Shown here: piece after piece, positions 1 through 54,939 of the stretch
Layout of the letters: each line of letters starts with the position of its first letter
Numbering within the stretch: position 1 is the stretch's first letter
Translations under genes and position numbers: made by a program
The notes under the pieces: model-generated
The model's database searches: none
Seen by the model: the letters and a program-made list of their open reading frames with translations, nothing else
Told to the model about the DNA's origin: nothing
NCBI GenBank assembly: GCA_945861645.1
Contig: CAMAVZ010000011.1
Span: forward strand, 1-54,939
Length of the DNA: 54,939 bases
Reading direction: 5' to 3'
Source of the DNA: Opitutus sp. GAS368
GTDB taxonomy: Bacteria > Verrucomicrobiota > Verrucomicrobiia > Opitutales > Opitutaceae

Positions 1-99
1 GGGAGAAGGGAGAGGGGATGGTTGCCGCCACCAAGAGCGAAGTGCAAAAATGCCGAGGATCAGGTGAATGGCGTGGAGGACCCAGTAGAGGTGGAGAAG

Positions 100-610
100 A
101 GGAGGGACTATTGACCACTGACTACCGACTACAGTCCCACTTTCACCTACCCCTTTCACTATTTCCTCCCCGCCGCTGGCGGGGTTCACGGGCCACTTCA
201 GCCAGGCGTAGAGCAGATAGGCCGCAAGGTAGGGGATCAGGAAGGCCCAGCCGGAGCGGAAGTAGGATATCAGTAGTAGCGAGTAGCGAGTAGTGGGTAG
301 TGGGTAGTCTCTGCCTGATCGATCGCTTGATGGCGCCGGAGAGGAGGCGACTGCCTGACTGTTCGGGTGATTCAACACGGTGGGCAGTGAATCGCAACAA
401 CGTTCAACGCTCAACTCTCAACTTTGCTCGCGCGAAGCGCTCCAGTTGAAGCAGGGAGTTGAAGTTTAGGTTGGAAGACCCGTGTGCGGTGCAGACCAAG
501 GCGGTTCACCACGAAACACACGTACCGAGCGAAGCGACATAGGACATGACACGAAAACGACCAAGCAGGGTTAACCACGGATTGCGCGGATTCGATCTGG
601 ATAAAGCCAA
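100..610. repeat. Intergenic repeat mosaic
   Basis: 138-270 matches 2538-2701/5371-5516; heptamers GTAGCGA/GTAGTGG 273-309; TTGAAG/TTTAGG hexamers 445-477; CCACGAA/CCACGGAT nonamer units 506-605. Confidence 0.75.
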
Positions 611-651
611 AGATTTCAGTCTGCGCCGGTACTACGGCTGACAGGACGGGA

Positions 652-846
652 TCAGGCTCCTTTGGGGACTGCAATCGAGAGATTGCGGCAAATAGAACGG
701 GCCAAATGGCGCTTGATTTCATTGTGCCTTGGCACGGCTTCTTTCCGACCGGTGGCGGGGTTCACCCAAATCGAGTGACTTCCTCCCTCTCGAAGCAACT
801 GGCAACCCTCCTGCTGCATATGGGCCAGCAGCTCACGCCGCTTCAT
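652..846 (-). CDS. hicA: HicA family toxin (mRNA interferase)
   Basis: 64 aa, MKRRELL...REGGSHSIWVNP...VPRHNEI; HicA GSH motif; overlaps hicB stop (ATGA). Confidence 0.9.
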   Translation of the reverse strand: MKRRELLAHMQQEGCQLLREGGSHSIWVNPATGRKEAVPRHNEIKRHLARSICRNLSIAVPKGA

Positions 847-1058
847 ATCGCAATCGTGATTTCTTCAGCGGCTGGATCGTCTTTGAGTTGTTGCCGCCGT
901 TCCGTTTCGAGCAGTAGGCGCACGGCCGCGCTTAAATCAGCAAGGCACTCCTCTTTGGTCTCACCCTGTCCGTTGGCCCCTGGGACTTCGAGACAGGTTG
1001 CCCAAAAACCACCTTCGTCCGCTTCGCCTGGATGAACTATGGCTGTAAGCTTTGTCAT
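843..1058 (-). CDS. hicB: HicB family antitoxin (short, no DNA-binding domain)
   Basis: MTKLTAIVHPGEADEGGFWATCLEVPGANGQGETKEECLADL, HicB-like fold motif; start reassigned to ATG 1058 below promoter. Confidence 0.88.
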   Translation of the reverse strand: MTKLTAIVHPGEADEGGFWATCLEVPGANGQGETKEECLADLSAAVRLLLETERRQQLKDDPAAEEITIAI

Positions 1059-1064
1059 GGGGTT

Positions 1065-1093
1065 AAAATAGGCCGAACCCGAGGGACCGTCAA
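1065..1093 (-). promoter_or_regulatory. Putative sigma70-like leaderless promoter of hicBA
   Basis: TTGACG-17 nt-TATTTT-6 nt-ATG. Confidence 0.6.
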
Positions 1094-1109
1094 GTCCGAC
1101 CAAGGCAGG

Positions 1110-1335
1110 ACCCAACAGAAGACGGTGACTAGCGGGCCCTACTTCGCTCGTTGAGCTATTGAGGACGTGATGAAGGGCACGCGGTATGCGCTCTGTTAGC
1201 ACGTGGGCAGTGAACGGCAGCAACGGGCAACGCTCAATCCTCAACTTTTTACGTGGTGGCGGCAGGTGGTTGTGCGTCAAAACAACGCACAAGAACCTAG
1301 CCTGCATCCATCACACTCAGACGGGTGATGGATGC
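1110..1335. repeat. Palindromic repeats (CCCTACTTCGCTCG...GAAGGGCAC family and others)
   Basis: Also at 5540-5612, 7737-7776, 8663-8702; hairpin GCATCCATCAC..GTGATGGATGC at about 1304-1335. Confidence 0.75.
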
Positions 1336-1488
1336 ACCCTGTCGGGCCGACTTGGTCGGGGCGAACCGCGACCTGGTCGCCTTTTCGCGCTCGAAGAGCG
1401 CGGAAAGCGGATGCGACAAATAGGAAATCTTGTGATGCATTCGGGCTAGCGAGGTGGGAGGCGAGCGGTGACCCTACTTCGCTCTCCG

Positions 1489-1926
1489 CTACAACTTCGG
1501 CCAGAGCTTCAGGCCTTCCCCGGCGGCGGCTTTCGCTTGCCGCTTGTCATAGGTGATGAACCACCCCGCGCCGCATTCGAGCGCCTGGCCGATATGCAGG
1601 GCGTCCAGCGAGCGCAACCCGCGGTGCTGGCGCAGCAAATGGATGGCCCGGGTAAAAACTCCCGGCCAGTCGGCCTCGGGCCGGGCCAGCACCCCTCCCT
1701 CCAAATCTTTTTCCAGGGCGACCGTGATGCGGGTGACATCCACGGAAGTCAAATCTCCCTCCTCGCGCCGGCGTTCGAGAGCGTGGGTCAGCTCCAGCTC
1801 GTGCAAAGAGGAATAGGGCAGGGGCGGAGCGTGGCGGCGGACAAAGGTGGACAGCTCCACCGTCTCCGGCTCCCGCACGTAGAGTTTCACCAGCGCACTC
1901 GTGTCGAGGTAAAGATCGAAGGCCAT
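1489..1926 (-). CDS. vapC: PIN-domain (VapC) toxin
   Basis: YLDTSALVKLY...E...LRSLDALHI...FITYDKRQ PIN acidic motifs; start at ATG 1926. Confidence 0.9.
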   Translation of the reverse strand: MAFDLYLDTSALVKLYVREPETVELSTFVRRHAPPLPYSSLHELELTHALERRREEGDLTSVDVTRITVALEKDLEGGVLARPEADWPGVFTRAIHLLRQHRGLRSLDALHIGQALECGAGWFITYDKRQAKAAAGEGLKLWPKL

Positions 1927-1928
1927 GG

Positions 1929-2153
1929 TCAATCCCGCTCGGCGAGGATGGTGGCGCTTAGCGAGCGGCCCTTGATGCGGGTCGTGCGGAGGGCGAAGTC
2001 GGGCCACTGGCACTTCGTAACGCTCGGCTGCATGGGCACCAGGCGGGCGATGGTGCGGCGGCGGCGGGTGACGAGCACCTCCTGCCCCTGGACCACGTGG
2101 CGCATGACGTCGCTCAGGTGATGTTGCATGTGGCGCAAAGTGACGGATTTCAT
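1929..2153 (-). CDS. Phd/YefM family antitoxin
   Basis: MKSVTLRHMQHHLSDVMRHVVQGQEVLVTRRRRTIARLVP, Phd pattern; directly upstream of PIN toxin. Confidence 0.88.
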   Translation of the reverse strand: MKSVTLRHMQHHLSDVMRHVVQGQEVLVTRRRRTIARLVPMQPSVTKCQWPDFALRTTRIKGRSLSATILAERD

Positions 2154-2190
2154 GTGCTTCAAAATGACGCACAAGCCGGGCGGGTGTCAA
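2154..2190 (-). promoter_or_regulatory. Putative promoter with overlapping operator-like palindrome
   Basis: TTGACA-18-CATTTT-7-ATG; imperfect palindrome GTGCGTCATTTTGAAGCAC over the -10. Confidence 0.55.
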
Positions 2191-2370
2191 GGCCCGGGGC
2201 GGAAGACGGAGCCCGGTGGCCGGTCGACCGGAAGGTATGCTCGCGTAGATGGCTTGTGCGTCAAAACAACGCACGTGAGAACTGCGCGGGGTGCGGAGAG
2301 GGGACGGGGAAGCGGAAGGAGAGGGGAAAACCTGAAACCTGAAACCTGCGGTGGACTGAAAGAAGTGGAA

Positions 2371-2425
2371 TCAGACGACCGTCTCGGCGATAAAGGCGTC
2401 AAGCACCGGCGCGTCCGCTCCGAGT
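2371..2425 (-). pseudogene. 3' remnant of a hicB paralogue
   Basis: Encodes LGADAPVLDAFIAETVV*, matching the C-terminus LGADAPALDAFIAETTV* of hicB at 5046-5267; DNA similarity extends past the stop codon. Confidence 0.7.
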
Positions 2426-2479
2426 ATCAGATGCAGTGCGTGTAGAAACCAGTAGACGTGGAGGAGGGGAGGAACTAAA

Positions 2480-2730
2480 GAAGTGAGAGTGAAAGTGAAA
2501 GGGGGAGACGACCAGGCGGTGGACGGTAGGGCTCCGGCACTTTCACTCATCCCTTTCACTAATCCCTCCCCGCCAGGGGCGGGGTTCACCGGCCACTTCA
2601 GCCAGGCGTGTACCGTTGTTGGCTGGCTACCAACCCGGTATTTGTCCGGGCCGTCGCCCGGCAAAGAGATGAGGAAGGCCCAGCCGCTCCGGAAGTAGGA
2701 TTGGACCAGCGCTCCAAGCCTACTTCCGGG
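2480..2730. repeat. About 190 bp composite hairpin element
   Basis: Near copies at 138-270, 4170-4670, 5371-5516. Confidence 0.8.
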
Positions 2731-2845
2731 GAGGCCGAAGGCCGGATCATTCTTCGCCAAGTCTACGGGCAAAATGGGCTGAAGGCTGGAGGCTGGAGGG
2801 GACACGAAGGGCGGTGGCTCGCACAGTGCGGGAATTGATCTCGGG

Positions 2846-3688
2846 CTAGACCTTATCTTTTGGTGGCATGAGGCGGCGAGCGGCACCGTGGTCGGTGAGG
2901 GTTCGCATCTGCCGGATGGCGATTTGGTTCAACTTCGCCAGACGTTCACCTTGGGGTAGTTCCATGCGAATGAACTCGGCGTTCATGCCTTCTATGTTGG
3001 CGAGTACGAGCAGTTGCTCCACGGTGGCGTATTCCCGCATATTGCCTTCCAATCCGCGGTTGGCGGCGCGCCACTGCCTTGCCGTGTGGCCGAAGAGAGC
3101 GACGTTGAGCACGTCTGCCTCGGTGGCGTAGGTGATGGCAGCTTGGGCCTGAGTCACCTGACTGGGAATGAGATGCTCTTTAACTGCGTCGGTATGAATA
3201 CGGTAGTTGAGCTTGGAAAGAGTGCGATTGAGGTTCCACGCCAGCGATAGTCGGCGATTCTCGTCATCCTTTAGCCGCTGGAACTCCTTGATGAGGTATA
3301 GCTTGAACTCGGGACTCAGCCACGAACCAAATTCAAAGGCGATGTCATGGTGGGCGTAGGTGCCACCATAGCGGCCAGCTGTCGCGATCAAGCCCTTTGC
3401 TTGGGTGGCCTCGATCCACTTCTTGGCCGAAAGATAAAAACTGTTACGCCCGGCTTCATTTCTAATTCCCTCGAATTCGATGGAATTAAAACCGGGGTTA
3501 TTGATCCGCTCCCATACCCCGAGGAAGAGCACGGTATCCTTATTCTTGAGCCACTGTTCGATCAGTGCGCTGCCGCCGTCAAAATGGCGCACCATGTCAG
3601 TGAGAGAAATGTAGTCGCGAGCTTCCCGGGTGAGAATAGCAATGGTCGCACCTTGAACCTTGATGGTCGCTTGTTTCGATTTACTCAT
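2846..3688 (-). CDS. KilA-N domain DNA-binding protein
   Basis: DYISLTDM...WERINNPGFN...GRYGGTYAHHDIAFEFGSWLSPEFKLYLIKEFQRLK; start at MSKSK. Confidence 0.88.
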   Translation of the reverse strand: MSKSKQATIKVQGATIAILTREARDYISLTDMVRHFDGGSALIEQWLKNKDTVLFLGVWERINNPGFNSIEFEGIRNEAGRNSFYLSAKKWIEATQAKGLIATAGRYGGTYAHHDIAFEFGSWLSPEFKLYLIKEFQRLKDDENRRLSLAWNLNRTLSKLNYRIHTDAVKEHLIPSQVTQAQAAITYATEADVLNVALFGHTARQWRAANRGLEGNMREYATVEQLLVLANIEGMNAEFIRMELPQGERLAKLNQIAIRQMRTLTDHGAARRLMPPKDKV

Positions 3689-3762
3689 GCCTTCACGATT
3701 TTTGAGCGCTCTCTCATCTGCCCGCTGGCAGTCTGGCGCTGAAAGCAAGGCGGCGGTGCGCC

Positions 3763-4104
3763 TCATCCATGCAGGAGTATTCCTTCGCGGCGGACGGCGC
3801 TGGCCAATGAGCACACGACCTGCTGCCCCTCCTGCCATTCCTTCCGGGTCAGCACCACAATATCCTTGGGGGCGGCAATATCGCCAACGTAACGGCGTGC
3901 TTCGACATTCCTGTGGTAACGCGATTGAGTAGATTCGGGTACAATCACCATAAGGTCCAAGTCACTGTCGACATTCGCCTCCCCCCGGGCATGCGAGCCG
4001 AACAAATAAATCGCATCGGGATGCAGCGCTTTTTCCAGGCGTTGAGCAATCAGGAGGGAAGCCTCAGGAATTGCCGGACGATCAGCGTGTGCAGGTGAAA
4101 TCAT
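3763..4104 (-). CDS. Minimal nucleotidyltransferase (MNT) antitoxin-like protein
   Basis: IYLFGSHARGEANVDSDLDLMVI = GSx10DxD MNT motif; AGGAG SD and TTGCAG-16-TAACGT upstream. Confidence 0.88.
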   Translation of the reverse strand: MISPAHADRPAIPEASLLIAQRLEKALHPDAIYLFGSHARGEANVDSDLDLMVIVPESTQSRYHRNVEARRYVGDIAAPKDIVVLTRKEWQEGQQVVCSLASAVRREGILLHG

Positions 4105-4169
4105 ACTCCTGCGGCTACGTTAGGCTGAGACTTGAGTGCTGCAAGAATGAAGAGAGTCCCCTGGCTTCT

Positions 4170-4700
4170 GCACTTTCACCGATAACTGATACTGCCTGCC
4201 ACCACTGGCGGGATTCACCGGCCATTTCTGCCAGGCTTTACCGTTGTTGGTTGGCTACCAACCCGGTACATGTCCGGGCACCCTGTTGCTTGCTGCTGCC
4301 AGCCCGGGGTCAGTCGCGCCGCCTGCGCGGCGGCTGAAGTCGCCCGGCATGGAGCAGATACGTGGCGAGGTAGCACCGTTGTTGGTTCGCTACCATCCCG
4401 GTATTTCGGCCGTCGCCCGGCAAAGGGTGAAGGAAGGCCCAGTCGCTCCGGCATAGAGCAGATAAGGCGGCGAGGTAGCACCGTTGTTGGTTTACTACCA
4501 ACCCGGTATGCCCTGTTGATGCCTGCTGGCATCACGGGGTTCGTCCACCGGCCTACGCCGGGGCGAATGTCCTCAGTTCTCGCTTTCGCGAAACAGAGGC
4601 AAAGGGATCAGGAAGGCCCAGCCGGATCGGAAGTAGGATTGGAGCAGCGCTCCAGATCTATTTCCGGTGGAGAAAGGAGAAAGGAAAAGGGAGAAGGGAC
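4170..4700. repeat. Hairpin mosaic
   Basis: Three (T/C)ACCGTTGTTGG..CCA(A/T)CCCGGTA hairpins plus TGCCCTGTTGATGCC.. and TGTCCTCAGTTCT.. modules shared with 12091-12245. Confidence 0.8.
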
Positions 4701-4793
4701 GGGCTAGGGGCATGACGTATCTTGCGTGAGATGCTGGTGAGGCGCCGGGGTGGTGCTGGGCGAAGCGGAAAGCAACGGCACGCCGCGGCGGTG

Positions 4794-5033
4794 TCAGGCA
4801 CGCTCGTAGGCCGACAGGAAATCCTCACGCGTAATACTCGACTGCCGCAGAATCAGCCGGAGCGTTGAGCCTTTGATTTTCGCGTGGTTGGGCAGGGTCA
4901 ACGGCGTGCGGGTGCCGTCGGGATTCTGACGGAGCATGGCGATGTGCTCGCGTTCGCGCACCAAGGTAAAGCCCAGCGCGACCAAGGTTCGCACCACACG
5001 GGCTTTGGGGACGTCGCGGGGAAATTTCGACAT
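4794..5033 (-). CDS. hicA: HicA family toxin
   Basis: ARVVRTLVALGFTLVREREHIAM...LTLPNHAKIKGSTLRLILRQ. Confidence 0.85.
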   Translation of the reverse strand: MSKFPRDVPKARVVRTLVALGFTLVREREHIAMLRQNPDGTRTPLTLPNHAKIKGSTLRLILRQSSITREDFLSAYERA

Positions 5034-5045
5034 CGACCGGTGGAA

Positions 5046-5267
5046 TCAAACGGTCGTCTCGGCGATAAAGGCGTCAAGCGCAGGCGCATCCGCCCCAAGC
5101 CCATCAGCGCCAAAGGTCTTCAGGTGAAACTTGATCGCGGATTTCACATCCTGAAGGGCCTGTTCAAAAGTATCCCCCTCTCCGACCACCACACCGTTCA
5201 CGCCCACCGGGTAGGCCACATAGCCATCGGCGTGCTTCTCCACAATGATCTTCAAGGTCTTGTTCAT
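5046..5267 (-). CDS. hicB: HicB family antitoxin (short)
   Basis: MNKTLKIIVEKHADGYVAYPVG...GEGDTFEQALQDVKSAIKFHL. Confidence 0.85.
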   Translation of the reverse strand: MNKTLKIIVEKHADGYVAYPVGVNGVVVGEGDTFEQALQDVKSAIKFHLKTFGADGLGADAPALDAFIAETTV

Positions 5268-5274
5268 GTCGGCG

Positions 5275-5302
5275 AAAGTAGCGCTTTTGACCGGAGTGAC
5301 AA
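5275..5302 (-). promoter_or_regulatory. Putative leaderless promoter of second hicBA
   Basis: TTGTCA-16-TACTTT-7-ATG. Confidence 0.55.
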
Positions 5303-5370
5303 GGGCGAAGGAGCGCAAGGAAGATGGAGCCCTTCGACCTTGCTCGGGGCGGGCAGGGAGGAGGCTGCGC

Positions 5371-5870
5371 CACTTTCACTCTTCCCCCGCCGTTCACGGC
5401 GTTGACGGGCCATTTCAGCCAGGCGTGTACCGTTGTTGGCTGGCTACCAACCCGGTATATGTCCGGGCCAGTCGCCCGGCAAAGGGATCAGGAAGGCCCA
5501 GCCGCTCCGGAAGTAAGCCACCAGTTGACGGTGACTAGCGGGCCCTACTTCGTTCGTTGAGCTTCCTCCGTCGCTCGTTGAGCTATGGAGGACATGATGA
5601 AGGGCGCGCGGTGGTCGGTCTGTTAGCACGGTAGACTATGGCTCGCGGAGCGAGCCAGTTTAAGTTGGCACTGTTGCCGCATGCTCGCGGCACAAGTATT
5701 TGTCCTGCGTTCTTGGGTGCTGCACACCCAAAACGCAGGCAAAAAGTTGAAGTTGAAGAGAAAGGCAGCCTGCGGAGGCGGATGGTGGGCGGTGGGCGGT
5801 GGCGGCGAAGCCGCACGGCAGCCGGTCTGACGGTGGGCGCCAGCAACCAATATCGCTCAACATTCAACGG
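5371..5870. repeat. Hairpin mosaic
   Basis: Composite element, nested CCCTACTTCG hairpin and GCGAGCCAGTTTAAG/TGTCCTGCGTTCTTGGG modules. Confidence 0.8.
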
Positions 5871-5878
5871 GCAGATTT

Positions 5879-6229
5879 TCAATGTTCAGCTTGGCCGAGG
5901 TTGTGCAGCATCTTCTCCACGGCGATAATTAGCGGGGCTAGGTCATTTTGGGCGGCATCCCAAAGAATGGCATGATCAGTCTCGTCGTAGCCATGGCTGA
6001 GCCGGTCGCGGGTCCCGGCGATTTGCTTCCAGGGTATTTCGGGATGCTCGGCCACAAGGCTAGTGGGTAGGCGTTTGACGGCTTCGCCAAGTATCTCCAT
6101 CTCGCGTTCAAATGCGGCCGCCAGCTTCCAATCTTGGGTAATGGCGGCCAATGAACTGGTGGCGATAAACTCCTGCAAGCGGCGGGCGTGAACCAAAATC
6201 TGGCGCAAGGTGACGCTTGGCGCGATCAC
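5879..6229 (-). CDS. HEPN/DUF86 (HepT-like) RNase toxin
   Basis: EILGEAVKRL...HPEIPWKQIAGTRDRLSHGY = RxxxxH-Y HEPN motif; GTGA overlap with MNT. Confidence 0.9.
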   Translation of the reverse strand: MIAPSVTLRQILVHARRLQEFIATSSLAAITQDWKLAAAFEREMEILGEAVKRLPTSLVAEHPEIPWKQIAGTRDRLSHGYDETDHAILWDAAQNDLAPLIIAVEKMLHNLGQAEH

Positions 6230-6537
6230 GCCTGCTCATAAATCGGCAGCGCCTCGCGCATGACGGTGTTGCGATAATCCCGGTTCAGCATGGCGGGGGT
6301 GTTCAAGTCTACGCTACGACCGATGATTCCGGCCAGTTCGTCGCCGTAGCCGAAGAAACGAAAGCCGGTTCGGGCCTTGGGGTCCATTTCCACCAGCACG
6401 TCGACATCGCTGTGCTGGAGATCGAAATCGTCGCGCAAAACGGAGCCAAACAGGCTGAGTTTGCGGATGCCGCGGGCATGACAAAACTCCGCAATAGCCT
6501 TGCGGTCCAAGTCGACGGGGAGTGTAGCAACCTTCAT
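6226..6537 (-). CDS. MNT (MntA-like) antitoxin
   Basis: LSLFGSVLRDDF...SDVDVLVE...GRSVDL. Confidence 0.9.
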   Translation of the reverse strand: MKVATLPVDLDRKAIAEFCHARGIRKLSLFGSVLRDDFDLQHSDVDVLVEMDPKARTGFRFFGYGDELAGIIGRSVDLNTPAMLNRDYRNTVMREALPIYEQA

Positions 6538-6580
6538 GCTCTCAGGCTGGCGATTCCAGCGCGGGAAGCAAGCCGTGGTT

Positions 6581-7031
6581 GGCGGCGCGCGGAGCGCGCC
6601 AGTTTAAGCGGGAAGTTTAAGTTGAAGATCGGGGCGATGGCGGAAAAAGATGAAATCGGAAAAGAAGAAAATTGGGAAACTAAGGCGCGTGGCGCGCCAA
6701 TTGAAGGCGGAGGTTTAAGTTTAAGATTCGGAGCGATGGCGAAAAAAGATGAAACAGGGGAAAGAAGAAAATTGGGAAACTAAGGCGCGGAGCGCGCCAG
6801 TGCCCTGTTGATTTTTGCTAACATCCCAGGGTTCGGCCGACGTTCTCGTGCGTGAGTACGCATGAAACGTAGGCGAAGAAGTTGGCGCTGTTGCCGCATG
6901 CTCGCGGCACAAGTGTGCCCTGTTGATGCCTGCTGGCGTCACGGGGTCCGTCAGCCGGCCTGCGCCGGGCGGATGTCCTGCGTTCTTGGGTGCTGCGCAC
7001 CCAAAACGTGGGCATAAAGTTTAAGTTGAAG
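6581..7031. repeat. Hairpin/periodic repeat mosaic
   Basis: Two GAAAAAGATGAAA..GGGAAACTAAGGCGCG units plus a hairpin string nearly identical to 8508-8657. Confidence 0.85.
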
Positions 7032-7102
7032 TAAAAGGCACCCAGCTATGGCGCGGCAAGCGGTGCATCAGGCGGCCTGCAAGAGATGGACGGTGGACGG
7101 GT

Positions 7103-7372
7103 TCAGTCAATATATACGGTTGAGCGGTGTCCGACGGCGACGACTACGACAATGAGAACGGACTTTTCGAGACGGCAGAGCAGTCGCCAGTCCCGGACGC
7201 GGTAGCGCCAGAGGCCATGCTTGGAACTTCGCAGCGGTTTGCCAAATAGTTCTGGGTCGGAGCAACCCTCAATGCGCTTTTCCAGCCAAGCTGTAATCTC
7301 GGCGCGAGCGGCAGGACCAAGCTGGTCGAGCTGCCGGTTCGCGTCTTCGAGGATTTTATACGACCAGGCCAC
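7103..7372 (-). CDS. relE: RelE/ParE family toxin
   Basis: GKPLRSSKHGLWRYRVRDWRLLC...VVAVGHRSTVY; GTG start at 7372 overlapping antitoxin end. Confidence 0.88.
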   Translation of the reverse strand: MAWSYKILEDANRQLDQLGPAARAEITAWLEKRIEGCSDPELFGKPLRSSKHGLWRYRVRDWRLLCRLEKSVLIVVVVAVGHRSTVYID

Positions 7373-7658
7373 CGAGAAATTCTTTGCGGGTGAGTAGCCG
7401 AGATTTACCGGCCAGATGCTTTTCCCAAGCAGCATCCCCGAGACGGGCATCGCGTTCGTCCTCGACGGATTCAAGGAGCGCGGCGGCGAGTCGCTCTAAG
7501 CGGGCCAGCTTGGCATCGTCCGAGGCCGGGGGCCCGGCCAAGGCTGCGCGCTTGATGTAGGCGGAGGGGCTCAGCCCGCGCTTGCGGGCGAGGGTGGCGA
7601 TTCGGCGCTTTTCTGCCGGACTGAGGCGGATGGAGGTGGGAATTGTCGTGGCGGCCAT
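7356..7658 (-). CDS. RHH-like antitoxin (RelB/CopG-type)
   Basis: TSIRLSPAEKRRIATLARKRGLSPSAYIKRA RHH-like N-terminus, acidic C-terminus; upstream of relE; palindrome ACTACA-CT-TGTAGT at 7661-7674. Confidence 0.75.
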   Translation of the reverse strand: MAATTIPTSIRLSPAEKRRIATLARKRGLSPSAYIKRAALAGPPASDDAKLARLERLAAALLESVEDERDARLGDAAWEKHLAGKSRLLTRKEFLGGLVV

Positions 7659-7853
7659 GCACTACAAGTGTAGTCGATCGGAGGGGGAGTCAAGGCCGGT
7701 CGGATACCGGTGGACGGTCGGATACCGGTGGACGGTGGGCCCTACTTCGCTCGATGAGCTATGAAGGGCACGCGGTGGGCGGTAGGGGCACGGAGAACGG
7801 TAGACGGTGGGATCGGGCGGGACTTCACCGAGGCAAGTGGAGGATACTGAGGG

Positions 7854-8195
7854 TCAAAGCGGCAGGCGATAAGTGGCGATGATCTTGCGGCCGATCTGCC
7901 GGCGGCGTTCAGGGGTGACCCGACCAATGCGAGTGGTGATCTTGCGCCGGTCAACGGAGTAGAGATGGCCACAACTGAAAAGAGTGGGGTGGTCGAGTCC
8001 GTCGGCACCGTTGAGCGTGACGTGATACGGACGCGGCTGGATAGCCGGCCGGCGGGTGCTGCCGTACAGAACATTTATCTGAGGCTTGCTGGAGTCGGCG
8101 CAAAACTCGTCGCAGGTGATAACGACGGCAGGGTGCTCGTCTTCGTCTTGGGGATTTATGCGGACCCGGACAATGTCCCACTGGGTGATGTTCAT
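7854..8195 (-). CDS. mazF: PemK/MazF family toxin
   Basis: QWDIVRVRINP...HPAVVI...SVDRRKITTRIGRV, MazF/PemK pattern; ATGA overlap with AbrB gene. Confidence 0.75.
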   Translation of the reverse strand: MNITQWDIVRVRINPQDEDEHPAVVITCDEFCADSSKPQINVLYGSTRRPAIQPRPYHVTLNGADGLDHPTLFSCGHLYSVDRRKITTRIGRVTPERRRQIGRKIIATYRLPL

Positions 8196-8440
8196 AGGTC
8201 CTCTGGGCCGAGGTCCGGGCCGGCCAGCTTGTCGAGTTCATAGTCCCATTTCGACAGTTTCAGCGAGCCGGGCGGAGGATAGTCGATGGGCTCAAAGGCC
8301 GGCAAGGCATCGGACGGACGGAGGAACAGGCCGCCATCTCGTTCCTCGATTTCTAGCTTGGAGCGGGCCTTGAGCCGGAGGCGGCGGCGCATGGGCGCCG
8401 GCAGGACGATCTGGCCTTTGCTGGAGAGGGTGAGTTGCAT
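8192..8440 (-). CDS. AbrB/MazE/SpoVT family antitoxin
   Basis: LSSKGQIVLPAPMRRRLRLKARSKLEIEERDGGLFLRP. Confidence 0.9.
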   Translation of the reverse strand: MQLTLSSKGQIVLPAPMRRRLRLKARSKLEIEERDGGLFLRPSDALPAFEPIDYPPPGSLKLSKWDYELDKLAGPDLGPEDL

Positions 8441-8480
8441 GGCTTACTTTTTCCTACGCAGGTTTATTTGTCAAGAAACG

Positions 8481-8705
8481 ATGGCGCGCGGAGCGCGCCA
8501 GTTTAAGTTGGGCGCTGTTGCCGCGTGCTCGCGGCACATGTGTGCCCTGTTGATGCCTGCTGGCATCACGGGGTCCGTCAGCCGGCCTGCGCCGGGCGGA
8601 TGTCCGACGTTCTTGGGTGCTGCGCACCCAAAACGTAGGCAAAAGTTTAAGTTGAAGATCGGGGGCCCTACTTCGCTCGATGAGCTATGAAGGGCACGCG
8701 GTGGG
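8481..8705. repeat. Hairpin mosaic
   Basis: Matches 6882-7031 and 37468-37585. Confidence 0.85.
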
Positions 8706-8752
8706 CGGGGCATGCTGGCGGGACATAGCGCCATAGTCATTCGTCGTAGCGT

Positions 8753-9160
8753 TTAGGAAAACGGATTGAGGGTGTTGACGCCGGAACGTTGGAAGTCGGC
8801 GGTATTGCGCGTGACGACGGTGAGTTTGTGTTGGAGGGCGGTGGCGGCAATCAGTCCATCTGTGACCGGGAGTGGTTGATTGAGACACAACCGTCCCCAG
8901 CCATCGGAAATAACAGAAGTGACCGGCAAAATACGCTCCGTGTAATGAGCTTCCAATCCGAGCAGCCAGCGTTCAAGCGCGCCGGCCGCTTTGGCATCTT
9001 TGGGCCGATGGAGCTCAATGCCCCGGCGGATTTCACCCAGGCTGAGCACACTTAGGAATGCCTCGTCTGGCTGGATGCTGGACATCCAGTCGGCCACGCC
9101 CTGGTTGCAGTGCGGCTTCCGCAGCTCGGAAATAACGCAGGTGTCGATGAGGTAAGCCAT
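8753..9160 (-). CDS. vapC: PIN-domain VapC/FitB toxin
   Basis: YLIDTCVISELRK...LGEIRRG...DGLIAATA...VVTRNTADF...NPF. Confidence 0.93.
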   Translation of the reverse strand: MAYLIDTCVISELRKPHCNQGVADWMSSIQPDEAFLSVLSLGEIRRGIELHRPKDAKAAGALERWLLGLEAHYTERILPVTSVISDGWGRLCLNQPLPVTDGLIAATALQHKLTVVTRNTADFQRSGVNTLNPFS

Positions 9161-9396
9161 CAGATCTCAATCGTGCGCGGCAGATCCGTTGACCGGGGAA
9201 ACGGGATGGCTTTCCCTGGTGGGATACAACGAAGGTAGGCGAGGAAGTCGCGTTGGGGACCAAGCTTGTCCCCAGCCAGGACGGAGCGCAACAGACGGCG
9301 GTGAGCTTCTTCGACCGAGATGCCTTGGGCGGCGGCGCGACTGCGGAGCTTTTTTACCACAAAGGATTCGATGTCACGGACGAGGAGTTGAGGCAT
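9160..9396 (-). CDS. FitA-like RHH antitoxin
   Basis: MPQLLVRDIESFVVKKLRSRAAAQGISVEEAHRRLL. Confidence 0.88.
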   Translation of the reverse strand: MPQLLVRDIESFVVKKLRSRAAAQGISVEEAHRRLLRSVLAGDKLGPQRDFLAYLRCIPPGKAIPFPRSTDLPRTIEI

Positions 9397-9402
9397 GGCA
9401 AG

Positions 9403-9431
9403 AGGATGCTATCAGTGATAGCAATAGTCAA
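9403..9431 (-). promoter_or_regulatory. Putative promoter with perfect operator-like palindrome
   Basis: TTGACT-17-CATCCT-6-ATG; TGCTATCA-N-TGATAGCA at 9407-9423. Confidence 0.7.
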
Positions 9432-9444
9432 GGGGGAGGTCTTT

Positions 9445-9726
9445 TTAGTTTAAGTTGGAAGATCGGGGCGATGGCGGAAAAAGATGAAATCGGGAAAGTA
9501 AGGCGCGTGGCGCGCCAGTTTAAGTTGGAAGTTTAAGTTTAAGTGACGGATGCAGACGGAACCGAGATTTGCTAACTTAAACTTCAACTTTACACTTCAA
9601 CTGGAGCGCAGCGCGACTAGCGCCAGTTTAAGTTGGCACTGTTGCCGCATGCTCGCGGCACAAGTATTTGTCCTGCGTTCTTGTGTGCTGCACACCCAAA
9701 ACGCAGGCAAAAAGTTTAAGTTGAAG
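9445..9726. repeat. Hexamer-periodic inverted repeat plus hairpin string
   Basis: GTTTAAG arms versus CTTAAAC/CTTCAAC arms; 9622-9726 matches 5655-5758. Confidence 0.85.
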
Positions 9727-9746
9727 CAGGATTTCCTCGAGGGTCC

Positions 9747-10559
9747 TTACAATACGTCGGCGAAGGCTGGCTTCATGCGCTTGAAGGCGAGATGGCCGAG
9801 CGCGCACGTTATCAGACCAGTGGCATACAAATAACCGAGGTGGCTATAGTTGATCGGTTGCAGCCAGAGCGCGGCCGCACGGGCTTCTTCAATGGCTAGC
9901 AGCACGGGATTGAAGCGCATGTATAGCCAGGCGGCGTCGGGAATCATCCGCGCTGAATAAAATACCGCGCTCGAGAACATCAGGGCCAGGGTGAGAAATT
10001 GCATGATCTGACTGACGTCTCGGAAAAATACTCCCAGCGCTGAAACCAACCACGCAAGCCCCAGACAAAGTAAAATCAGCGGAAAAATAATGACGGGCAA
10101 CCACAGCAAACTCCAACTCATCGCATGGCCGCAGCATAACAAACTGAGCAGCACTAAACCTAAGCTGATTAATAAATGAATCAAAGCCGCCCCCACGTTG
10201 GCCGCTGGCAAAATCTCTAACGGGAAAACCACCTTCTTCACGAAATTTGGATTCCCCACAATCAAGCTGGGTGCGAGCGCGAGCGTTTCCGCTAAGAGAT
10301 GAAAAATAGTCAGACCAATAAAAATACCGAGAGCGTAATCCACCCGCGTCTCACCAGGGATCACCCCAAAACTGCCGCCGAAGATATACCCGAAAACTAA
10401 AACATACAGCGCGAGCATCAACAGCGGACTCAGGAACGACCAAATTAACCCTAAATGGCTGCCTTTGTGCCGTAGTTCTACGTTGCGCAGGGTGAACTGC
10501 CAGAGGAGTTCACGGTGCGTCCAGAGATCAGCTGCAAAGGGAAGGAGGCGGCGAAGCAT
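9747..10559 (-). CDS. wzm: ABC-2 polysaccharide export permease (Wzm)
   Basis: RHKGSHLGLIWSFLSPLLML...GNPNFVKKVVFPLEILP...FRDVSQ...FADVL. Confidence 0.9.
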   Translation of the reverse strand: MLRRLLPFAADLWTHRELLWQFTLRNVELRHKGSHLGLIWSFLSPLLMLALYVLVFGYIFGGSFGVIPGETRVDYALGIFIGLTIFHLLAETLALAPSLIVGNPNFVKKVVFPLEILPAANVGAALIHLLISLGLVLLSLLCCGHAMSWSLLWLPVIIFPLILLCLGLAWLVSALGVFFRDVSQIMQFLTLALMFSSAVFYSARMIPDAAWLYMRFNPVLLAIEEARAAALWLQPINYSHLGYLYATGLITCALGHLAFKRMKPAFADVL

Positions 10560-10562
10560 GGA

Positions 10563-11152
10563 TTTTTAAGGTGTAAGGGATAAGGTGTAGGTTTTTAAGC
10601 CTGAAGACGAGTAGAACATTGGAGCGATCAGGGCGGTGGCGGAAAAGATGAAATAGGAGAAAGTAGAAAATCGGGAAACTAAGATCCGGATCGACCAAGG
10701 CATTTTTAACCACGAAGGGCGCAAAATGACGCGAAGGGGGGGGCGGAAAAGATGAAACTTTGGAAAGTGGAAATCAGGAAACTCGGAATCGGCCTTTTGG
10801 ATTTAATCCAGATCGTATCCGTGCTGTGTTCCCACATCGCCCGGTGGGCACCCGCTGCGGTCACCCCTGCTCCCGCTGCTGCGGTAGTCGGGGCCACGCC
10901 TGGGGCGTGACCATCTCCGCGCTACAGCGCTCCGTCCGTGGTTAAATTGGTTTGGGATCGTACCAAGACAGTGGAGGGAAAAATGAAATAGTAGAAAGTA
11001 GAAAATTGGGAAACTAAGATCCGGATCGACCAAGGCATTTTTAACCACGAGGGGCGCAAAATGACGCGAAGGGGGGCGGAAAAGATGAAATCGTGAAAGT
11101 AGAAAACTAAGGCGCGTGGCGCGCCAGTTGAAGTTGGACGTTTAAGTTGTAG
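10563..11152. repeat. About 130 bp direct repeats flanking a 154 bp element also present at 50706-50859
   Basis: 10641-10770 resembles 10977-11105; 10802-10955 resembles 50706-50859. Confidence 0.85.
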
Positions 11153-11176
11153 CGAAAATGCACCCAGCGTTAGCAC

Positions 11177-11359
11177 TCACAGTTTCCAATGGCTTCCGCC
11201 TTCGATGGGTTTGCCTTTGGCACCTGGCGCGAAGCAACTGGCAAATTTGGCAAAGGCCAGGTATTCGCTGACCGGTCGGCGAGGCCATTGCCGTGGCGGT
11301 GGGGTCACCGGCTTGGTCCGACGCAACTGCGCACGTTCAATCTCGGTCAGGGAGGCCAT
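11177..11359 (-). CDS. Small hypothetical protein coupled to nucleotidyltransferase
   Basis: 60 aa ORF overlapping the NTase stop by 23 nt, same strand. Confidence 0.5.
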   Translation of the reverse strand: MASLTEIERAQLRRTKPVTPPPRQWPRRPVSEYLAFAKFASCFAPGAKGKPIEGGSHWKL

Positions 11360-11900
11360 GGTATTTTTTTAGCTCGTCCAGCCTGTCTTCCAAGCGAAAT
11401 ATCTTCAGATAGTCGATGATCAGGGCCCAATCGATGGCGGTGTCTTGCTCCCGCGCTGCTTCCAGGATCATCCGGATGTCCGCCCAATCGCGCGTCGCCC
11501 GCGCTGGATTGTTGACCACGGCTTGCACCTTCAGTCCGATAATGTCTTCCAAATGCACCACGCGGATCGACAGCCCATCAAGCACGGGTAGCGCTTCGGC
11601 CCGCTGGAGCATTCCCAGGGTTGGGCCCCGGAAGGCGTGAAGGATGTCGATGCGGCCCCAGTCGCCGGCCGTCGATTGATACTGGGAGACATCGGGCGAA
11701 TGGAAGATGCGTTCATAACCGAAGCCCCGGATAATTTCATCCGCTTTGCCCAGATCTTCCAGCATGAGGATAAAATCGAGATCCATGGTCGCCCGCTGCA
11801 CTCCGCGCAACCCCATGGCAAAACCGCCGATCAGCGCATAGTTGACTCCGGCCGCCTCCAGCGCGCCTACGACCTTGCGAATGACGAGTTCAAAGTCCAT
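11337..11900 (-). CDS. Nucleotidyltransferase-fold protein (DUF6036/AbiEii-like)
   Basis: YALIGGFAMGLRGVQRATMDLDFI...RIDIL...EDIIGLK...DWADI; start at MDFELV. Confidence 0.8.
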   Translation of the reverse strand: MDFELVIRKVVGALEAAGVNYALIGGFAMGLRGVQRATMDLDFILMLEDLGKADEIIRGFGYERIFHSPDVSQYQSTAGDWGRIDILHAFRGPTLGMLQRAEALPVLDGLSIRVVHLEDIIGLKVQAVVNNPARATRDWADIRMILEAAREQDTAIDWALIIDYLKIFRLEDRLDELKKYHGLPDRD

Positions 11901-12090
11901 GCGGGGAAAAGAGGGCGGCGTGTTGGGCGGTTGCTTCGTCAGCTGCGCCACCCGCCGGCGGATGTTTTTGCGGGGTCAGCATGGCGGCAGTGAACGGCGG
12001 CTACGCTCAGCATTCAACTTTTAACGCTCAAGTGAAAGATCGGCCAAAGCGGAAGAGCCGGTGGCCCCACCGTCGCCAAACCGCGGCAAG

Positions 12091-12250
12091 TACCGTTGTT
12101 TGCCTCTGCAAACCCGGTATGCCCTGTTGATGCCTACTGGCATCCCGGGGTTCGTCCACCGGCCTGCGCCGGTGCGAATGTCCTCAATTCTCGCTTTCGC
12201 GAAACAGAGGCACGTCCCGTTGTGGTGTGCTCGCCACCCGGGATTTGTCC
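12091..12250. repeat. Hairpin string
   Basis: Near copy of 4479-4601. Confidence 0.8.
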
Positions 12251-12292
12251 ACGGTTCTGGCGCGTCATCCGTCGCCAAACCGAGGTAAAAGA

Positions 12293-12589
12293 TCAGGCGA
12301 CTTGCAAGGGCTGGACGGTGGCCTTGATTTTTGGACCAAGCGCGTGAATCGCCTCGCGCAGGTCATAGGCGAGTTGGACCCTCAGCCAATAGCCAGGCGT
12401 CTGGCCAAAATAGGTGGAAAGATGGAGATCGGTTTCCGCGGTGATCCCGCGCTTCTCGTTGACGATTTCGTTGGCGCGCTGCTGGGGGAGCTTCGCGTCT
12501 TTCGCCAGTCGGTAGGGCGTGAGGCCCATGGGACCAAGAAACTCCTCTCGGAGTAGTTCGCCGGGATGGACATTGCGGTGCTTTTTCAT
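12293..12589 (-). CDS. higA: HigA family HTH antitoxin (orphan)
   Basis: VHPGELLREEFLGPMGLTPYRLAK...EIVNEKRGITAET...YW..Q..YDL. Confidence 0.93.
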   Translation of the reverse strand: MKKHRNVHPGELLREEFLGPMGLTPYRLAKDAKLPQQRANEIVNEKRGITAETDLHLSTYFGQTPGYWLRVQLAYDLREAIHALGPKIKATVQPLQVA

Positions 12590-12592
12590 GGT

Positions 12593-12607
12593 TTAGTGAT
12601 AGTCGGT
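12593..12607 (-). pseudogene. Terminal remnant (TDYH*) of higB toxin
   Basis: ACC GAC TAT CAC TAA lies 3 nt before the higA ATG; DYH* is the usual HigB C-terminus; upstream sequence is repeat DNA. Confidence 0.6.
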
Positions 12608-12938
12608 GGCGCGCGGCGTAGCCGCACGCCAGTTTAAGTTGGAAGTTTAAGTTGGAAGTTACGGATGCAGACGGAACCGGGATCTGCTGACTTAAACTTC
12701 AACTTTACACTTAAACTATCGGACGCGAAAGCGTAGGGCGCTGGCACGCTAGTTTAAGGATAAAGTTTAAGTTGAAGTGAAATTCAGCCGGTCGGACGAG
12801 GCTCGCGGAGCGCGCCAGTTTAAGCGCAAGGCGCTAGTTTAAGTTGAGAGTTTAAGATTGGGGGCGTACGGAACGGGGATCTGCTGACTTAAACTTCAAC
12901 TCCAAATTTCAACTAGCGCGGTCAGCCGCGCTGGGCGC
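12607..12938. repeat. Two hexamer-periodic inverted-repeat elements
   Basis: Same core ACGGAAC.GG.ATCTGCTGACTTAAACTTCAACT as 9500-9619, 13511-13630, 37571-37660. Confidence 0.85.
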
Positions 12939-12939
12939 T

Positions 12940-13227
12940 TCAGGATTTTAGCCGTTTGATAAATTGAGCCTCGAAGAGTTCGTACACCAGCTGGCGCTCC
13001 TCAATGAAGAGCACTTCGATAGCCCCATCGGCTGCGTAGGCGAAAAGGATGCGATGGCGGCCCACCCGGAGTCGATAGTAGCCCGAAAGATTGGCTTCGA
13101 GGGCACAGATGTCGCCTCGCTCCTCGCGCAGCTCGGTGAGGGCTTGCTTGATTGCACGCCGAGGCTCCGGCGCGAGCCGGCGGACATAGTCGATCACTAA
13201 AGTAGAGGGACGAACGACACGGCTCAC
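12940..13227 (-). CDS. relE: RelE family toxin
   Basis: DICALEANLSGYYRLRVGRHRILF...IEERQLVYE; GTGA overlap with Phd gene. Confidence 0.82.
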   Translation of the reverse strand: MSRVVRPSTLVIDYVRRLAPEPRRAIKQALTELREERGDICALEANLSGYYRLRVGRHRILFAYAADGAIEVLFIEERQLVYELFEAQFIKRLKS

Positions 13228-13472
13228 CCGGAGAGATCCTCCAGCCGGCCGAACTTAGTTCGGCCGGCCTGATGCTCAGCAATGGCGTGCATCGCCGCAG
13301 CGTTCCCCATGATTTCGAGGGTCTCGGCAATAGCACTCATGCGCGCATGGCCGATCACGCAGGCGACGGATTTGTCATGACGGGTGACGGTAACGACCTT
13401 CCCCTTCTCGGCCGCCTTCACGAGGGCGGGGAAGGCATCTTGGCCTTCGGAAATGCTGACGGTAGATTTCAT
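13224..13472 (-). CDS. Phd/YefM family antitoxin
   Basis: TVSISEGQDAFPALVKAAEKGKVVTVTRHDKSVA...ETLEIMGN. Confidence 0.88.
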   Translation of the reverse strand: MKSTVSISEGQDAFPALVKAAEKGKVVTVTRHDKSVACVIGHARMSAIAETLEIMGNAAAMHAIAEHQAGRTKFGRLEDLSG

Positions 13473-13510
13473 GAATTAACCTGTAGATCGTGGTGTACGA
13501 AAGTCAAGTA

Positions 13511-13717
13511 TGGCGCGCGGCGCAGCCGCGCGGAGCACGCCAGTTTAAGGGTAAAGTTTAAGTTGAAGATCGGGCGTACGGAACGGGAATCTGCTGACTT
13601 AAACTTCAACTTTACACTTAAACTATCAGCAGCTGGGGCCACCGCTCCGAATCCCCAATCTTAAACTTAAACTCCCAACTCCAACTAACCCATGGCGCGC
13701 TTCGCGCGCCATGGGTT
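13511..13717. repeat. Hexamer-periodic element plus perfect hairpin
   Basis: Element as above; AACCCATGGCGCGC-TTC-GCGCGCCATGGGTT at 13687-13717. Confidence 0.8.
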
Positions 13718-13771
13718 TTCCTGTTGCCAAATTGGGGGCTTTGCGGCGCCCTCTAGCTTATTAAATTATTC

Positions 13772-15145
13772 ATGAAATTCCTGAATCTCTGCGCGCTGCT
13801 CCCAGTCCTGGCAGTCAATTTATGGGCGGCGGCGCCCACAGCTCCTGAGCTTAGTTTGCCGGAAGCGATCTTCCCTGATCTCGAGGTGATTCTCAAAAAA
13901 GCCGCCCAGCAATCCCCCCAAATGCTGAGCCAGGCCCTCACCTTGGAGATTGCGGAAGAGGGTCGCATTTACGCCCGTTCCTCACTGCTCCCAAGCATTG
14001 GAGCGAGTGTCAGTCTTAGCCGAGCACAAGATAAAACTACTTACGTCTACAACCCGCGGAACTCTTCCTCGACGGAGTACTACTCCACGACCAATCCTTA
14101 CAGTTATTCTATTTCACAGCCAGTTTTCCATTGGGGCGCCTTGCGCAATTCAGCGCGCATCGGGGCGATCTACGCCAGCATTGCTCATGGTCAGTATCGC
14201 AACGGCTATCGGCAACTCGCGCAGGGCCTGCGGGCCAGTTATCAGGCACTGATCGTGCAGAAAATAGCGGTCAAACGGGCCACGCTATACCTCGAAATCG
14301 TCCAGAAACAATTGGCTATTCATGAGGCGGGTTTTGCCAAGCAGGAGATCGCCGAAGCCACGGTAGTCGCTTCGCGTCTCGCAGTGGAAGCGGCACAAAT
14401 CGACTATGAGCGGGTGCAATTTAATTTTGAGTCAGCTAAAAATTCCTTGGCCCGTTTATCGGGCTGTCCGGCTTTAGCTAATGAGGCTATTCCTGACGAG
14501 GTGCCGTCACTCACCTACAACGAGGCCGCTTTCAGTCAGTTGCTCGCGGGCTTCCTTGCGCAAAAAGATCCCCCGACGATTGATGCGGTTACCGCGCGAA
14601 AAAATCTGGAAATTGCCAACTTGAATTATGCGATCACGCGGACGCGGTTGCGCCCCAAATTTGGGGCCTCGGCGGGGGTATCGCAGAGTGTCCAACACAA
14701 CCTTTACGGCTCAATCGATACCTACCAACTGAATTCAAGATCGATCAGCATCTCCGCCTCGTGGTCACTCTTCGATGGCTTTGCTTCCGGGGCCGCCCAG
14801 CGCAGCGCCTTGGCCACCCGGCGCCAGCAGGAGGCTGCCTACAAGGAACTGACCGACCAGCTGGCCCAGTCGGCGCAGACCCAAGTGAAGCTGATCAATT
14901 TTTACGCCCGTACCATGTCGATGTCCGATCGCGCACTCGTTGCCAGCGGGGAAAATCTCGAACATCAGCAAGCCGAATTTGCTTTGGGCAATATTGCCGA
15001 GGCCGCCCTGAGTTGGGCCCAGATGGGCTTGTACGACGCGCAAATGAGCACCTACAGTGTCCGCAGTGAATATCTCCGCCAGACGGGAGAATTTCTCGGT
15101 CTCATCGTGGAAGATCCGGTCCTTAATAATTTAACCGATAAATAA
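13772..15145 (+). CDS. TolC family outer membrane efflux protein
   Basis: Signal peptide; LLPSIGAS..., SWSLFDGF OEP-like motifs; first gene of exporter operon. Confidence 0.8.
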   Translation: MKFLNLCALLPVLAVNLWAAAPTAPELSLPEAIFPDLEVILKKAAQQSPQMLSQALTLEIAEEGRIYARSSLLPSIGASVSLSRAQDKTTYVYNPRNSSSTEYYSTTNPYSYSISQPVFHWGALRNSARIGAIYASIAHGQYRNGYRQLAQGLRASYQALIVQKIAVKRATLYLEIVQKQLAIHEAGFAKQEIAEATVVASRLAVEAAQIDYERVQFNFESAKNSLARLSGCPALANEAIPDEVPSLTYNEAAFSQLLAGFLAQKDPPTIDAVTARKNLEIANLNYAITRTRLRPKFGASAGVSQSVQHNLYGSIDTYQLNSRSISISASWSLFDGFASGAAQRSALATRRQQEAAYKELTDQLAQSAQTQVKLINFYARTMSMSDRALVASGENLEHQQAEFALGNIAEAALSWAQMGLYDAQMSTYSVRSEYLRQTGEFLGLIVEDPVLNNLTDK

Positions 15146-15147
15146 AA

Positions 15148-16284
15148 ATGAGCACCCCCAAGCCCGCTGCCCCGAATTGGTTTCTCCGCCTGGCCCTCAC
15201 GGCCGCGATTTTGCTGCTGCTCGGGTGGGGCCTCAGCTACACCCTGCGCCCCGTCGCGCAAGTGGCGCGCGCCGCTAAGGGCAAGGCCGGCCGATTTATT
15301 CCCGGGACGGTCGAAGTGAAAGCGGAATTCACGATCGAACTTAAAAGCGAAGTCAGCGGCCGGGTCAGCGCCAGCTCCCTCGATATCGGCAAGCCAGTCA
15401 CCCAAGGGGGCGTGCTCATGCAAATCGACACCGGCGATATCGACCTCGAAATCGAGCGGATCACCAATGAAATCGTCGCCGCCAAACGTAAATTTGAACT
15501 CGGTTCCACCCGGCGCGCCGATCTGCTTAATAAGCGCGACACGCTGGCCAATCTCGAGCGTCAGGTGAAGTCAGGTGCCTATCCCCAAGCAGAATTTGAT
15601 AAAGAAAAACGGCTGCTCCAGCAGCTCGAACAGTACACCGAACTCGATGAGGTTAACCTGAAGCTAGCGCTGGAAACCAATCAGAATAGCTTGCGCACCA
15701 AGCAGCGCGAAAAGGCCAAGATGACCATCGTGGCGCCTTCGGACGGCGTCGTCACGCTCGTCACCACGCGCGTCGGCGATCTCATCGGCAGCAATTCACC
15801 GATCGCCACCATCATTTCAGTTGGCCGTACGGTAGAGGCTAAAATCACCGAAGAAAACTTCGCGGCGATCAAGTTGGGGCAGAAAGCCACCGTCCGTTTT
15901 CTGACCTTTGGCGCTGATCAATACAACGCGGTCATTTCGAAAATTCTCCCTTCCGCCGATGCTACTACCCAGCGCTACACCGTTTTCTTGGAGGTGCACT
16001 TGCCCGAGGGCCGGACGCTGTTGCCGGGTCTGACGGGTGAGGTCAGCATCAGCATCGCCGAGCGCGCCAACGCGATCATCATTCCCCGCCGCGCGCTGAT
16101 TGGGGATTATATTTATGTGGTGGCTGGGGGTAAATTGGAGCGCCGCAAAATCGTGAAAGGCTACGATAGCCTTAACCAAGTAGAAATTCTCAGCGGCCTG
16201 ACCGAAGGCGAAGAAGTCCTCGTCGAAGAGCAGGATCGTTTCAGCGAAGGCGAACGCGTCCGCACGCAGGTGCTGGTGAATTAA
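15148..16284 (+). CDS. Efflux periplasmic adaptor (MFP) subunit
   Basis: N-terminal TM, IVAPSDGVV, LLPGLTGEV, VEILSGLTEGE. Confidence 0.88.
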   Translation: MSTPKPAAPNWFLRLALTAAILLLLGWGLSYTLRPVAQVARAAKGKAGRFIPGTVEVKAEFTIELKSEVSGRVSASSLDIGKPVTQGGVLMQIDTGDIDLEIERITNEIVAAKRKFELGSTRRADLLNKRDTLANLERQVKSGAYPQAEFDKEKRLLQQLEQYTELDEVNLKLALETNQNSLRTKQREKAKMTIVAPSDGVVTLVTTRVGDLIGSNSPIATIISVGRTVEAKITEENFAAIKLGQKATVRFLTFGADQYNAVISKILPSADATTQRYTVFLEVHLPEGRTLLPGLTGEVSISIAERANAIIIPRRALIGDYIYVVAGGKLERRKIVKGYDSLNQVEILSGLTEGEEVLVEEQDRFSEGERVRTQVLVN

Positions 16285-16446
16285 ACGCCTAAATCCGCCG
16301 AAGGCTTGGCCACAAAAAACGCAAAAAACACAAAATCTGAAAATTGCAGTTTAAGCCAAGGAGTAGAGCAGTCACCTCGCGGGTGATGATATTAATGGTG
16401 TCGATGAATTTACCTTCTCCTTTCTCCTTTTTTATTTCTTCCCCCT

Positions 16447-17709
16447 TTGTCCACTAACCTCCGCATCGCTCTTCGTTTTCTGACCGCTCGTAAGCGCTCG
16501 ATGCTCATGAGTCTGGCGGGGATTGTTTTTGGCATCGGCTTTTTTATTGTCACGCAGGCGCAGACGAGTGGCTTCGAGCAATTTTTTATTCGGACGATTC
16601 TCGGGACCAACGGCGCCATTCGCATTGAGGACAGAATCCAGAGCACGATTTTCGCGATCGCCGCGGCGGGTCACGATGCTGAGGCCAGCAAGTTTGAGGT
16701 CGCGGCTGATCGGGCCGGGCGAAAATACATCGAGGGCGTGGAGGATCCGGCGTTGATCACTGAGGCGCTGCGGAAATTTCGTAACGTCTCCGGCGTCTCG
16801 ACGGTGGTGCAGGGTTCGGTGATTGCCGACAGCACCTTTAAAAATGATGCCGCGAAGATTTATGGCATTAATTTAGAGGATCATCTGGCCGTTTCCGACC
16901 TCGGCTCCCAGATCGTGCGCGGCGCGGGGAGCGTGGAAGATTTTCGCACGACCCCGCAGGGTCTGTTGGTCGGCAAGGTGTTGGCCGACCGGTTGCAATT
17001 ATCCCCGGGTGATTCTTTGATTTTGCAGGCCGGGACTGAGCAGCGCCGTTATCGGGTGTCTGCGCTTTATGAGACGGGCGTGAGTGACATCGATCGCGTG
17101 CGAATTTACATGCATTTGGGCGAAGCGCGTTCGCTGCTCAAAAAAACCAGTGGCGCCTCGTTTATTCAAGTAACGCTCTTTGATCGTGACCGTGCGCCGC
17201 AAGATGCGGCGAAGATGGAGCAAGTGTTGCGGCACGGGGCCAAAGGCTGGCAGGAGCGGGAAAAAACCTGGCTCGAAGTTTTCCGAGCGCTGCGCGTTTC
17301 CTCGGCCCTGACGGTTTCGACCATCATTCTCATTTCCGGACTCGGGATGTTCAATACGTTGGCGATGATCGTCATCGAAAAGACTAAGGAGATCGCGATT
17401 CTCCGATCGATGGGCTACACGCGGAGTGATATTTCGCGGATTTTTATTTGGCTCGGCGCCATCGTCTTGGTCATGGGGACCGTGGGCGGTTGGATTATGG
17501 GGGCGGGGGTTACTTACGGCGTTTCCAAGCTGCCGATCCGCATTCGTGGTATTTTCTCCGCCGATAGCTTCCAAGTTTATTGGTCAATTTGGCATTACGT
17601 CGTCGCGACGCTCACCGCCGCCGTCGTGGTCATGACGGCCGCCGTCATCCCCGCCCGCCGCGCCGCCCGCCTCGAACCAGGGGATATCATTCGCGGCGCG
17701 TCGCAATGA
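16447..17709 (+). CDS. ABC permease, LolC/E-FtsX family
   Basis: IALRFL..., EKTKEIAILRSMG, PARRAARLEP; TTG start. Confidence 0.88.
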   Translation: MSTNLRIALRFLTARKRSMLMSLAGIVFGIGFFIVTQAQTSGFEQFFIRTILGTNGAIRIEDRIQSTIFAIAAAGHDAEASKFEVAADRAGRKYIEGVEDPALITEALRKFRNVSGVSTVVQGSVIADSTFKNDAAKIYGINLEDHLAVSDLGSQIVRGAGSVEDFRTTPQGLLVGKVLADRLQLSPGDSLILQAGTEQRRYRVSALYETGVSDIDRVRIYMHLGEARSLLKKTSGASFIQVTLFDRDRAPQDAAKMEQVLRHGAKGWQEREKTWLEVFRALRVSSALTVSTIILISGLGMFNTLAMIVIEKTKEIAILRSMGYTRSDISRIFIWLGAIVLVMGTVGGWIMGAGVTYGVSKLPIRIRGIFSADSFQVYWSIWHYVVATLTAAVVVMTAAVIPARRAARLEPGDIIRGASQ

Positions 17710-17731
17710 GGGCCTGCGAATCCAAATTCTC

Positions 17732-18466
17732 GTGAGTAAATCTCTCTCATCTCCCGCCTCCCTGCTCTCTGCTCCGGCGCAGAACGCTGCCGCTGGCCTC
17801 GCTTTGCGTTGCTCGAATTTGCACCGTCATCTTGGTCAGGGCGAGGGGCGGGTGCATGTGCTGCGCGGCGTCTCGTTTGAGGCGCGGCGGGGTCATGTGA
17901 CGGCGATCGTGGGCCCGTCTGGTTGTGGCAAGAGCACGCTCCTCTACTTGCTCGGTCTCCTCGACCAGCCCGATGATGGCTCGATCTGGATCAGTGATCA
18001 GCTGATGTCGAATAGCAGCGACCTCGACCGTACGGCGGCGCGGTGCGAACATATCGGCTTTGTTTTTCAGTTTCACTTTCTCATGTTGGAATTCTCCGCG
18101 CTCGACAATGTCATGATGCCCATGCGCAAGCTCGGGCGCTTGAGTGAGACGGAGATGGTCGCGCGAGCGCGGTCGCTCTTGACTGACGTCGGCCTCGGGG
18201 AGAAAACGCATCGCTTAGCGACGCAACTTTCTGGTGGCGAACAGCAGCGGGTCGCCGTGGCTCGCGCCTTGGCCAATCAGCCCTCGATCATCCTCGCGGA
18301 TGAGCCCACGGGTAATTTGGACGTCACTAATTCCAACCTCGTTTTCGAGCTCTTAACGAAGTTGGCCAAGGAAAACGGCCAGGCGGTGGTGCTCGTGACG
18401 CATAATCCCGAAATCGCCCAGCGGTGCGACGAGATTAAGCCCATGCGAGACGGTCAATTCTGCTAA
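17732..18466 (+). CDS. ABC ATP-binding protein (LolD-like)
   Basis: [35 protein letters not shown]. Confidence 0.92.
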   Translation: MSKSLSSPASLLSAPAQNAAAGLALRCSNLHRHLGQGEGRVHVLRGVSFEARRGHVTAIVGPSGCGKSTLLYLLGLLDQPDDGSIWISDQLMSNSSDLDRTAARCEHIGFVFQFHFLMLEFSALDNVMMPMRKLGRLSETEMVARARSLLTDVGLGEKTHRLATQLSGGEQQRVAVARALANQPSIILADEPTGNLDVTNSNLVFELLTKLAKENGQAVVLVTHNPEIAQRCDEIKPMRDGQFC

Positions 18467-18845
18467 AACGCAGTCGGCCGCGGTCCGCGGTGGGGCAGTA
18501 GGGTGGGGGCGAAGCTAGTTGGTCTGCGGCGATTCCTAGGGTGACCACAAAAGGCGCAAGAGGCGCAGAATCAAACAAGCCATTTAACCATGAAGAACGC
18601 CCACTGACGCGAAGGGTGCAGGCTTAAACCTTAAACCTTATGACTTATAACTATTCCCCTCGTGGCATAGCGCATTTCTTGGCTTGGCGGGGTTGGGCGG
18701 CGAGGGGCGGGTGCATTTTCCGCTCGGTTAGGGTGATTAGGGAGAAAAACGCAGAGCTTGGTGGCGCTAATAATTGATTTGAGGGGTGTTGGGCAGGAAA
18801 ATTTGTTTTACATTGGGGGAGTGGCTTCTTTTCTTTGGCCCAACT

Positions 18846-19034
18846 TTGAAGCTTAAACACACCGTGAGCTCTGCTGGTTCGCGCCAGTCTTTTTTCGCAA
18901 AATTAGGGGGCATAATTGCTGCCGTTTGGGTAGTTCCCTCCCTGTTCGCTAAGGCCGGCTCAGCTCCGGCGACCGCAACGGTCGCCCTCCGTCCCAAGCA
19001 GCGGGCCATCGCGCGTCAGGCGGGTAGTTACTAG
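18846..19034 (+). CDS. Possible small membrane/secreted protein upstream of actA
   Basis: SRQSFFAKLGGIIAAVWVVPSLFA resembles a degenerate Tat-like signal; start uncertain. Confidence 0.4.
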   Translation: MKLKHTVSSAGSRQSFFAKLGGIIAAVWVVPSLFAKAGSAPATATVALRPKQRAIARQAGSY

Positions 19035-19072
19035 ACGTCAATTCGGCGTCCTCAGCACACTCTACCCGGCCC

Positions 19073-19732
19073 ATGTCTAAGATTTTCCCCAAATCAGCCA
19101 ACGCTCTGCCGCTGCAGATCTTGATTTTTCTTGGTGTCCTCGGCGCAGTCGCCGCCGCGGGGATTACCTATTATGCGACCCCCGCTTATTTGCGGGTCGG
19201 CTACCAGCCGGTGCAGCCCGTCCCCTTTGATCATAGTCTCCACTCGGGTCAGTTGGGCATGGATTGCCGTTATTGCCATACCTCGGTGGAGAAATCGGGA
19301 ACGTCGAGCGTCCCCGCGGCCCAGACTTGCATGAATTGCCACAGCATCATTAAGTCAGCGAGTCCGCTGCTTGAGGTCGTGCGCAAGAGCTATGAGACGG
19401 GTGACCCCGTGCCGTGGGTGAAGATTCACCAAGCGCCCGATTACGTTTATTTTAATCATTCGGTCCACGTAAACCGCGGGGTTAGCTGCGTCGAGTGTCA
19501 CGGCAAGGTGAATGAAATGACCACCGTCTATCACGCCATGCCGCACAGCATGAGCTGGTGTATGGACTGCCATCGCAATCCCGCCCAGCGCATCCGTAAT
19601 CCCGAAGATGTTTACAATCTTGATTCGGCCCCGCTCGCGGCGCAAGGCCCTGAGGGTTTGAAGACGGCCGAGAAATTTATTCATGACTGGAAGGTTAAAC
19701 CGCCGCAAAGCTGCTCCGGTTGCCATCGCTGA
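19073..19732 (+). CDS. actA: Alternative complex III pentaheme cytochrome c
   Basis: Five CxxCH motifs (CRYCH, CMNCH, CVECH, CMDCH, CSGCH), N-terminal TM. Confidence 0.93.
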   Translation: MSKIFPKSANALPLQILIFLGVLGAVAAAGITYYATPAYLRVGYQPVQPVPFDHSLHSGQLGMDCRYCHTSVEKSGTSSVPAAQTCMNCHSIIKSASPLLEVVRKSYETGDPVPWVKIHQAPDYVYFNHSVHVNRGVSCVECHGKVNEMTTVYHAMPHSMSWCMDCHRNPAQRIRNPEDVYNLDSAPLAAQGPEGLKTAEKFIHDWKVKPPQSCSGCHR

Positions 19733-19787
19733 GCCGCCCTGTAGCCAGCAATAAAAAGCCTCTAACTTTCCGACGCCACCGAACCTG

Positions 19788-22700
19788 ATGAAGCGCCAGT
19801 TCCAACACCCTGCCTCCTCGCCCCGTGAGCTGAACGGTCCGAAATATTGGCGTAGTCTCGATGAGCTCGCTGACACTCCCGGTTTCCGCGAGCACCTCGC
19901 TCGAGAATTTCCTGAGGGCGCCTCCTCGATGGATGGAGTGGATCGTCGCCAATTCATGCGGCTAATGGCAGCTTCCTTCGCGCTGGGTGGATTAGGTTTA
20001 GCGGGCTGCCGTCGGCCAGAGGCGAATATTTTGCCCTACGGCAAATCAGTCGAATTTACCGTCCCGGGTCTGCCGCTTTATTTTGCCACCGCGATGCCGC
20101 TGCGCAAATCGGCTATTCCGTTGTTGGCCGAAACTCATCAAGGCCGTCCGACCAAGGTGGAAGGCAACCCCAGCTACCTCCCGCACGGCGGCGCGAGCAG
20201 CTTGCTCGCCCAAGCCTCGGTCCTCGATCTTTACGATCCCGAGCGTGCTACCACGCACACCAAAGGGTCCGCGGCGATCACCACTGCGCAGGTGAGCGAT
20301 ATCCTCGCCGCGATTAATAAAACTTACGCTGGCAGTGGCGAAGGCCTCGCATTTCTAGCCGATGAATCAGCTTCCCCGACGCGCGCGCGTCTCGTGGCCA
20401 AGCTAAAGAATATTTTCCCGCGGGCCATTTGGGCTGAATACGAGCCCGTGCAAGATGAGCCAGTTCCCGCAGCGGCGCAGGCCGCTTTCGGCGCCAACGT
20501 CAAGCCGGTCTACCGCTTCGCGGCCGCTCAGCGGATTGTCAGTCTCGATGCGGATTTTTTCCACGCTGAGGCTGGGGCGCTCTACTACGCGCGTGATTTT
20601 GCCAAGGGCCGTCGCGTCACCAAGCCGACGGATCCGATGAATCGCCTGTATGTGGTCGAGAGTGGCTTTTCACTGACGGGCAGCATGGCGGATCATCGCC
20701 TACGTCTCGCCAGTAGCCAAATTTTGGCGCTCACGGCGGCGCTCGCGGGTAGGATTCTCGGCACCGAGGCCTATGCGGCGTTGGTTCATGGATTGGATTT
20801 CCCGCACCAAGATAAGTGGATTGAGGAGTGCGCTAAAGATTTGCTCGAGCATCGTGGAGCCTGCCTCGTGGTCGCCGGTGCCCATCAACCCGCGGCGGTG
20901 CAGGTGCTCGCTTACGCGATCAACGCCCATCTCGGTAACATTGGGCGAACGGTTGATTTTGTCGCGGTGGCGCCCGAGAGTGCCTCGTCGATTGCGGCGC
21001 TCGCCACAGCGATCAAGGCGCAATCCGTTAAGACGCTCATCGTGCTCGGTGGTAATCCCGCTTATAATGCCCCGGCTGATCTCAATTTTGCTGAGCTCAT
21101 CAAAGCGGTGCCGGAGGTAATTCGTTATGGTTATTATTACGATGAGACCTCCACGCTCGCTGGAACGCACGTCGCGGCGACGCATTATTTAGAATCATGG
21201 GGCGATGCGCGGACGGTCGATGGCACCATTGTGCCGATTCAGCCGATGATCATGCCGCTGTTTAACGGCATGTCCGAAGTTGAGTTGCTCGCGCGAGTCG
21301 CGGGAGAAGCAACTGTAGATGCTTACGCCCAGGTTTTCGCCACGATCAGTCAATTGACGAGTGGCGACAGCAAGAAAGCTTTCGAGAAATTCCTCCACGA
21401 TGGTTTGTTCGCCGGGTCGAGTTATCCCGTGGTGACCGTCGCCTTTGACGCCACCCGTGCGCAGGCTCTTTTGACCTCAGCCCCCGCTGGAGCGGCGCTC
21501 TCAGCGACTAATCTCGAGGTGCGTTTTACGACTGATCACAAGATGGATGACGGCCGTTTCGCCAACAATGGTTGGCTGCAGGAATGTCCGGATCCGATGA
21601 CGAAGATTTCTTGGGACAATGCGATTTTGGTCAGTCCGCGTTTGGGCAAAGAGCTCGGGATCGCCCCCAGCGGCAGCCTGCTGCAGGTCGCGCGCAAAGA
21701 AGCAGCGGAATTCGTCCAAGGCAAAGAAAACGCCTTTATCGGCGAAGTCACTCTGAACGGCCGCACGGTGCGTGGGCCGATGCATATTCAGCCCGGCTTG
21801 GCGAATTACACCATCGTGTTGCCGCTGGGTTATGGGCGGACGCATTCCGGCCACATCGGGACCGGCGCGGGCTTTAATGCTTACGCGCTGCGCGCATCCA
21901 CCGGCCTCGGCTTCGCGACGGGCGCGACGCTCCGCAAGACGGGCGAACGGATGAAGCTCGCCAACACGCAGGAGCATTGGTCGATGGAAGGTCGCGACAT
22001 CGTCCGCGAAGCCAATTATCAAGGCGCGGACAGCTACACGCAAAATCCGGGCTACGTGAACGGCATCGGCATGGAGTCGCATACTCCGGCCGTTCTTGGA
22101 GCGGATAAGGGCAAGTCCCCCGCGTTTATTGCGACGACGACCCCGCGCGGAAATTCTCTCTACGAATCCCCTGATCTGGATGGAACGCATCAATGGGGTA
22201 TGTCGATCGATCTCAATACCTGCATCGGTTGCAATGCCTGTATCGTCGCCTGCCAAGCGGAGAATAATATTCCGATCGTTGGCAAGGATCAGGTCATGCG
22301 CGGTCGTGAGATGCAGTGGATTCGGCTCGACCGTTATTACTCTGACGGCAAAGCCGACGCGGAGGCCTTCGGGGCTGAAGGCAACAAGGTCCTCCCCGAG
22401 GATCCGCAGGTTTCTATGCAGCCGATGACCTGTCAGCACTGCGAACTCGCTCCATGCGAGACGGTGTGTCCAGTCAATGCAACCGTTCATGACGATGAAG
22501 GCATCAACGTCATGGCCTACAATCGCTGCATCGGTACGCGGTACTGCGCGAACAATTGTCCGTACAAAGTTCGCCGGTTTAATTTCTTCGATTACAATAA
22601 GCGCGCGACGGATCAGCTTTATATGGGGCCACTCGGCACGCAGAGTGAAATGCCTGAGTTGGTGAAGATGGTGAAAAATCCTGATGTCACCGTCCGCATG

Positions 22701-23120
22701 CGCGGCGTGATGGAGAAGTGCACCTATTGCGTCCAGCGCATCCAGCAGGCGAAGATTGCGCAGAAGCGCGCGGCCGGAGCGAGTGGCGACATTGTGGTGC
22801 GGGATGGCGCGGTGAAGACCGCTTGCCAACAGGTTTGCCCGGTCGAGGCCATTATTTTTGGCGATATTAAAGATGAAAACAGCGCGGTCTCGCGCGCCAA
22901 GGCGCAGGACCGTGATTATGCGGTGCTTGGTTATCTCAACATTCGTCCGCGCACCACTTACTTGGGTAAATTGCGTAACCCCAATCCGGCGATGCCGGAC
23001 TACGTCGCGCTGCCCCTGAGTCGCGTGGAATACAATCAGAAGAACGGCCATGCCGCTTCGGATGACAGCCATGGTCACGAGGCCGCGCCCCATGCCGCCG
23101 GCCACGGAGGGCATAACTGA
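19788..23120 (+). CDS. actB: Alternative complex III ActB (molybdopterin-oxidoreductase-like plus FeS domain)
   Basis: YWRSLDEL, Tat [47 protein letters not shown]. Confidence 0.95.
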
Positions 23121-24556
23121 TGAGCGCTCATTCCACTGATCACGCCGCGCAACCGGCGATTCTCGCGGAGGTTAATCCCGCGATTATTCCGCGGGCGGTG
23201 CTCGTGGAGCAGAATCGTGATTTCCATTGGATCACCGAAAAGGTCTGCGGCATCGTGGAAGGCACGACGCCCACGTGGTGGTGGTGGTGCTTCGGCCTCG
23301 CCGCCGTCATCGCCTCTTTCACGGTTTCCGGACTCGTCTACCTCGTTTCCACGGGGGTGGGCGTGTGGGGCCATGCTAATCCCGTCAACTGGGCGTGGGA
23401 CATCGTCAACTTCGTGTTCTGGATCGGTATCGGTCACGCGGGCACGCTCATTTCGGCGATCTTGTGTTTGTTGCGCCAAAAATGGCGGACCTCGATTAAT
23501 CGGGCGGCCGAAGCCATGACGATTTTCGCCGTCATCTGCGCGGCGATTTTCCCCGTCTTCCACGTCGGTCGTATTTGGTTCGCGGTGATGCCGGGTTGGT
23601 TGTTCCCCTTCCCGAATTCAAACGGGATTTGGCAGAATTTTCGTTCGCCGTTGGAGTGGGACGTGTTCGCGGTTTCCACTTACGGTACCGTCTCCGTGCT
23701 CTTCTGGTATGTCGGTTTGATTCCTGACTTAGGCACGATGCGCGATCGTTTTACGGCCACGGGCAATATGCTCAAAGCGCGGATCTACGGTTTCTTCGCC
23801 ATGGGTTGGCGCGGATCGAATCGGCATTGGAGCAATTACGAGATGGCTTACCTGATTCTCGCTGGGATCGCGACTCCCCTCGTGCTCTCGGTGCACACGA
23901 TCGTGTCGTTCGACTTCGCCGTTTCGCTGATCCCAGGCTGGCACACGACCATCTTCCCGCCGTACTTCGTGGCGGGCGCGATCTTCTCTGGTTTCGGCAT
24001 GGTCATGACGCTCATGTTGCCCTTGCGCGCGGTTTACCGGCTCGAGGATCTGATTACGCAGTACCACATCGATTGCATGTGTAAGATCACTTTGGCGACC
24101 GGCACGATGGTCGGTTACGCCTACTCGATGGAGTTCTTCATCGCTTGGTACAGCTCCAACCCATACGAGGGGTTTGCCTTCATCAATCGCGCCTTCGGTC
24201 ACTATGCTTGGGCGTATTGGATCATGATCGGGTGTAACGTGATTACCCCGCAATTCTTCTGGTTCAAATCGGTACGCGAAAACACGACGCTCGTCTGGAT
24301 CCTGTCAATTTTCGTCAACGTCGGCATGTGGTTCGAGCGTTTCGTGATTATCGTAACCTCGTTGGCCCGCGATTTCTTGCCGTCGAGCTGGGGTTATTAT
24401 TCCCCCTCGATCGTCGAGATTTTCACATTCTTCGGTACCTTTGGCGTCTTCTCTTTCTTGTTCCTGTTGTTCATTCGCTTCGTCCCCATCATGCCGATGT
24501 CGGAAGTGAAAGCGGTCATCCCCGCGGCTGATCCGCATGCGGGGCATCACCACTAA
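23120..24556 (+). CDS. actC: Alternative complex III ActC (NrfD family quinol-binding subunit)
   Basis: [52 protein letters not shown]. Confidence 0.95.
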
Positions 24557-24568
24557 ACCGCTGCGACC

Positions 24569-25099
24569 ATGAGAAAGAATTACGGAATCGTCGCCGCCTT
24601 CGACACCACCCCGGCTTTATACCAAGCCTGCCTGCAGGTGCGGGACGCGGGTTATACGCAGTGGGATTCGCTCACGCCTTTCCCGGTGCACGGTTTAGAT
24701 GCGGCGATGGGCATACGGCGTTCGCAGGTGCCGCGTTTTTCGCTCACGGGCGGCCTGATTGGTTTTTGCACGGGGATGTCCTTCATCTGGTGGGCCAACG
24801 CCTACGAGTATCCGCTGATCGTCGGTGGTAAGCCCTATTTCAGCCCGATGTTCGCCTTTCCTATCTCGTATGAATTAACCATTCTCTTTACCGCCTTCGC
24901 AACGATCGCCGGCATGTTTTTGCTTAATCGCCTGCCGATGCATTATCATCCGCTGCTGAAAGCGCCCCAATTTGTCCGCGCCAGTGACGACCGTTTCTAC
25001 ATCGTGATTGAGGCGAGCGATCCAAAATTTACCCCGGCCCAGACCCGCGCCCTGCTCGAGCAGGCGGGGGGTAAGGATATTGCCGAAATCGAAGAGTAA
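24569..25099 (+). CDS. actD: Alternative complex III ActD (DUF3341)
   Basis: TPFPVHGLDAAMG, YPLIVGGKP, YELTILF. Confidence 0.92.
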   Translation: MRKNYGIVAAFDTTPALYQACLQVRDAGYTQWDSLTPFPVHGLDAAMGIRRSQVPRFSLTGGLIGFCTGMSFIWWANAYEYPLIVGGKPYFSPMFAFPISYELTILFTAFATIAGMFLLNRLPMHYHPLLKAPQFVRASDDRFYIVIEASDPKFTPAQTRALLEQAGGKDIAEIEE

Positions 25100-25100
25100 G

Positions 25101-25733
25101 ATGCGCTACGCCTATTACACCTTAGCTTTTGTGGTCGTACTCCTGATTTCGGTCATGGGCTTCCGCGGACTCCGCTCCGCTCGGCCGCCGGTCGAAGTTT
25201 TCCCCGACATGGATCGTCAGGCGAAATATAAGCCCCAAGCCACGTCCAAGTTTTTCGCCGATGGTCGCGCGGATCGGCCCTTGCCCGCCGGCACGGTGCC
25301 CCGCGGTCGCACGGTTAATGCGGATCCGTCATTTTTGCGCGCGGATGATTTTCGCTATGCCGGTAAAAATGCTGACGGTACTTTTGCCCGCGGCTTTCCG
25401 GTGCCGGTCACGGACACGTTGATTCACCGCGGACAAAATCGCTACATGATTTACTGCTATCCCTGTCATGGCGCTTTGGGCGATGGCAATGGCATCACGA
25501 AGTCCTATGGCATGGCGCTCACGCCGACGTATCACGATGAACGTCTGCGCGGCATGGCGGAAGGGGAGCTCTTTAACACGATCACCTACGGTAAGAATAC
25601 GATGTACCCGTATGCGGATAAACTTTCACCCGATGAGCGCTGGGCGGTAGTGGCTTATATGCGCGTGCTCCAACGCGCCGGGCAGGCCACGATCAATGAT
25701 GTGCCCGTCGAGCAACGCGGAGGATTAAAGTAA
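25101..25733 (+). CDS. actE: Alternative complex III monoheme cytochrome ActE
   Basis: DMDRQAKY, CYPCHG..GDGNG, ERWAVVAY. Confidence 0.9.
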   Translation: MRYAYYTLAFVVVLLISVMGFRGLRSARPPVEVFPDMDRQAKYKPQATSKFFADGRADRPLPAGTVPRGRTVNADPSFLRADDFRYAGKNADGTFARGFPVPVTDTLIHRGQNRYMIYCYPCHGALGDGNGITKSYGMALTPTYHDERLRGMAEGELFNTITYGKNTMYPYADKLSPDERWAVVAYMRVLQRAGQATINDVPVEQRGGLK

Positions 25734-25734
25734 T

Positions 25735-27000
25735 ATGAGTGCCCCTACTGCACCCACGGTTTTGGCCAATAAATTCCTGACTGCTGGTATCGCGGGTCTC
25801 GCGGTCACCGCTTTAGCCTTTGGCTTTTCGGAGAATCAACAAGCGGTGGCGCTCGCTTATCTGGTGGGCATTTCCTATTGGACCGCGGTTTGTATCGGCA
25901 TGTTGTTATTGATCCTCATTCACCACATTGTGGATGCCGGATGGTCGACGGTCATTCGCCGTCAATTTGAGCACGGGCTCTCGGCCTTTAGCTGGCTGTT
26001 TGTGCTCTTCTTGCCTCTGCTGATTTCAGCTTGGGTGAAACCCGGTTTGATTTGGCCCTGGATGGATCTCACCCACGTGTTGCCCGGCGGTCACGGCACG
26101 ATTGCGACGGACATTCTTTATCAGAAAAAAGCCAGTTTCCTGAATGTGCGGATGTTCACGGGCATGACGCTTGGCTTCTTCGCCGTGTGGATCTGGCTAT
26201 CCGCTCGCTTGCGCAAGGCCTCCTTTTCGCAAGATGCCGATGGCGATGTGAAGTGGACTTTCATGAATCGGAAGACCGCCGCTTTTGGTATTCCGCTGAC
26301 CGCCCTGGCACTGAGCTTTGCGGCCATCTATTGGATGAAGAGTCTCGAGTACCACTGGTTCTCCACGATGTACGGGGTGTGGTTCTTCGCGAACTGCATC
26401 CGCGCAGGTTTGGCCTTCGGGGTGATGATCACCTACTGGCTGTACATGCGGGGTGATTATAAAGGGATCTTTAATACGAACCAGCTGCACTGTCTGGTCG
26501 CGCTGGCTTTCGCCTTCGTCGTATTCTGGGCCTACATCACTTTTTCGCAGTATTTCCTAATCTGGAATGCCAACGTCCCCGAGGAAACTTTTTGGTATAA
26601 CATTCGTGAACACGGCGACTGGATGTGGGTCGGCATGCTCATTTTATTTGGGCATTTCTTTTTTCCCTTCATTTATTGGCTGTCTTATCGCCGTAAATCG
26701 ACACTCCGCCCGGCGCTGTTCATTAGCTGCTGGATAGCCGTCATTATTTTAGTCGATCTGTGCTACAACGTGCTGCCGGTCATGAAAGACGCGCACGATG
26801 ACCCGCTGCCGTTCCTCTCGCTCCATTTGTTGTGGGTGCTGACCTCCGTCATCGGCGTCGGCGGAATTTGTGTCGCGGCTTATCTTCGGAGCTTCGGGAC
26901 GGCGAAGATCATTCCGATCCGCGATCCCCGCATTCGTGAGTCGCTCACGCATCACGAAGCGACGGCGCCAGAAACTTATCAGCTCGAGGCCCATTCATGA
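25735..27000 (+). CDS. actF: Alternative complex III ActF
   Basis: WMKSLEYHWFSTMYG, FWAYITFSQYFLIWNANVPEETFWY. Confidence 0.92.
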   Translation: MSAPTAPTVLANKFLTAGIAGLAVTALAFGFSENQQAVALAYLVGISYWTAVCIGMLLLILIHHIVDAGWSTVIRRQFEHGLSAFSWLFVLFLPLLISAWVKPGLIWPWMDLTHVLPGGHGTIATDILYQKKASFLNVRMFTGMTLGFFAVWIWLSARLRKASFSQDADGDVKWTFMNRKTAAFGIPLTALALSFAAIYWMKSLEYHWFSTMYGVWFFANCIRAGLAFGVMITYWLYMRGDYKGIFNTNQLHCLVALAFAFVVFWAYITFSQYFLIWNANVPEETFWYNIREHGDWMWVGMLILFGHFFFPFIYWLSYRRKSTLRPALFISCWIAVIILVDLCYNVLPVMKDAHDDPLPFLSLHLLWVLTSVIGVGGICVAAYLRSFGTAKIIPIRDPRIRESLTHHEATAPETYQLEAHS

Positions 27001-27305
27001 GCAATTCCTCCGCCTCTTTTTCTTTCCCCGCGCGGACCCCGGTGTTTACCACGGTGGTGGTGCTCGTCTGCTTTGCCGCTTTGGGCTGGCTCGTGATGAA
27101 ATGTTACGTCCCCCAGGCCTATCAAGTAGATAAAGTTGAAGGCGTGCGGACACCCGCTGATCGGGCGTTATTGCTCGCGGAGCATCGCGCCAAAGAGCAA
27201 GCCGCCGCGAAAAGCTATGGCTGGGTCGAGCAGAAGACGGGCCACGTGCGTTTGCCAATCGAGCGCGCCATGGAACTCACCGTGCGCGAGCACGCGAAGC
27301 CGTAA
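26997..27305 (+). CDS. Small single-TM ActG-like protein
   Basis: One TM; YGWVEQKTGHVRLPIERAM motif typical of the small gene after actF. Confidence 0.7.
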   Translation: MSNSSASFSFPARTPVFTTVVVLVCFAALGWLVMKCYVPQAYQVDKVEGVRTPADRALLLAEHRAKEQAAAKSYGWVEQKTGHVRLPIERAMELTVREHAKP

Positions 27306-27314
27306 TCTTTGCCG

Positions 27315-28754
27315 ATGAATTCCCCTGATCGACCCGCCCGCCCGGAGCAAATGGAGATCGATGCCTCAGCCAAATGGCCGGGCTTGGCCCTCTTTGGTTC
27401 AGCGCTAATTTGGCTGCTGCTGGGCGGCATGTTGCAGCTGATGGCCGCGATCCAACTGCATACCCCGACCTTCTTGGCGGACTGTGCTTGGTTTACCTAC
27501 GGCCGCATCGCGCCCGCGGCCCAAAATGCGTTGATCTACGGTTGGGGGATCAATGCGGCCCTCGGGTTTGGACTTTGGCTGATGGCGCGTCTGTCCGCGA
27601 CGACGCTGCGCCATGGCGGTTGGTTGTTAGTGGCCATTCAATTTTGGAACACGGGGGTCACGCTGGGGGTGTTGGGCATTCTCGGCGGTTATTCTACTTC
27701 GTTTGAACTCTTGGAGATGCCGCGCTTCGTGCCACTCATCTTGCTGGTTTCCTATGCGATGATGGGCGTCTGGGCCGTCACGACTTTTAGCATCCGCAAT
27801 ACAGAAAATGTTTTTGCCGCCCAATGGTATCTCTTCGGCGCGGCGTTCTGGTTTCCTTGGTTGTATGCCGTTGCCCAGCTGATGTTGCTCAAAGCGCCGG
27901 TGCGCGGCGTGTTGCAGCCGGTCGTCAATGCTTGGTATGTACACGGGCTCTACGGTCTCTGGTTTGTCCCGGTCGCGTTGGCCGCAGTTTATTATTTCCT
28001 GCCGAAAATTCTCGGGAAGCCGATCGCTAATTATTATTTGGCGCCGCTCGCTTTCTGGTGGTTGGTGATTGGGACTGCGCTGGCGGGGGGCAGCCGACTG
28101 ATCGGCGCGCCGGTCCCCGTGTGGATTCCGGCTTTGGGCACGGTCGCTAATTTCCTGTTGGTCGTCCCGGTGGTGATTATTGGCCTCAATTTTTTCGGCA
28201 CGTTCTCGGGTCGTTACAGTGCGCTCGCGGGCAGCGTAACGCTGCGGTTTATTTTGCTCAGTGCGCTCGCCTTCATTTTTGCGTCCGTGCTCAATCTGGC
28301 TTTTTCGCTCCGTGGTTTTGTGGAGATTGCGCAATTTACCTTGGTGTCCGAATTGCGTGATTGGGTCGTGCTCTACGCCTGCTTCTCTGCGGCGATGTTC
28401 GGGGCGGCTTACTTTATTTTGCCGCGTTTAACTGCGGGCGCTTGGCGGTTTCCTGCGCTCGTTAAAATGCATCTCGGCGCCACGCTGGTGGGCGGGGCCT
28501 TGCTGACGGTGGCTCTCGGGGTGGGTGGCTGGCAGCAGGGTCACTTGCTCAATACCTCCCATGTCGCCTTCGGTGAAATCACGCAGGCTATGACTTTTTG
28601 GTTTACCCTTCGGTCCGCAGGCTTCGCGGTGCTCTGGTTTGGGCACCTCGCTTTTGCGATCAATTTTGTGGGTCTCCTTTGTGCGCTGTGCGCATGCGGC
28701 AAAAAAGCGCCGGCTGACTTAGGCTCAGGGTCGAGCGCGGAGGGGCACGCATGA
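27315..28754 (+). CDS. cbb3-type oxidase subunit I (CcoN)-like membrane protein lacking most His ligands
   Basis: TYGR, ELLEMP, WYVH, YYFLPK, YFILPRL landmarks match CcoN; five of six canonical His absent. Confidence 0.8.
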   Translation: MNSPDRPARPEQMEIDASAKWPGLALFGSALIWLLLGGMLQLMAAIQLHTPTFLADCAWFTYGRIAPAAQNALIYGWGINAALGFGLWLMARLSATTLRHGGWLLVAIQFWNTGVTLGVLGILGGYSTSFELLEMPRFVPLILLVSYAMMGVWAVTTFSIRNTENVFAAQWYLFGAAFWFPWLYAVAQLMLLKAPVRGVLQPVVNAWYVHGLYGLWFVPVALAAVYYFLPKILGKPIANYYLAPLAFWWLVIGTALAGGSRLIGAPVPVWIPALGTVANFLLVVPVVIIGLNFFGTFSGRYSALAGSVTLRFILLSALAFIFASVLNLAFSLRGFVEIAQFTLVSELRDWVVLYACFSAAMFGAAYFILPRLTAGAWRFPALVKMHLGATLVGGALLTVALGVGGWQQGHLLNTSHVAFGEITQAMTFWFTLRSAGFAVLWFGHLAFAINFVGLLCALCACGKKAPADLGSGSSAEGHA

Positions 28755-29419
28755 AAAACGGGCTAAAATTATTTCTCGGGGTTTTTGCTACGCTCGCCCT
28801 CTCTTGGGTTGGGCTGCTGCTGACGGCGCACCAACAGATTGGCCGCCTTAGCCAATTCAAGGATCCGGTGGATGAGACGCTCTATCCGCAACCGCTTTCC
28901 GGTTTGGCCATACAAGGCAGTATGGTTTACCAAGATCTTGGCTGTGTCAGCTGCCATACGCAGCAAGTCCGGCGCGAAGGCTTTGGGGCCGATCTCGGTC
29001 GTAAATGGGGTCAGCGCGGCAGTTATGCCCGTGACTACATTCGCGATGAGGTGGTCTTGATCGGGCAAAATCGCTTGGGCCCAGATTTGCGCAATGCGGG
29101 CAATCTCGAGCTTCATCCTTACGCTGACGCGGATTATTTCTATCGGCTGCTGTACGCACCGCAGTCCGTGGCGCCTGGTACCAACATGCCGGCGCATGCG
29201 TTCTTGTTTGAGGTGCATGCCTTGGCCGGACGTCAGCCCTCAGCTCAGGCGATCAAAGTGCCCGGCAGATTTGGACCAGGCGCAGGGTACGAAGTGGTCC
29301 CCACGAATCGTGCGCATTCGCTGGTGGCCTACTTGCAAAGTTTAAAAGACAGCTACGATTACCCTATCGAACGCAGCCGTAATGCCGCGGCCGAAAAGCC
29401 CAAAGAGGGTGGACACTAA
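28751..29419 (+). CDS. cbb3-type oxidase subunit II (CcoO)-like monoheme cytochrome
   Basis: GCVSCHTQQVR, RLGPDL, PGTNMP. Confidence 0.85.
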   Translation: MKNGLKLFLGVFATLALSWVGLLLTAHQQIGRLSQFKDPVDETLYPQPLSGLAIQGSMVYQDLGCVSCHTQQVRREGFGADLGRKWGQRGSYARDYIRDEVVLIGQNRLGPDLRNAGNLELHPYADADYFYRLLYAPQSVAPGTNMPAHAFLFEVHALAGRQPSAQAIKVPGRFGPGAGYEVVPTNRAHSLVAYLQSLKDSYDYPIERSRNAAAEKPKEGGH

Positions 29420-29420
29420 G

Positions 29421-30074
29421 ATGAGCTCTCCGCCCGATAAAAATTTCCAACCCGAGCAGGCTAACGTCAGCGATGACAGCATCCAGCAGGCGCATGCCCA
29501 ATTGTTGCAGACCAAGCCGGAAAAGACGGACGGCTATTCTTTCCTGCCCCTCGGCATTCTCGGTCTCATGTGTACCGCTGTTTTCTTTGGGTCGATTTAT
29601 CTCGCCCATAATTCGGTGCGCTTTGATCCCCTCGTTTATAGCGAGGCGGCCAAGCGCGAGAAACCCGGCGCGGTGGCTAATGTCGTGCTTACACGGGCCC
29701 AGCTGGGGAAGCGCGTTTATTCTAATGTGTGCATCGCGTGCCACCAAGCCAACGGCCTCGGTGTCCCGAGTATCTATCCGCCGCTGGCTGGATCGGAATG
29801 GGTCATCGGCAATGAAGAGCGGATCGTTCGCATCGTGCTCCACGGCCTCAATGGGCCGATTGAAGTGAAGGGTTCGACCTATGCCAACGTGATGGCGCCG
29901 CTCGGTGAGGTGCTGAAGGACGAGCAGATCGCCAACGTTATTTCTTATGTTCGCGCCGAGTGGGGCAATGCCGCCGGCGAAGTTCAGCCGGAGTTGGTCA
30001 CCAAAGTTCGCGCGGCTACGGCGGCACGGAAAACGTACTGGACCGCTGCGGAATTGCAGCAAGGCGGGCCGTAA
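29421..30074 (+). CDS. Membrane-anchored class I cytochrome c
   Basis: TM, CIACHQANG, PPLAGSEWV, VISYVRAEWGN. Confidence 0.88.
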   Translation: MSSPPDKNFQPEQANVSDDSIQQAHAQLLQTKPEKTDGYSFLPLGILGLMCTAVFFGSIYLAHNSVRFDPLVYSEAAKREKPGAVANVVLTRAQLGKRVYSNVCIACHQANGLGVPSIYPPLAGSEWVIGNEERIVRIVLHGLNGPIEVKGSTYANVMAPLGEVLKDEQIANVISYVRAEWGNAAGEVQPELVTKVRAATAARKTYWTAAELQQGGP

Positions 30075-30149
30075 GGGCCGGACTGAGCGCCCGCAGCGGG
30101 CCCCGTGGAACGGCATTGCCTCCCCTGCGGGGTATGAGAAGTTATCGCC

Positions 30150-30584
30150 ATGCCGGCTATTTTTAAAATGACCCGCCAGGTCGAGTTTGCGGAGACCGAT
30201 ATGGCGGGGATTGTGCACTTCGTTAATTTTTTCCGCTGGATGGAAAGCGGTGAGACCGCTTTTTATCGGTCGCTGGAATTGCCGTTGATTTCTTTTGTGC
30301 CGGGGCAGGTGGTGGGCTGGCCGCGCGTCAATGTGAGCTGCACGTATCGCGCCCCCTTGCGCTTTAATGATACGGTGGAGGTAACGCTCTTCGTGAAAAA
30401 ATTGGGGACGCGTTCGGTGACCTATCTTTTCCAATTTCATAAAGGGGCGGTGCTCGTGGCGGCCGGTGAGGTCACGGCGGTGTGTGTGGGCGTGGGCGAA
30501 AAAGGCGGCATGATTTCGCAGCCCATCCCTGCGGCGGTGCGGGCCAAATTGCAGGTGGCGCCACCCTCAGCGTGGGGCGGCTGA
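30150..30584 (+). CDS. Acyl-CoA thioesterase (hotdog, 4HBT-like)
   Basis: VEFAETDMAGIVHFVNFFRWME. Confidence 0.88.
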   Translation: MPAIFKMTRQVEFAETDMAGIVHFVNFFRWMESGETAFYRSLELPLISFVPGQVVGWPRVNVSCTYRAPLRFNDTVEVTLFVKKLGTRSVTYLFQFHKGAVLVAAGEVTAVCVGVGEKGGMISQPIPAAVRAKLQVAPPSAWGG

Positions 30585-30675
30585 GATTTTAAATTTACGC
30601 GCGTCAGATTTTCCGCTGGCCGATTGAGCCGGCGGGGTTGATCGTCGTGCGGTCATTATTTAATCCTCTTTGTCT

Positions 30676-31128
30676 ATGGCCCTACGCACCTGTACGTTTC
30701 ATTACACGCTCAAAGATAGCCGTGGTCAGCTGATTGATACTTCGCGGGGTGGGGCGCCGATGCCATTTACTGAGGGCACCGGACAAATCATTGAAGGCTT
30801 GGAGGAGCCGTTATTACAGATGGCGGTCGGTGAAAAGCGCGCGGTGATCGTGGCCCCCGAGCGGGCTTATGGGCAGCCGGATCCCACCTTGGTGCAAAGC
30901 ATACCCCGCGCCCAGTTGCCCGTCGGTGAGCTAAAAGTGGGCGATCAATTTCAAACCGGTCCCGATCGGCACGCCCCGGTGGTGACAGTGCGGGCTTTGG
31001 CAGGCGATGCGGTGTTGCTCGACGCTAATCATCCGCTGGCGGGGGAGGAATTGCATTTTGAAGTGGAGCTGATCACGGCGCGCCCGGCCACACCAGAGGA
31101 GTTGCCAGCAGCGACCAATTTAACCTAA
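30676..31128 (+). CDS. slyD: FKBP-type PPIase (SlyD-like, no His-rich tail)
   Basis: FHYTL, GQIIEGLE, PERAYG, LDANHPLAGEELHFEVE. Confidence 0.85.
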   Translation: MALRTCTFHYTLKDSRGQLIDTSRGGAPMPFTEGTGQIIEGLEEPLLQMAVGEKRAVIVAPERAYGQPDPTLVQSIPRAQLPVGELKVGDQFQTGPDRHAPVVTVRALAGDAVLLDANHPLAGEELHFEVELITARPATPEELPAATNLT

Positions 31129-31140
31129 CGTAGAAAATCT

Positions 31141-31878
31141 ATGAAAGTACTCGGCATTGATATCGGTGGATCAGCTTTTAAAGGCGCTCCCGTAGACACC
31201 AAAACTGGCCGCTTGCTCGCGGAGCGGCATCGCGTGGAAGTCGACGCGCCGTGCCGTACCGCGCAAGGCCTCGCCGCGGTGCGTGAGATCGTGCAGCATT
31301 TTAACTGGAAGGGGCCCGTCAGCATTGGTTTTCCGGGAATTATCAAGGGCGATCACATTTGGGCGGTGGGCAATCTCGGCGAAAATTGGGCGCACCTCAA
31401 TGGCGCGGCCCTGTTTGGTCGCGCCACCGGTGGCCGGGTGAGATTGTTCAACGATGCCGACGCGGCTGGGTTGGCTGAAATGAAATTCGGCGCCGGCCGC
31501 GGCCAAAAAGGGACGGTCTTGATGTTGACCTTCGGCACCGGCATTGGCTCAGCTTTATTTTATCAGGGGCAGTTATTCCCGAATGTGGAATTAGGTTGGA
31601 TCCCTTGGCGGGGCAAACCGATCGAACGCTTCGCTTCGGCCGCGGTTCGCAAACGCCGTGATCTCAGTTGGGCGGAATGGGCCAAGCGCGTTAATTTAAG
31701 TTTGGAGGCCATGGAACGGCTCTTGTCGCCAGAATTAATTATCGTCGGCGGCGGGGTGAGCAAAAAATCCAAAAAATGGTTTAAGTATCTCAAGGTGCAC
31801 GCTCGGCTCGTCCCAGCGAAAATGCTCAATGATGCAGGAATCGTCGGCGCCGCGCTCGCTTGGGAACAGCCCCGCTAG
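31141..31878 (+). CDS. ppgK: Polyphosphate glucokinase (ROK family)
   Basis: GIDIGGSAFKGAPVD, NDADAAGLAE, TFGTGIGSALF, IVGGGVSK. Confidence 0.8.
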   Translation: MKVLGIDIGGSAFKGAPVDTKTGRLLAERHRVEVDAPCRTAQGLAAVREIVQHFNWKGPVSIGFPGIIKGDHIWAVGNLGENWAHLNGAALFGRATGGRVRLFNDADAAGLAEMKFGAGRGQKGTVLMLTFGTGIGSALFYQGQLFPNVELGWIPWRGKPIERFASAAVRKRRDLSWAEWAKRVNLSLEAMERLLSPELIIVGGGVSKKSKKWFKYLKVHARLVPAKMLNDAGIVGAALAWEQPR

Positions 31879-32100
31879 CCGGTCTGGCGCGGAAGCCCTT
31901 ACCCCAGTCGTTCGGGCTGGCGCGGGACGGCTCCTTCGGCCGGGCTTTGCGCTCTGGCGGCGCCACTTATCCGGCTGCGGCGTCCGTTCATCAAAACAGG
32001 CTGCAACTTTACCCCATAATCGGGTGTTTTTATGCGAGCGTTTATCTCGCTGACCGCTCGCGACACTCTGGCCGCATCCCTCTTTAATTAATTTTATAAT

Positions 32101-33471
32101 ATGTCTGCACCGCTTCCCTCCACTCCGGCAAATTCCGTCGGTCCTCAAAAAAAGAAATCGCAGCGCACGCTGTTCATTATTCTGGGGAGCGTGACCGGGC
32201 TGATCGTCATTGCGGCGGTCGTGGCGGTCAAACGGCGTGGAGAAAAAGCCACTCCCGTCACGGTTGAAAAAGCTGTCGTCCGGACGATCACTCATCTCGT
32301 CACGGCAACGGGAAAAGTACAGCCCGAGGTCGAGGTGAAAATCTCGCCCGAGGTGGCCGGCGAATTGATTGAGATTCCCGTGATTGAGGGCCAGAGCGTC
32401 AAGAAGGGCGACCTCTTGGTGCGGATTAAACCAGATTTTTACCAAGCGGCGCTGGAGCAACAAGAGGCCTCCCTCGCCTCGGCGAAGGCGACCAGTGTGC
32501 TGAGTCGGGCGCGGCTGACCAAAGCTCAGCATGATTTTAAGCAAGCCGAAGAACTCTACGGCAAGCAGCTCGTATCGAATGCGGATTTTGTCGCCGCGAC
32601 CGCCAATCTGGATGTGGCCAAAGCGGATTTTGATTCTTCGTTGGCGCAGATTCGCCGCACGGAGGGTTCAGTCAGTCAATCGCGTGATTCGTTAGCCAAA
32701 ACCACGATCTACTCGCCGGTAGCGGGCAGCATTAGTTCGCTGAGCAGCGAAGTGGGCGAGCGCGTGGTGGGCACCGGCTCCTTTGCCGGTACGGAAATCA
32801 TGCGCCTCGCTAATCTCGATAACATGGAAGTGCGCGTGAAGGTGAATGAAAACGACATCATCAACGTCAAGCTCGGCGATCATACCATCGTCACGGTCGA
32901 TGCTTTCCCGGGGCGCAAATTCACGGGGGTGGTCAATGAAATCAGCAGTTCCGCTATCACGATCGGCGCGCAATCCGCGGCGACTTCAGCCTCGGATGAA
33001 GTGACGAATTTTCTCGTTAAGATCAGCATCAAGGCGCCGGAAGCTAAATTGCGGCCGGGGATGAGTGCGACGGTAGATATCGAAACCCAGACCGTCGCTA
33101 ATGTGGTATCAGTTCCTATCCAAAGCGTCACCGTGCGCGCGGTGGGCGGCAAAACCAGCGAAGAGCTGCAGCTCGCCAAGGCGAAAGAGGCGAAAGAGCG
33201 ATCGGGCAATGATCTAGAAGTCGCCAGTGAACGCGATGAAGCCCGCCGCAGTCGCGAACAGCTGGACCGGGTGGTGTTCATCAAGACGGGCAACACGGTC
33301 AAGCAACACAAAGTGGAGACGGGGATTGCTGATAATACTTCGATTGAAATTAAAAGCGGCGTGCAAGCCGGCGATGAAGTGGTGGCCGGCAGTTATGCTG
33401 CCATCAGCCGCAAATTAAAGGATGGCAGCAAGGTCATGATCGAGCCGCCTAAGAAAGAGGAAACCAAGTAA
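32101..33471 (+). CDS. MacA-like efflux periplasmic adaptor
   Basis: ATGKVQPEVEVKISPEVAGE, LRPGMSATVDI. Confidence 0.9.
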   Translation: MSAPLPSTPANSVGPQKKKSQRTLFIILGSVTGLIVIAAVVAVKRRGEKATPVTVEKAVVRTITHLVTATGKVQPEVEVKISPEVAGELIEIPVIEGQSVKKGDLLVRIKPDFYQAALEQQEASLASAKATSVLSRARLTKAQHDFKQAEELYGKQLVSNADFVAATANLDVAKADFDSSLAQIRRTEGSVSQSRDSLAKTTIYSPVAGSISSLSSEVGERVVGTGSFAGTEIMRLANLDNMEVRVKVNENDIINVKLGDHTIVTVDAFPGRKFTGVVNEISSSAITIGAQSAATSASDEVTNFLVKISIKAPEAKLRPGMSATVDIETQTVANVVSVPIQSVTVRAVGGKTSEELQLAKAKEAKERSGNDLEVASERDEARRSREQLDRVVFIKTGNTVKQHKVETGIADNTSIEIKSGVQAGDEVVAGSYAAISRKLKDGSKVMIEPPKKEETK

Positions 33472-33531
33472 ACCGGTCGACGGCGCTCTGGGTTAGCCCG
33501 CTCAGCCGCCAACCACCCTCTGCTTAACGCC

Positions 33532-34296
33532 ATGAGTTCTTCGCTTAATTCTGCCCGAGATACGTTTGGTGGCCCGAGCGCTGGGACCGCGCCGCGAGGC
33601 TACCGTGAGCCGGGCCCCGTGGTCATCGAAATTGAGGATGTCACCAAACTATACAAAATGGGGGAGGAGATCGTGCATGCGCTGCGGGGCGTCGCGCTCA
33701 CCGTGCGGCGCAACGAGTACCTCGCGATCATGGGGCCTTCCGGTAGCGGCAAGTCCACCATGATGAATATGCTGGGCTGTCTCGATACACCGACGAGTGG
33801 CCGGTATCATTTCACGGAGAAAGATGTCTCGCTCATGAGTGACGATGAGCTGGCCGACATCCGCAATCGGGAAATCGGCTTTGTTTTTCAAACCTTCAAC
33901 CTGTTGCCGCGTTCGAGTGCACTGCAGAATGTCGAGCTGCCGCTCATCTATGCGGGCCTTTCGCCGTCGGCGCGGCGCGAAAAAGCGAGTCAAACTCTGC
34001 GGGCCGTCGGGCTGGGGGATCGGATGACGCATAAGCCGAACGAGCTGTCCGGCGGGCAGCGGCAGCGCGTGGCCATTGCGCGGGCCTTGGTCAATAATCC
34101 CTCAATTATTTTAGCCGACGAACCAACCGGCAATCTCGACTCCAAAACCGGCGAAGAGATCATGCAGTTGCTCGAGGAGCTCTACGCGCAAGGGCACACG
34201 ATTATCGTCGTGACGCACGAAGAAGATATCGCCCGCCACGCGCGCCGCATCGTGCGCCTGCGCGATGGCTTGATCGAGAGCGACGTGCGGCAGTAA
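33532..34296 (+). CDS. ABC ATP-binding protein (MacB-like NBD)
   Basis: [36 protein letters not shown]. Confidence 0.93.
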
Positions 34297-34319
34297 CCGC
34301 CCGCTGAATTTATATCGCT

Positions 34320-35570
34320 GTGCAGCGTTTCTATAATGAATTCATCGAGTCCTGCCGGATTGCGCTCACGCAGATCCAGGCCAACAAGCTGCGTTCGGGC
34401 CTGACGGCCTTGGGCGTGATTATTGGGATCGTGGCGGTAACCTTGATGGGCACCGCGATTCGGGGGATTGATACGGGTTTTCAGAATAGCCTAGCCATGC
34501 TGGGCGAGGACGTGCTCTACGTGCAGAAGTGGCCCTGGGGGCGAGTCGAGGATTGGTGGAATTATAATAACCGGCCCAATTTGGTGCCGGCGGATGCGGA
34601 TAAATTAAATCGGATTATCGCGGCGACGCCGGGCAGTTTACTGGAAATTGCGGTGCCCGTAGTCGGACGTGGGGCGCCGGTGAAGTTTGAGGATAACAAA
34701 GTAAACAATGTGTTCACGATTGGGACGACCGCGGATTATGCGCGGATCAACAGCGTCGAATACCAGGAGGGCCGGCTTTTTAATGAGAGTGAAGCCGGGG
34801 TGGGTCGGGAGGTCTGTGTCTTGGGCTTTGATGTGGCGGAAGCACTTTTCCCCGGTCGCTCGCCCGTCGATCAAATGGTGCGCATTGGGGGACATCCCTT
34901 TCTCGTCGTCGGGGTCTTTGCCAAGCAGGGAGAATTCCTTGGCCTCTTCAGTTTTGATAATCAGGTCGTCCTGCCGCTCAGCGCTTTTCAGAAATATTTC
35001 AGCACGCGGCGCGGCGCCGATTTGCGCGTGAAGGCTAAAGATAAAAATCAACTGGCCGCCGCGAAAGAGGAGCTCACGGGGGCCATGCGGCGGGTGCGGG
35101 GGCAATTGCCGGGCGAGCGGGACAACTTTAATATCAATGAGCAGCAGGCTTTTAAGGCCCAGCTCGATCCCGTAAAATCGGGCATCGCCATTGCGGGATT
35201 GTTTATCACCGGCCTCGCGCTCTTCGTCGGCGCCATTGGGATTATGAATATTACTTTTGTGAGCGTGAAGGAGCGCACCAAAGAGATTGGCACGCGCAAA
35301 GCTTTGGGGGCCCGGCGCCGGAGCATATTGCTGCAGTTTTTAATTGAGGCTGTCGCGATCTGCCTGATTGGCGGAGTGGTCGGGATGGTGGTTTCCTTTA
35401 GCTTATTTATGGTGGTGCAGCAGGTGGCCCCGAATTTTCCGGTGCAATTTTCCCCTGATCTCGTGGTCGTGAGTATGCTCGTATCGGTGATGACGGGAAT
35501 TGTTTCAGGGTTTTTACCCGCTTACGGAGCCTCCCGACTCGATCCGGTGGTCGCTTTGCGCTATGAATAA
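34320..35570 (+). CDS. ABC permease (MacB/FtsX)
   Basis: NKLRSGLTALG, GIMNITFVSVKERTKEIG, LDPVVALRYE. Confidence 0.92.
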   Translation: MQRFYNEFIESCRIALTQIQANKLRSGLTALGVIIGIVAVTLMGTAIRGIDTGFQNSLAMLGEDVLYVQKWPWGRVEDWWNYNNRPNLVPADADKLNRIIAATPGSLLEIAVPVVGRGAPVKFEDNKVNNVFTIGTTADYARINSVEYQEGRLFNESEAGVGREVCVLGFDVAEALFPGRSPVDQMVRIGGHPFLVVGVFAKQGEFLGLFSFDNQVVLPLSAFQKYFSTRRGADLRVKAKDKNQLAAAKEELTGAMRRVRGQLPGERDNFNINEQQAFKAQLDPVKSGIAIAGLFITGLALFVGAIGIMNITFVSVKERTKEIGTRKALGARRRSILLQFLIEAVAICLIGGVVGMVVSFSLFMVVQQVAPNFPVQFSPDLVVVSMLVSVMTGIVSGFLPAYGASRLDPVVALRYE

Positions 35571-36813
35571 AATGGCTTCGATGGAAATTCTGCGCATGGC
35601 GCTCGGCTCGCTCGGGGTGAATAAGCTGCGCTCTTTTTTGACGATGTTGGGTATTACCATCGGAGTATTCTCCATTATTGGCGTGATGACGGCCGTCTCC
35701 GCGTTGCGGAGTTCGATCGAGACGGGCATTAGTTTTCTCGGGACCAATATATTTCAGTTCGGAAAATTTCCCGCGACGGGTGGCGGCGATGGCTCGCAGC
35801 GGCGGCGTTATCAATTGCGCCAGGACATCACGCTGGCGCAGGCGATGCGCTATCAACAACTCATGGGGGGGAATCCCGAGGTGATTTGCCTCAAGGCTTT
35901 CGACCAACAGGGCAATGGTCAGGCCGTCTATAATGGCCGCAAAACCACCCCCGGCTTGAGGTTCGGCGGCACCAACGAGCATTTCCTCGCGGCGAATCAA
36001 TTTGCCATTGAGCAGGGCCGTAATTTTACCGCCGAGGATATTGAACTCGCTCGACCGGTTATTTTAATTGGGCAAGGAATTCTCAAGAAGCTTTTTATAG
36101 CGGAGAGTCCTTTAGGTAAAATTATTAAAATTAAAGACCGCACGTATACGGTGATCGGGACCTTCGCCGAAAAAGGCGCCCAGTTTGGCGACAGCCAAGA
36201 CGACATCGGCGTCGTGCCGCTCACCCGCTTCTTGAATGATTTTGGCAGTGAGCGCGTCACCGTCAATATCGCCACCCAAGCGCCGAGTCAGCTCAGCTAT
36301 AATGAAACCATCGAGCGAGCCATCACGGCGATGCGGGTGGTGCGGGGACTCAAGCCGGAGCAAGAAAATGATTTTGAGCTTTATTCCAACGATTCGCTCA
36401 TCGCGACCTTCGCCAAGGTCGCGGACGCGATTGCCGCGGGCTCTTTTGTCATCAGTGGAATTGCGCTGCTCGCCGCGGGGGTTGGCATTATGAATATTAT
36501 GTTGGTCAGTGTGACGGAGCGCACGAAGGAGATCGGGATTCGCAAATCCATCGGTGCGCGGAAGAAAAGTATTCTCATTCAATTTTTGCTCGAGGCGGTG
36601 GCCATTTCTTTAGCGGGTGGGGTGATGGGTATTTTCCTCGGCGTCGCGGCTGGCAATGGGTTAGCCGTGATGCTTAAGGCCGCCGTGATTTTCCCGTGGG
36701 ACTGGGCCGCGATCGGCCTGCTCGTCTGCTCCGGTATCGGCGTGGGCTTTGGCTTTTATCCCGCGTGGAAGGCCGCGTCGCTCGATCCAATCGAGGCCTT
36801 GCGCTACGAGTGA
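35563..36813 (+). CDS. ABC permease (MacB/FtsX)
   Basis: NKLRSFLTMLG, GIMNIMLVSVTERTKEIG, LDPIEALRYE. Confidence 0.92.
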   Translation: MNKMASMEILRMALGSLGVNKLRSFLTMLGITIGVFSIIGVMTAVSALRSSIETGISFLGTNIFQFGKFPATGGGDGSQRRRYQLRQDITLAQAMRYQQLMGGNPEVICLKAFDQQGNGQAVYNGRKTTPGLRFGGTNEHFLAANQFAIEQGRNFTAEDIELARPVILIGQGILKKLFIAESPLGKIIKIKDRTYTVIGTFAEKGAQFGDSQDDIGVVPLTRFLNDFGSERVTVNIATQAPSQLSYNETIERAITAMRVVRGLKPEQENDFELYSNDSLIATFAKVADAIAAGSFVISGIALLAAGVGIMNIMLVSVTERTKEIGIRKSIGARKKSILIQFLLEAVAISLAGGVMGIFLGVAAGNGLAVMLKAAVIFPWDWAAIGLLVCSGIGVGFGFYPAWKAASLDPIEALRYE

Positions 36814-36828
36814 GTTGCCGCCGCGGCC

Positions 36829-37314
36829 TTACGGCTTTGGCTCGAAGCGACTCGCGGCTCGATTCTTGGTGACGGTGTGCGCGGCGGCGACTTGGCCATT
36901 CATGGCAATGTACACGCCCGGGGGCAGGACTTGCAGTGCGCCGATGGCGCAACCGAGATTGAAAACGGCGTCACTGTGTCGAAACCGAGCGGGCTGCATC
37001 GAACCCGTAAAGACGATCACCTTGTCGGTGAAGCCCGTAAGCAGCGCGGCCGTGGCGGTCATGGTATCGGTGCCGTGCGTGATGAGGATGAGTTTTTCCG
37101 GCGAGGCCTCGACCCGCGCGCGAATGAGGGCGCGATCTTCATCCGTCATGGCGAGGCTATCTTTTTGCAGGACTGACTCGACGACGAAATCGAAAGTGAT
37201 GTTGGATTCCCGGAAGACGAGGCCGACCTGGGGCTCGCCGATTTCGTAAGTGCTGGCGGCATCAAAATAAACTTTATCAATCGTGCCGCCGGTGGAGATA
37301 ACGCGCAGTCGCAT
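36829..37314 (-). CDS. Short-chain asparaginase-domain protein
   Basis: TGGTIDK and THGTDTM catalytic motifs; N-terminal domain only. Confidence 0.85.
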   Translation of the reverse strand: MRLRVISTGGTIDKVYFDAASTYEIGEPQVGLVFRESNITFDFVVESVLQKDSLAMTDEDRALIRARVEASPEKLILITHGTDTMTATAALLTGFTDKVIVFTGSMQPARFRHSDAVFNLGCAIGALQVLPPGVYIAMNGQVAAAHTVTKNRAASRFEPKP

Positions 37315-37349
37315 ATGGGATGATGGGGGTGGCCGGCGGTGAAGTTCAA

Positions 37350-37790
37350 TCCGGATTAATCCTCAAGTCCGCCGTAAGCTTGGCCCCCAAAAGCACAGAA
37401 GGCGTAGAATCGACCAAGCATGGCGGCGGAAAAGATGAAACGGGGAAAGTAGAAAACTGGGAAACTATGGCGCGTGGTGCGCCCGTTGAAGTTGGCGCTG
37501 TTGCCGCGTGCTCGCGGCACATGTGTTTGTCCGACGTTCTTGGGTGCTGCGCACCCAAAACGTAGGCATAAAGTTTAAGTTGAAGATTGGGGGCGTACGG
37601 AACGGGGATCTGCTGACTTAAACTTCAACTTTACACTTAAACTATCGGCCGCGAAAGCGGCTTGGACCAAGACAGGGCGGCGGAAAAGATGAAATGGGGA
37701 AAGTAGAAAATCGGGAAACTCGGAGTCGGACCGATAACCCATAACCCATAACCCATGACCCATAACCTCTCACCTCTCACCTCTAACTTA
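37350..37790. repeat. Intergenic repeat mosaic (same modules as in TA array)
   Basis: GAAAAGATGAAA unit, hairpin string, hexamer element, ATAACCC/CTCACCT heptamers. Confidence 0.85.
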
Positions 37791-37876
37791 AGCGCCCAGC
37801 CGCCCGCGAGGCCGGTTTTGATTTAAGCGGGGTTCGCTTTTTTTGAATTTCCAGTCTTGGGTGGGGGCATCCTGCT

Positions 37877-39109
37877 ATGGCTGTGCCGCCTAATATTCTT
37901 TGGATTGTTACGACGCAGTGGCGCGCTTCAGCCACTGGCTATGCCGGCGATGTTAATGCCCGGACGCCGTGGTTGGATGGATTAGCCAGTGAGGCGGTTA
38001 ATTTTACAGCAGCGGTGACGCCGCATCCGTTCGGGCCGCAGGCGCGAGCGGCCTTACTCACAGGTCAGCGCTGTCCCGATAATGGGGTCAGTGATTACTG
38101 GGATCCCTTGCCGTCTGATGCGCGGACGGTGGCGCACGCCTTGGCTGACCGCGGGTATGAGACGGCTTTTTTTGGGAAGTGGCACTTAGCCGAGCGGGAT
38201 CGTACGGCCCCTTTGATTGGCGAAGTCCACGCGAAGATGAAGGTGCCCCCGGCGCGGCGCGGCGGCTTTGCGCTATGGGAAGGTTTCGAGGGTGGTTTTT
38301 TGCTGAATGATCCCTGGCTGCACGGCTCACGGCTACCGGAGCCGAGACGTTTTAAGGGCTATCAAGCGGAGGTCTTGGCGCAGCGGGCGGGCGAGTGGTG
38401 TCGGCTGCAGCAAGCGCGGCGCGGGGCGGGCGGGCCGCCTTCGTTTTGTGTGGTGAGTATGGAGTCACCGCATCCGCCGTATCATGCGCCGGCGCCGCAT
38501 GTGGCGGAGCGGGCAGCGGCGGAGCTTACTTTGCGGGCTAACGTCCCGCGCGGCGGCGCGGTCGAGCGCCAGGCGCGCTCAGAATTGGCCGGCTATTATG
38601 CGCACATTGAAGCAACGGATCGAGCGATTGGCCAATTGATCGCGGGGATTGATGGGCAGACCACGACGGTGGTTTTCACCTCGGTCCACGGTGACATGCA
38701 CGGCGCGCACGGTTTATTTCGCAAAGGTTGGCCCTATGAGGAATCGGTGCGCGTGCCGCTGTTGATTCGTCGTGAGCGCGGGGCGGGCAATTCAGAATTT
38801 AAGCAACCTGATCGCCGGCCGGTCAGTTTAGTTGATCTGCCGCATATGGCGGTGGCTTGGGCGGAAGGGCGTCCGTGGGAGTGCACCCGCGATCATGCGG
38901 AGATTTCGATGCCCAGTCCCACGACCTTGCCGCACCAATGTCCGCAGGCGTGGCGGGGGTTTCGTTCGCCCCAACACAAGTTGATCCTGAACGCGGCGGG
39001 TGAGCCCTGGCTTTATTTTGATTTAGAGCGTGATCCCCTAGAAATGAAAAATCTCGTCGAGGAGCCGACGCAGCGCGAGTCGATCGCTCGATTGCGCGCA
39101 CTGATGTGA
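37877..39109 (+). CDS. Sulfatase-fold protein lacking the formylglycine motif
   Basis: PNILWI, RAALLTG, FGKWHL, PHPPY, YEESVRVPLLI, DPLEMKNL; CxPxR replaced by GPQAR. Confidence 0.8.
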   Translation: MAVPPNILWIVTTQWRASATGYAGDVNARTPWLDGLASEAVNFTAAVTPHPFGPQARAALLTGQRCPDNGVSDYWDPLPSDARTVAHALADRGYETAFFGKWHLAERDRTAPLIGEVHAKMKVPPARRGGFALWEGFEGGFLLNDPWLHGSRLPEPRRFKGYQAEVLAQRAGEWCRLQQARRGAGGPPSFCVVSMESPHPPYHAPAPHVAERAAAELTLRANVPRGGAVERQARSELAGYYAHIEATDRAIGQLIAGIDGQTTTVVFTSVHGDMHGAHGLFRKGWPYEESVRVPLLIRRERGAGNSEFKQPDRRPVSLVDLPHMAVAWAEGRPWECTRDHAEISMPSPTTLPHQCPQAWRGFRSPQHKLILNAAGEPWLYFDLERDPLEMKNLVEEPTQRESIARLRALM

Positions 39110-39125
39110 AGGCCGTTCGTTCGGC

Positions 39126-41900
39126 TTAGCGCGAGGGCGGCACCGCGGCGGGCCCGGCTGACTTGCTTAACGGCGTCGTGGTCGCGGGGGTATCGGCTGG
39201 GCCCACGATAACGGACCAGCGTGGTTCGGTCAGGACACCGCTCAATTTCAATTCTAGAATACTGGTGATGGGATTAATCACGATACCGATAATAGCGGTC
39301 AGGGGGTTGTCGCTTTCCGCGAATGGTTTAAATTTTGCGGTAAAATTAAGGGCATCATTGGCCAACATAAAATCACCATGGCCGTCGATGACCGCGCTCG
39401 GGCCAGAAATTTTTAAATCGGGGAAGTGGAGCCGGCCTTGATCGAGTTTGAAGCTGGTGCGGGCCGCCTCGAGTTTCAGGGAGGAAAATTTGAGCGATAA
39501 TCCGCTGAGTACTTGGGAGAGCAGGCCAAACAATTGAATTTCCCCCAGCTCTGTGCCGGTGATCGCCGCATTTCCGGTGCCCGTGAAGCTGGCGAGGTCC
39601 CCGGGTTGACCTTCGGCGGAGAGGGCCACATCGAGGCGGCCGCCCGTGGCGCGTTGAATAAATTTGCTCCCCGTGGTGGCGGCAATTTTTTGCCCGCGAC
39701 GATTAGCCTGATATTCTTCGCCCGCTCGGATCGCGCGGGCCAGATCGGTCCCATTAACATTGAGATCAAAGCCTAGCCGGCGCGCCTCGCCGGACCGGTA
39801 AAGGGCGGCTTTACCCGTACCGCGCCCGCCCGCGGTGGTGAATTCAATTTCATCCAAGCGGACCTCCGCACCCGTGACGCCTCCTGCAACGCGCACGGTT
39901 TCGAGCGGGAAACCATAATAGTGCAGGCCGCCGTAAGCCTGGCCGCGGAAGGTATAATTAGGGGTGGCCCCTGGCCCGCGACCTTCGATCGCACCCTCCA
40001 CATGCAGGCGGGGTGGTTGGACGAACTGCAGGCTGGCGATAATCTCGTCGGCTTTTCCATCCAGCATTTTGCCCAACGTGGCGGGGTCGATCTGCGCATC
40101 GAAAAGAAATTCAAAGCGATTAGTTTCCCGCGAGCCTGGAGCTGAAAAGCGCTTAAAATTGCCGGTGAGCTGTTGCGTGCCTTGAGCGCGCGTGCCCTTG
40201 ACGTGCAGGCCGTGCGTAAAATGAGGTCGGAGGAAAATTACGGCTTCCGCTTGCTCGAAAGCGCCACCCCAAATGGTCGCGTGTGACACAGAGGTGGAAC
40301 CAAAATAAACGGTGCGGTTGGGATCGATCCAGCGGCCTTGCACGTCAACTTGGGCGGCGGGTGCGGGACCAGAGAAATTAAAGTGGGCGGTCCAAAAACG
40401 AGACCACCAATCGGTATTGAACCAGCCGCTGATGGCTACTGGGTGCAACTTACCCTCAAGGAGCATGCGATAATCAGAGGTGGTAAAATTCGCGCTATAG
40501 GATCCGTGGGCGGAATTTTCGCCTAATTCCATCTGGGCGTCGTGGACGAATAACGTGGTCGGTTGGAGATCAATTTGACCGCGGAGGGCGGTGATTGGGA
40601 CGCCGCGCGAATTGAGGCGGCCAGCATCGAAGCGCCCGACCAGGCGCGAAAAATTCCAGTGGGGCCCCAAGGCGGCGGTCGCGCGAAAGGTGATGGGATC
40701 AGCCAAAAGAAAAAACGAGGCCGCCCGTGGGGTGTGTTCGCCGAGGATGCTGCTGATGAGCGAGGGGGCCCCGCGGCCTTCCGCTTGGATGAGGGCGGTT
40801 TGGGCCTGCAGGTGGGCGCTGACTTCGGCGCGGATAAATTCGCCGTTAATTTGCGTCGCCACCTCCATTTGCACCGCGGGCCAGTGGGCGAAATTGGCTT
40901 GGAGGACGGGGGCTTGGGCTTGTTGGCCGAGAGCCGTGAGCGTGCTGGCGGCGACCAGTGCCTCGGTGGGTTGGAGCGAGAATTTATTCAGCACAATTTG
41001 AAAGGTCAGGATTGCCCGAATTTGTTCTAAAGTGTAATCGCCTTGGAAGGCCCCGTGATGAATGGCGGCATGCACGCGCAAGGTGCGCGGGCCAGTCCCA
41101 TCCAGACGCAGCGTGGTGGTGGCGGCGAAGGAGCCGAGGGTGATCGGTTGACCCCAAGGCCGGTGAGCCGCTCGCCCGGTGAATAATAAATTAGCCGTAT
41201 TGCCGACGCCCGCTGGGCTATCGAAGCGTAGGGTCAGCGTGGGATCATCAAAACTATCAAATTGGTGGATATGGGGTACCAATTGACGGCTGAGCTGGAG
41301 CAGGCGAAGAGCCATTTCCTCCGGCGCGGGTGGCGTGCCACCAGGGGCGATGGCGGGTGGGGTGAGGGTACCTTGGGCCGTGACCGTTAACTGGCCAATG
41401 CGCCCTACGCCGAGGTCGAGGTGCCAGAGCTGGGCTGCGCGCCGCAACTTGAGGGTCAGATCGCGGACGAGTGGCTCCGTCGTGCCACTCGGGGCCAGCA
41501 TCGCGGGCAGCTGCAGGGTGGCGTTGATTAAATGGATCTCATCGGGGAGCGGCCGGCCGGCGAGTTGGGCCCAGAGGTTGGAGCGCACGTATACGAGGCG
41601 GCTTGTGACCAGCGGCTCCTCAAACTGGCGGAGGCGCAGGGAGAAATCTTTAAATAAAATTTGGCCGGTCGGATCGAAACTAACGTGGCCAAATTTAATC
41701 GCGAGGTTGGCGCTGGCGAGTTTCGCCTCAATTTGCCGCAACACAAAATCAGGGACCGGGAGCTCTTTCGCTACGGTGATGTACACTAAACCGCCCAGAG
41801 TGCCGCCGAGGGTGAGCCAGGCTGTCCACCAGCCGAGCATGATCAAGCAGGAGCGGCAAAAGCGATAAGCTGAGGTGGCGAGAGAGAAAAGAAAGGACAT
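39126..41900 (-). CDS. AsmA-like/YhdP-type envelope protein
   Basis: N-terminal TM, long beta-rich body, AsmA-like C-terminus (LELKLSGVLTEPRWS). Confidence 0.7.
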   Translation of the reverse strand: MSFLFSLATSAYRFCRSCLIMLGWWTAWLTLGGTLGGLVYITVAKELPVPDFVLRQIEAKLASANLAIKFGHVSFDPTGQILFKDFSLRLRQFEEPLVTSRLVYVRSNLWAQLAGRPLPDEIHLINATLQLPAMLAPSGTTEPLVRDLTLKLRRAAQLWHLDLGVGRIGQLTVTAQGTLTPPAIAPGGTPPAPEEMALRLLQLSRQLVPHIHQFDSFDDPTLTLRFDSPAGVGNTANLLFTGRAAHRPWGQPITLGSFAATTTLRLDGTGPRTLRVHAAIHHGAFQGDYTLEQIRAILTFQIVLNKFSLQPTEALVAASTLTALGQQAQAPVLQANFAHWPAVQMEVATQINGEFIRAEVSAHLQAQTALIQAEGRGAPSLISSILGEHTPRAASFFLLADPITFRATAALGPHWNFSRLVGRFDAGRLNSRGVPITALRGQIDLQPTTLFVHDAQMELGENSAHGSYSANFTTSDYRMLLEGKLHPVAISGWFNTDWWSRFWTAHFNFSGPAPAAQVDVQGRWIDPNRTVYFGSTSVSHATIWGGAFEQAEAVIFLRPHFTHGLHVKGTRAQGTQQLTGNFKRFSAPGSRETNRFEFLFDAQIDPATLGKMLDGKADEIIASLQFVQPPRLHVEGAIEGRGPGATPNYTFRGQAYGGLHYYGFPLETVRVAGGVTGAEVRLDEIEFTTAGGRGTGKAALYRSGEARRLGFDLNVNGTDLARAIRAGEEYQANRRGQKIAATTGSKFIQRATGGRLDVALSAEGQPGDLASFTGTGNAAITGTELGEIQLFGLLSQVLSGLSLKFSSLKLEAARTSFKLDQGRLHFPDLKISGPSAVIDGHGDFMLANDALNFTAKFKPFAESDNPLTAIIGIVINPITSILELKLSGVLTEPRWSVIVGPADTPATTTPLSKSAGPAAVPPSR

Positions 41901-41924
41901 GGCGGCGCCGCGCTGGCGCAAAGC

Positions 41925-43889
41925 TTACGGCTGGCTGGCGGCGGCTGGGGGAAGCGGCGGCGCGGGTTTTACGGCGGGCGCTGGCGTGGGTGCGGGCACC
42001 AGTGGGCCGGGATCGTGCTTCTCCGCATACGTGAGCGCAAAAAGGGCATCGAGCATGGGCTGCGTAACTTCAAACTGCACCCCATTATAAAATTCCGCAG
42101 AGCCGGCTAACAGGGTCGTGCCACCCAAGCGCTCGGTGAGGAAGAGGGTGGAGGTGCTTTTTTGGGTCGCGCCCGTGCCGCTGACCAAGGCTAAGCCGAC
42201 ATCAAGTCGATATTTCCAAGGACGCTCGCCTTCGGGGGTATCGGCCTGTTCTGGCCGAAAGCCGTCAGCGGTGAAATTTTTTGCGCGCAGGGTGCGCAGC
42301 TCGGTGAGCAGGGCCGCGAGGGGCGGTCGCTGATGGGCGGGTAACGTGGCGAGGACCGCATCCCAGTTTTTATCAGCGCTGGGCAATTGGTAACTGTGCA
42401 CCGCGGTGTTGGTGCTGAGATCCGTGAGCGTTATGTCGGTGAGCCGAGCACTTTCGGGTAATTCGCGCAGGAGTCGCTGCCGATAGTGCCGGACGCGACT
42501 GGGGGTAACGGTTAAAATATCGGGCAGGATTTGGTAAAGAAACGGGGTGTTCTTCACTCGGGCAAAGGCGACGTTGGGCTGTTTCGGGGAGACCCCGATT
42601 TGCAGCGTGAGCGTGGAGGATTCGTTGCCTTGCGGGCCGCCCCCGGTGCTCAGACTAAGCGTGATTTCCCGTTCTGGACGGTTGAACCCGTATTGCTCGA
42701 GATCAGCCGCGGCGGGGGCATCACTGAGGAATTTCTTGGCGGCAAGGAGATAGATTTTCTGCAGGAGCTCTTCCACCAGGGCCGCATCAGCTGACGCGGG
42801 GAGAGGCGCTTGTCCGGGCACGCGCGTGACCACCTGCCAAGCGAACGCCCCCGTGCTGTCTTGGAGGCGCTGCAAACTTAACTCAGGTTGGCCGGGGGTG
42901 CTCAGCGTGAGGGCACTGACTGTCGTGGGCTCAAACTCGAGGACGCGAGTTTCTCGTAATTCTTCTTGTGCCGTCCGCAACGTCGCGAGCAGAGCGGGGG
43001 GCAGGGTGACGGTAAAGATCACGGCCTTATCTTCAATTTTAGCGAAATAATCGCCGGCGGCATCAACTTCGCCCAGGAGCAGCGTCTCGCGGCGCGCATT
43101 GCCTTCGAGGGTAACGCGCAGGGCGGCGGTCGTGAGGCCGGCGCGGTCTAAATCGCTGTCGCGGGGGTCGAGAAATTTTTTCGCATTCAGCGCGTTCAGC
43201 GCGTTGATGGTCACGACGACCGCGGCCTTGCTCGCGCGGGCGCTGATCGGGGTCTCAAAGCCCCACCGGCCGGCCGCGTCGCGGCGCAGGCGCACTTTCA
43301 GATTGGGCGCGGCGGTTTGAATATTCAGGGAGCGCACTTCAAACATCGGGACGGTGAAAATGGAGTCCGCGCGCAAATCTTCGAGGGGCAGGCCGACACT
43401 TTCGGCGAGGCTCCGGCCGACGACGTGGATGCGTTGGCCATCGGGGGAGAGGACATAGAGGCGATTACCAATCTTGGTATCGTCGCCAATTTTCAGCACG
43501 TAATCTTTTTTCGCGGACGTAAACGTCAGGACAAACGCCGGTTGGTCGAGGCCGTAATCGGCGAGGGTTTGGCCGCTCCGGGTCAAGTCAGCGACCGCAA
43601 AGCTCGTTTCGTGCTCGAGAAATTGCAGCTCATTGATCAGGCGGGTGACCGCATTAGGATTGGCCAGCCACTCGTAGGGTTCCTGCAGCCACCAAGCATC
43701 ACCGCGTCGTTCTAATTTAAGCGGGGCTGCGCTGCGACTAGTCCGGGTGATGGCGGCAATGGTGGCGACTTCGGCGCCGAGGACGCGCTTACCGTTGGCG
43801 TCGGGGAGTTTTACTTTCTCATATTGAAAAATATAGAAAAACAAAACGACGTTAAAAAACAGGAGAGCGACGGTGACTTTGGAGCGCAT
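41925..43889 (-). CDS. DUF4340 domain protein
   Basis: Repeated LADYGLDQP / LEQYGFNRP motifs; follows GldG-like gene. Confidence 0.8.
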   Translation of the reverse strand: MRSKVTVALLFFNVVLFFYIFQYEKVKLPDANGKRVLGAEVATIAAITRTSRSAAPLKLERRGDAWWLQEPYEWLANPNAVTRLINELQFLEHETSFAVADLTRSGQTLADYGLDQPAFVLTFTSAKKDYVLKIGDDTKIGNRLYVLSPDGQRIHVVGRSLAESVGLPLEDLRADSIFTVPMFEVRSLNIQTAAPNLKVRLRRDAAGRWGFETPISARASKAAVVVTINALNALNAKKFLDPRDSDLDRAGLTTAALRVTLEGNARRETLLLGEVDAAGDYFAKIEDKAVIFTVTLPPALLATLRTAQEELRETRVLEFEPTTVSALTLSTPGQPELSLQRLQDSTGAFAWQVVTRVPGQAPLPASADAALVEELLQKIYLLAAKKFLSDAPAAADLEQYGFNRPEREITLSLSTGGGPQGNESSTLTLQIGVSPKQPNVAFARVKNTPFLYQILPDILTVTPSRVRHYRQRLLRELPESARLTDITLTDLSTNTAVHSYQLPSADKNWDAVLATLPAHQRPPLAALLTELRTLRAKNFTADGFRPEQADTPEGERPWKYRLDVGLALVSGTGATQKSTSTLFLTERLGGTTLLAGSAEFYNGVQFEVTQPMLDALFALTYAEKHDPGPLVPAPTPAPAVKPAPPLPPAAASQP

Positions 43890-43927
43890 GGCAGGAAAAG
43901 CGTGAGCGGTGGGATTACGCGCGGGGG

Positions 43928-45406
43928 TTAATTTCGGCGGGTCCAAAAAACCACGAGTCCGAGGAGAGCGACGATGCCGGGCACCACCAAGTAGAGCCCG
44001 AGACGCAGCCGCATGAGTTCATCGCGGCTCAGTGCCAGTTGGAAACGCTGGATGGGCCGAGGGGGAATATTGAGTTGGGTATCGCGGTCGACCGTCCAGC
44101 TAACGGTGGCGAGGAAGAGGTTAAGATTGCCGCCGTAGCTAATGCGATTGTTGGTGACGAGATCCGCCGTGCCCACCACGGCGAGTCGTCCGCCCCGCAC
44201 GCTGAGCGGCAAATTATTGGCGGGCTTGAGTCGCTCCGAGACTACCATCACGCCGAGTTGGCCGGTTAAATCTTGGCCGGGCGTATAGGCCGCGGGCAGA
44301 CGGAGGCGGTAGCTGGTCTCGCCCCAGGCGGTATCATTCGTGGCCATCAGCACGTTGACGTTGAGGCCGTCATCGGGGGAGCGCCCTTTATCTTCCGTGA
44401 CGACGCGGGCGGGGCCGACGAGCACGGGCAAGTCGCTGCTGACTAAGTTGCGCGTGATGTAATGATCTTTTTTGAAATGCCGCAGCATGAGTTCGCCGGT
44501 GTCGGAGAGATAGGCGCTGCTGGTGTCGTGAATAATATTGTCGTAGGCGATGATGCCCCAATCAAAGAGCAGATCGTCGAGACCGTGCACCCGCGTGGGA
44601 TCGAGGAGGAGTAAAATGCGACCGGCGCGCGTCTGCAGATAATTGCGTAGTAATTCCTGCTCGAAGGGCTGCACGCGACCTTGTTGGCCGGGGATGAGGA
44701 TCAACGCCGTGTCGTCAGGGATTTTGTGCGTGAGACTGAGGTCAAGGCCGGCGAGCTCGTAATTGCGTTGGCGCAATTCGTCGCGGAGTTGCGAGAGGCC
44801 GTGGGCCCCATCGACTTCGTCGGGCCGCATCTCGCCATGGCCCGCGAGGAAATAAATCTTTTTCTTGTTGGGCGCCGAGACATCGAGGATGGCGGCGGTC
44901 AGCGCGGCTTCACCTAAAAATGATTCTTTGCGCTTTTCCTTGAGGTTGACGCGGTAAAATTCACTGAGCGGCATGATGCGGCGGTGGCCTTCGCTTTCGA
45001 GGACGACGACATTCGGCTGGTCGATGCGGAGGGCTTCGGCCTCGCGGCGGCTTTGATAAACGTCGAGGTAGCGGACCGTAATTTTCCCATTGGGGGCGTT
45101 GCGCGACTGGTAGGCGTATTCGCGCAGCAAGCCACTGATGTCGCGGTAGGCGGAGGCGAGATCAGGATTATCGGAGTCGTTGGTGAGGGTGACCGTAATC
45201 GTGACATTATGCTCGAGGCCTTCGAGGTAGGATTTGCTCTCAGCGGAGAGGGAGTGCTGACGGCCTTGCGTTAGGTCGAAGCGCCAGGCGTGCTGGAGGG
45301 CGAGGTAATTGAGTCCGGCGAAGAGCGTCAGAAAAAGGATCGCTTGCAGGATCAGATTAATAAAACGGATCCAGCGGGCGGCGCGAAAGCTGTCGGCAAA
45401 ATTCAT
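43928..45406 (-). CDS. GldG-like ABC accessory protein
   Basis: RFDLT..HSLS, KIYFLAGHGE, NLNLFL, C-terminal TM. Confidence 0.85.
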   Translation of the reverse strand: MNFADSFRAARWIRFINLILQAILFLTLFAGLNYLALQHAWRFDLTQGRQHSLSAESKSYLEGLEHNVTITVTLTNDSDNPDLASAYRDISGLLREYAYQSRNAPNGKITVRYLDVYQSRREAEALRIDQPNVVVLESEGHRRIMPLSEFYRVNLKEKRKESFLGEAALTAAILDVSAPNKKKIYFLAGHGEMRPDEVDGAHGLSQLRDELRQRNYELAGLDLSLTHKIPDDTALILIPGQQGRVQPFEQELLRNYLQTRAGRILLLLDPTRVHGLDDLLFDWGIIAYDNIIHDTSSAYLSDTGELMLRHFKKDHYITRNLVSSDLPVLVGPARVVTEDKGRSPDDGLNVNVLMATNDTAWGETSYRLRLPAAYTPGQDLTGQLGVMVVSERLKPANNLPLSVRGGRLAVVGTADLVTNNRISYGGNLNLFLATVSWTVDRDTQLNIPPRPIQRFQLALSRDELMRLRLGLYLVVPGIVALLGLVVFWTRRN

Positions 45407-45409
45407 GCG

Positions 45410-46171
45410 TTAGCTATTCAAGATTTTAGCTTCCACCCCGAGAATGCTCAAGAGGAGCGTGAGAATGGCGCCGGTGAAGTAGAAGAACACTTGCCGCGTA
45501 TCAATCACCCCATGCGTGAAATCTTCCATGTGCGCGGGGATCCGCAGTGATTCCACGGCATTTTTGAGGGGTTGGAGCCCCTCTGCGTTCAAGGCGCTGA
45601 GTTCGCCCAAATAGCTGAAGCCACCAATTAAGCCGAGCAAACACGTGAAGCAGAGAATGCCCGCGACCGCCTGATTGCGCGTTAGGGCACTGGCGAGAAT
45701 CCCCAACGCGATGAAGAGCAGTCCGCTCAGGGCGATAAAAAGATAGCCGCCAATCAGCGGAGCCGGGTCCAAGAAGCGAGCATCGCGAGCATAGACTTTG
45801 AGCAGATAATGGAAACCCAGGGTGGAACCCCAAAGTAATAGATAGAAAAGGTAGGCCGCCGAAAATTTTCCCAGTACCACTTCGGTCGTGCTGACCGGAG
45901 CGGTGAGGAGAGTCTCCAGCGTGCCCAAGCGGCGTTCCTCGGCGAACGACTTCATCGTGAGCAGCGGGACCATGAAAAAAACCGGAAACCAAAACAGCTG
46001 AAAGAAAACAACCGCGGGCGGCGTTTCCTGCGGGGCTTTACCGTAGAGTTCGAGAATGCCCGCAAATACAAAACCCATCACCCCCAAAAAAAGCACGGCG
46101 GCGATATAGGTGCTGGAGCTATACAGCAAGGTGCGGACTTCGTGGGAGAGGATGGTGAAGTAGTGGCGCAT
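45410..46171 (-). CDS. ABC-2 permease (GldF-like)
   Basis: PLLTMKSFAEERRLGTLETLLTAPV. Confidence 0.9.
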   Translation of the reverse strand: MRHYFTILSHEVRTLLYSSSTYIAAVLFLGVMGFVFAGILELYGKAPQETPPAVVFFQLFWFPVFFMVPLLTMKSFAEERRLGTLETLLTAPVSTTEVVLGKFSAAYLFYLLLWGSTLGFHYLLKVYARDARFLDPAPLIGGYLFIALSGLLFIALGILASALTRNQAVAGILCFTCLLGLIGGFSYLGELSALNAEGLQPLKNAVESLRIPAHMEDFTHGVIDTRQVFFYFTGAILTLLLSILGVEAKILNS

Positions 46172-46197
46172 GAACGAGCGGCGGTGGGGGCGGGGAT

Positions 46198-47223
46198 TTA
46201 AATTTTTGGCAACGGTTGGCGCTGGTCGCCGGGGCTGACCTTTTGATCCGGAAGTCGCGCATCCCAACTGCGTCGCGTGGCGGCGAGGAAGACGTCTTCG
46301 AGTGAGGGTTGGGTGCGATGCAAGGCGCGGAGGCGATAACCCCCGGCCGGTAAGCGCTGGAGGAGCTTTTCTCCGAGATCCTCGGGGGCCGTGGTGACGA
46401 GCGTGGCCACACAGAAACCATCGCTGCTGCAGTCGCCGACGGTGGCGACGCTCAGTGAGGCGTCGATGGTGGTGAGGTGAGCTGCGAAGGCCGCGTTGTG
46501 CTCGGCGAACTCAATGCGGTAGCTGGTGTGGCCAAAAATTTCCCGGCGCAACTCCGCCGGCGAGCCCTGCGCGACGATGCGGCCGCCATTGATAATCAGC
46601 ACGCGATCGCAGGTGGCTTCAATTTCTGGCAAAATATGGCTAGAGATGATCACGCTCATCCGGCCGCGGAGACTGGCGATGAGATCGCGGACAATAATAA
46701 TTTGATGGGGATCGAGGCCGATCGTGGGCTCGTCCATGATGATGACGGCCGGTTCTGCCAGGATGGCTTCCGCAATGCCGACGCGCTGTTTGTTGCCTTT
46801 GGATAAGCGGCCGAGGATGCGGTGGCGGTTGCGCTTCAGATCGCAGAGCTCGAGGACTTCGTCGATGCGCGCCCGCAGTTTAGCGCGCGGCATTTCTTTG
46901 AGGCGGCCGCGAAACCAAAGATATTCAGACACCCGCATATCTTCGGGCAGCGGATTATTTTCCGGCATGTAACCGATGTGGCGCTTGGTGGCTTCCGCTT
47001 GGCTGGCGACGGGGAGCCCGCAGATCTTCACCGAGCCGGAGTTGGCTGGCAGATAGCCGGTGAGGATGCGCATCGTCGTGCTTTTGCCGGCGCCGTTGGG
47101 GCCGAGCAGGCCGACGATCTCTCCGCGTTTGACGGTGAAACTGAGGTCATCGACGGCGGTCAGGCTGCCGTAAGTTTTTACGAGATGAGAGACCTCAATG
47201 GTGATGTCGGGAATTTCGGTCAT
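46198..47223 (-). CDS. ABC ATP-binding protein (GldA-like)
   Basis: GPNGAGKST, LSKGNKQRVG, DEPTIGLDPHQ. Confidence 0.92.
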   Translation of the reverse strand: MTEIPDITIEVSHLVKTYGSLTAVDDLSFTVKRGEIVGLLGPNGAGKSTTMRILTGYLPANSGSVKICGLPVASQAEATKRHIGYMPENNPLPEDMRVSEYLWFRGRLKEMPRAKLRARIDEVLELCDLKRNRHRILGRLSKGNKQRVGIAEAILAEPAVIIMDEPTIGLDPHQIIIVRDLIASLRGRMSVIISSHILPEIEATCDRVLIINGGRIVAQGSPAELRREIFGHTSYRIEFAEHNAAFAAHLTTIDASLSVATVGDCSSDGFCVATLVTTAPEDLGEKLLQRLPAGGYRLRALHRTQPSLEDVFLAATRRSWDARLPDQKVSPGDQRQPLPKI

Positions 47224-47281
47224 GCAGTCGATGGCACGGAGCATTTACACGAAGATTTGGCCTCGCGAGCAAGCTTGGGTA

Positions 47282-48283
47282 TCAGGTCTTCGGCGCGGCG
47301 GGCTGGCTTAAGGTGACCTCGCCGGCGCGGAAGCGTTCCGTCCGGCCGGAGTCAAGGCGGACGATGAGCGAACCCTCGGCATCAATCCCCATCGCCGTGC
47401 CGGTTAAGGTGCGATCGCTGAGGGTAATCGTCACGGGCCGCCCGCGCAGCAGATCATAGCGCGGCCACAGCGAGGCAAATTGCTCGCGGTATTCGCCGGC
47501 GATGAATTGGTCGTAGGCTGATAGCACGCGCCCGATGAGGGCGGCGGCAAATCGGTTAAGCGGAATGGGCGCGCCGGTGGCCTTGGCGAGTGAGGTGGCG
47601 ATGCGCTGCAGCTCGCGCGGGAGGTCTTCGATCCGACCATTCAGGTTGAGGCCAAGGCCAAAGACGAGATCGCGGATCTGATCCGCATCGATGCGCGCTT
47701 CCGTGAGCATCCCGCCCGCCTTGCGTTCATTGAACAGCAAATCATTGGGCCATTTGAGCCCCGGTTTGAGCTGGGTGAAATTTTCGATGAGCCCGCAAAG
47801 ATTTAAGCCCATCCAGAGCGTGAAATCTTGGAGGCGCGCCGGGGCGATTTTTGGCCGAAAAACGAAGGTGCAATAAAGATTGCCCGCGGCGGGACTGTGC
47901 CAAGCGTGACCTCGGCGACCGCGGCCTTGGGTTTGGGCCTGCGCGAGAATCACCAGGGGAGTCGCACAACCATTCGCGAGCTGTCGCTCAGCCTCACTAT
48001 TGGTGCTATCAACGCTCTCTAAGCAGAGTAAATGCGGCGGATGAGGGCGGCGGCTCAGATAGGCTTGGACGAGGGCCGGGTGGAGTCGGTCCGGCATTTG
48101 TTTGAGCCGATAGCCACGACTCTGGACTGCTTCAAAAACGAAACCCTGCTTAGTTAATTTCTGCAGTTGCAACCACACCGCGACGCGCGAGATCCCGAGG
48201 GTTTTTGCCAGTCGCGGGCCGGACACTAAACCGGTGTCCGCCGCGAGCAGTTCGCGCAAAATGGTGATTTCAGTGGAGGGCAT
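47282..48283 (-). CDS. birA: Bifunctional biotin-protein ligase/repressor
   Basis: HTH (LGISRVAVW), DSTN, QTQGRGRRG, KWPNDL. Confidence 0.95.
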   Translation of the reverse strand: MPSTEITILRELLAADTGLVSGPRLAKTLGISRVAVWLQLQKLTKQGFVFEAVQSRGYRLKQMPDRLHPALVQAYLSRRPHPPHLLCLESVDSTNSEAERQLANGCATPLVILAQAQTQGRGRRGHAWHSPAAGNLYCTFVFRPKIAPARLQDFTLWMGLNLCGLIENFTQLKPGLKWPNDLLFNERKAGGMLTEARIDADQIRDLVFGLGLNLNGRIEDLPRELQRIATSLAKATGAPIPLNRFAAALIGRVLSAYDQFIAGEYREQFASLWPRYDLLRGRPVTITLSDRTLTGTAMGIDAEGSLIVRLDSGRTERFRAGEVTLSQPAAPKT

Positions 48284-48356
48284 GGGCGCTGGGGCTACCG
48301 GCCCAGAGTTTTAAAATAAAGGGAGCAGCTTGGTCCGCGCGAGCTGGGCGGCAGGT

Positions 48357-48872
48357 TTACGGTTTATCGATGGCTTGGCGCATGGCTTTGGCTTGCGCGG
48401 GGTCGATGGCCTCAGTGACTTGCGCGAGGTGCTGCACGTCAGCGGCCATCTGATCTTTTTTGGCGCGTTCATATTCTTCGCGAGCGCGGTCGGCGGCGGA
48501 CGTGCCAAAGAGCGGGAGGGTGTAGCGATTGAGAATATTGCGATCGAGGGAACTCAATTTGTCGCGCGCGAGTTTCTCATTAAACGCTTTCGTGGTCAGG
48601 CTGATGTCGGGCGTGAGTCGCGGGCGCTGCTTGGGCGACACTTTCATCTTGGGCAATTCAATCACATCTGGATTCGGGGCGTTGGCTGGTTGCGCCTCCG
48701 CCACGGGCTGCGGCGGCGAATATTTTGGCAGCGCCGCCGTGATTGATTGGGTGACCGATGCAGAAACCTTTGGCGCTGCGGTCGGCGGCGTGGCGGCCGT
48801 AGCCTCCTGGGCGCGCAGCCAGATCGGAGCGGCGGCGAGCAGGAGAATCAGCGTGAGGCTGAGGTAGCGCAT
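48357..48872 (-). CDS. Hypothetical exported protein
   Basis: Signal peptide MRYLSLTLILLLAAA; co-oriented within operon. Confidence 0.65.
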   Translation of the reverse strand: MRYLSLTLILLLAAAPIWLRAQEATAATPPTAAPKVSASVTQSITAALPKYSPPQPVAEAQPANAPNPDVIELPKMKVSPKQRPRLTPDISLTTKAFNEKLARDKLSSLDRNILNRYTLPLFGTSAADRAREEYERAKKDQMAADVQHLAQVTEAIDPAQAKAMRQAIDKP

Positions 48873-48888
48873 AAAATAGCGGGGCGCA

Positions 48889-49899
48889 TTAGGCGCCGGC
48901 CAGAGCCGCGGCTTGGCTCCGCAGGCGCGGCCAATGTAAATCGGGGATCGTTGCACCCAGATGCTGCACCGTTTCAGAACCGAGCAGCGAACCAATGGCG
49001 CCCGCGGCCGGTAAGCTCAAGCCGCGTAAATAACCGGAGAGAAATCCCGCCGCCCAAGCATCGCCGGCGCCGGTGGTGTCGACGACCTGCGCCGCGGGGA
49101 CGGGGGCGATGCGATGTAATTGCGCCCCGTGTGCGATCCAGGCGCCGTCTTTGCCCATCTTCACGGCCGCAATACCGCCGTAGCTCGCTAGTTTTTTGGC
49201 CAGGCTATCGTAACTGGATGTGGTGTCCTGGAAGAGCGCGCGAATTTCATCTTCATTGGCGAAGATCACGGCGACGCCTTGCTTGATTTGGGCCAAGAGC
49301 CAATCGCGCGCGACGTTCGCTACTTCGAAGGAGGCGAGGTCGATGCTGAGGGTGCAACCGGCGGCGCGAGCGGTCGCGACAACTTTTTCGCCGAGGGCTG
49401 GATTGAACATCAAATAGCCTTCGATGTGCGCATGGCGCGCTCCAACAAAATCAGCCCCGGTGACCTCAGCCGGACTCAACGTCATGGCGGCGCCCAGATG
49501 CGTGCGCAGCGTGCGTTGGCCATCAGGTGTCACGAGAGAGAGACAGCGACCATTGGGTAGGGTCGCGTGCTTGAAGCGCGAGATATCGCCGCCCGCAGCG
49601 AGGAAATTATCGCGGTAATCCTTCGCCGTGATGTCGCCGCCGATCTTGCCCAGATACGTCGTGCGCAAGCCCAGGCGGGTGGCGCCGAGCGTCGTGTTAG
49701 CCGCGGATCCGCCGGGGGTGATGGCGAGACCGGTGCCGCCGAGCTGAGCGACGAGCTGGATAATATCTTGGTCATCGACGAGGACCATGCCGCCCTTGTC
49801 GCCGGTGACATGGGTCGTCAGGAAAGCTTCTGGAACTTGGGCCAGCAGATCCATAATGGGATTGCCGACGCCAATCAGGTCAAAGGAAGGATAAGACAC
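48889..49899 (-). CDS. PfkB family carbohydrate/adenosine kinase
   Basis: PGGSAAN, FANEDE, DTTGAGDAWAAG. Confidence 0.92.
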   Translation of the reverse strand: MSYPSFDLIGVGNPIMDLLAQVPEAFLTTHVTGDKGGMVLVDDQDIIQLVAQLGGTGLAITPGGSAANTTLGATRLGLRTTYLGKIGGDITAKDYRDNFLAAGGDISRFKHATLPNGRCLSLVTPDGQRTLRTHLGAAMTLSPAEVTGADFVGARHAHIEGYLMFNPALGEKVVATARAAGCTLSIDLASFEVANVARDWLLAQIKQGVAVIFANEDEIRALFQDTTSSYDSLAKKLASYGGIAAVKMGKDGAWIAHGAQLHRIAPVPAAQVVDTTGAGDAWAAGFLSGYLRGLSLPAAGAIGSLLGSETVQHLGATIPDLHWPRLRSQAAALAGA

Positions 49900-49959
49900 G
49901 GTGAGGAGACGTTAGAATTAGGCAGGAATGATGGGCGAGTTCGTTCGAGGGCGGTCTGC

Positions 49960-50340
49960 TCAGCTGACGATCAGGTTAGTGGCGAGGATCGGTTCATCAT
50001 CGACCTCGATCAGAATAGAATATTCCCCCGGCTGATCGAAACTCAAATTGCGGAGTTCGTTGATGAGATTAATGCGGTGCAGGGGGCTCTGGGATTCGAA
50101 TTCGCGGTGGAGGAGTTCGCCCGGATTAGTGGGATCCAGGCCCATCGACATCTTGATCATGTGTTTTCCGGGCTGGACATCCGTCAGCGTTAAAAACCAC
50201 ACCATATAAGGGTGCACGACCGGAAAGGAGCGGGCTTGGATATTAGAGAAAACGCCGAGGATGGTGTGCTTACCGGAGGCAGGGTCGATGTGGACCCCAT
50301 CGCACGTAATCCAAGTGAGAAGAGAAGGTTTCGAACGCAC
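49960..50340 (-). CDS. Conserved hypothetical protein (DUF6941-like)
   Basis: CDGVHIDPASGKHTILGVF...FDQPGEYSI; GTG start assumed. Confidence 0.65.
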   Translation of the reverse strand: MRSKPSLLTWITCDGVHIDPASGKHTILGVFSNIQARSFPVVHPYMVWFLTLTDVQPGKHMIKMSMGLDPTNPGELLHREFESQSPLHRINLINELRNLSFDQPGEYSILIEVDDEPILATNLIVS

Positions 50341-50419
50341 AGCCAAACCATGGCTTGGCGGATAAATGCGGCAAACTATTTTGCAGGGGAAAGCGGCTAG
50401 GATCGAACTCGAGCAAGCG

Positions 50420-51022
50420 GGCAGCCACAAAAAGCGTAGAAGGCATTTTTAACCACGAAGGGCACGAAGTGACGCGAAGGGGGGAAGGAAAAGATGAAAG
50501 CGGGAAAGTAGAAAATCGGGAAACTCGGAATCGGCCCGATAACCTCTGACCTCTGACCGATAACCTCTAACCTCTCACCTTTCGCCTCTCGCCTCAAGCC
50601 TGCGATCAGCCACAAAAGGCGCAAAAGGCGCAGAATCGACCAAGGCAGAGCGGCGGAAAAAGATGAAAGGGGGAAAGTAGAAAATTGGGAAACTCGGAGT
50701 CGGTCTTTAATCCAGATCGTATCCGTGCCGTGTTCCCTTAGCGCCCGGTGGGCACCCGCTGCGGTCACCCCTGCTCCCGCTGCTGCGGGATTAGGGGCCA
50801 CGCCTGAGGCGTGACCATCTCCGCGCTACAGCGCTCCGTCCGTGGTTAAATTAGTTTGGATTGATTGTACCGAGACGTTTTTGACCACGGATGGGAGCAG
50901 GATGGGAACAGGATGGATCCAATGCACAGCGGCGGAATTTTTAACCGCGAAGGGCACGAAGTGACGCGCAGGGTTCGGACTTAAACCTTAAAACTTAAAC
51001 CTTACAACTTAGCCCTTAAACC
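50420..51022. repeat. Intergenic repeat mosaic
   Basis: TTTAACCACGAAGGG nonamer units, GAAAAGATGAAA units, CTGACCT heptamers, 154 bp element, CTTAAAC heptamers. Confidence 0.85.
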
Positions 51023-51101
51023 TGCGTTGGTGCAGGTTCTTTGCGGGTCTATTGGTTGAACGAAGTTACGATCGGGTCACCTTTTTCTTGTGTATGGTTA
51101 G

Positions 51102-52724
<1,623 letters not shown>

Positions 52725-52831
52725 GGTAGGTTGGCGGGTGCGGTGATGGGATGATCGCCTGGGGGGCAAGGGCCGCGAAGAATCGGCTCGTCGGGCACGC
52801 CTCGCTCACTCATCCTGCTGACCAACGCCCC

Positions 52832-53626
52832 ATGCTCTTCAACTCTAAGAAACTGCTCCTGATTGCCGGTCCGTGCTCGCTCGAAAATGAAAAGGTCTGT
52901 CGCGCTGCCGCCACCACCCTCACGAAACTCGCGAAAAAACACCCAGAGCTAACGATTGTTTTTAAAGGGTCCTTCGATAAAGCCAACCGGACCTCGTTGG
53001 GCAATGCGCGGGGCCCCGGGATCGATGCAGGGCTCGCGCTGCTGGCCTTGATGAAAAAAGATTATGGCTTTCCGGTGCTCACTGATTTTCACGAGCGGCA
53101 GCAAGCGACCGCCGTCGGGCAGGTGTGTGACGTGCTGCAGATTCCCGCATTTCTTTGTCGGCAAACCGACTTGCTGCTAGCGGCGGCGGCGACGGGCCGA
53201 GTCGTCAATGTTAAGAAAGGCCAATTTCTCTCTCCGTCAGAAATGGAATTTGTCGTCAGCAAACTCCGTCAAGGTTCCGCCAAGGAAATTTGGCAGACCG
53301 AGCGTGGCACCACGTTTGGTTATCAAAATCTCGTCGTCGATATGCGCTCCTTTGGGCCAATGAAGGCGCTTGGAACGCCGGTGATCTTCGATGCCACGCA
53401 CAGCGTGCAACAGCCCGGAGCCGCGGGCGGCAAGACCGGCGGACGCCGAGAATTTGTGCCGCCGCTGGCCCGCGCGGCCTTAGCGGCTGGCGCCGATGGA
53501 CTCTTTATTGAAACGCATCCGCAACCGGAGCGGGCCATTTCAGACGGGCCCAATCAAATCCCGACGGCAGAATTGCCCGCCCTGATCGCCTCCTGCCTAG
53601 CCGTGTGGCACGCGGTGCGGGAATAG
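52832..53626 (+). CDS. kdsA: KDO 8-phosphate synthase
   Basis: [38 protein letters not shown]. Confidence 0.97.
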
Positions 53627-53975
53627 TTTTAAAGGGTAAAAGGGATGCGCTGGGGCTGGGGTCAGAGGTCAGAGGTGAGAGGTCAGGGGTCAGAGGTGAG
53701 AGGTCAGAGGTTAGAGGTTATAGGTCATGGGTTATCGTGCCGACTCCGAGTTTCCCAATTTTCTACTTTCCCGCTTTCATCTTTTCCGCCCTGCCTTAGC
53801 CGATTTTTGTGTTTCTGGTGTTTTTTGTGGCTGATCGTAGGCTCGAGGCGAGAGGCGGCACCATTTTAAGTTTTAAGCCCGAATCCTTCGCGTCACTTCG
53901 TGCCCTTCGCGGTTAAAATGTCTTGGTCGATTCTGCGCCTTCTGCGCTTTTTCCGCCCAGGCTTACGGAAGAATT
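53626..53975. repeat. Intergenic repeat mosaic (reverse orientation)
   Basis: GAGGTCA heptamer run 53657-53735; reverse complement of modules at 37660-37790 and 50420-50700. Confidence 0.85.
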
Positions 53976-53980
53976 AAGGA

Positions 53981-54733
53981 TTATTTCTGCAGCTCGTGGC
54001 TTAAGATACTTAACGCGTAAATGGCGGCAGTGTCGCTGCGCAGAACCAGCGGCCCCAAGGTGATCGGCAGGAAGCCGTGGGTGATGGCTTGAGTCATTTC
54101 GCTGGGAGAAAAATCTCCTTCGGGGCCAATGAGCCACAGCACGCGTCGTGGGCGGGCGCCCTGGCGCAATTGATACTGGTGGAGGACGTCGGGTAGGGGA
54201 GTGGCGCCGGCGTGCAAGCTCGCGATGAGTTTGAGGTCAAAGTCTTGGGCGGTGATCAGCCAGCTGCTTAAATTTTGCACCGAGGCTATTTCCGGCAGCC
54301 AAGGATTGCCGCATTGCTTGGCGGCCTCGATCGCGGTGGTGCGCCATTTCTCTACCTTTTTCTCGGCGCGCTCAGCATCGAGTTGGACTTGAGTGCGTTC
54401 GCTGAGCAGGGGAATGATGCGCGCGGCGCCGACTTCCGTCGCTTGGCGGACGATATCGTCCATCGTGGCTCCCTTGGGCAGTACTTGCGCGAGCGCGAGG
54501 GCCACGGAACGTGCGGCGGCGGTCGTGAATTTTTTGACGCGGAGAATCGCGGCCGATTTGCTGGCCTCGATGCATTCAGTGATCCACTCGCGGCCGTGAC
54601 CATCGAAGACCACCACGGGATCGCCGCGGCCGCAGCGGTTGACCGTGATCAAATGATGGCTCTCCTCCGCGGGAAGGCGAATTTCCACCGGCTCGCTCTC
54701 AGGCGGCCGGCAATAAGCGCGAAAGTCAGGCAT
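53981..54733 (-). CDS. rsmE: 16S rRNA m3U1498 methyltransferase
   Basis: ATEVGA, EAAKQCG, IGPEGDFS, LGPLVLRSDTA. Confidence 0.93.
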   Translation of the reverse strand: MPDFRAYCRPPESEPVEIRLPAEESHHLITVNRCGRGDPVVVFDGHGREWITECIEASKSAAILRVKKFTTAAARSVALALAQVLPKGATMDDIVRQATEVGAARIIPLLSERTQVQLDAERAEKKVEKWRTTAIEAAKQCGNPWLPEIASVQNLSSWLITAQDFDLKLIASLHAGATPLPDVLHQYQLRQGARPRRVLWLIGPEGDFSPSEMTQAITHGFLPITLGPLVLRSDTAAIYALSILSHELQK

Positions 54734-54842
54734 GCCGATAGAGCTTCATGGATAATCGGCGAGGGTCAACCGTCCGCCGCGGGGCCGATATAAAACGATG
54801 TTTACTTTGCGGGGACGGTGGGTTTCTTTCGCGGGCTGAGAC

Positions 54843-54927
54843 GCCCGGGTGGCGGAATTGGCAGACGCAGTAGACTCAAAATCTACCGACGAAAGTCTTG
54901 TGGGTTCGACCCCCACCCCGGGTACCA
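54843..54927 (+). tRNA. tRNA-Leu (CAA)
   Basis: GCCCGGG/CCCGGGT acceptor stem, anticodon arm GTAGA-CTCAAAA-TCTAC, long variable arm, GGTTCGA T-loop, encoded CCA. Confidence 0.96.
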
Positions 54928-54939
54928 GTTGAGGGCAGG

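Follow-up and report, generated by a model that had tools for sequence, protein, structure and literature searches.

A toxin–antitoxin array at the two junctions flanking wzm in a lake Opitutus, its turnover among relatives and its dispersed repeats

How toxin–antitoxin (TA) modules move where no mobile element is visible is posed as an open question in PMC13617665. This question is raised by a locus in Opitutus sp. GAS368, within a window of 54,939 nucleotides (the whole stretch of DNA analysed; contig CAMAVZ010000011.1). Eight intact TA pairs and several orphans, all on the minus strand and in open frames, occupy about 13 kb (652–13510), exactly where the first-pass annotation had placed the pairs. 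The genome is a 2.3-Mb metagenome-assembled genome (MAG), 84% complete, and the array lies at a contig end. The host is a lake bacterium, and the array sits in a surface-polysaccharide gene cluster.

The TA pairs are open frames with recognisable motifs; seven of the eight toxins exceeded the Pfam cut-offs, and the HicB-like partners of both HicA toxins gave weak DUF matches only. Further genes of the array are those of a KilA-N protein, an orphan MNT antitoxin, an orphan HigA and an AbiEii-like pair (11177–11900), for which a TTGAC promoter was looked for and none found. An 18-codon frame overlapping after the orphan MNT may be a HEPN stub. Elsewhere in the 2.3-Mb assembly, 47 proteins of TA systems and TA arrays used as tblastn queries revealed a single other TA pair, and the array holds 2/2 HicA, 1/1 ParE and 2/4 PIN HMM matches of the genome. 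The density of TA genes in the array is far above chance. The modules are minimal: each comprises its own −35 box, antitoxin, toxin and stop, and its ends are tight, with the −35 box often 0–25 bp from a repeat. The description as clean units does not hold throughout, since higB is truncated and the tails of a higA and of a hicB also occur. Of the 6216 non-genic bases, 3562 lie in shared repeats, against 146 of the 7544 genic bases.

The first-pass annotation needs correcting in that the housekeeping gene wzm lies inside the array. The array is an expansion of the two gene junctions that flank wzm. It had been thought that it may continue past the start of the window, but it probably ends near position 345, at the start of a gene for a membrane protein (memN), where the contig ends as well. 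In the relatives' loci L013, L023, L160, L169 and L173, memN directly follows wzm. Its Atlas look-alikes are membrane glycosyltransferase-like, of an unnamed family, and as a lead only memN may be a GT-C-like glycosyltransferase. On the other side, the wzm–tolC gap of 20 relative loci contains no gene in 13, one DUF218 gene in two and TA genes in two, with tolC not nearby in the remaining three. The features are listed in Table 1.

Table 1. Features of the TA array and its boundaries, with positions in the window.
Feature	Position	Strand	Evidence and remarks
memN 5' end	1–345	-	tblastn with relatives' homologues; 600–900 aa membrane protein there; probable left boundary
HicB-like/HicA pair 1	652–1058, unit to 1093	-	Pfam HicA E 2.7e-11; own −35 TTGAC
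MITE-like insertion	1297–1450		between two CTAGC copies; run X13 without insertion (joint 1301–1458)
Phd/PIN pair 1	1489–2153, unit to 2190	-	Pfam
hicB 3' end duplicate	2365–2425	-	87% to 5040–5099; fused to memN fragment; X9, X10 join 2425 to 5101
memN 5' copy 2	2410–2757	-	broken by double-hairpin element 2613–2665
KilA-N protein	2846–3688	-	PADLOC candidate PDC-S22
Orphan MNT antitoxin	3763–4104	-	Pfam NTP_transf_2
memN 5' copy 3	4196–4672		nested hairpin elements within
HicB-like/HicA pair 2	4794–5267, unit to 5302	-	Pfam HicA E 1e-7
memN 5' copy 4 and repeat mosaic	5373–5878		5654–5758 98% identical to 9622–9726
MNT/HepT (type VII) pair	5879–6537, unit to 6571	-	Pfam
Repeat mosaic	6572–7102		A and F arms, double hairpins; ends in higA 3' remnant 7067–7096
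RHH/RelE pair 1	7103–7658, unit to 7693	-	Pfam; RelE start probably 7372
46-bp repeat	7737–7782	+	identical to 8663–8708; the two bracket mazEF and one mosaic
MazE/MazF pair	7854–8440, unit to 8474	-	Pfam
Repeat mosaic	8476–8752		different mosaic between same two modules in L147
FitA/PIN pair 2	8753–9396, unit to 9431	-	Pfam; 98.9% copy in L147
Repeat mosaic	9432–9746		long heptamer hairpin (z −7.9); L147 version 259 bp shorter, both ends in heptamer arms
wzm, polysaccharide ABC-2 permease	9747–10559	-	Pfam ABC2_membrane; matches in 31/60 relatives; resident anchor gene
Repeat mosaic	10560–11176		F, H, I arms (four-helix-bundle and GxxExxY cassette-type)
AbiEii-like nucleotidyltransferase and 60-aa ORF	11177–11900	-	homologous pairs in L034, L035
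Chain of five imperfect hairpins, double-hairpin family	11961–12292
Orphan HigA	12293–12607	-	TIGR02607 over cut-off; higB reduced to last codons, abutting A repeat
A-arm mosaic, alternating heptamer arms	12608–12939
Phd/RelE pair 2	12940–13472, unit to 13507	-	RelE match weak (E 0.008); 94.9% copy in L114
A-arm mosaic and terminator-like hairpin	13511–13717		before tolC promoter region
tolC-like gene	13772–15145	+	right boundary; adjoins wzm in most relatives

That unrelated TA modules were strung together via shared repeats during assembly is hardly credible. Although the array lies at the end of a MAG contig and is spanned by no single record, eight runs from three studies hold 89–94% of the words of 600–10599. 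Pieces from X3, a run of an independent study, show 0–1 differences and bridge the odd junction at 2425, pieces from X13 bridge rhh-relE to mazF, and the independent contigs L147, L114 and L118 retain parts of the same order.

Our comparison across relatives supports the idea of a cassette-like hotspot: content, order and position differ, and near relatives show gain, loss and reordering of modules and change of junction, several breakpoints lying in repeats. In each of the six near-relative loci read (L112, L113, L114, L118, L147, L178), a different set of modules lies downstream of wzm. In L037 rhh-relE precedes mazEF, the reverse of the window order, and one Phd/RelE pair, upstream of wzm in L031, L115 and L121, is downstream of it in L178. 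MNT/HepT is missing between the same neighbours in L114 and L118, two loci that carry 95–96% copies of RHH/RelE pair 1 and an 84% allele of HicB-like/HicA pair 1. The identity of a module compared with that of wzm was 99.6 vs 93.8% in L113, 96.0 vs 72.1% in L118 and 98.9 vs 94.9% in L147; modules so much more alike than the adjacent wzm point to recent horizontal swapping. Phd/PIN pair 1 lies between two direct 21-bp copies of its palindrome, which resembles an operator (1270–1290 and 2254–2274, self-blast); the pair has a truncated 99.6% copy in L113 and 75–79% homologues at unrelated loci of three species. Of 46 matches in the genome G020, 30 fall on the MITE-like stretch 1297–1450. All modules are co-oriented in the window; L112 has the opposite orientation, L083 has it relative to the repeats, and L033–L035 are mixed. 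Toxins are lost first, as seen in the orphan HigA (compared with the intact higBA of L041), the orphan MNT and the truncated PIN.

We regard it as somewhat better than an even bet that a TA islet grows and shrinks at the two wzm-flanking junctions, where dispersed repeats supply portable homology to ordinary recombination once DNA has been taken up. The starting point would be a TA pair that already has a copy of the same repeat, or of a duplicated gene end, on each side; recombination of the RecA type could then loop this pair out or insert it at another copy by crossover, and incoming DNA would arrive by uptake via ComEC and DprA, which were found in 4/5 and 5/5 genomes, respectively. Short-homology illegitimate joints would account for the truncated genes and the additional gene ends. 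Accumulation would be favoured by addiction and by the orientation shared with the operon, and a site-specific recombinase would not be required. Three cases can be read from their sequences as signatures of a single crossover. A 37-bp stretch of the A arm that occurs once in G004 stands as a direct repeat around a TA insert of 1225 bp in G028; in L219, 36-bp copies of the memN 5' core enclose an AbrB/PIN pair; and runs X9 and X10, without 2426–5100, are joined at the duplicated hicB end. Breakpoints had been expected in the repeats, and some gains are indeed bracketed by direct repeat copies, but others are internal to genes (PIN in L113, higB and hicB), and in L147 one lies where mazF ends.

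Several observations speak against this explanation. Many shared stretches are just 25–60 bp at 80–95% identity, which is short for RecA; the tight module ends may reflect exact capture instead of trimming by selection; no excised circle was seen among the contigs compared; and TA-like genes were found upstream of memN in just 6/32 loci (4/32 not read at the right place). An alternative that is possible, if unlikely, treats the repeats as bystanders, the TA pairs arriving in larger blocks by homologous exchange at tolC, wzm or memN, or as decayed mobile elements. Duplicated 3' ends of wzm (L118, L178) and 5' ends of memN (the window, L042, L190, L219) show core-gene-anchored exchange, TA arrays in other species of the genus (L033–L035) have different or few repeats, and PMC13617665 proposes this route for TA islets. 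It is harder to reconcile with single modules gained or lost mid-array with repeats on both sides (G028 vs G004; L115 vs L121; MNT/HepT in the window vs L118), with the rewriting in L147 of the spacer between the same two modules, or with the occurrence of the same module on either side of wzm.

The spacers are patchworks of two kinds of sequence: repeats that occur throughout the genome, namely the heptamer arms known from four-helix-bundle/GxxExxY cassettes and a covarying double hairpin, and in addition duplicated gene ends. The repeat modules are not particular to the array: 28 further clusters exist in the genome (three being the query junctions), none of them beside a TA found by search, and at many TA-free gaps the same repeats are reshuffled between close species. 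Asymmetric motifs in the spacers run in the same direction in 43 of 44 cases, and the TA units are mostly bracketed by direct mosaic copies, not by one inverted arm pair. The A arm is clade-specific (7/65 genomes, five of these seven being clade members) and was not found around any GxxExxY or four-helix-bundle gene. The double hairpin has fixed ends, conserved bulged bases and covarying stems, with double changes in 6/8 pairs, and its insertions into the A arm fall at almost one and the same place; these properties suggest a protein that reads it, which also weighs against recombination of the RecA type as a full account. The repeats, both the cassette arms and the REP-like double hairpin, probably spread first as selfish hairpin elements.

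The first-pass annotation saw no recombinase, and our search of the close clade likewise found no cassette-moving enzyme for the array: searches of G000, G004 (99% complete), G016 and G028, the four genomes of this clade, returned no IntI, Y1/RAYT (PF01797), resolvase, IS110, DDE_Tnp_1 or reverse transcriptase. MAGs lose repeated IS genes, so these negatives are no proof of absence, a point that counts against the islet explanation. The genome has only three tyrosine recombinases (XerD, XerC-like and phage-like). A spacer module was found at one of 40 RAYT loci of other relatives (40 of about 200 matches fetched), about 3 kb from the gene, and the bases 5' of the hairpin, read by eye for a GTAG-type guide, vary among copies.

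Superintegrons typically carry TA cassettes that have promoters of their own. The modules are co-oriented in the window, and IntI-like matches occur in 24 of 36 genomes of the genus; nevertheless, an integron cassette array without its integrase (CALIN) is largely refuted and extremely improbable. A covariance model for attC, trained on 18 sites from the genus, recovered 12 sites (27–61 bits) in 4/10 further IntI loci used as a control and none in 13 TA-array loci, the best score in this array being 9.5 bits (E 1.9). A rule-based scan gave one weak match (402–464), RYYYAAC after the stop codon was absent downstream of the 12 modules whose sequences were read, and a core gene lies within the array. 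The proposal of an integron-like platform with its own class of sites and a recombinase encoded elsewhere likewise finds no support, given the missing attC, the enzymes not found in the four close-clade genomes, the several repeats that make up the spacers, the heterogeneous breakpoints and the opposite orientation in L112 and L083.

A dedicated trans-acting enzyme (a GxxExxY PD-(D/E)xK nuclease, a four-helix-bundle protein or an HUH-like protein) could cut and join at the heptamer arms or double hairpins and in this way capture and shuffle modules, which would make the locus a non-integron cassette platform; we consider this quite unlikely. Spacer modules match the arms enclosing GxxExxY and four-helix-bundle genes at 78–100% over 20–45 bp, these arms being 7- and 9-mers in this genus; a search of five genomes, the four close-clade ones among them, found GxxExxY in every one; and TA pairs lie between two mosaics also at the clade loci L036, L083 and L288. 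The minimal modules and the covarying, bulged hairpin fit as well. However, the breakpoints share no single position and some are in gene interiors, at least five repeat classes plus plain gene ends act as flanks, most mosaics are without cargo, and searches of G000 and G016 found no four-helix-bundle gene. To our knowledge, neither GxxExxY nor four-helix-bundle proteins have a known activity. The GxxExxY nuclease would be the most plausible such enzyme, with the arms and the double hairpin as substrates; that this lineage thereby stacks promoter-to-stop TA units beside its polysaccharide genes and trades them between species is an improbable reading.

Compatible with the islet explanation, but functional in kind, is the possibility that selection keeps the cluster as an anti-phage island tied to the polysaccharide (phage receptor) locus, which we hold to be unlikely. 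The location in a polysaccharide export locus and the fast strain turnover agree with it, as do the PADLOC candidates: the KilA-N protein as PDC-S22 (E 7e-128), both MNTs as PDC-S09 and an ATPase of L114 as PDC-S01. Yet no validated defence system was detected among the 24 proteins scanned, the toxins are being lost, and TA clusters, according to PMC13617665, rarely co-locate with defence systems and act selfishly.

Intergenic heptamer repeats are known as the STRR of cyanobacteria, and TA pairs form small exchangeable units in the pdif modules of Acinetobacter plasmids; here, in contrast, no dif-like site was found on the contig, and five loose matches lie elsewhere in the genome (scan with an XerD-arm motif, ≤2 mismatches). 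Among known systems, the TA islets of Photorhabdus (Belot et al., 2026; PMC13617665) are TA pairs between core genes, often without mobility genes and with high turnover; toxins are lost before antitoxins, spread by transformation and homologous recombination is proposed, and one pair is bracketed by a duplicated palindrome. The present array resembles them in having several pairs in a small core-gene interval without mobility genes, high turnover and toxin-first erosion. The Photorhabdus clusters are mostly pairs and are tied to Tn3-type transposases and res sites, whereas here eight pairs occupy 13 kb, the mosaics are multi-part, single modules are swapped within the array and no transposase was found in the clade. 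The E. coli REP/BIME elements and REPtrons (Ton-Hoang et al., 2012; PMC3333891) form mosaics that vary by strain at one locus and capture flanking gene fragments. Imperfect hairpins in intergenic mosaics whose composition differs among relatives at the same locus are shared with them, but here no RAYT was found in the clade, there is no GTAG guide, several unrelated repeat classes are involved and whole TA operons are carried. With chromosomal integrons and CALIN, as treated by Cury et al. (2016; PMC4889954), the outcome is the same, namely self-promoted TA units, co-oriented in the window, that are gained, lost and reordered; the differences are that no IntI, attC or single site type was found here, breakpoints occur in genes and a core gene lies within. 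The TAACTGA heptamer repeats of Beggiatoaceae, described in a paper without a single mention of toxins or antitoxins (PMC4679880), and the armed cassettes PF05635/PF13366 are also comparable. Our spacer modules match the arms of the latter, although here the arms are gene-less, concatenated and placed between TA operons.

Overall, the locus offers a testable route by which selfish repeats scattered over the genome, together with gene ends present in duplicate, convert two operon junctions into an array with single modules that are swapped across strains and species, and filled, empty and reordered states of the junctions are available in public data. Integron-like behaviour can arise without IntI or attC, and integron finders therefore miss such arrays. 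The as yet unexplained heptamer-armed cassettes are hereby linked to gene traffic. Should a dedicated enzyme take part, this would be a new, programmable-looking recombination system and an integrase-free class of cassettes parallel to integrons.

Our analysis shows that the toxin-antitoxin (TA) array is real and dynamic, and that it is not an integron. The window is an entire contig (C11) of a 2.3-Mb genome that is 84% complete, and the sequencing runs containing its sequence are lake metagenomes. The eight TA pairs named in the first-pass annotation were confirmed at its coordinates as open frames, all on the minus strand. Pfam cut-offs were met by seven toxins of the array, and the RelE at 12940 gave a weak match; both HicB-like partners had weak DUF matches only. 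The array also contains a KilA-N gene, an orphan MNT, an AbiEii-like pair and an orphan HigA. According to a tblastn search with 47 TA and TA-array protein queries, the assembly holds only one other TA pair, on contig C24.

The modules are minimal and appear to carry their own promoters. The motif TTGAC begins 34–37 bases ahead of the first start codon in six of the eight pairs (background, 31 of 1496 long ORFs), with TTGTC or TTGCT at the same place in the other two. A generic sigma-70 scan, with two sites found against 4.8 expected, gave no support for promoters, so the evidence for a −35 element comes from the position of the box. In other species, module similarity extends from this box to the toxin stop codon; at 70–80% identity, such limits may reflect selection rather than precise ends. 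Part of the stretch is present in the sequence of RNA runs. The Phd/PIN promoter has a palindrome of the GTGCGTC-N5-GACGCAC type. In three other species (L033–L035) this palindrome also stands free among the modules as a repeat, so one sequence may act both as operator and as dispersed repeat. In four loci of relatives, small TA-like modules of two genes, of which some have no Pfam match, lie between two mosaics (spacers of concatenated repeats). The genus has other large TA arrays (L033, L034 and L035), located inside nucleotide-sugar or capsule operons, with mixed orientation and repeats of other kinds.

Coordinates of features in the window and in other loci
Feature	Location	Remark
memN N-terminal part	window 1–345; L013:1–666	in-frame heptamer runs
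Phd/PIN palindrome	window 1270–1290, 2154–2175, 2254–2274	
MITE-like element	window 1297–1450	between two CTAGC copies
Double hairpin	window 2613–2665; L265–L283	
wzm	window 9747–10559	
Cargo-free mosaics	window 18545–18652, 37331–37860, 50411–51020, 53631–53983	between housekeeping genes
Presumed alternative complex III-like operon	window 19073–30074	
Two-gene TA-like modules	L114:575–968; L115:1204–1654; L083:402–951; L036:1924–2536	between two mosaics
Large TA array	L035:1–8000	G015
GxxExxY gene	L096 (own genome, C4:77094–77549)	in 28-bp inverted arms
Presumed sequencing adapter	L031:3163–3207	contig end, G004 C79

The polysaccharide ABC-2 permease gene wzm lies inside the array, and the window opens with the start of a large membrane-protein gene, memN, which directly follows wzm in five loci of relatives (L013, L023, L160, L169 and L173). 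The array therefore consists of two junctions of a surface-polysaccharide locus that have expanded to about 9.4 and 3.2 kb. In the 20 relative loci read, out of 31 with a wzm match, the gap between wzm and the tolC-like gene was gene-free in 13, held one DUF218 gene in two and TA genes in two, and in three tolC was not nearby. It had been suggested that the array may continue past the window start; it probably ends near 345, where memN begins, although the contig ends there and this copy could be one more fragment. As a lead only, memN look-alikes in the Atlas are membrane glycosyltransferase-like. Of 32 genome loci, 6 have TA-like genes in the 6 kb upstream of memN, 4 of these directly; in this count, 4 of the 32 loci were read at a wrong place and one positive is L042 repeated. 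In several species, heptamer runs lie in frame within the N-terminal part of memN, whose 5' core is a site of repeated insertion. In L118 and L178, a second wzm 3' end of about 80 bp and of the window type stands just after the stop codon of a divergent wzm allele, with heptamer arms between. What is presumably a sequencing adapter truncates wzm at a contig end of G004. Elsewhere in the window, judging from the translations, we take one operon to encode an alternative complex III-like system (cytochrome c, molybdopterin/Fe-S subunit, NrfD-like and cbb3-like subunits).

The comparison of near relatives revealed module gain, loss and change of order, all of which the first-pass annotation had proposed to look for. 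Downstream of wzm, the window holds fitA-PIN, mazEF, rhh-relE, MNT-hepT, hicBA, MNT, kilA, phd-PIN and hicBA; in L147, fitA-PIN and mazEF are followed by a DUF433 gene; L114 carries mazEF, a DUF4143 ATPase, rhh-relE and hicBA, and L118 carries rhh-relE and hicBA; in L112, a TacA/GNAT pair faces the other way. In the genome G020, mazEF and rhh-relE stand in reverse order, and the Phd/RelE pair of L178 is found across wzm in L031, L115 and L121. The gap between wzm and tolC is empty in L119 and L141, with one pair in L031 and L121, three units in L115 and the window, and other sets in L113 and L114. Module identity exceeds that of wzm in L113 (99.6 vs. 93.8%), L118 (96.0 vs. 72.1%) and L147 (98.9 vs. 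94.9%), whereas hicBA and mazF of L114 fall below it (83.8 and 74.0 vs. 92.4%). These contrasts indicate that modules were exchanged one by one. Exchange anchored only in core genes, with the repeats as passive passengers, is a possibility of some weight but not the likelier one. A fixed orientation of the TA genes relative to the repeats was rejected, being contradicted by L083 and L112.

Repeat-shared sequence makes up 3562 of the 6216 non-genic bases of the array and is of four kinds. The first consists of tandem arms of 7- and 9-base units, several of which match, at 78–100% over 20–45 bases, arms enclosing four-helix-bundle (PF05635) and GxxExxY (PF13366) genes of the genus. The commonest, the A arm, hardly occurs outside the close clade: 7 of 65 genomes have it, two of them with single matches at control level. 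The second is a double hairpin, about 55 bases long and constant at its ends and centre, which occurs genus-wide, mostly between ordinary genes, and is inserted in the A arm in blocks of 75 and 131 bases. Across 18 copies of its first hairpin, pairing holds in 98.6% of cells and six of eight pairs have changes on both sides, values that the controls overstate, the structure being drawn from the same 18 related copies. The double hairpin has bulged bases and covarying stems and sometimes lies apparently inside an open frame (L268). The third kind comprises duplicated gene ends (three extra memN 5' copies, the hicB and higA 3' ends and the last higB codons), and the fourth is one MITE-like element that run X13 lacks and that is abundant in G020 (30 matches).

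Against 200 shuffled sequences, ten of 12 spacer pieces gave a better fold than every shuffle; no advantage over shuffles was seen for the D repeat and the 10830–10945 element (z of 0.73 and −0.18). An Rfam scan of positions 1–14000 gave no match at E up to 1. A single direction is shared by 43 of the 44 asymmetric spacer motifs, the motifs having been defined on the strand concerned. These mosaics recur at 28 further sites in the genome, at which the tblastn search placed no TA gene, and the same junctions in the four close genomes have different mosaic combinations, so mosaics recombine among themselves with or without cargo. Cargo-free mosaics stand between housekeeping genes of the window, and their junctions have other module combinations in G004, G016 and G028. 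In the own genome, a GxxExxY gene lies between two pyrimidine-pathway-like genes, and an exact copy of one of its arms is found in the mosaic at window 53.8 kb.

The integron-like platform suggested previously was not borne out, given no IntI in the close clade and no attC in the array. Among 36 genomes of the genus, 24 have IntI-like matches and 30 have Y1 transposases; neither was found in the own genome, G004 (99% complete), G016 (94%) or G028 (80%), nor were resolvase, IS110, DDE_Tnp_1 or RT found in these four, although MAGs can lose such genes. The tyrosine recombinases of the own genome are only XerD, a XerC-like protein and a phage-like integrase. A search for Y2 transposases gave no match for its controls either. 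An attC model trained on 18 sites from the genus recovered 12 sites from 4 of 10 further IntI loci; the array (best score, 9.5 bits) and 13 TA-array loci gave none, and blastn of the array against 20 IntI loci gave no match. Thus, an integron array without integrase (a CALIN, as defined in PMC4889954) is highly improbable. Weak attC-like blast matches on contig C3 were taken as chance, dif sites were rejected after a scan, and a link of RAYT to the spacers was rejected since a spacer module was seen at only 1 of 40 RAYT loci, and there about 3 kb away from the gene. Complete integrons with uniform attC of about 66 bp are common in the genus (L052, L055, L056, L058, L059 and others), and its IntI open frames are long (about 330–570 aa).

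Breakpoints lie in repeats in several cases. A 1225-base TA insert in G028 is bracketed by 37-base direct copies of the A arm, single in G004; two units were added in L115 inside a mosaic of L121; 259 bases are missing in L147 between two heptamer arms; and MNT-hepT lies inside a heptamer run that is continuous in L118. Others fall in duplicated gene ends: an AbrB/PIN pair in L219 lies between 36-base memN core copies, memN fragments also occur in L042 and in L190, bracketing polysaccharide genes in L190, and L118 and L178 have their second wzm 3' ends. In runs X9 (depth 31) and X10 (depth 15), position 2425 is joined to 5101 and the 2.7 kb between two hicB-end copies is missing; in these runs and X13 joints were counted, not low or missing module cover, and short-sided joints, probably from other repeat copies, were ignored. 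Mis-assembly would be a very remote explanation of the array. Other breakpoints lie inside genes or at microhomologies (PIN in L113, where its 3' half is fused to the A arm, the last mazF codons in L147, higB and hicB in the window), as does that between the empty and filled sites of L119 and L121. The 364-bp lolE-lolD difference between the own genome and G004, at a short TGA-GGCC microhomology, could be either gain or loss. The breakpoints share neither one nucleotide nor one class of site.

We lean toward a reading in which repeats and duplicated gene ends would serve as portable homology for module excision, modules would be inserted by single crossover after DNA uptake, illegitimate joints would add gene remnants, and addiction would favor the accumulation of TA pairs. 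ComEC was found in four of five genomes and DprA in all five. However, this reading relies on short homologies and does not account for the first capture step, and a protein that reads the hairpin is suggested by its conserved bulges. No cognate enzyme of the double hairpin was found. A dedicated arm-acting enzyme such as GxxExxY, present in five of five genomes, is unlikely. The A arm was not found around a four-helix-bundle or GxxExxY gene, and no four-helix-bundle gene was found in the own genome. Retention of the pairs for defense is doubtful, as PADLOC gave candidate systems only, for 4 of 24 proteins; selfish addiction is likelier.

The array, with TA activity predicted from its sequence, is a member of the TA islets described in PMC13617665. 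In outcome it works like an integron array, but it is not one. The spacers are BIME-like (PMC3333891 and PMC3184786) but lack RAYT, and the heptamer arms resemble those of PMC4679880, the accessible text of which makes no mention of TA genes. The full-text literature covered, with most subscription papers and supplements outside it, holds no account of TA arrays spaced by such mosaics. Overall, the modules of the array are self-promoted and are separated by mosaics of dispersed repeats that share one orientation; modules are exchanged horizontally, several are bracketed by direct repeats, and decay removes the toxin first. We consider the array a repeat-scaffolded TA islet with documented single-module shuffling.

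What the first reader, a model, noticed from the sequence alone, without database searches (positions are those of the whole stretch)
4568..12212. Hairpin class I: different sequences, same two-bulge architecture
Seen: TG[T]CCtgcGTT[C]Ttgggtg..cacccaaAACgcaGGCA (5701-5741, 6974-7014, 8601-8641, 9669-9709, 37528-37568), TG[T]CCtcaGTT[C]Tcgc..gcgAAACagaGGCA (4568-4601, variant 12179-12212) and TTCG[G]CCgacGTT[C]Tcgtgcgt..acgcatgAAACgtaGGCGAA (6832-6877). The inner stems and loops are unrelated, yet all keep two unpaired bases at equivalent left-arm positions. Known: attC sites (IntI) and REP/IS200 ends (HUH nucleases) are read through extrahelical bases in ssDNA hairpins. Inference: these may be structure-recognised recombination or cleavage sites of an undescribed system.
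Basis: partly seen in the sequence, partly recalled or inferred. Interest (0 to 1): 0.75.

Follow-up and report, generated by a model that had tools for sequence, protein, structure and literature searches.

The report
Double-hairpin mobile repeat of Opitutaceae
The bulged hairpins are the second half of a roughly 66-base, gene-free, two-hairpin DNA element that has inserted itself cleanly at many places in one group of aquatic and soil bacteria and their phages, probably as single-stranded DNA, and the enzyme that moves it is still unknown.

Summary
The hairpins are real. They are the 3' half (B) of a 55-75-nt element made of two abutting hairpins, A and B, with 18 copies in the window, all on one strand. 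A covariance model finds it in 61 of 65 genomes of this genus, a few sister genera and some phage contigs, but no other family sampled. Covariation is strong (17 of 27 pairs compensatory). Filled and empty site pairs show flush insertion without target duplication, including in frame inside genes and inside other copies. In one complete genome 26 of 33 copies lie on the G-rich strand, while orientation to neighbouring genes is random; this points to DNA-level, fork-linked movement. At three housekeeping gene ends it sits in a 71-77-nt gene-end duplication that keeps the gene intact. It fails the defining tests for attC, GTAG-REP/RAYT, IS608-type ends and Ssn/SRM, and no partner enzyme was found. 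Only the first bulge is general; the second marks a subfamily. The scan noted similar gene-end replacement on other DNA, but not this family. Verdict: a new REP/RPE-like ssDNA mini-element, mechanism inferred.

The parts
2611..2665 (+). AB element, short-B form (no second bulge)
   Evidence: model R1, 43 bits; sequence
4239..4337 (+). A with a truncated B (4239-4280), followed directly by a second AB (4281-4337)
4374..4424 (+). degenerate short AB
   Evidence: 22.6 bits
   Evidence: empty site at 219-246
5428..5483 (+). AB, short-B form
5669..5743 (+).
   Evidence: 57.7 bits; fold z -6.4; empty sites at 9515 and 12629
6803..6877 (+).
   Evidence: 56.8 bits
   Evidence: contig joint 8543-8601 with one T between
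9637..9711 (+).
   Evidence: 55.4 bits; empty site pair
12215..12289 (+).
   Evidence: 68.9 bits
   Evidence: 53.8 bits
219..246 (+). empty target: same spacer repeat as around 4479-4603, joint between 232 and 233
9515..9542 (+). empty target: same spacer repeat as around 5669, 9637 and 37496 (joint 9528|9529); a second empty copy starts at 12629
652..13472 (-). host array: toxin-antitoxin and nucleotidyltransferase modules (HicA x2, PIN x2, Phd x2, KilA-N, NTP_transf_2 x2, HepT, ParE, RHH, MazF/MazE, FitA, AbiEii-like, HigA) around an ABC-2 permease gene, all on the minus strand
   Evidence: Pfam, NCBIfam

Best explanation
AB is a non-autonomous mobile DNA mini-element. Shown: it is a conserved two-hairpin unit (A: CACCG-TT-G-NNNN-loop-NNNN-C-C-CGGTG; B: NN-YG[T]CC-variable stem-loop-GGYR-NN) with no linker between A and B. 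It is inserted flush at its two feet without target duplication, at loosely specified G-rich|purine sites, between genes, in frame inside genes and inside its own A|B joint. Inferred: it folds when the strand is single-stranded on the lagging-strand template. A trans-acting structure-specific enzyme reads the internal loop of A and the bulged T of B, cuts at the feet and joins the strand into another single-stranded target (peel-and-paste chemistry, most likely an HUH Y1-type enzyme, otherwise another small ssDNA nuclease with host ligation). Also inferred: an alternative upstream cut, or capture in a small circle, yields a unit of about 140 nt (71-77 nt of gene end plus AB). This unit re-inserts at the B foot in orthologous genes and so replaces the gene end. 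In the window it is a passenger that piles up in the repeat-rich spacers of a toxin-antitoxin island; it is not the cassette boundary.
For: Covariation: 95.6% of cells paired, 17 of 27 pairs with changes on both sides, 0 of 500 shuffles as high, slid controls 33-46%. Flush insertion: three filled/empty contexts in the window, and ctaG is 22 codons longer in the filled allele than in 15 of 19 other alleles. No duplication of 2-6 nt above shuffles at 144 sites. Nesting at the same joint 4 times in the window. Strand: 26 of 33 listed copies on the G-rich strand in complete genome G062 (p 0.0013; 13 vs 2 clusters), while flanking-gene orientation is even (22/17/16/15). IS200 elements show the same direction of bias, ascribed to ssDNA use (PMC3971601, passages). 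Gene-end units: 6 of 30 ABC-F loci and 4 of 30 icd loci are filled, the rest empty. The upstream copy is AT-shifted at third positions (28 of 105, vs 13 of 105 downstream and 57 of 360 in empty alleles; p 0.014 and 0.015). Up to 7 copies occur in one phage contig.
Against: No enzyme was found. PF01797 is absent from G000, G004, G016, G022 and G023, which carry the element, G004 at 99% completeness. No model hit lies at 30 Y1 loci or 33 GIY-YIG loci, and no recurrent nuclease is among the neighbours scanned. Y1 systems use a fixed guide tetranucleotide and fixed cut sites (PMC8266576, passages), whereas here the commonest left-flank 4-mer is in only 11 of 144 sites. G.T versus A.C counts (41 vs 55) do not single out a folded strand. 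The replichore switch in G062 was placed by eye from 20 sampled stretches after the copies had been seen, and the flank skew is strongest where both neighbouring genes face the other way (20 of 22). One gene-end duplication (L409, glnS-like by my reading of its translation) is 245 nt, so 71-77 nt is not a strict rule. Junctions vary by 1-4 nt at the ABC-F and hom sites. No excision was observed: contig joints are explained by paralogous repeats.
Confidence: 0.55

Rival explanations
1. AB is the recognition site of a small ssDNA nuclease of the Ssn type (or another repeat-partnered nuclease) that cuts incoming or replicating DNA next to it. Host repair and gene conversion then spread it and create the gene-end duplications, with no true transposase.
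For: SsnA binds an oriented hairpin and cuts ssDNA just upstream (PMC11893778, abstract, passages, discussion). Other repeat-nuclease pairs exist in this genus, including Ssn-like genes with their own flanking repeats. In 3 of 4 filled icd alleles an 8-nt copy of the target's left flank precedes A, as a cut just upstream of A would leave.
Against: The SRM motif matches 0 of 92 copies. 0 of 33 GIY-YIG loci (of 299 hits) carry AB. Cutting alone does not explain flush de novo insertion at 144 unrelated sites without duplication.
Confidence: 0.2
2. The hairpins are attC-like sites of an integron-type tyrosine recombinase that shuffles the toxin-antitoxin cassettes.
For: Extrahelical bases on one arm. 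One orientation along an array of same-strand toxin-antitoxin genes. AB also flanks such modules in relatives.
Against: Outer RYYYAAC..GTTRRRY boxes in 0 of 144 sites. The foot base pairs, where crossover occurs, vary freely. 5 of 12 spacers lack AB, and empty spacer repeats exist. The three tyrosine recombinases of G000 are XerD-like, XerC-like and phage-type, all far below the integron-integrase cut-off. Most copies in relatives sit at housekeeping genes.
Confidence: 0.1
3. AB works as RNA (terminator-like, mRNA-stabilising, or an RNA-mediated mobile unit).
For: Strong fold (z about -5 to -6). Many copies lie near gene ends, six of them flush with a convergent stop codon. An RNA run covers parts of the array (contigs only, DNA not excluded).
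Against: No Rfam match in window 1-14000 at E <= 1. Orientation to neighbouring genes is even. In-frame copies occur in both directions inside genes. No RVT_1 reverse transcriptase in G000.
Confidence: 0.08
4. AB has no dedicated enzyme: it spreads passively with the mosaic spacer repeats by homologous recombination and slippage.
For: Many copies sit inside heptamer arrays and other repeats (22 rows printed). The same ctaG loop holds other repeats in other genomes. A gene-end unit could spread by ordinary recombination once formed.
Against: Compensatory conservation of a bulged two-hairpin fold across diverged copies implies recognition by something. Clean 66-nt insertions without flanking repeats exist. 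Downstream gene-end copies are almost undecayed and host-like right from the B foot.
Confidence: 0.07

Closest known systems
REP/BIME elements with TnpA-REP (RAYT, HUH Y1); E. coli REP needs GTAG and a stem bulge (PMC8266576, passages; PMC3733652, passages)
   Same: Short dispersed bulged hairpins, mosaic clusters, some in-frame copies in genes; probably acts as ssDNA.
   Different: No GTAG tag (1 of 144); two different abutting hairpins rather than one hairpin or an inverted dimer; junctions flush at the feet; no tnpA-REP beside it.
IS200/IS605 (IS608, ISDra2) ends and their non-autonomous derivatives
   Same: No target duplication, bulged hairpins, bias to the strand running with the fork (PMC3971601, passages).
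   Different: No fixed target tetranucleotide; hairpins reach the very ends of the element; Y1 gene lacking in several carriers.
NTS/dRS3-SRM repeats with Ssn GIY-YIG nucleases (PMC11893778; abstract, passages, discussion)
   Same: Oriented hairpin repeat clustered around variable surface-related loci, DNA-level function.
   Different: SRM motif not matched; no ssn-like gene flanked by AB in the 33 loci examined.
Rickettsia palindromic elements (RPE) and intragenic REPs of Opitutus terrae (PMC3733652, passages; other RPE details recalled)
   Same: In-frame palindromic inserts in conserved proteins; mover unknown.
   Different: Different sequence and fold; AB also nests in itself and carries gene-end copies.
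WHO homing elements at yeast FBA1 (PMC7282813, abstract only); phage attP sites that restore a gene end (recalled)
   Same: Insertion replaces a gene end and leaves the old end downstream; tandem stacking (L066).
   Different: About 140 nt, no endonuclease or integrase gene, at least three unrelated target genes, one of them a 5' end.
Integron attC sites (features recalled)
   Same: Extrahelical bases on one arm; direct orientation in a toxin-antitoxin array.
   Different: No R boxes, no conserved crossover triplet, no IntI, not one per cassette.

Membership tests
Integron attC | Outer R''/R' boxes RYYYAAC..GTTRRRY (recalled) | tested here: not met
   0 of 144 sites on either strand; the GTT..AAC pair is internal and in the opposite order
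Integron attC | Extrahelical bases on one arm of the folded strand | tested here: met
Integron attC | Integron integrase in the genome | tested here: not met
   TIGR02249 scores 135 and 106 bits against a cut-off of 265 for two proteins, no hit for the third; genome 84% complete
Integron attC | One site per cassette, with crossover inside the site | tested here: not met
   7 of 12 spacers; junctions flush at the feet
GTAG-REP / RAYT | Unpaired GTAG tag at one end | tested here: not met
   GTAG at -4..-1 in 1 of 144; CTAC after B in 2 of 144
GTAG-REP / RAYT | tnpA-REP gene flanked by the repeat | tested here: not met
   no hit at E < 0.5 in 30 Y1 loci, of 152 hits in 41 genomes; the other hits were not fetched
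GTAG-REP / RAYT | Bulge-dependent ssDNA cleavage and strand transfer | not testable with these tools
   needs protein and oligos
CGTC-REP | Unpaired CGTC tag, 8-9-bp stem, 4-5-nt loop, CCA tail (PMC3733652) | tested here: not met
   YG of YGTC is paired and covaries (11 compensatory cells at columns 35-76); no CCA tail
IS200/IS605 ends or derivatives | Insertion without target duplication | tested here: met
IS200/IS605 ends or derivatives | Orientation bias relative to replication | tested here: met
   26 of 33 in G062; one genome, switch point set by eye
IS200/IS605 ends or derivatives | Fixed tetra- or pentanucleotide at the left flank | tested here: not met
   commonest 4-mer in 11 of 144
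IS200/IS605 ends or derivatives | Cognate TnpA with the same hairpins at its ends | tested here: not met
   the one IS200 near AB has other ends; no PF01797 in 5 carriers
Ssn / SRM | SRM degenerate motif | tested here: not met
   0 of 92 on either strand
Ssn / SRM | GIY-YIG gene flanked by the repeat | tested here: inconclusive
   0 of 33 loci, best E 0.016, not AB-like; 299 hits exist in the genus
RPE-like intragenic palindromes | In-frame insertion in conserved genes | tested here: met
   ctaG +22 codons; further open-frame cases in helicase, DsbD, topoisomerase, DegT and QueA genes
WHO-like homing elements | Replaces a host gene end on insertion | tested here: met
   three sites
WHO-like homing elements | Encodes its own endonuclease | tested here: not met
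   the unit is 139-150 nt at the ABC-F site and holds only the gene end, a spacer and AB
Rfam RNA families | Match to a curated model | tested here: not met
   0 matches at E <= 1 in window 1-14000

The most novel reading that the evidence does not exclude
AB is the substrate of an undescribed ssDNA recombinase that recognises two abutting hairpins. Once the flanks pair with a target strand these form a four-way-junction-like fold, and the enzyme joins DNA exactly at the feet. With a 71-77-nt arm in front, the same unit becomes a programmable, gene-preserving homing cassette whose arm, not the enzyme, picks the target gene.
Probability: 0.2. Interest if true: 0.85.

Novelty: new variant of a known kind. 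Interest (0 to 1): 0.55.

Why it matters
How short palindromic repeats such as REPs and RPEs get into new sites, including into the middle of proteins, is largely unsolved outside the GTAG/RAYT and Ssn systems. This family offers exact ends, hundreds of covarying copies, filled and empty alleles, a replication-strand bias and cultured carriers (an Oleiharenicola lentus strain is among the titled hits). The mover can therefore be sought by pull-down with a 66-nt oligo. A scarless ssDNA insertion enzyme with loose target rules, or one steered by a short homology arm, would also be of interest as a tool.

Tried and rejected
Enzyme hunt, all negative. In G000, searched Y1_Tnp, RVT_1, IS110 and IS91 families (the IS91 search also rang in no control genome, so it shows nothing). 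Its tyrosine recombinases are XerD-like, XerC-like and phage-type. Examined 30 Y1 loci and 33 GIY-YIG loci of relatives. Scanned neighbours with Pfam or PHROGs: 102, 90, 57, 74, 71 and 14 candidate ORFs; these were chosen by crude ORF filters, many were shadow frames, and they are only part of all neighbours. An IS200 TnpA between two copies in G062 was rejected: it has its own inverted ends, and the nearer AB lies in frame in another gene. A phage protein labelled transposase by PHROGs is a metallopeptidase-family protein by Pfam. A pattern meant to find an autonomous form with a gene in B's loop returned only ordinary copies, because trailing N are ignored. The first viral scan with B alone was mostly chance: 1 true hit among the 67 of those loci tested. 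General 7-nt target duplication was rejected: the excess at 7 nt (9 vs 0.8) comes from heptamer arrays. G.T versus A.C counts did not reveal the active strand. Laying four runs gave joints best explained by paralogous repeats; a 10-letter loose end at 6885 that fits an empty allele in two runs is too short to count. My duplication scans did not recover the htpG case noted earlier for this genome. One search had an indexing error and was redone.


Full report
OBSERVATION. All eight hairpins are at the given coordinates and fold as described. A structural scan found a ninth at 12246-12287 and five more on contigs C23 and C38. The two-bulge pattern occurs 9 times on the + strand of the window, never on the - strand and never in 200 shuffles. 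The frame is conserved in sequence; the 3-bp middle stem, inner stem and loop vary.

THE REAL UNIT. In relatives the hairpin (B) is always preceded, with no linker, by a second hairpin (A) with a TT/C internal loop. In an alignment of 92 distinct copies, 95.6% of cells pair, 17 of 27 pairs show changes on both sides, none of 500 shuffles reaches this, and slid controls give 33-46%. Six pairs that never vary were fixed by my search pattern and say nothing. A model built from the alignment finds 18 units in the window, 17 in the first 12.3 kb and one at 37496, all on +. Four are nested exactly at the A|B joint of another copy; the nested piece of 57 nt stands in place of one T (compared with the un-nested copy at 37496). 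Six strong copies lie on other contigs. Model-found forms of 54-57 and 71 nt keep A and the bulged T but lack the second bulge.

RANGE. The B pattern hit 19 of 41 genomes, all in the window's genus, with 0 hits for the reversed control. The model hits 61 of 65 genomes of the genus with 1-41 copies each (only 80 candidates scored per genome). In a phylum sample it hits 3 of 151 genomes: G000, one congener and one weak hit in the same family. In a family sample it hits 11 of 151, 9 strongly, in four genera. It also occurs in phage-like contigs, up to 7 copies on one strand in a 28.5-kb contig, with terminase, portal, capsid or Mu-like genes nearby. Rfam has no match. Paper searches returned no description of it; most subscription papers are not covered.

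CONTEXT. The window's first 13.5 kb is an island of toxin-antitoxin and nucleotidyltransferase modules around an ABC-2 permease gene, all on the minus strand. AB is in 7 of the 12 spacers, inside mosaics of other repeats. In relatives most copies lie beside or inside housekeeping genes, and some beside similar modules in polysaccharide loci.

IT IS AN INSERTED ELEMENT. Joining the flanks recovers empty sites inside the window: 219-246 for 4479-4603, and 9515 and 12629 for 5669, 9637 and 37496. Of the 17 window units and nests tested, these 4 had clear empty partners. Of 144 sites from relatives 7 returned a match, mostly heptamer arrays, since orthologues had not been fetched for most. In ctaG the filled allele is exactly 22 codons longer than 15 of the 19 other alleles. 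The other four hold a one-codon difference or other inserts, one of them AB with heptamers. At 144 distinct sites (227 copies collapsed by flank identity), duplications of 2-6 nt equal the shuffled expectation. The only flank rules are a G-rich left side, C avoided at -1 (3%) and purines at +2 and +3. 82 of the 144 lengths are multiples of three, 60 of them 66 nt.

DNA, NOT RNA. Flanking genes face all four ways about equally (22, 17, 16, 15 among 74 sites classified). In the single-contig genome G062, skew is negative in 6 of 9 samples up to 1.7 Mb and positive in 9 of 10 from 1.8 to 3.8 Mb. 26 of the 33 listed copies (36 found) lie on the G-rich strand (p 0.0013; 13 vs 2 clusters, 2 tied). 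Flank skew is positive at 68 of 89 sites but strongest where both genes face the other way, so part of it may be a coding effect. The G-rich strand is the one that serves as lagging-strand template (established knowledge). IS200 shows the same bias, ascribed to ssDNA use (PMC3971601, passages). Wobble counts did not identify the folded strand.

GENE-END REPLACEMENT. The sequence right after B's foot recurs 71-75 nt before A in 13 of 112 copies, at three genes: the 3' end of an ABC-F-type ATPase, the 3' end of a homoserine dehydrogenase and the 5' end of an icd-like gene (the icd name rests on my reading of the translation). A larger set gave 12 such rows among 283, at 71-77 nt. At the ABC-F site 6 of 30 loci are filled with a 139-150-nt unit, one twice in tandem, and 24 plus G000 are empty. 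The upstream copy keeps the protein but is AT-shifted at third positions (28 of 105) relative to the downstream copy (13 of 105) and empty alleles (57 of 360) (seven filled loci, related by descent). At icd 4 of 30 are filled, and 3 carry an 8-nt copy of the target's left flank just before A. So AB sits inside a second copy of its own target. A 245-nt case (L409) and 1-4-nt shifts of the junction show that the length is not strict, and one origin per site followed by spread through ordinary recombination cannot be excluded.

ENZYME. None was found. G000 lacks Y1_Tnp, RVT_1 and IS110 matches (84% complete) and has no integron integrase. G004 (99% complete), G016, G022 and G023 carry AB without PF01797. 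The model found no AB at 30 Y1 loci or 33 GIY-YIG loci, although other repeats do pair with GIY-YIG genes in this genus. An IS200 near two copies has its own ends.

MECHANISM AND COMPARISON. Shown: fold, ends, no duplication, nesting, strand bias in one genome, gene-end units. Inferred: ssDNA intermediate (about 0.65), dedicated trans-acting enzyme, HUH Y1-type chemistry as the likeliest class (about 0.35 overall). It works like a REP or an IS200-derived miniature element but is not a member: no GTAG tag (1 of 144), no fixed target tetramer (11 of 144 at best), no attC boxes (0 of 144), and no SRM motif (0 of 92).

PAPERS SEEN. PMC3733652, PMC6006769, PMC4679880, PMC3971601 and PMC8266576 as passages; PMC11893778 as abstract, passages and discussion; PMC7282813 as abstract. 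attC and RPE features are recalled. No figures or supplements were seen.

VERDICT. A real, apparently undescribed family; a new variant of the hairpin-repeat kind of mobile DNA; interest 0.55, limited by the missing enzyme.

Noticed in passing
L529 (G000:C12 about 52050-52450) and L531: A small GIY-YIG gene lies behind a tRNA gene, followed by a short perfect hairpin and a second copy of the tRNA 3' end: the same layout as the AB gene-end units but with a nuclease as cargo. The L529 hairpin also occurs in frame in ctaG of L507.
   Followed up: partly
L492, L496, L498, L501, L507 (ctaG loop): One loop of ctaG holds four different inserts in five genomes (AB alone, AB with heptamers, heptamers alone, two other palindromes), so several repeat families use the same tolerant spot.
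   Followed up: partly
window 429-13664, 37419-37787, 50440-51009, 53654-53983: Several other spacer repeat families (D1/D7/D14 TTTAAG-type tandems in inverted pairs, D2 purine-rich 57-mer, D8, D9, D10 154-mer, D15, heptamer tandems) form mosaics here and at other sites in the genome.
   Followed up: no
L016, L069, L074, L079, L113, L142: B's foot is flush (0 nt) with the stop codon of a convergent gene in 6 of 45 cases with such a gene, against 2 cases at 1-10 nt; unexplained.
   Followed up: no
L648-L651, L667; L654, L657, L660, L670; L661, L663, L671; L210, L656: Uncultured phage or prophage contigs carry 1-7 AB copies, far denser than the host chromosomes and mostly on one strand per contig.
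   Followed up: partly
L606:16045-16500 (G062): A stand-alone IS200-family TnpA (151 aa) with short inverted ends, between two AB copies but not bounded by them.
   Followed up: yes
window 9747-10559: An ABC-2 type permease gene of lower GC sits in the middle of the toxin-antitoxin island, suggesting that the island grew inside a polysaccharide export locus.
   Followed up: no
window 19073-29419: Alternative complex III genes followed by cbb3-type oxidase-like genes; looks ordinary.
   Followed up: no
L011 (G005), L079, L450, L477: One orthologous site occurs with a nested AB, without it, and with a TG variant at the joint that could be a precursor or an excision scar.
   Followed up: partly
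L464 (G099): The weak model hit outside the carrier genera lies in a coding region and does not look like AB; probably chance.
   Followed up: yes
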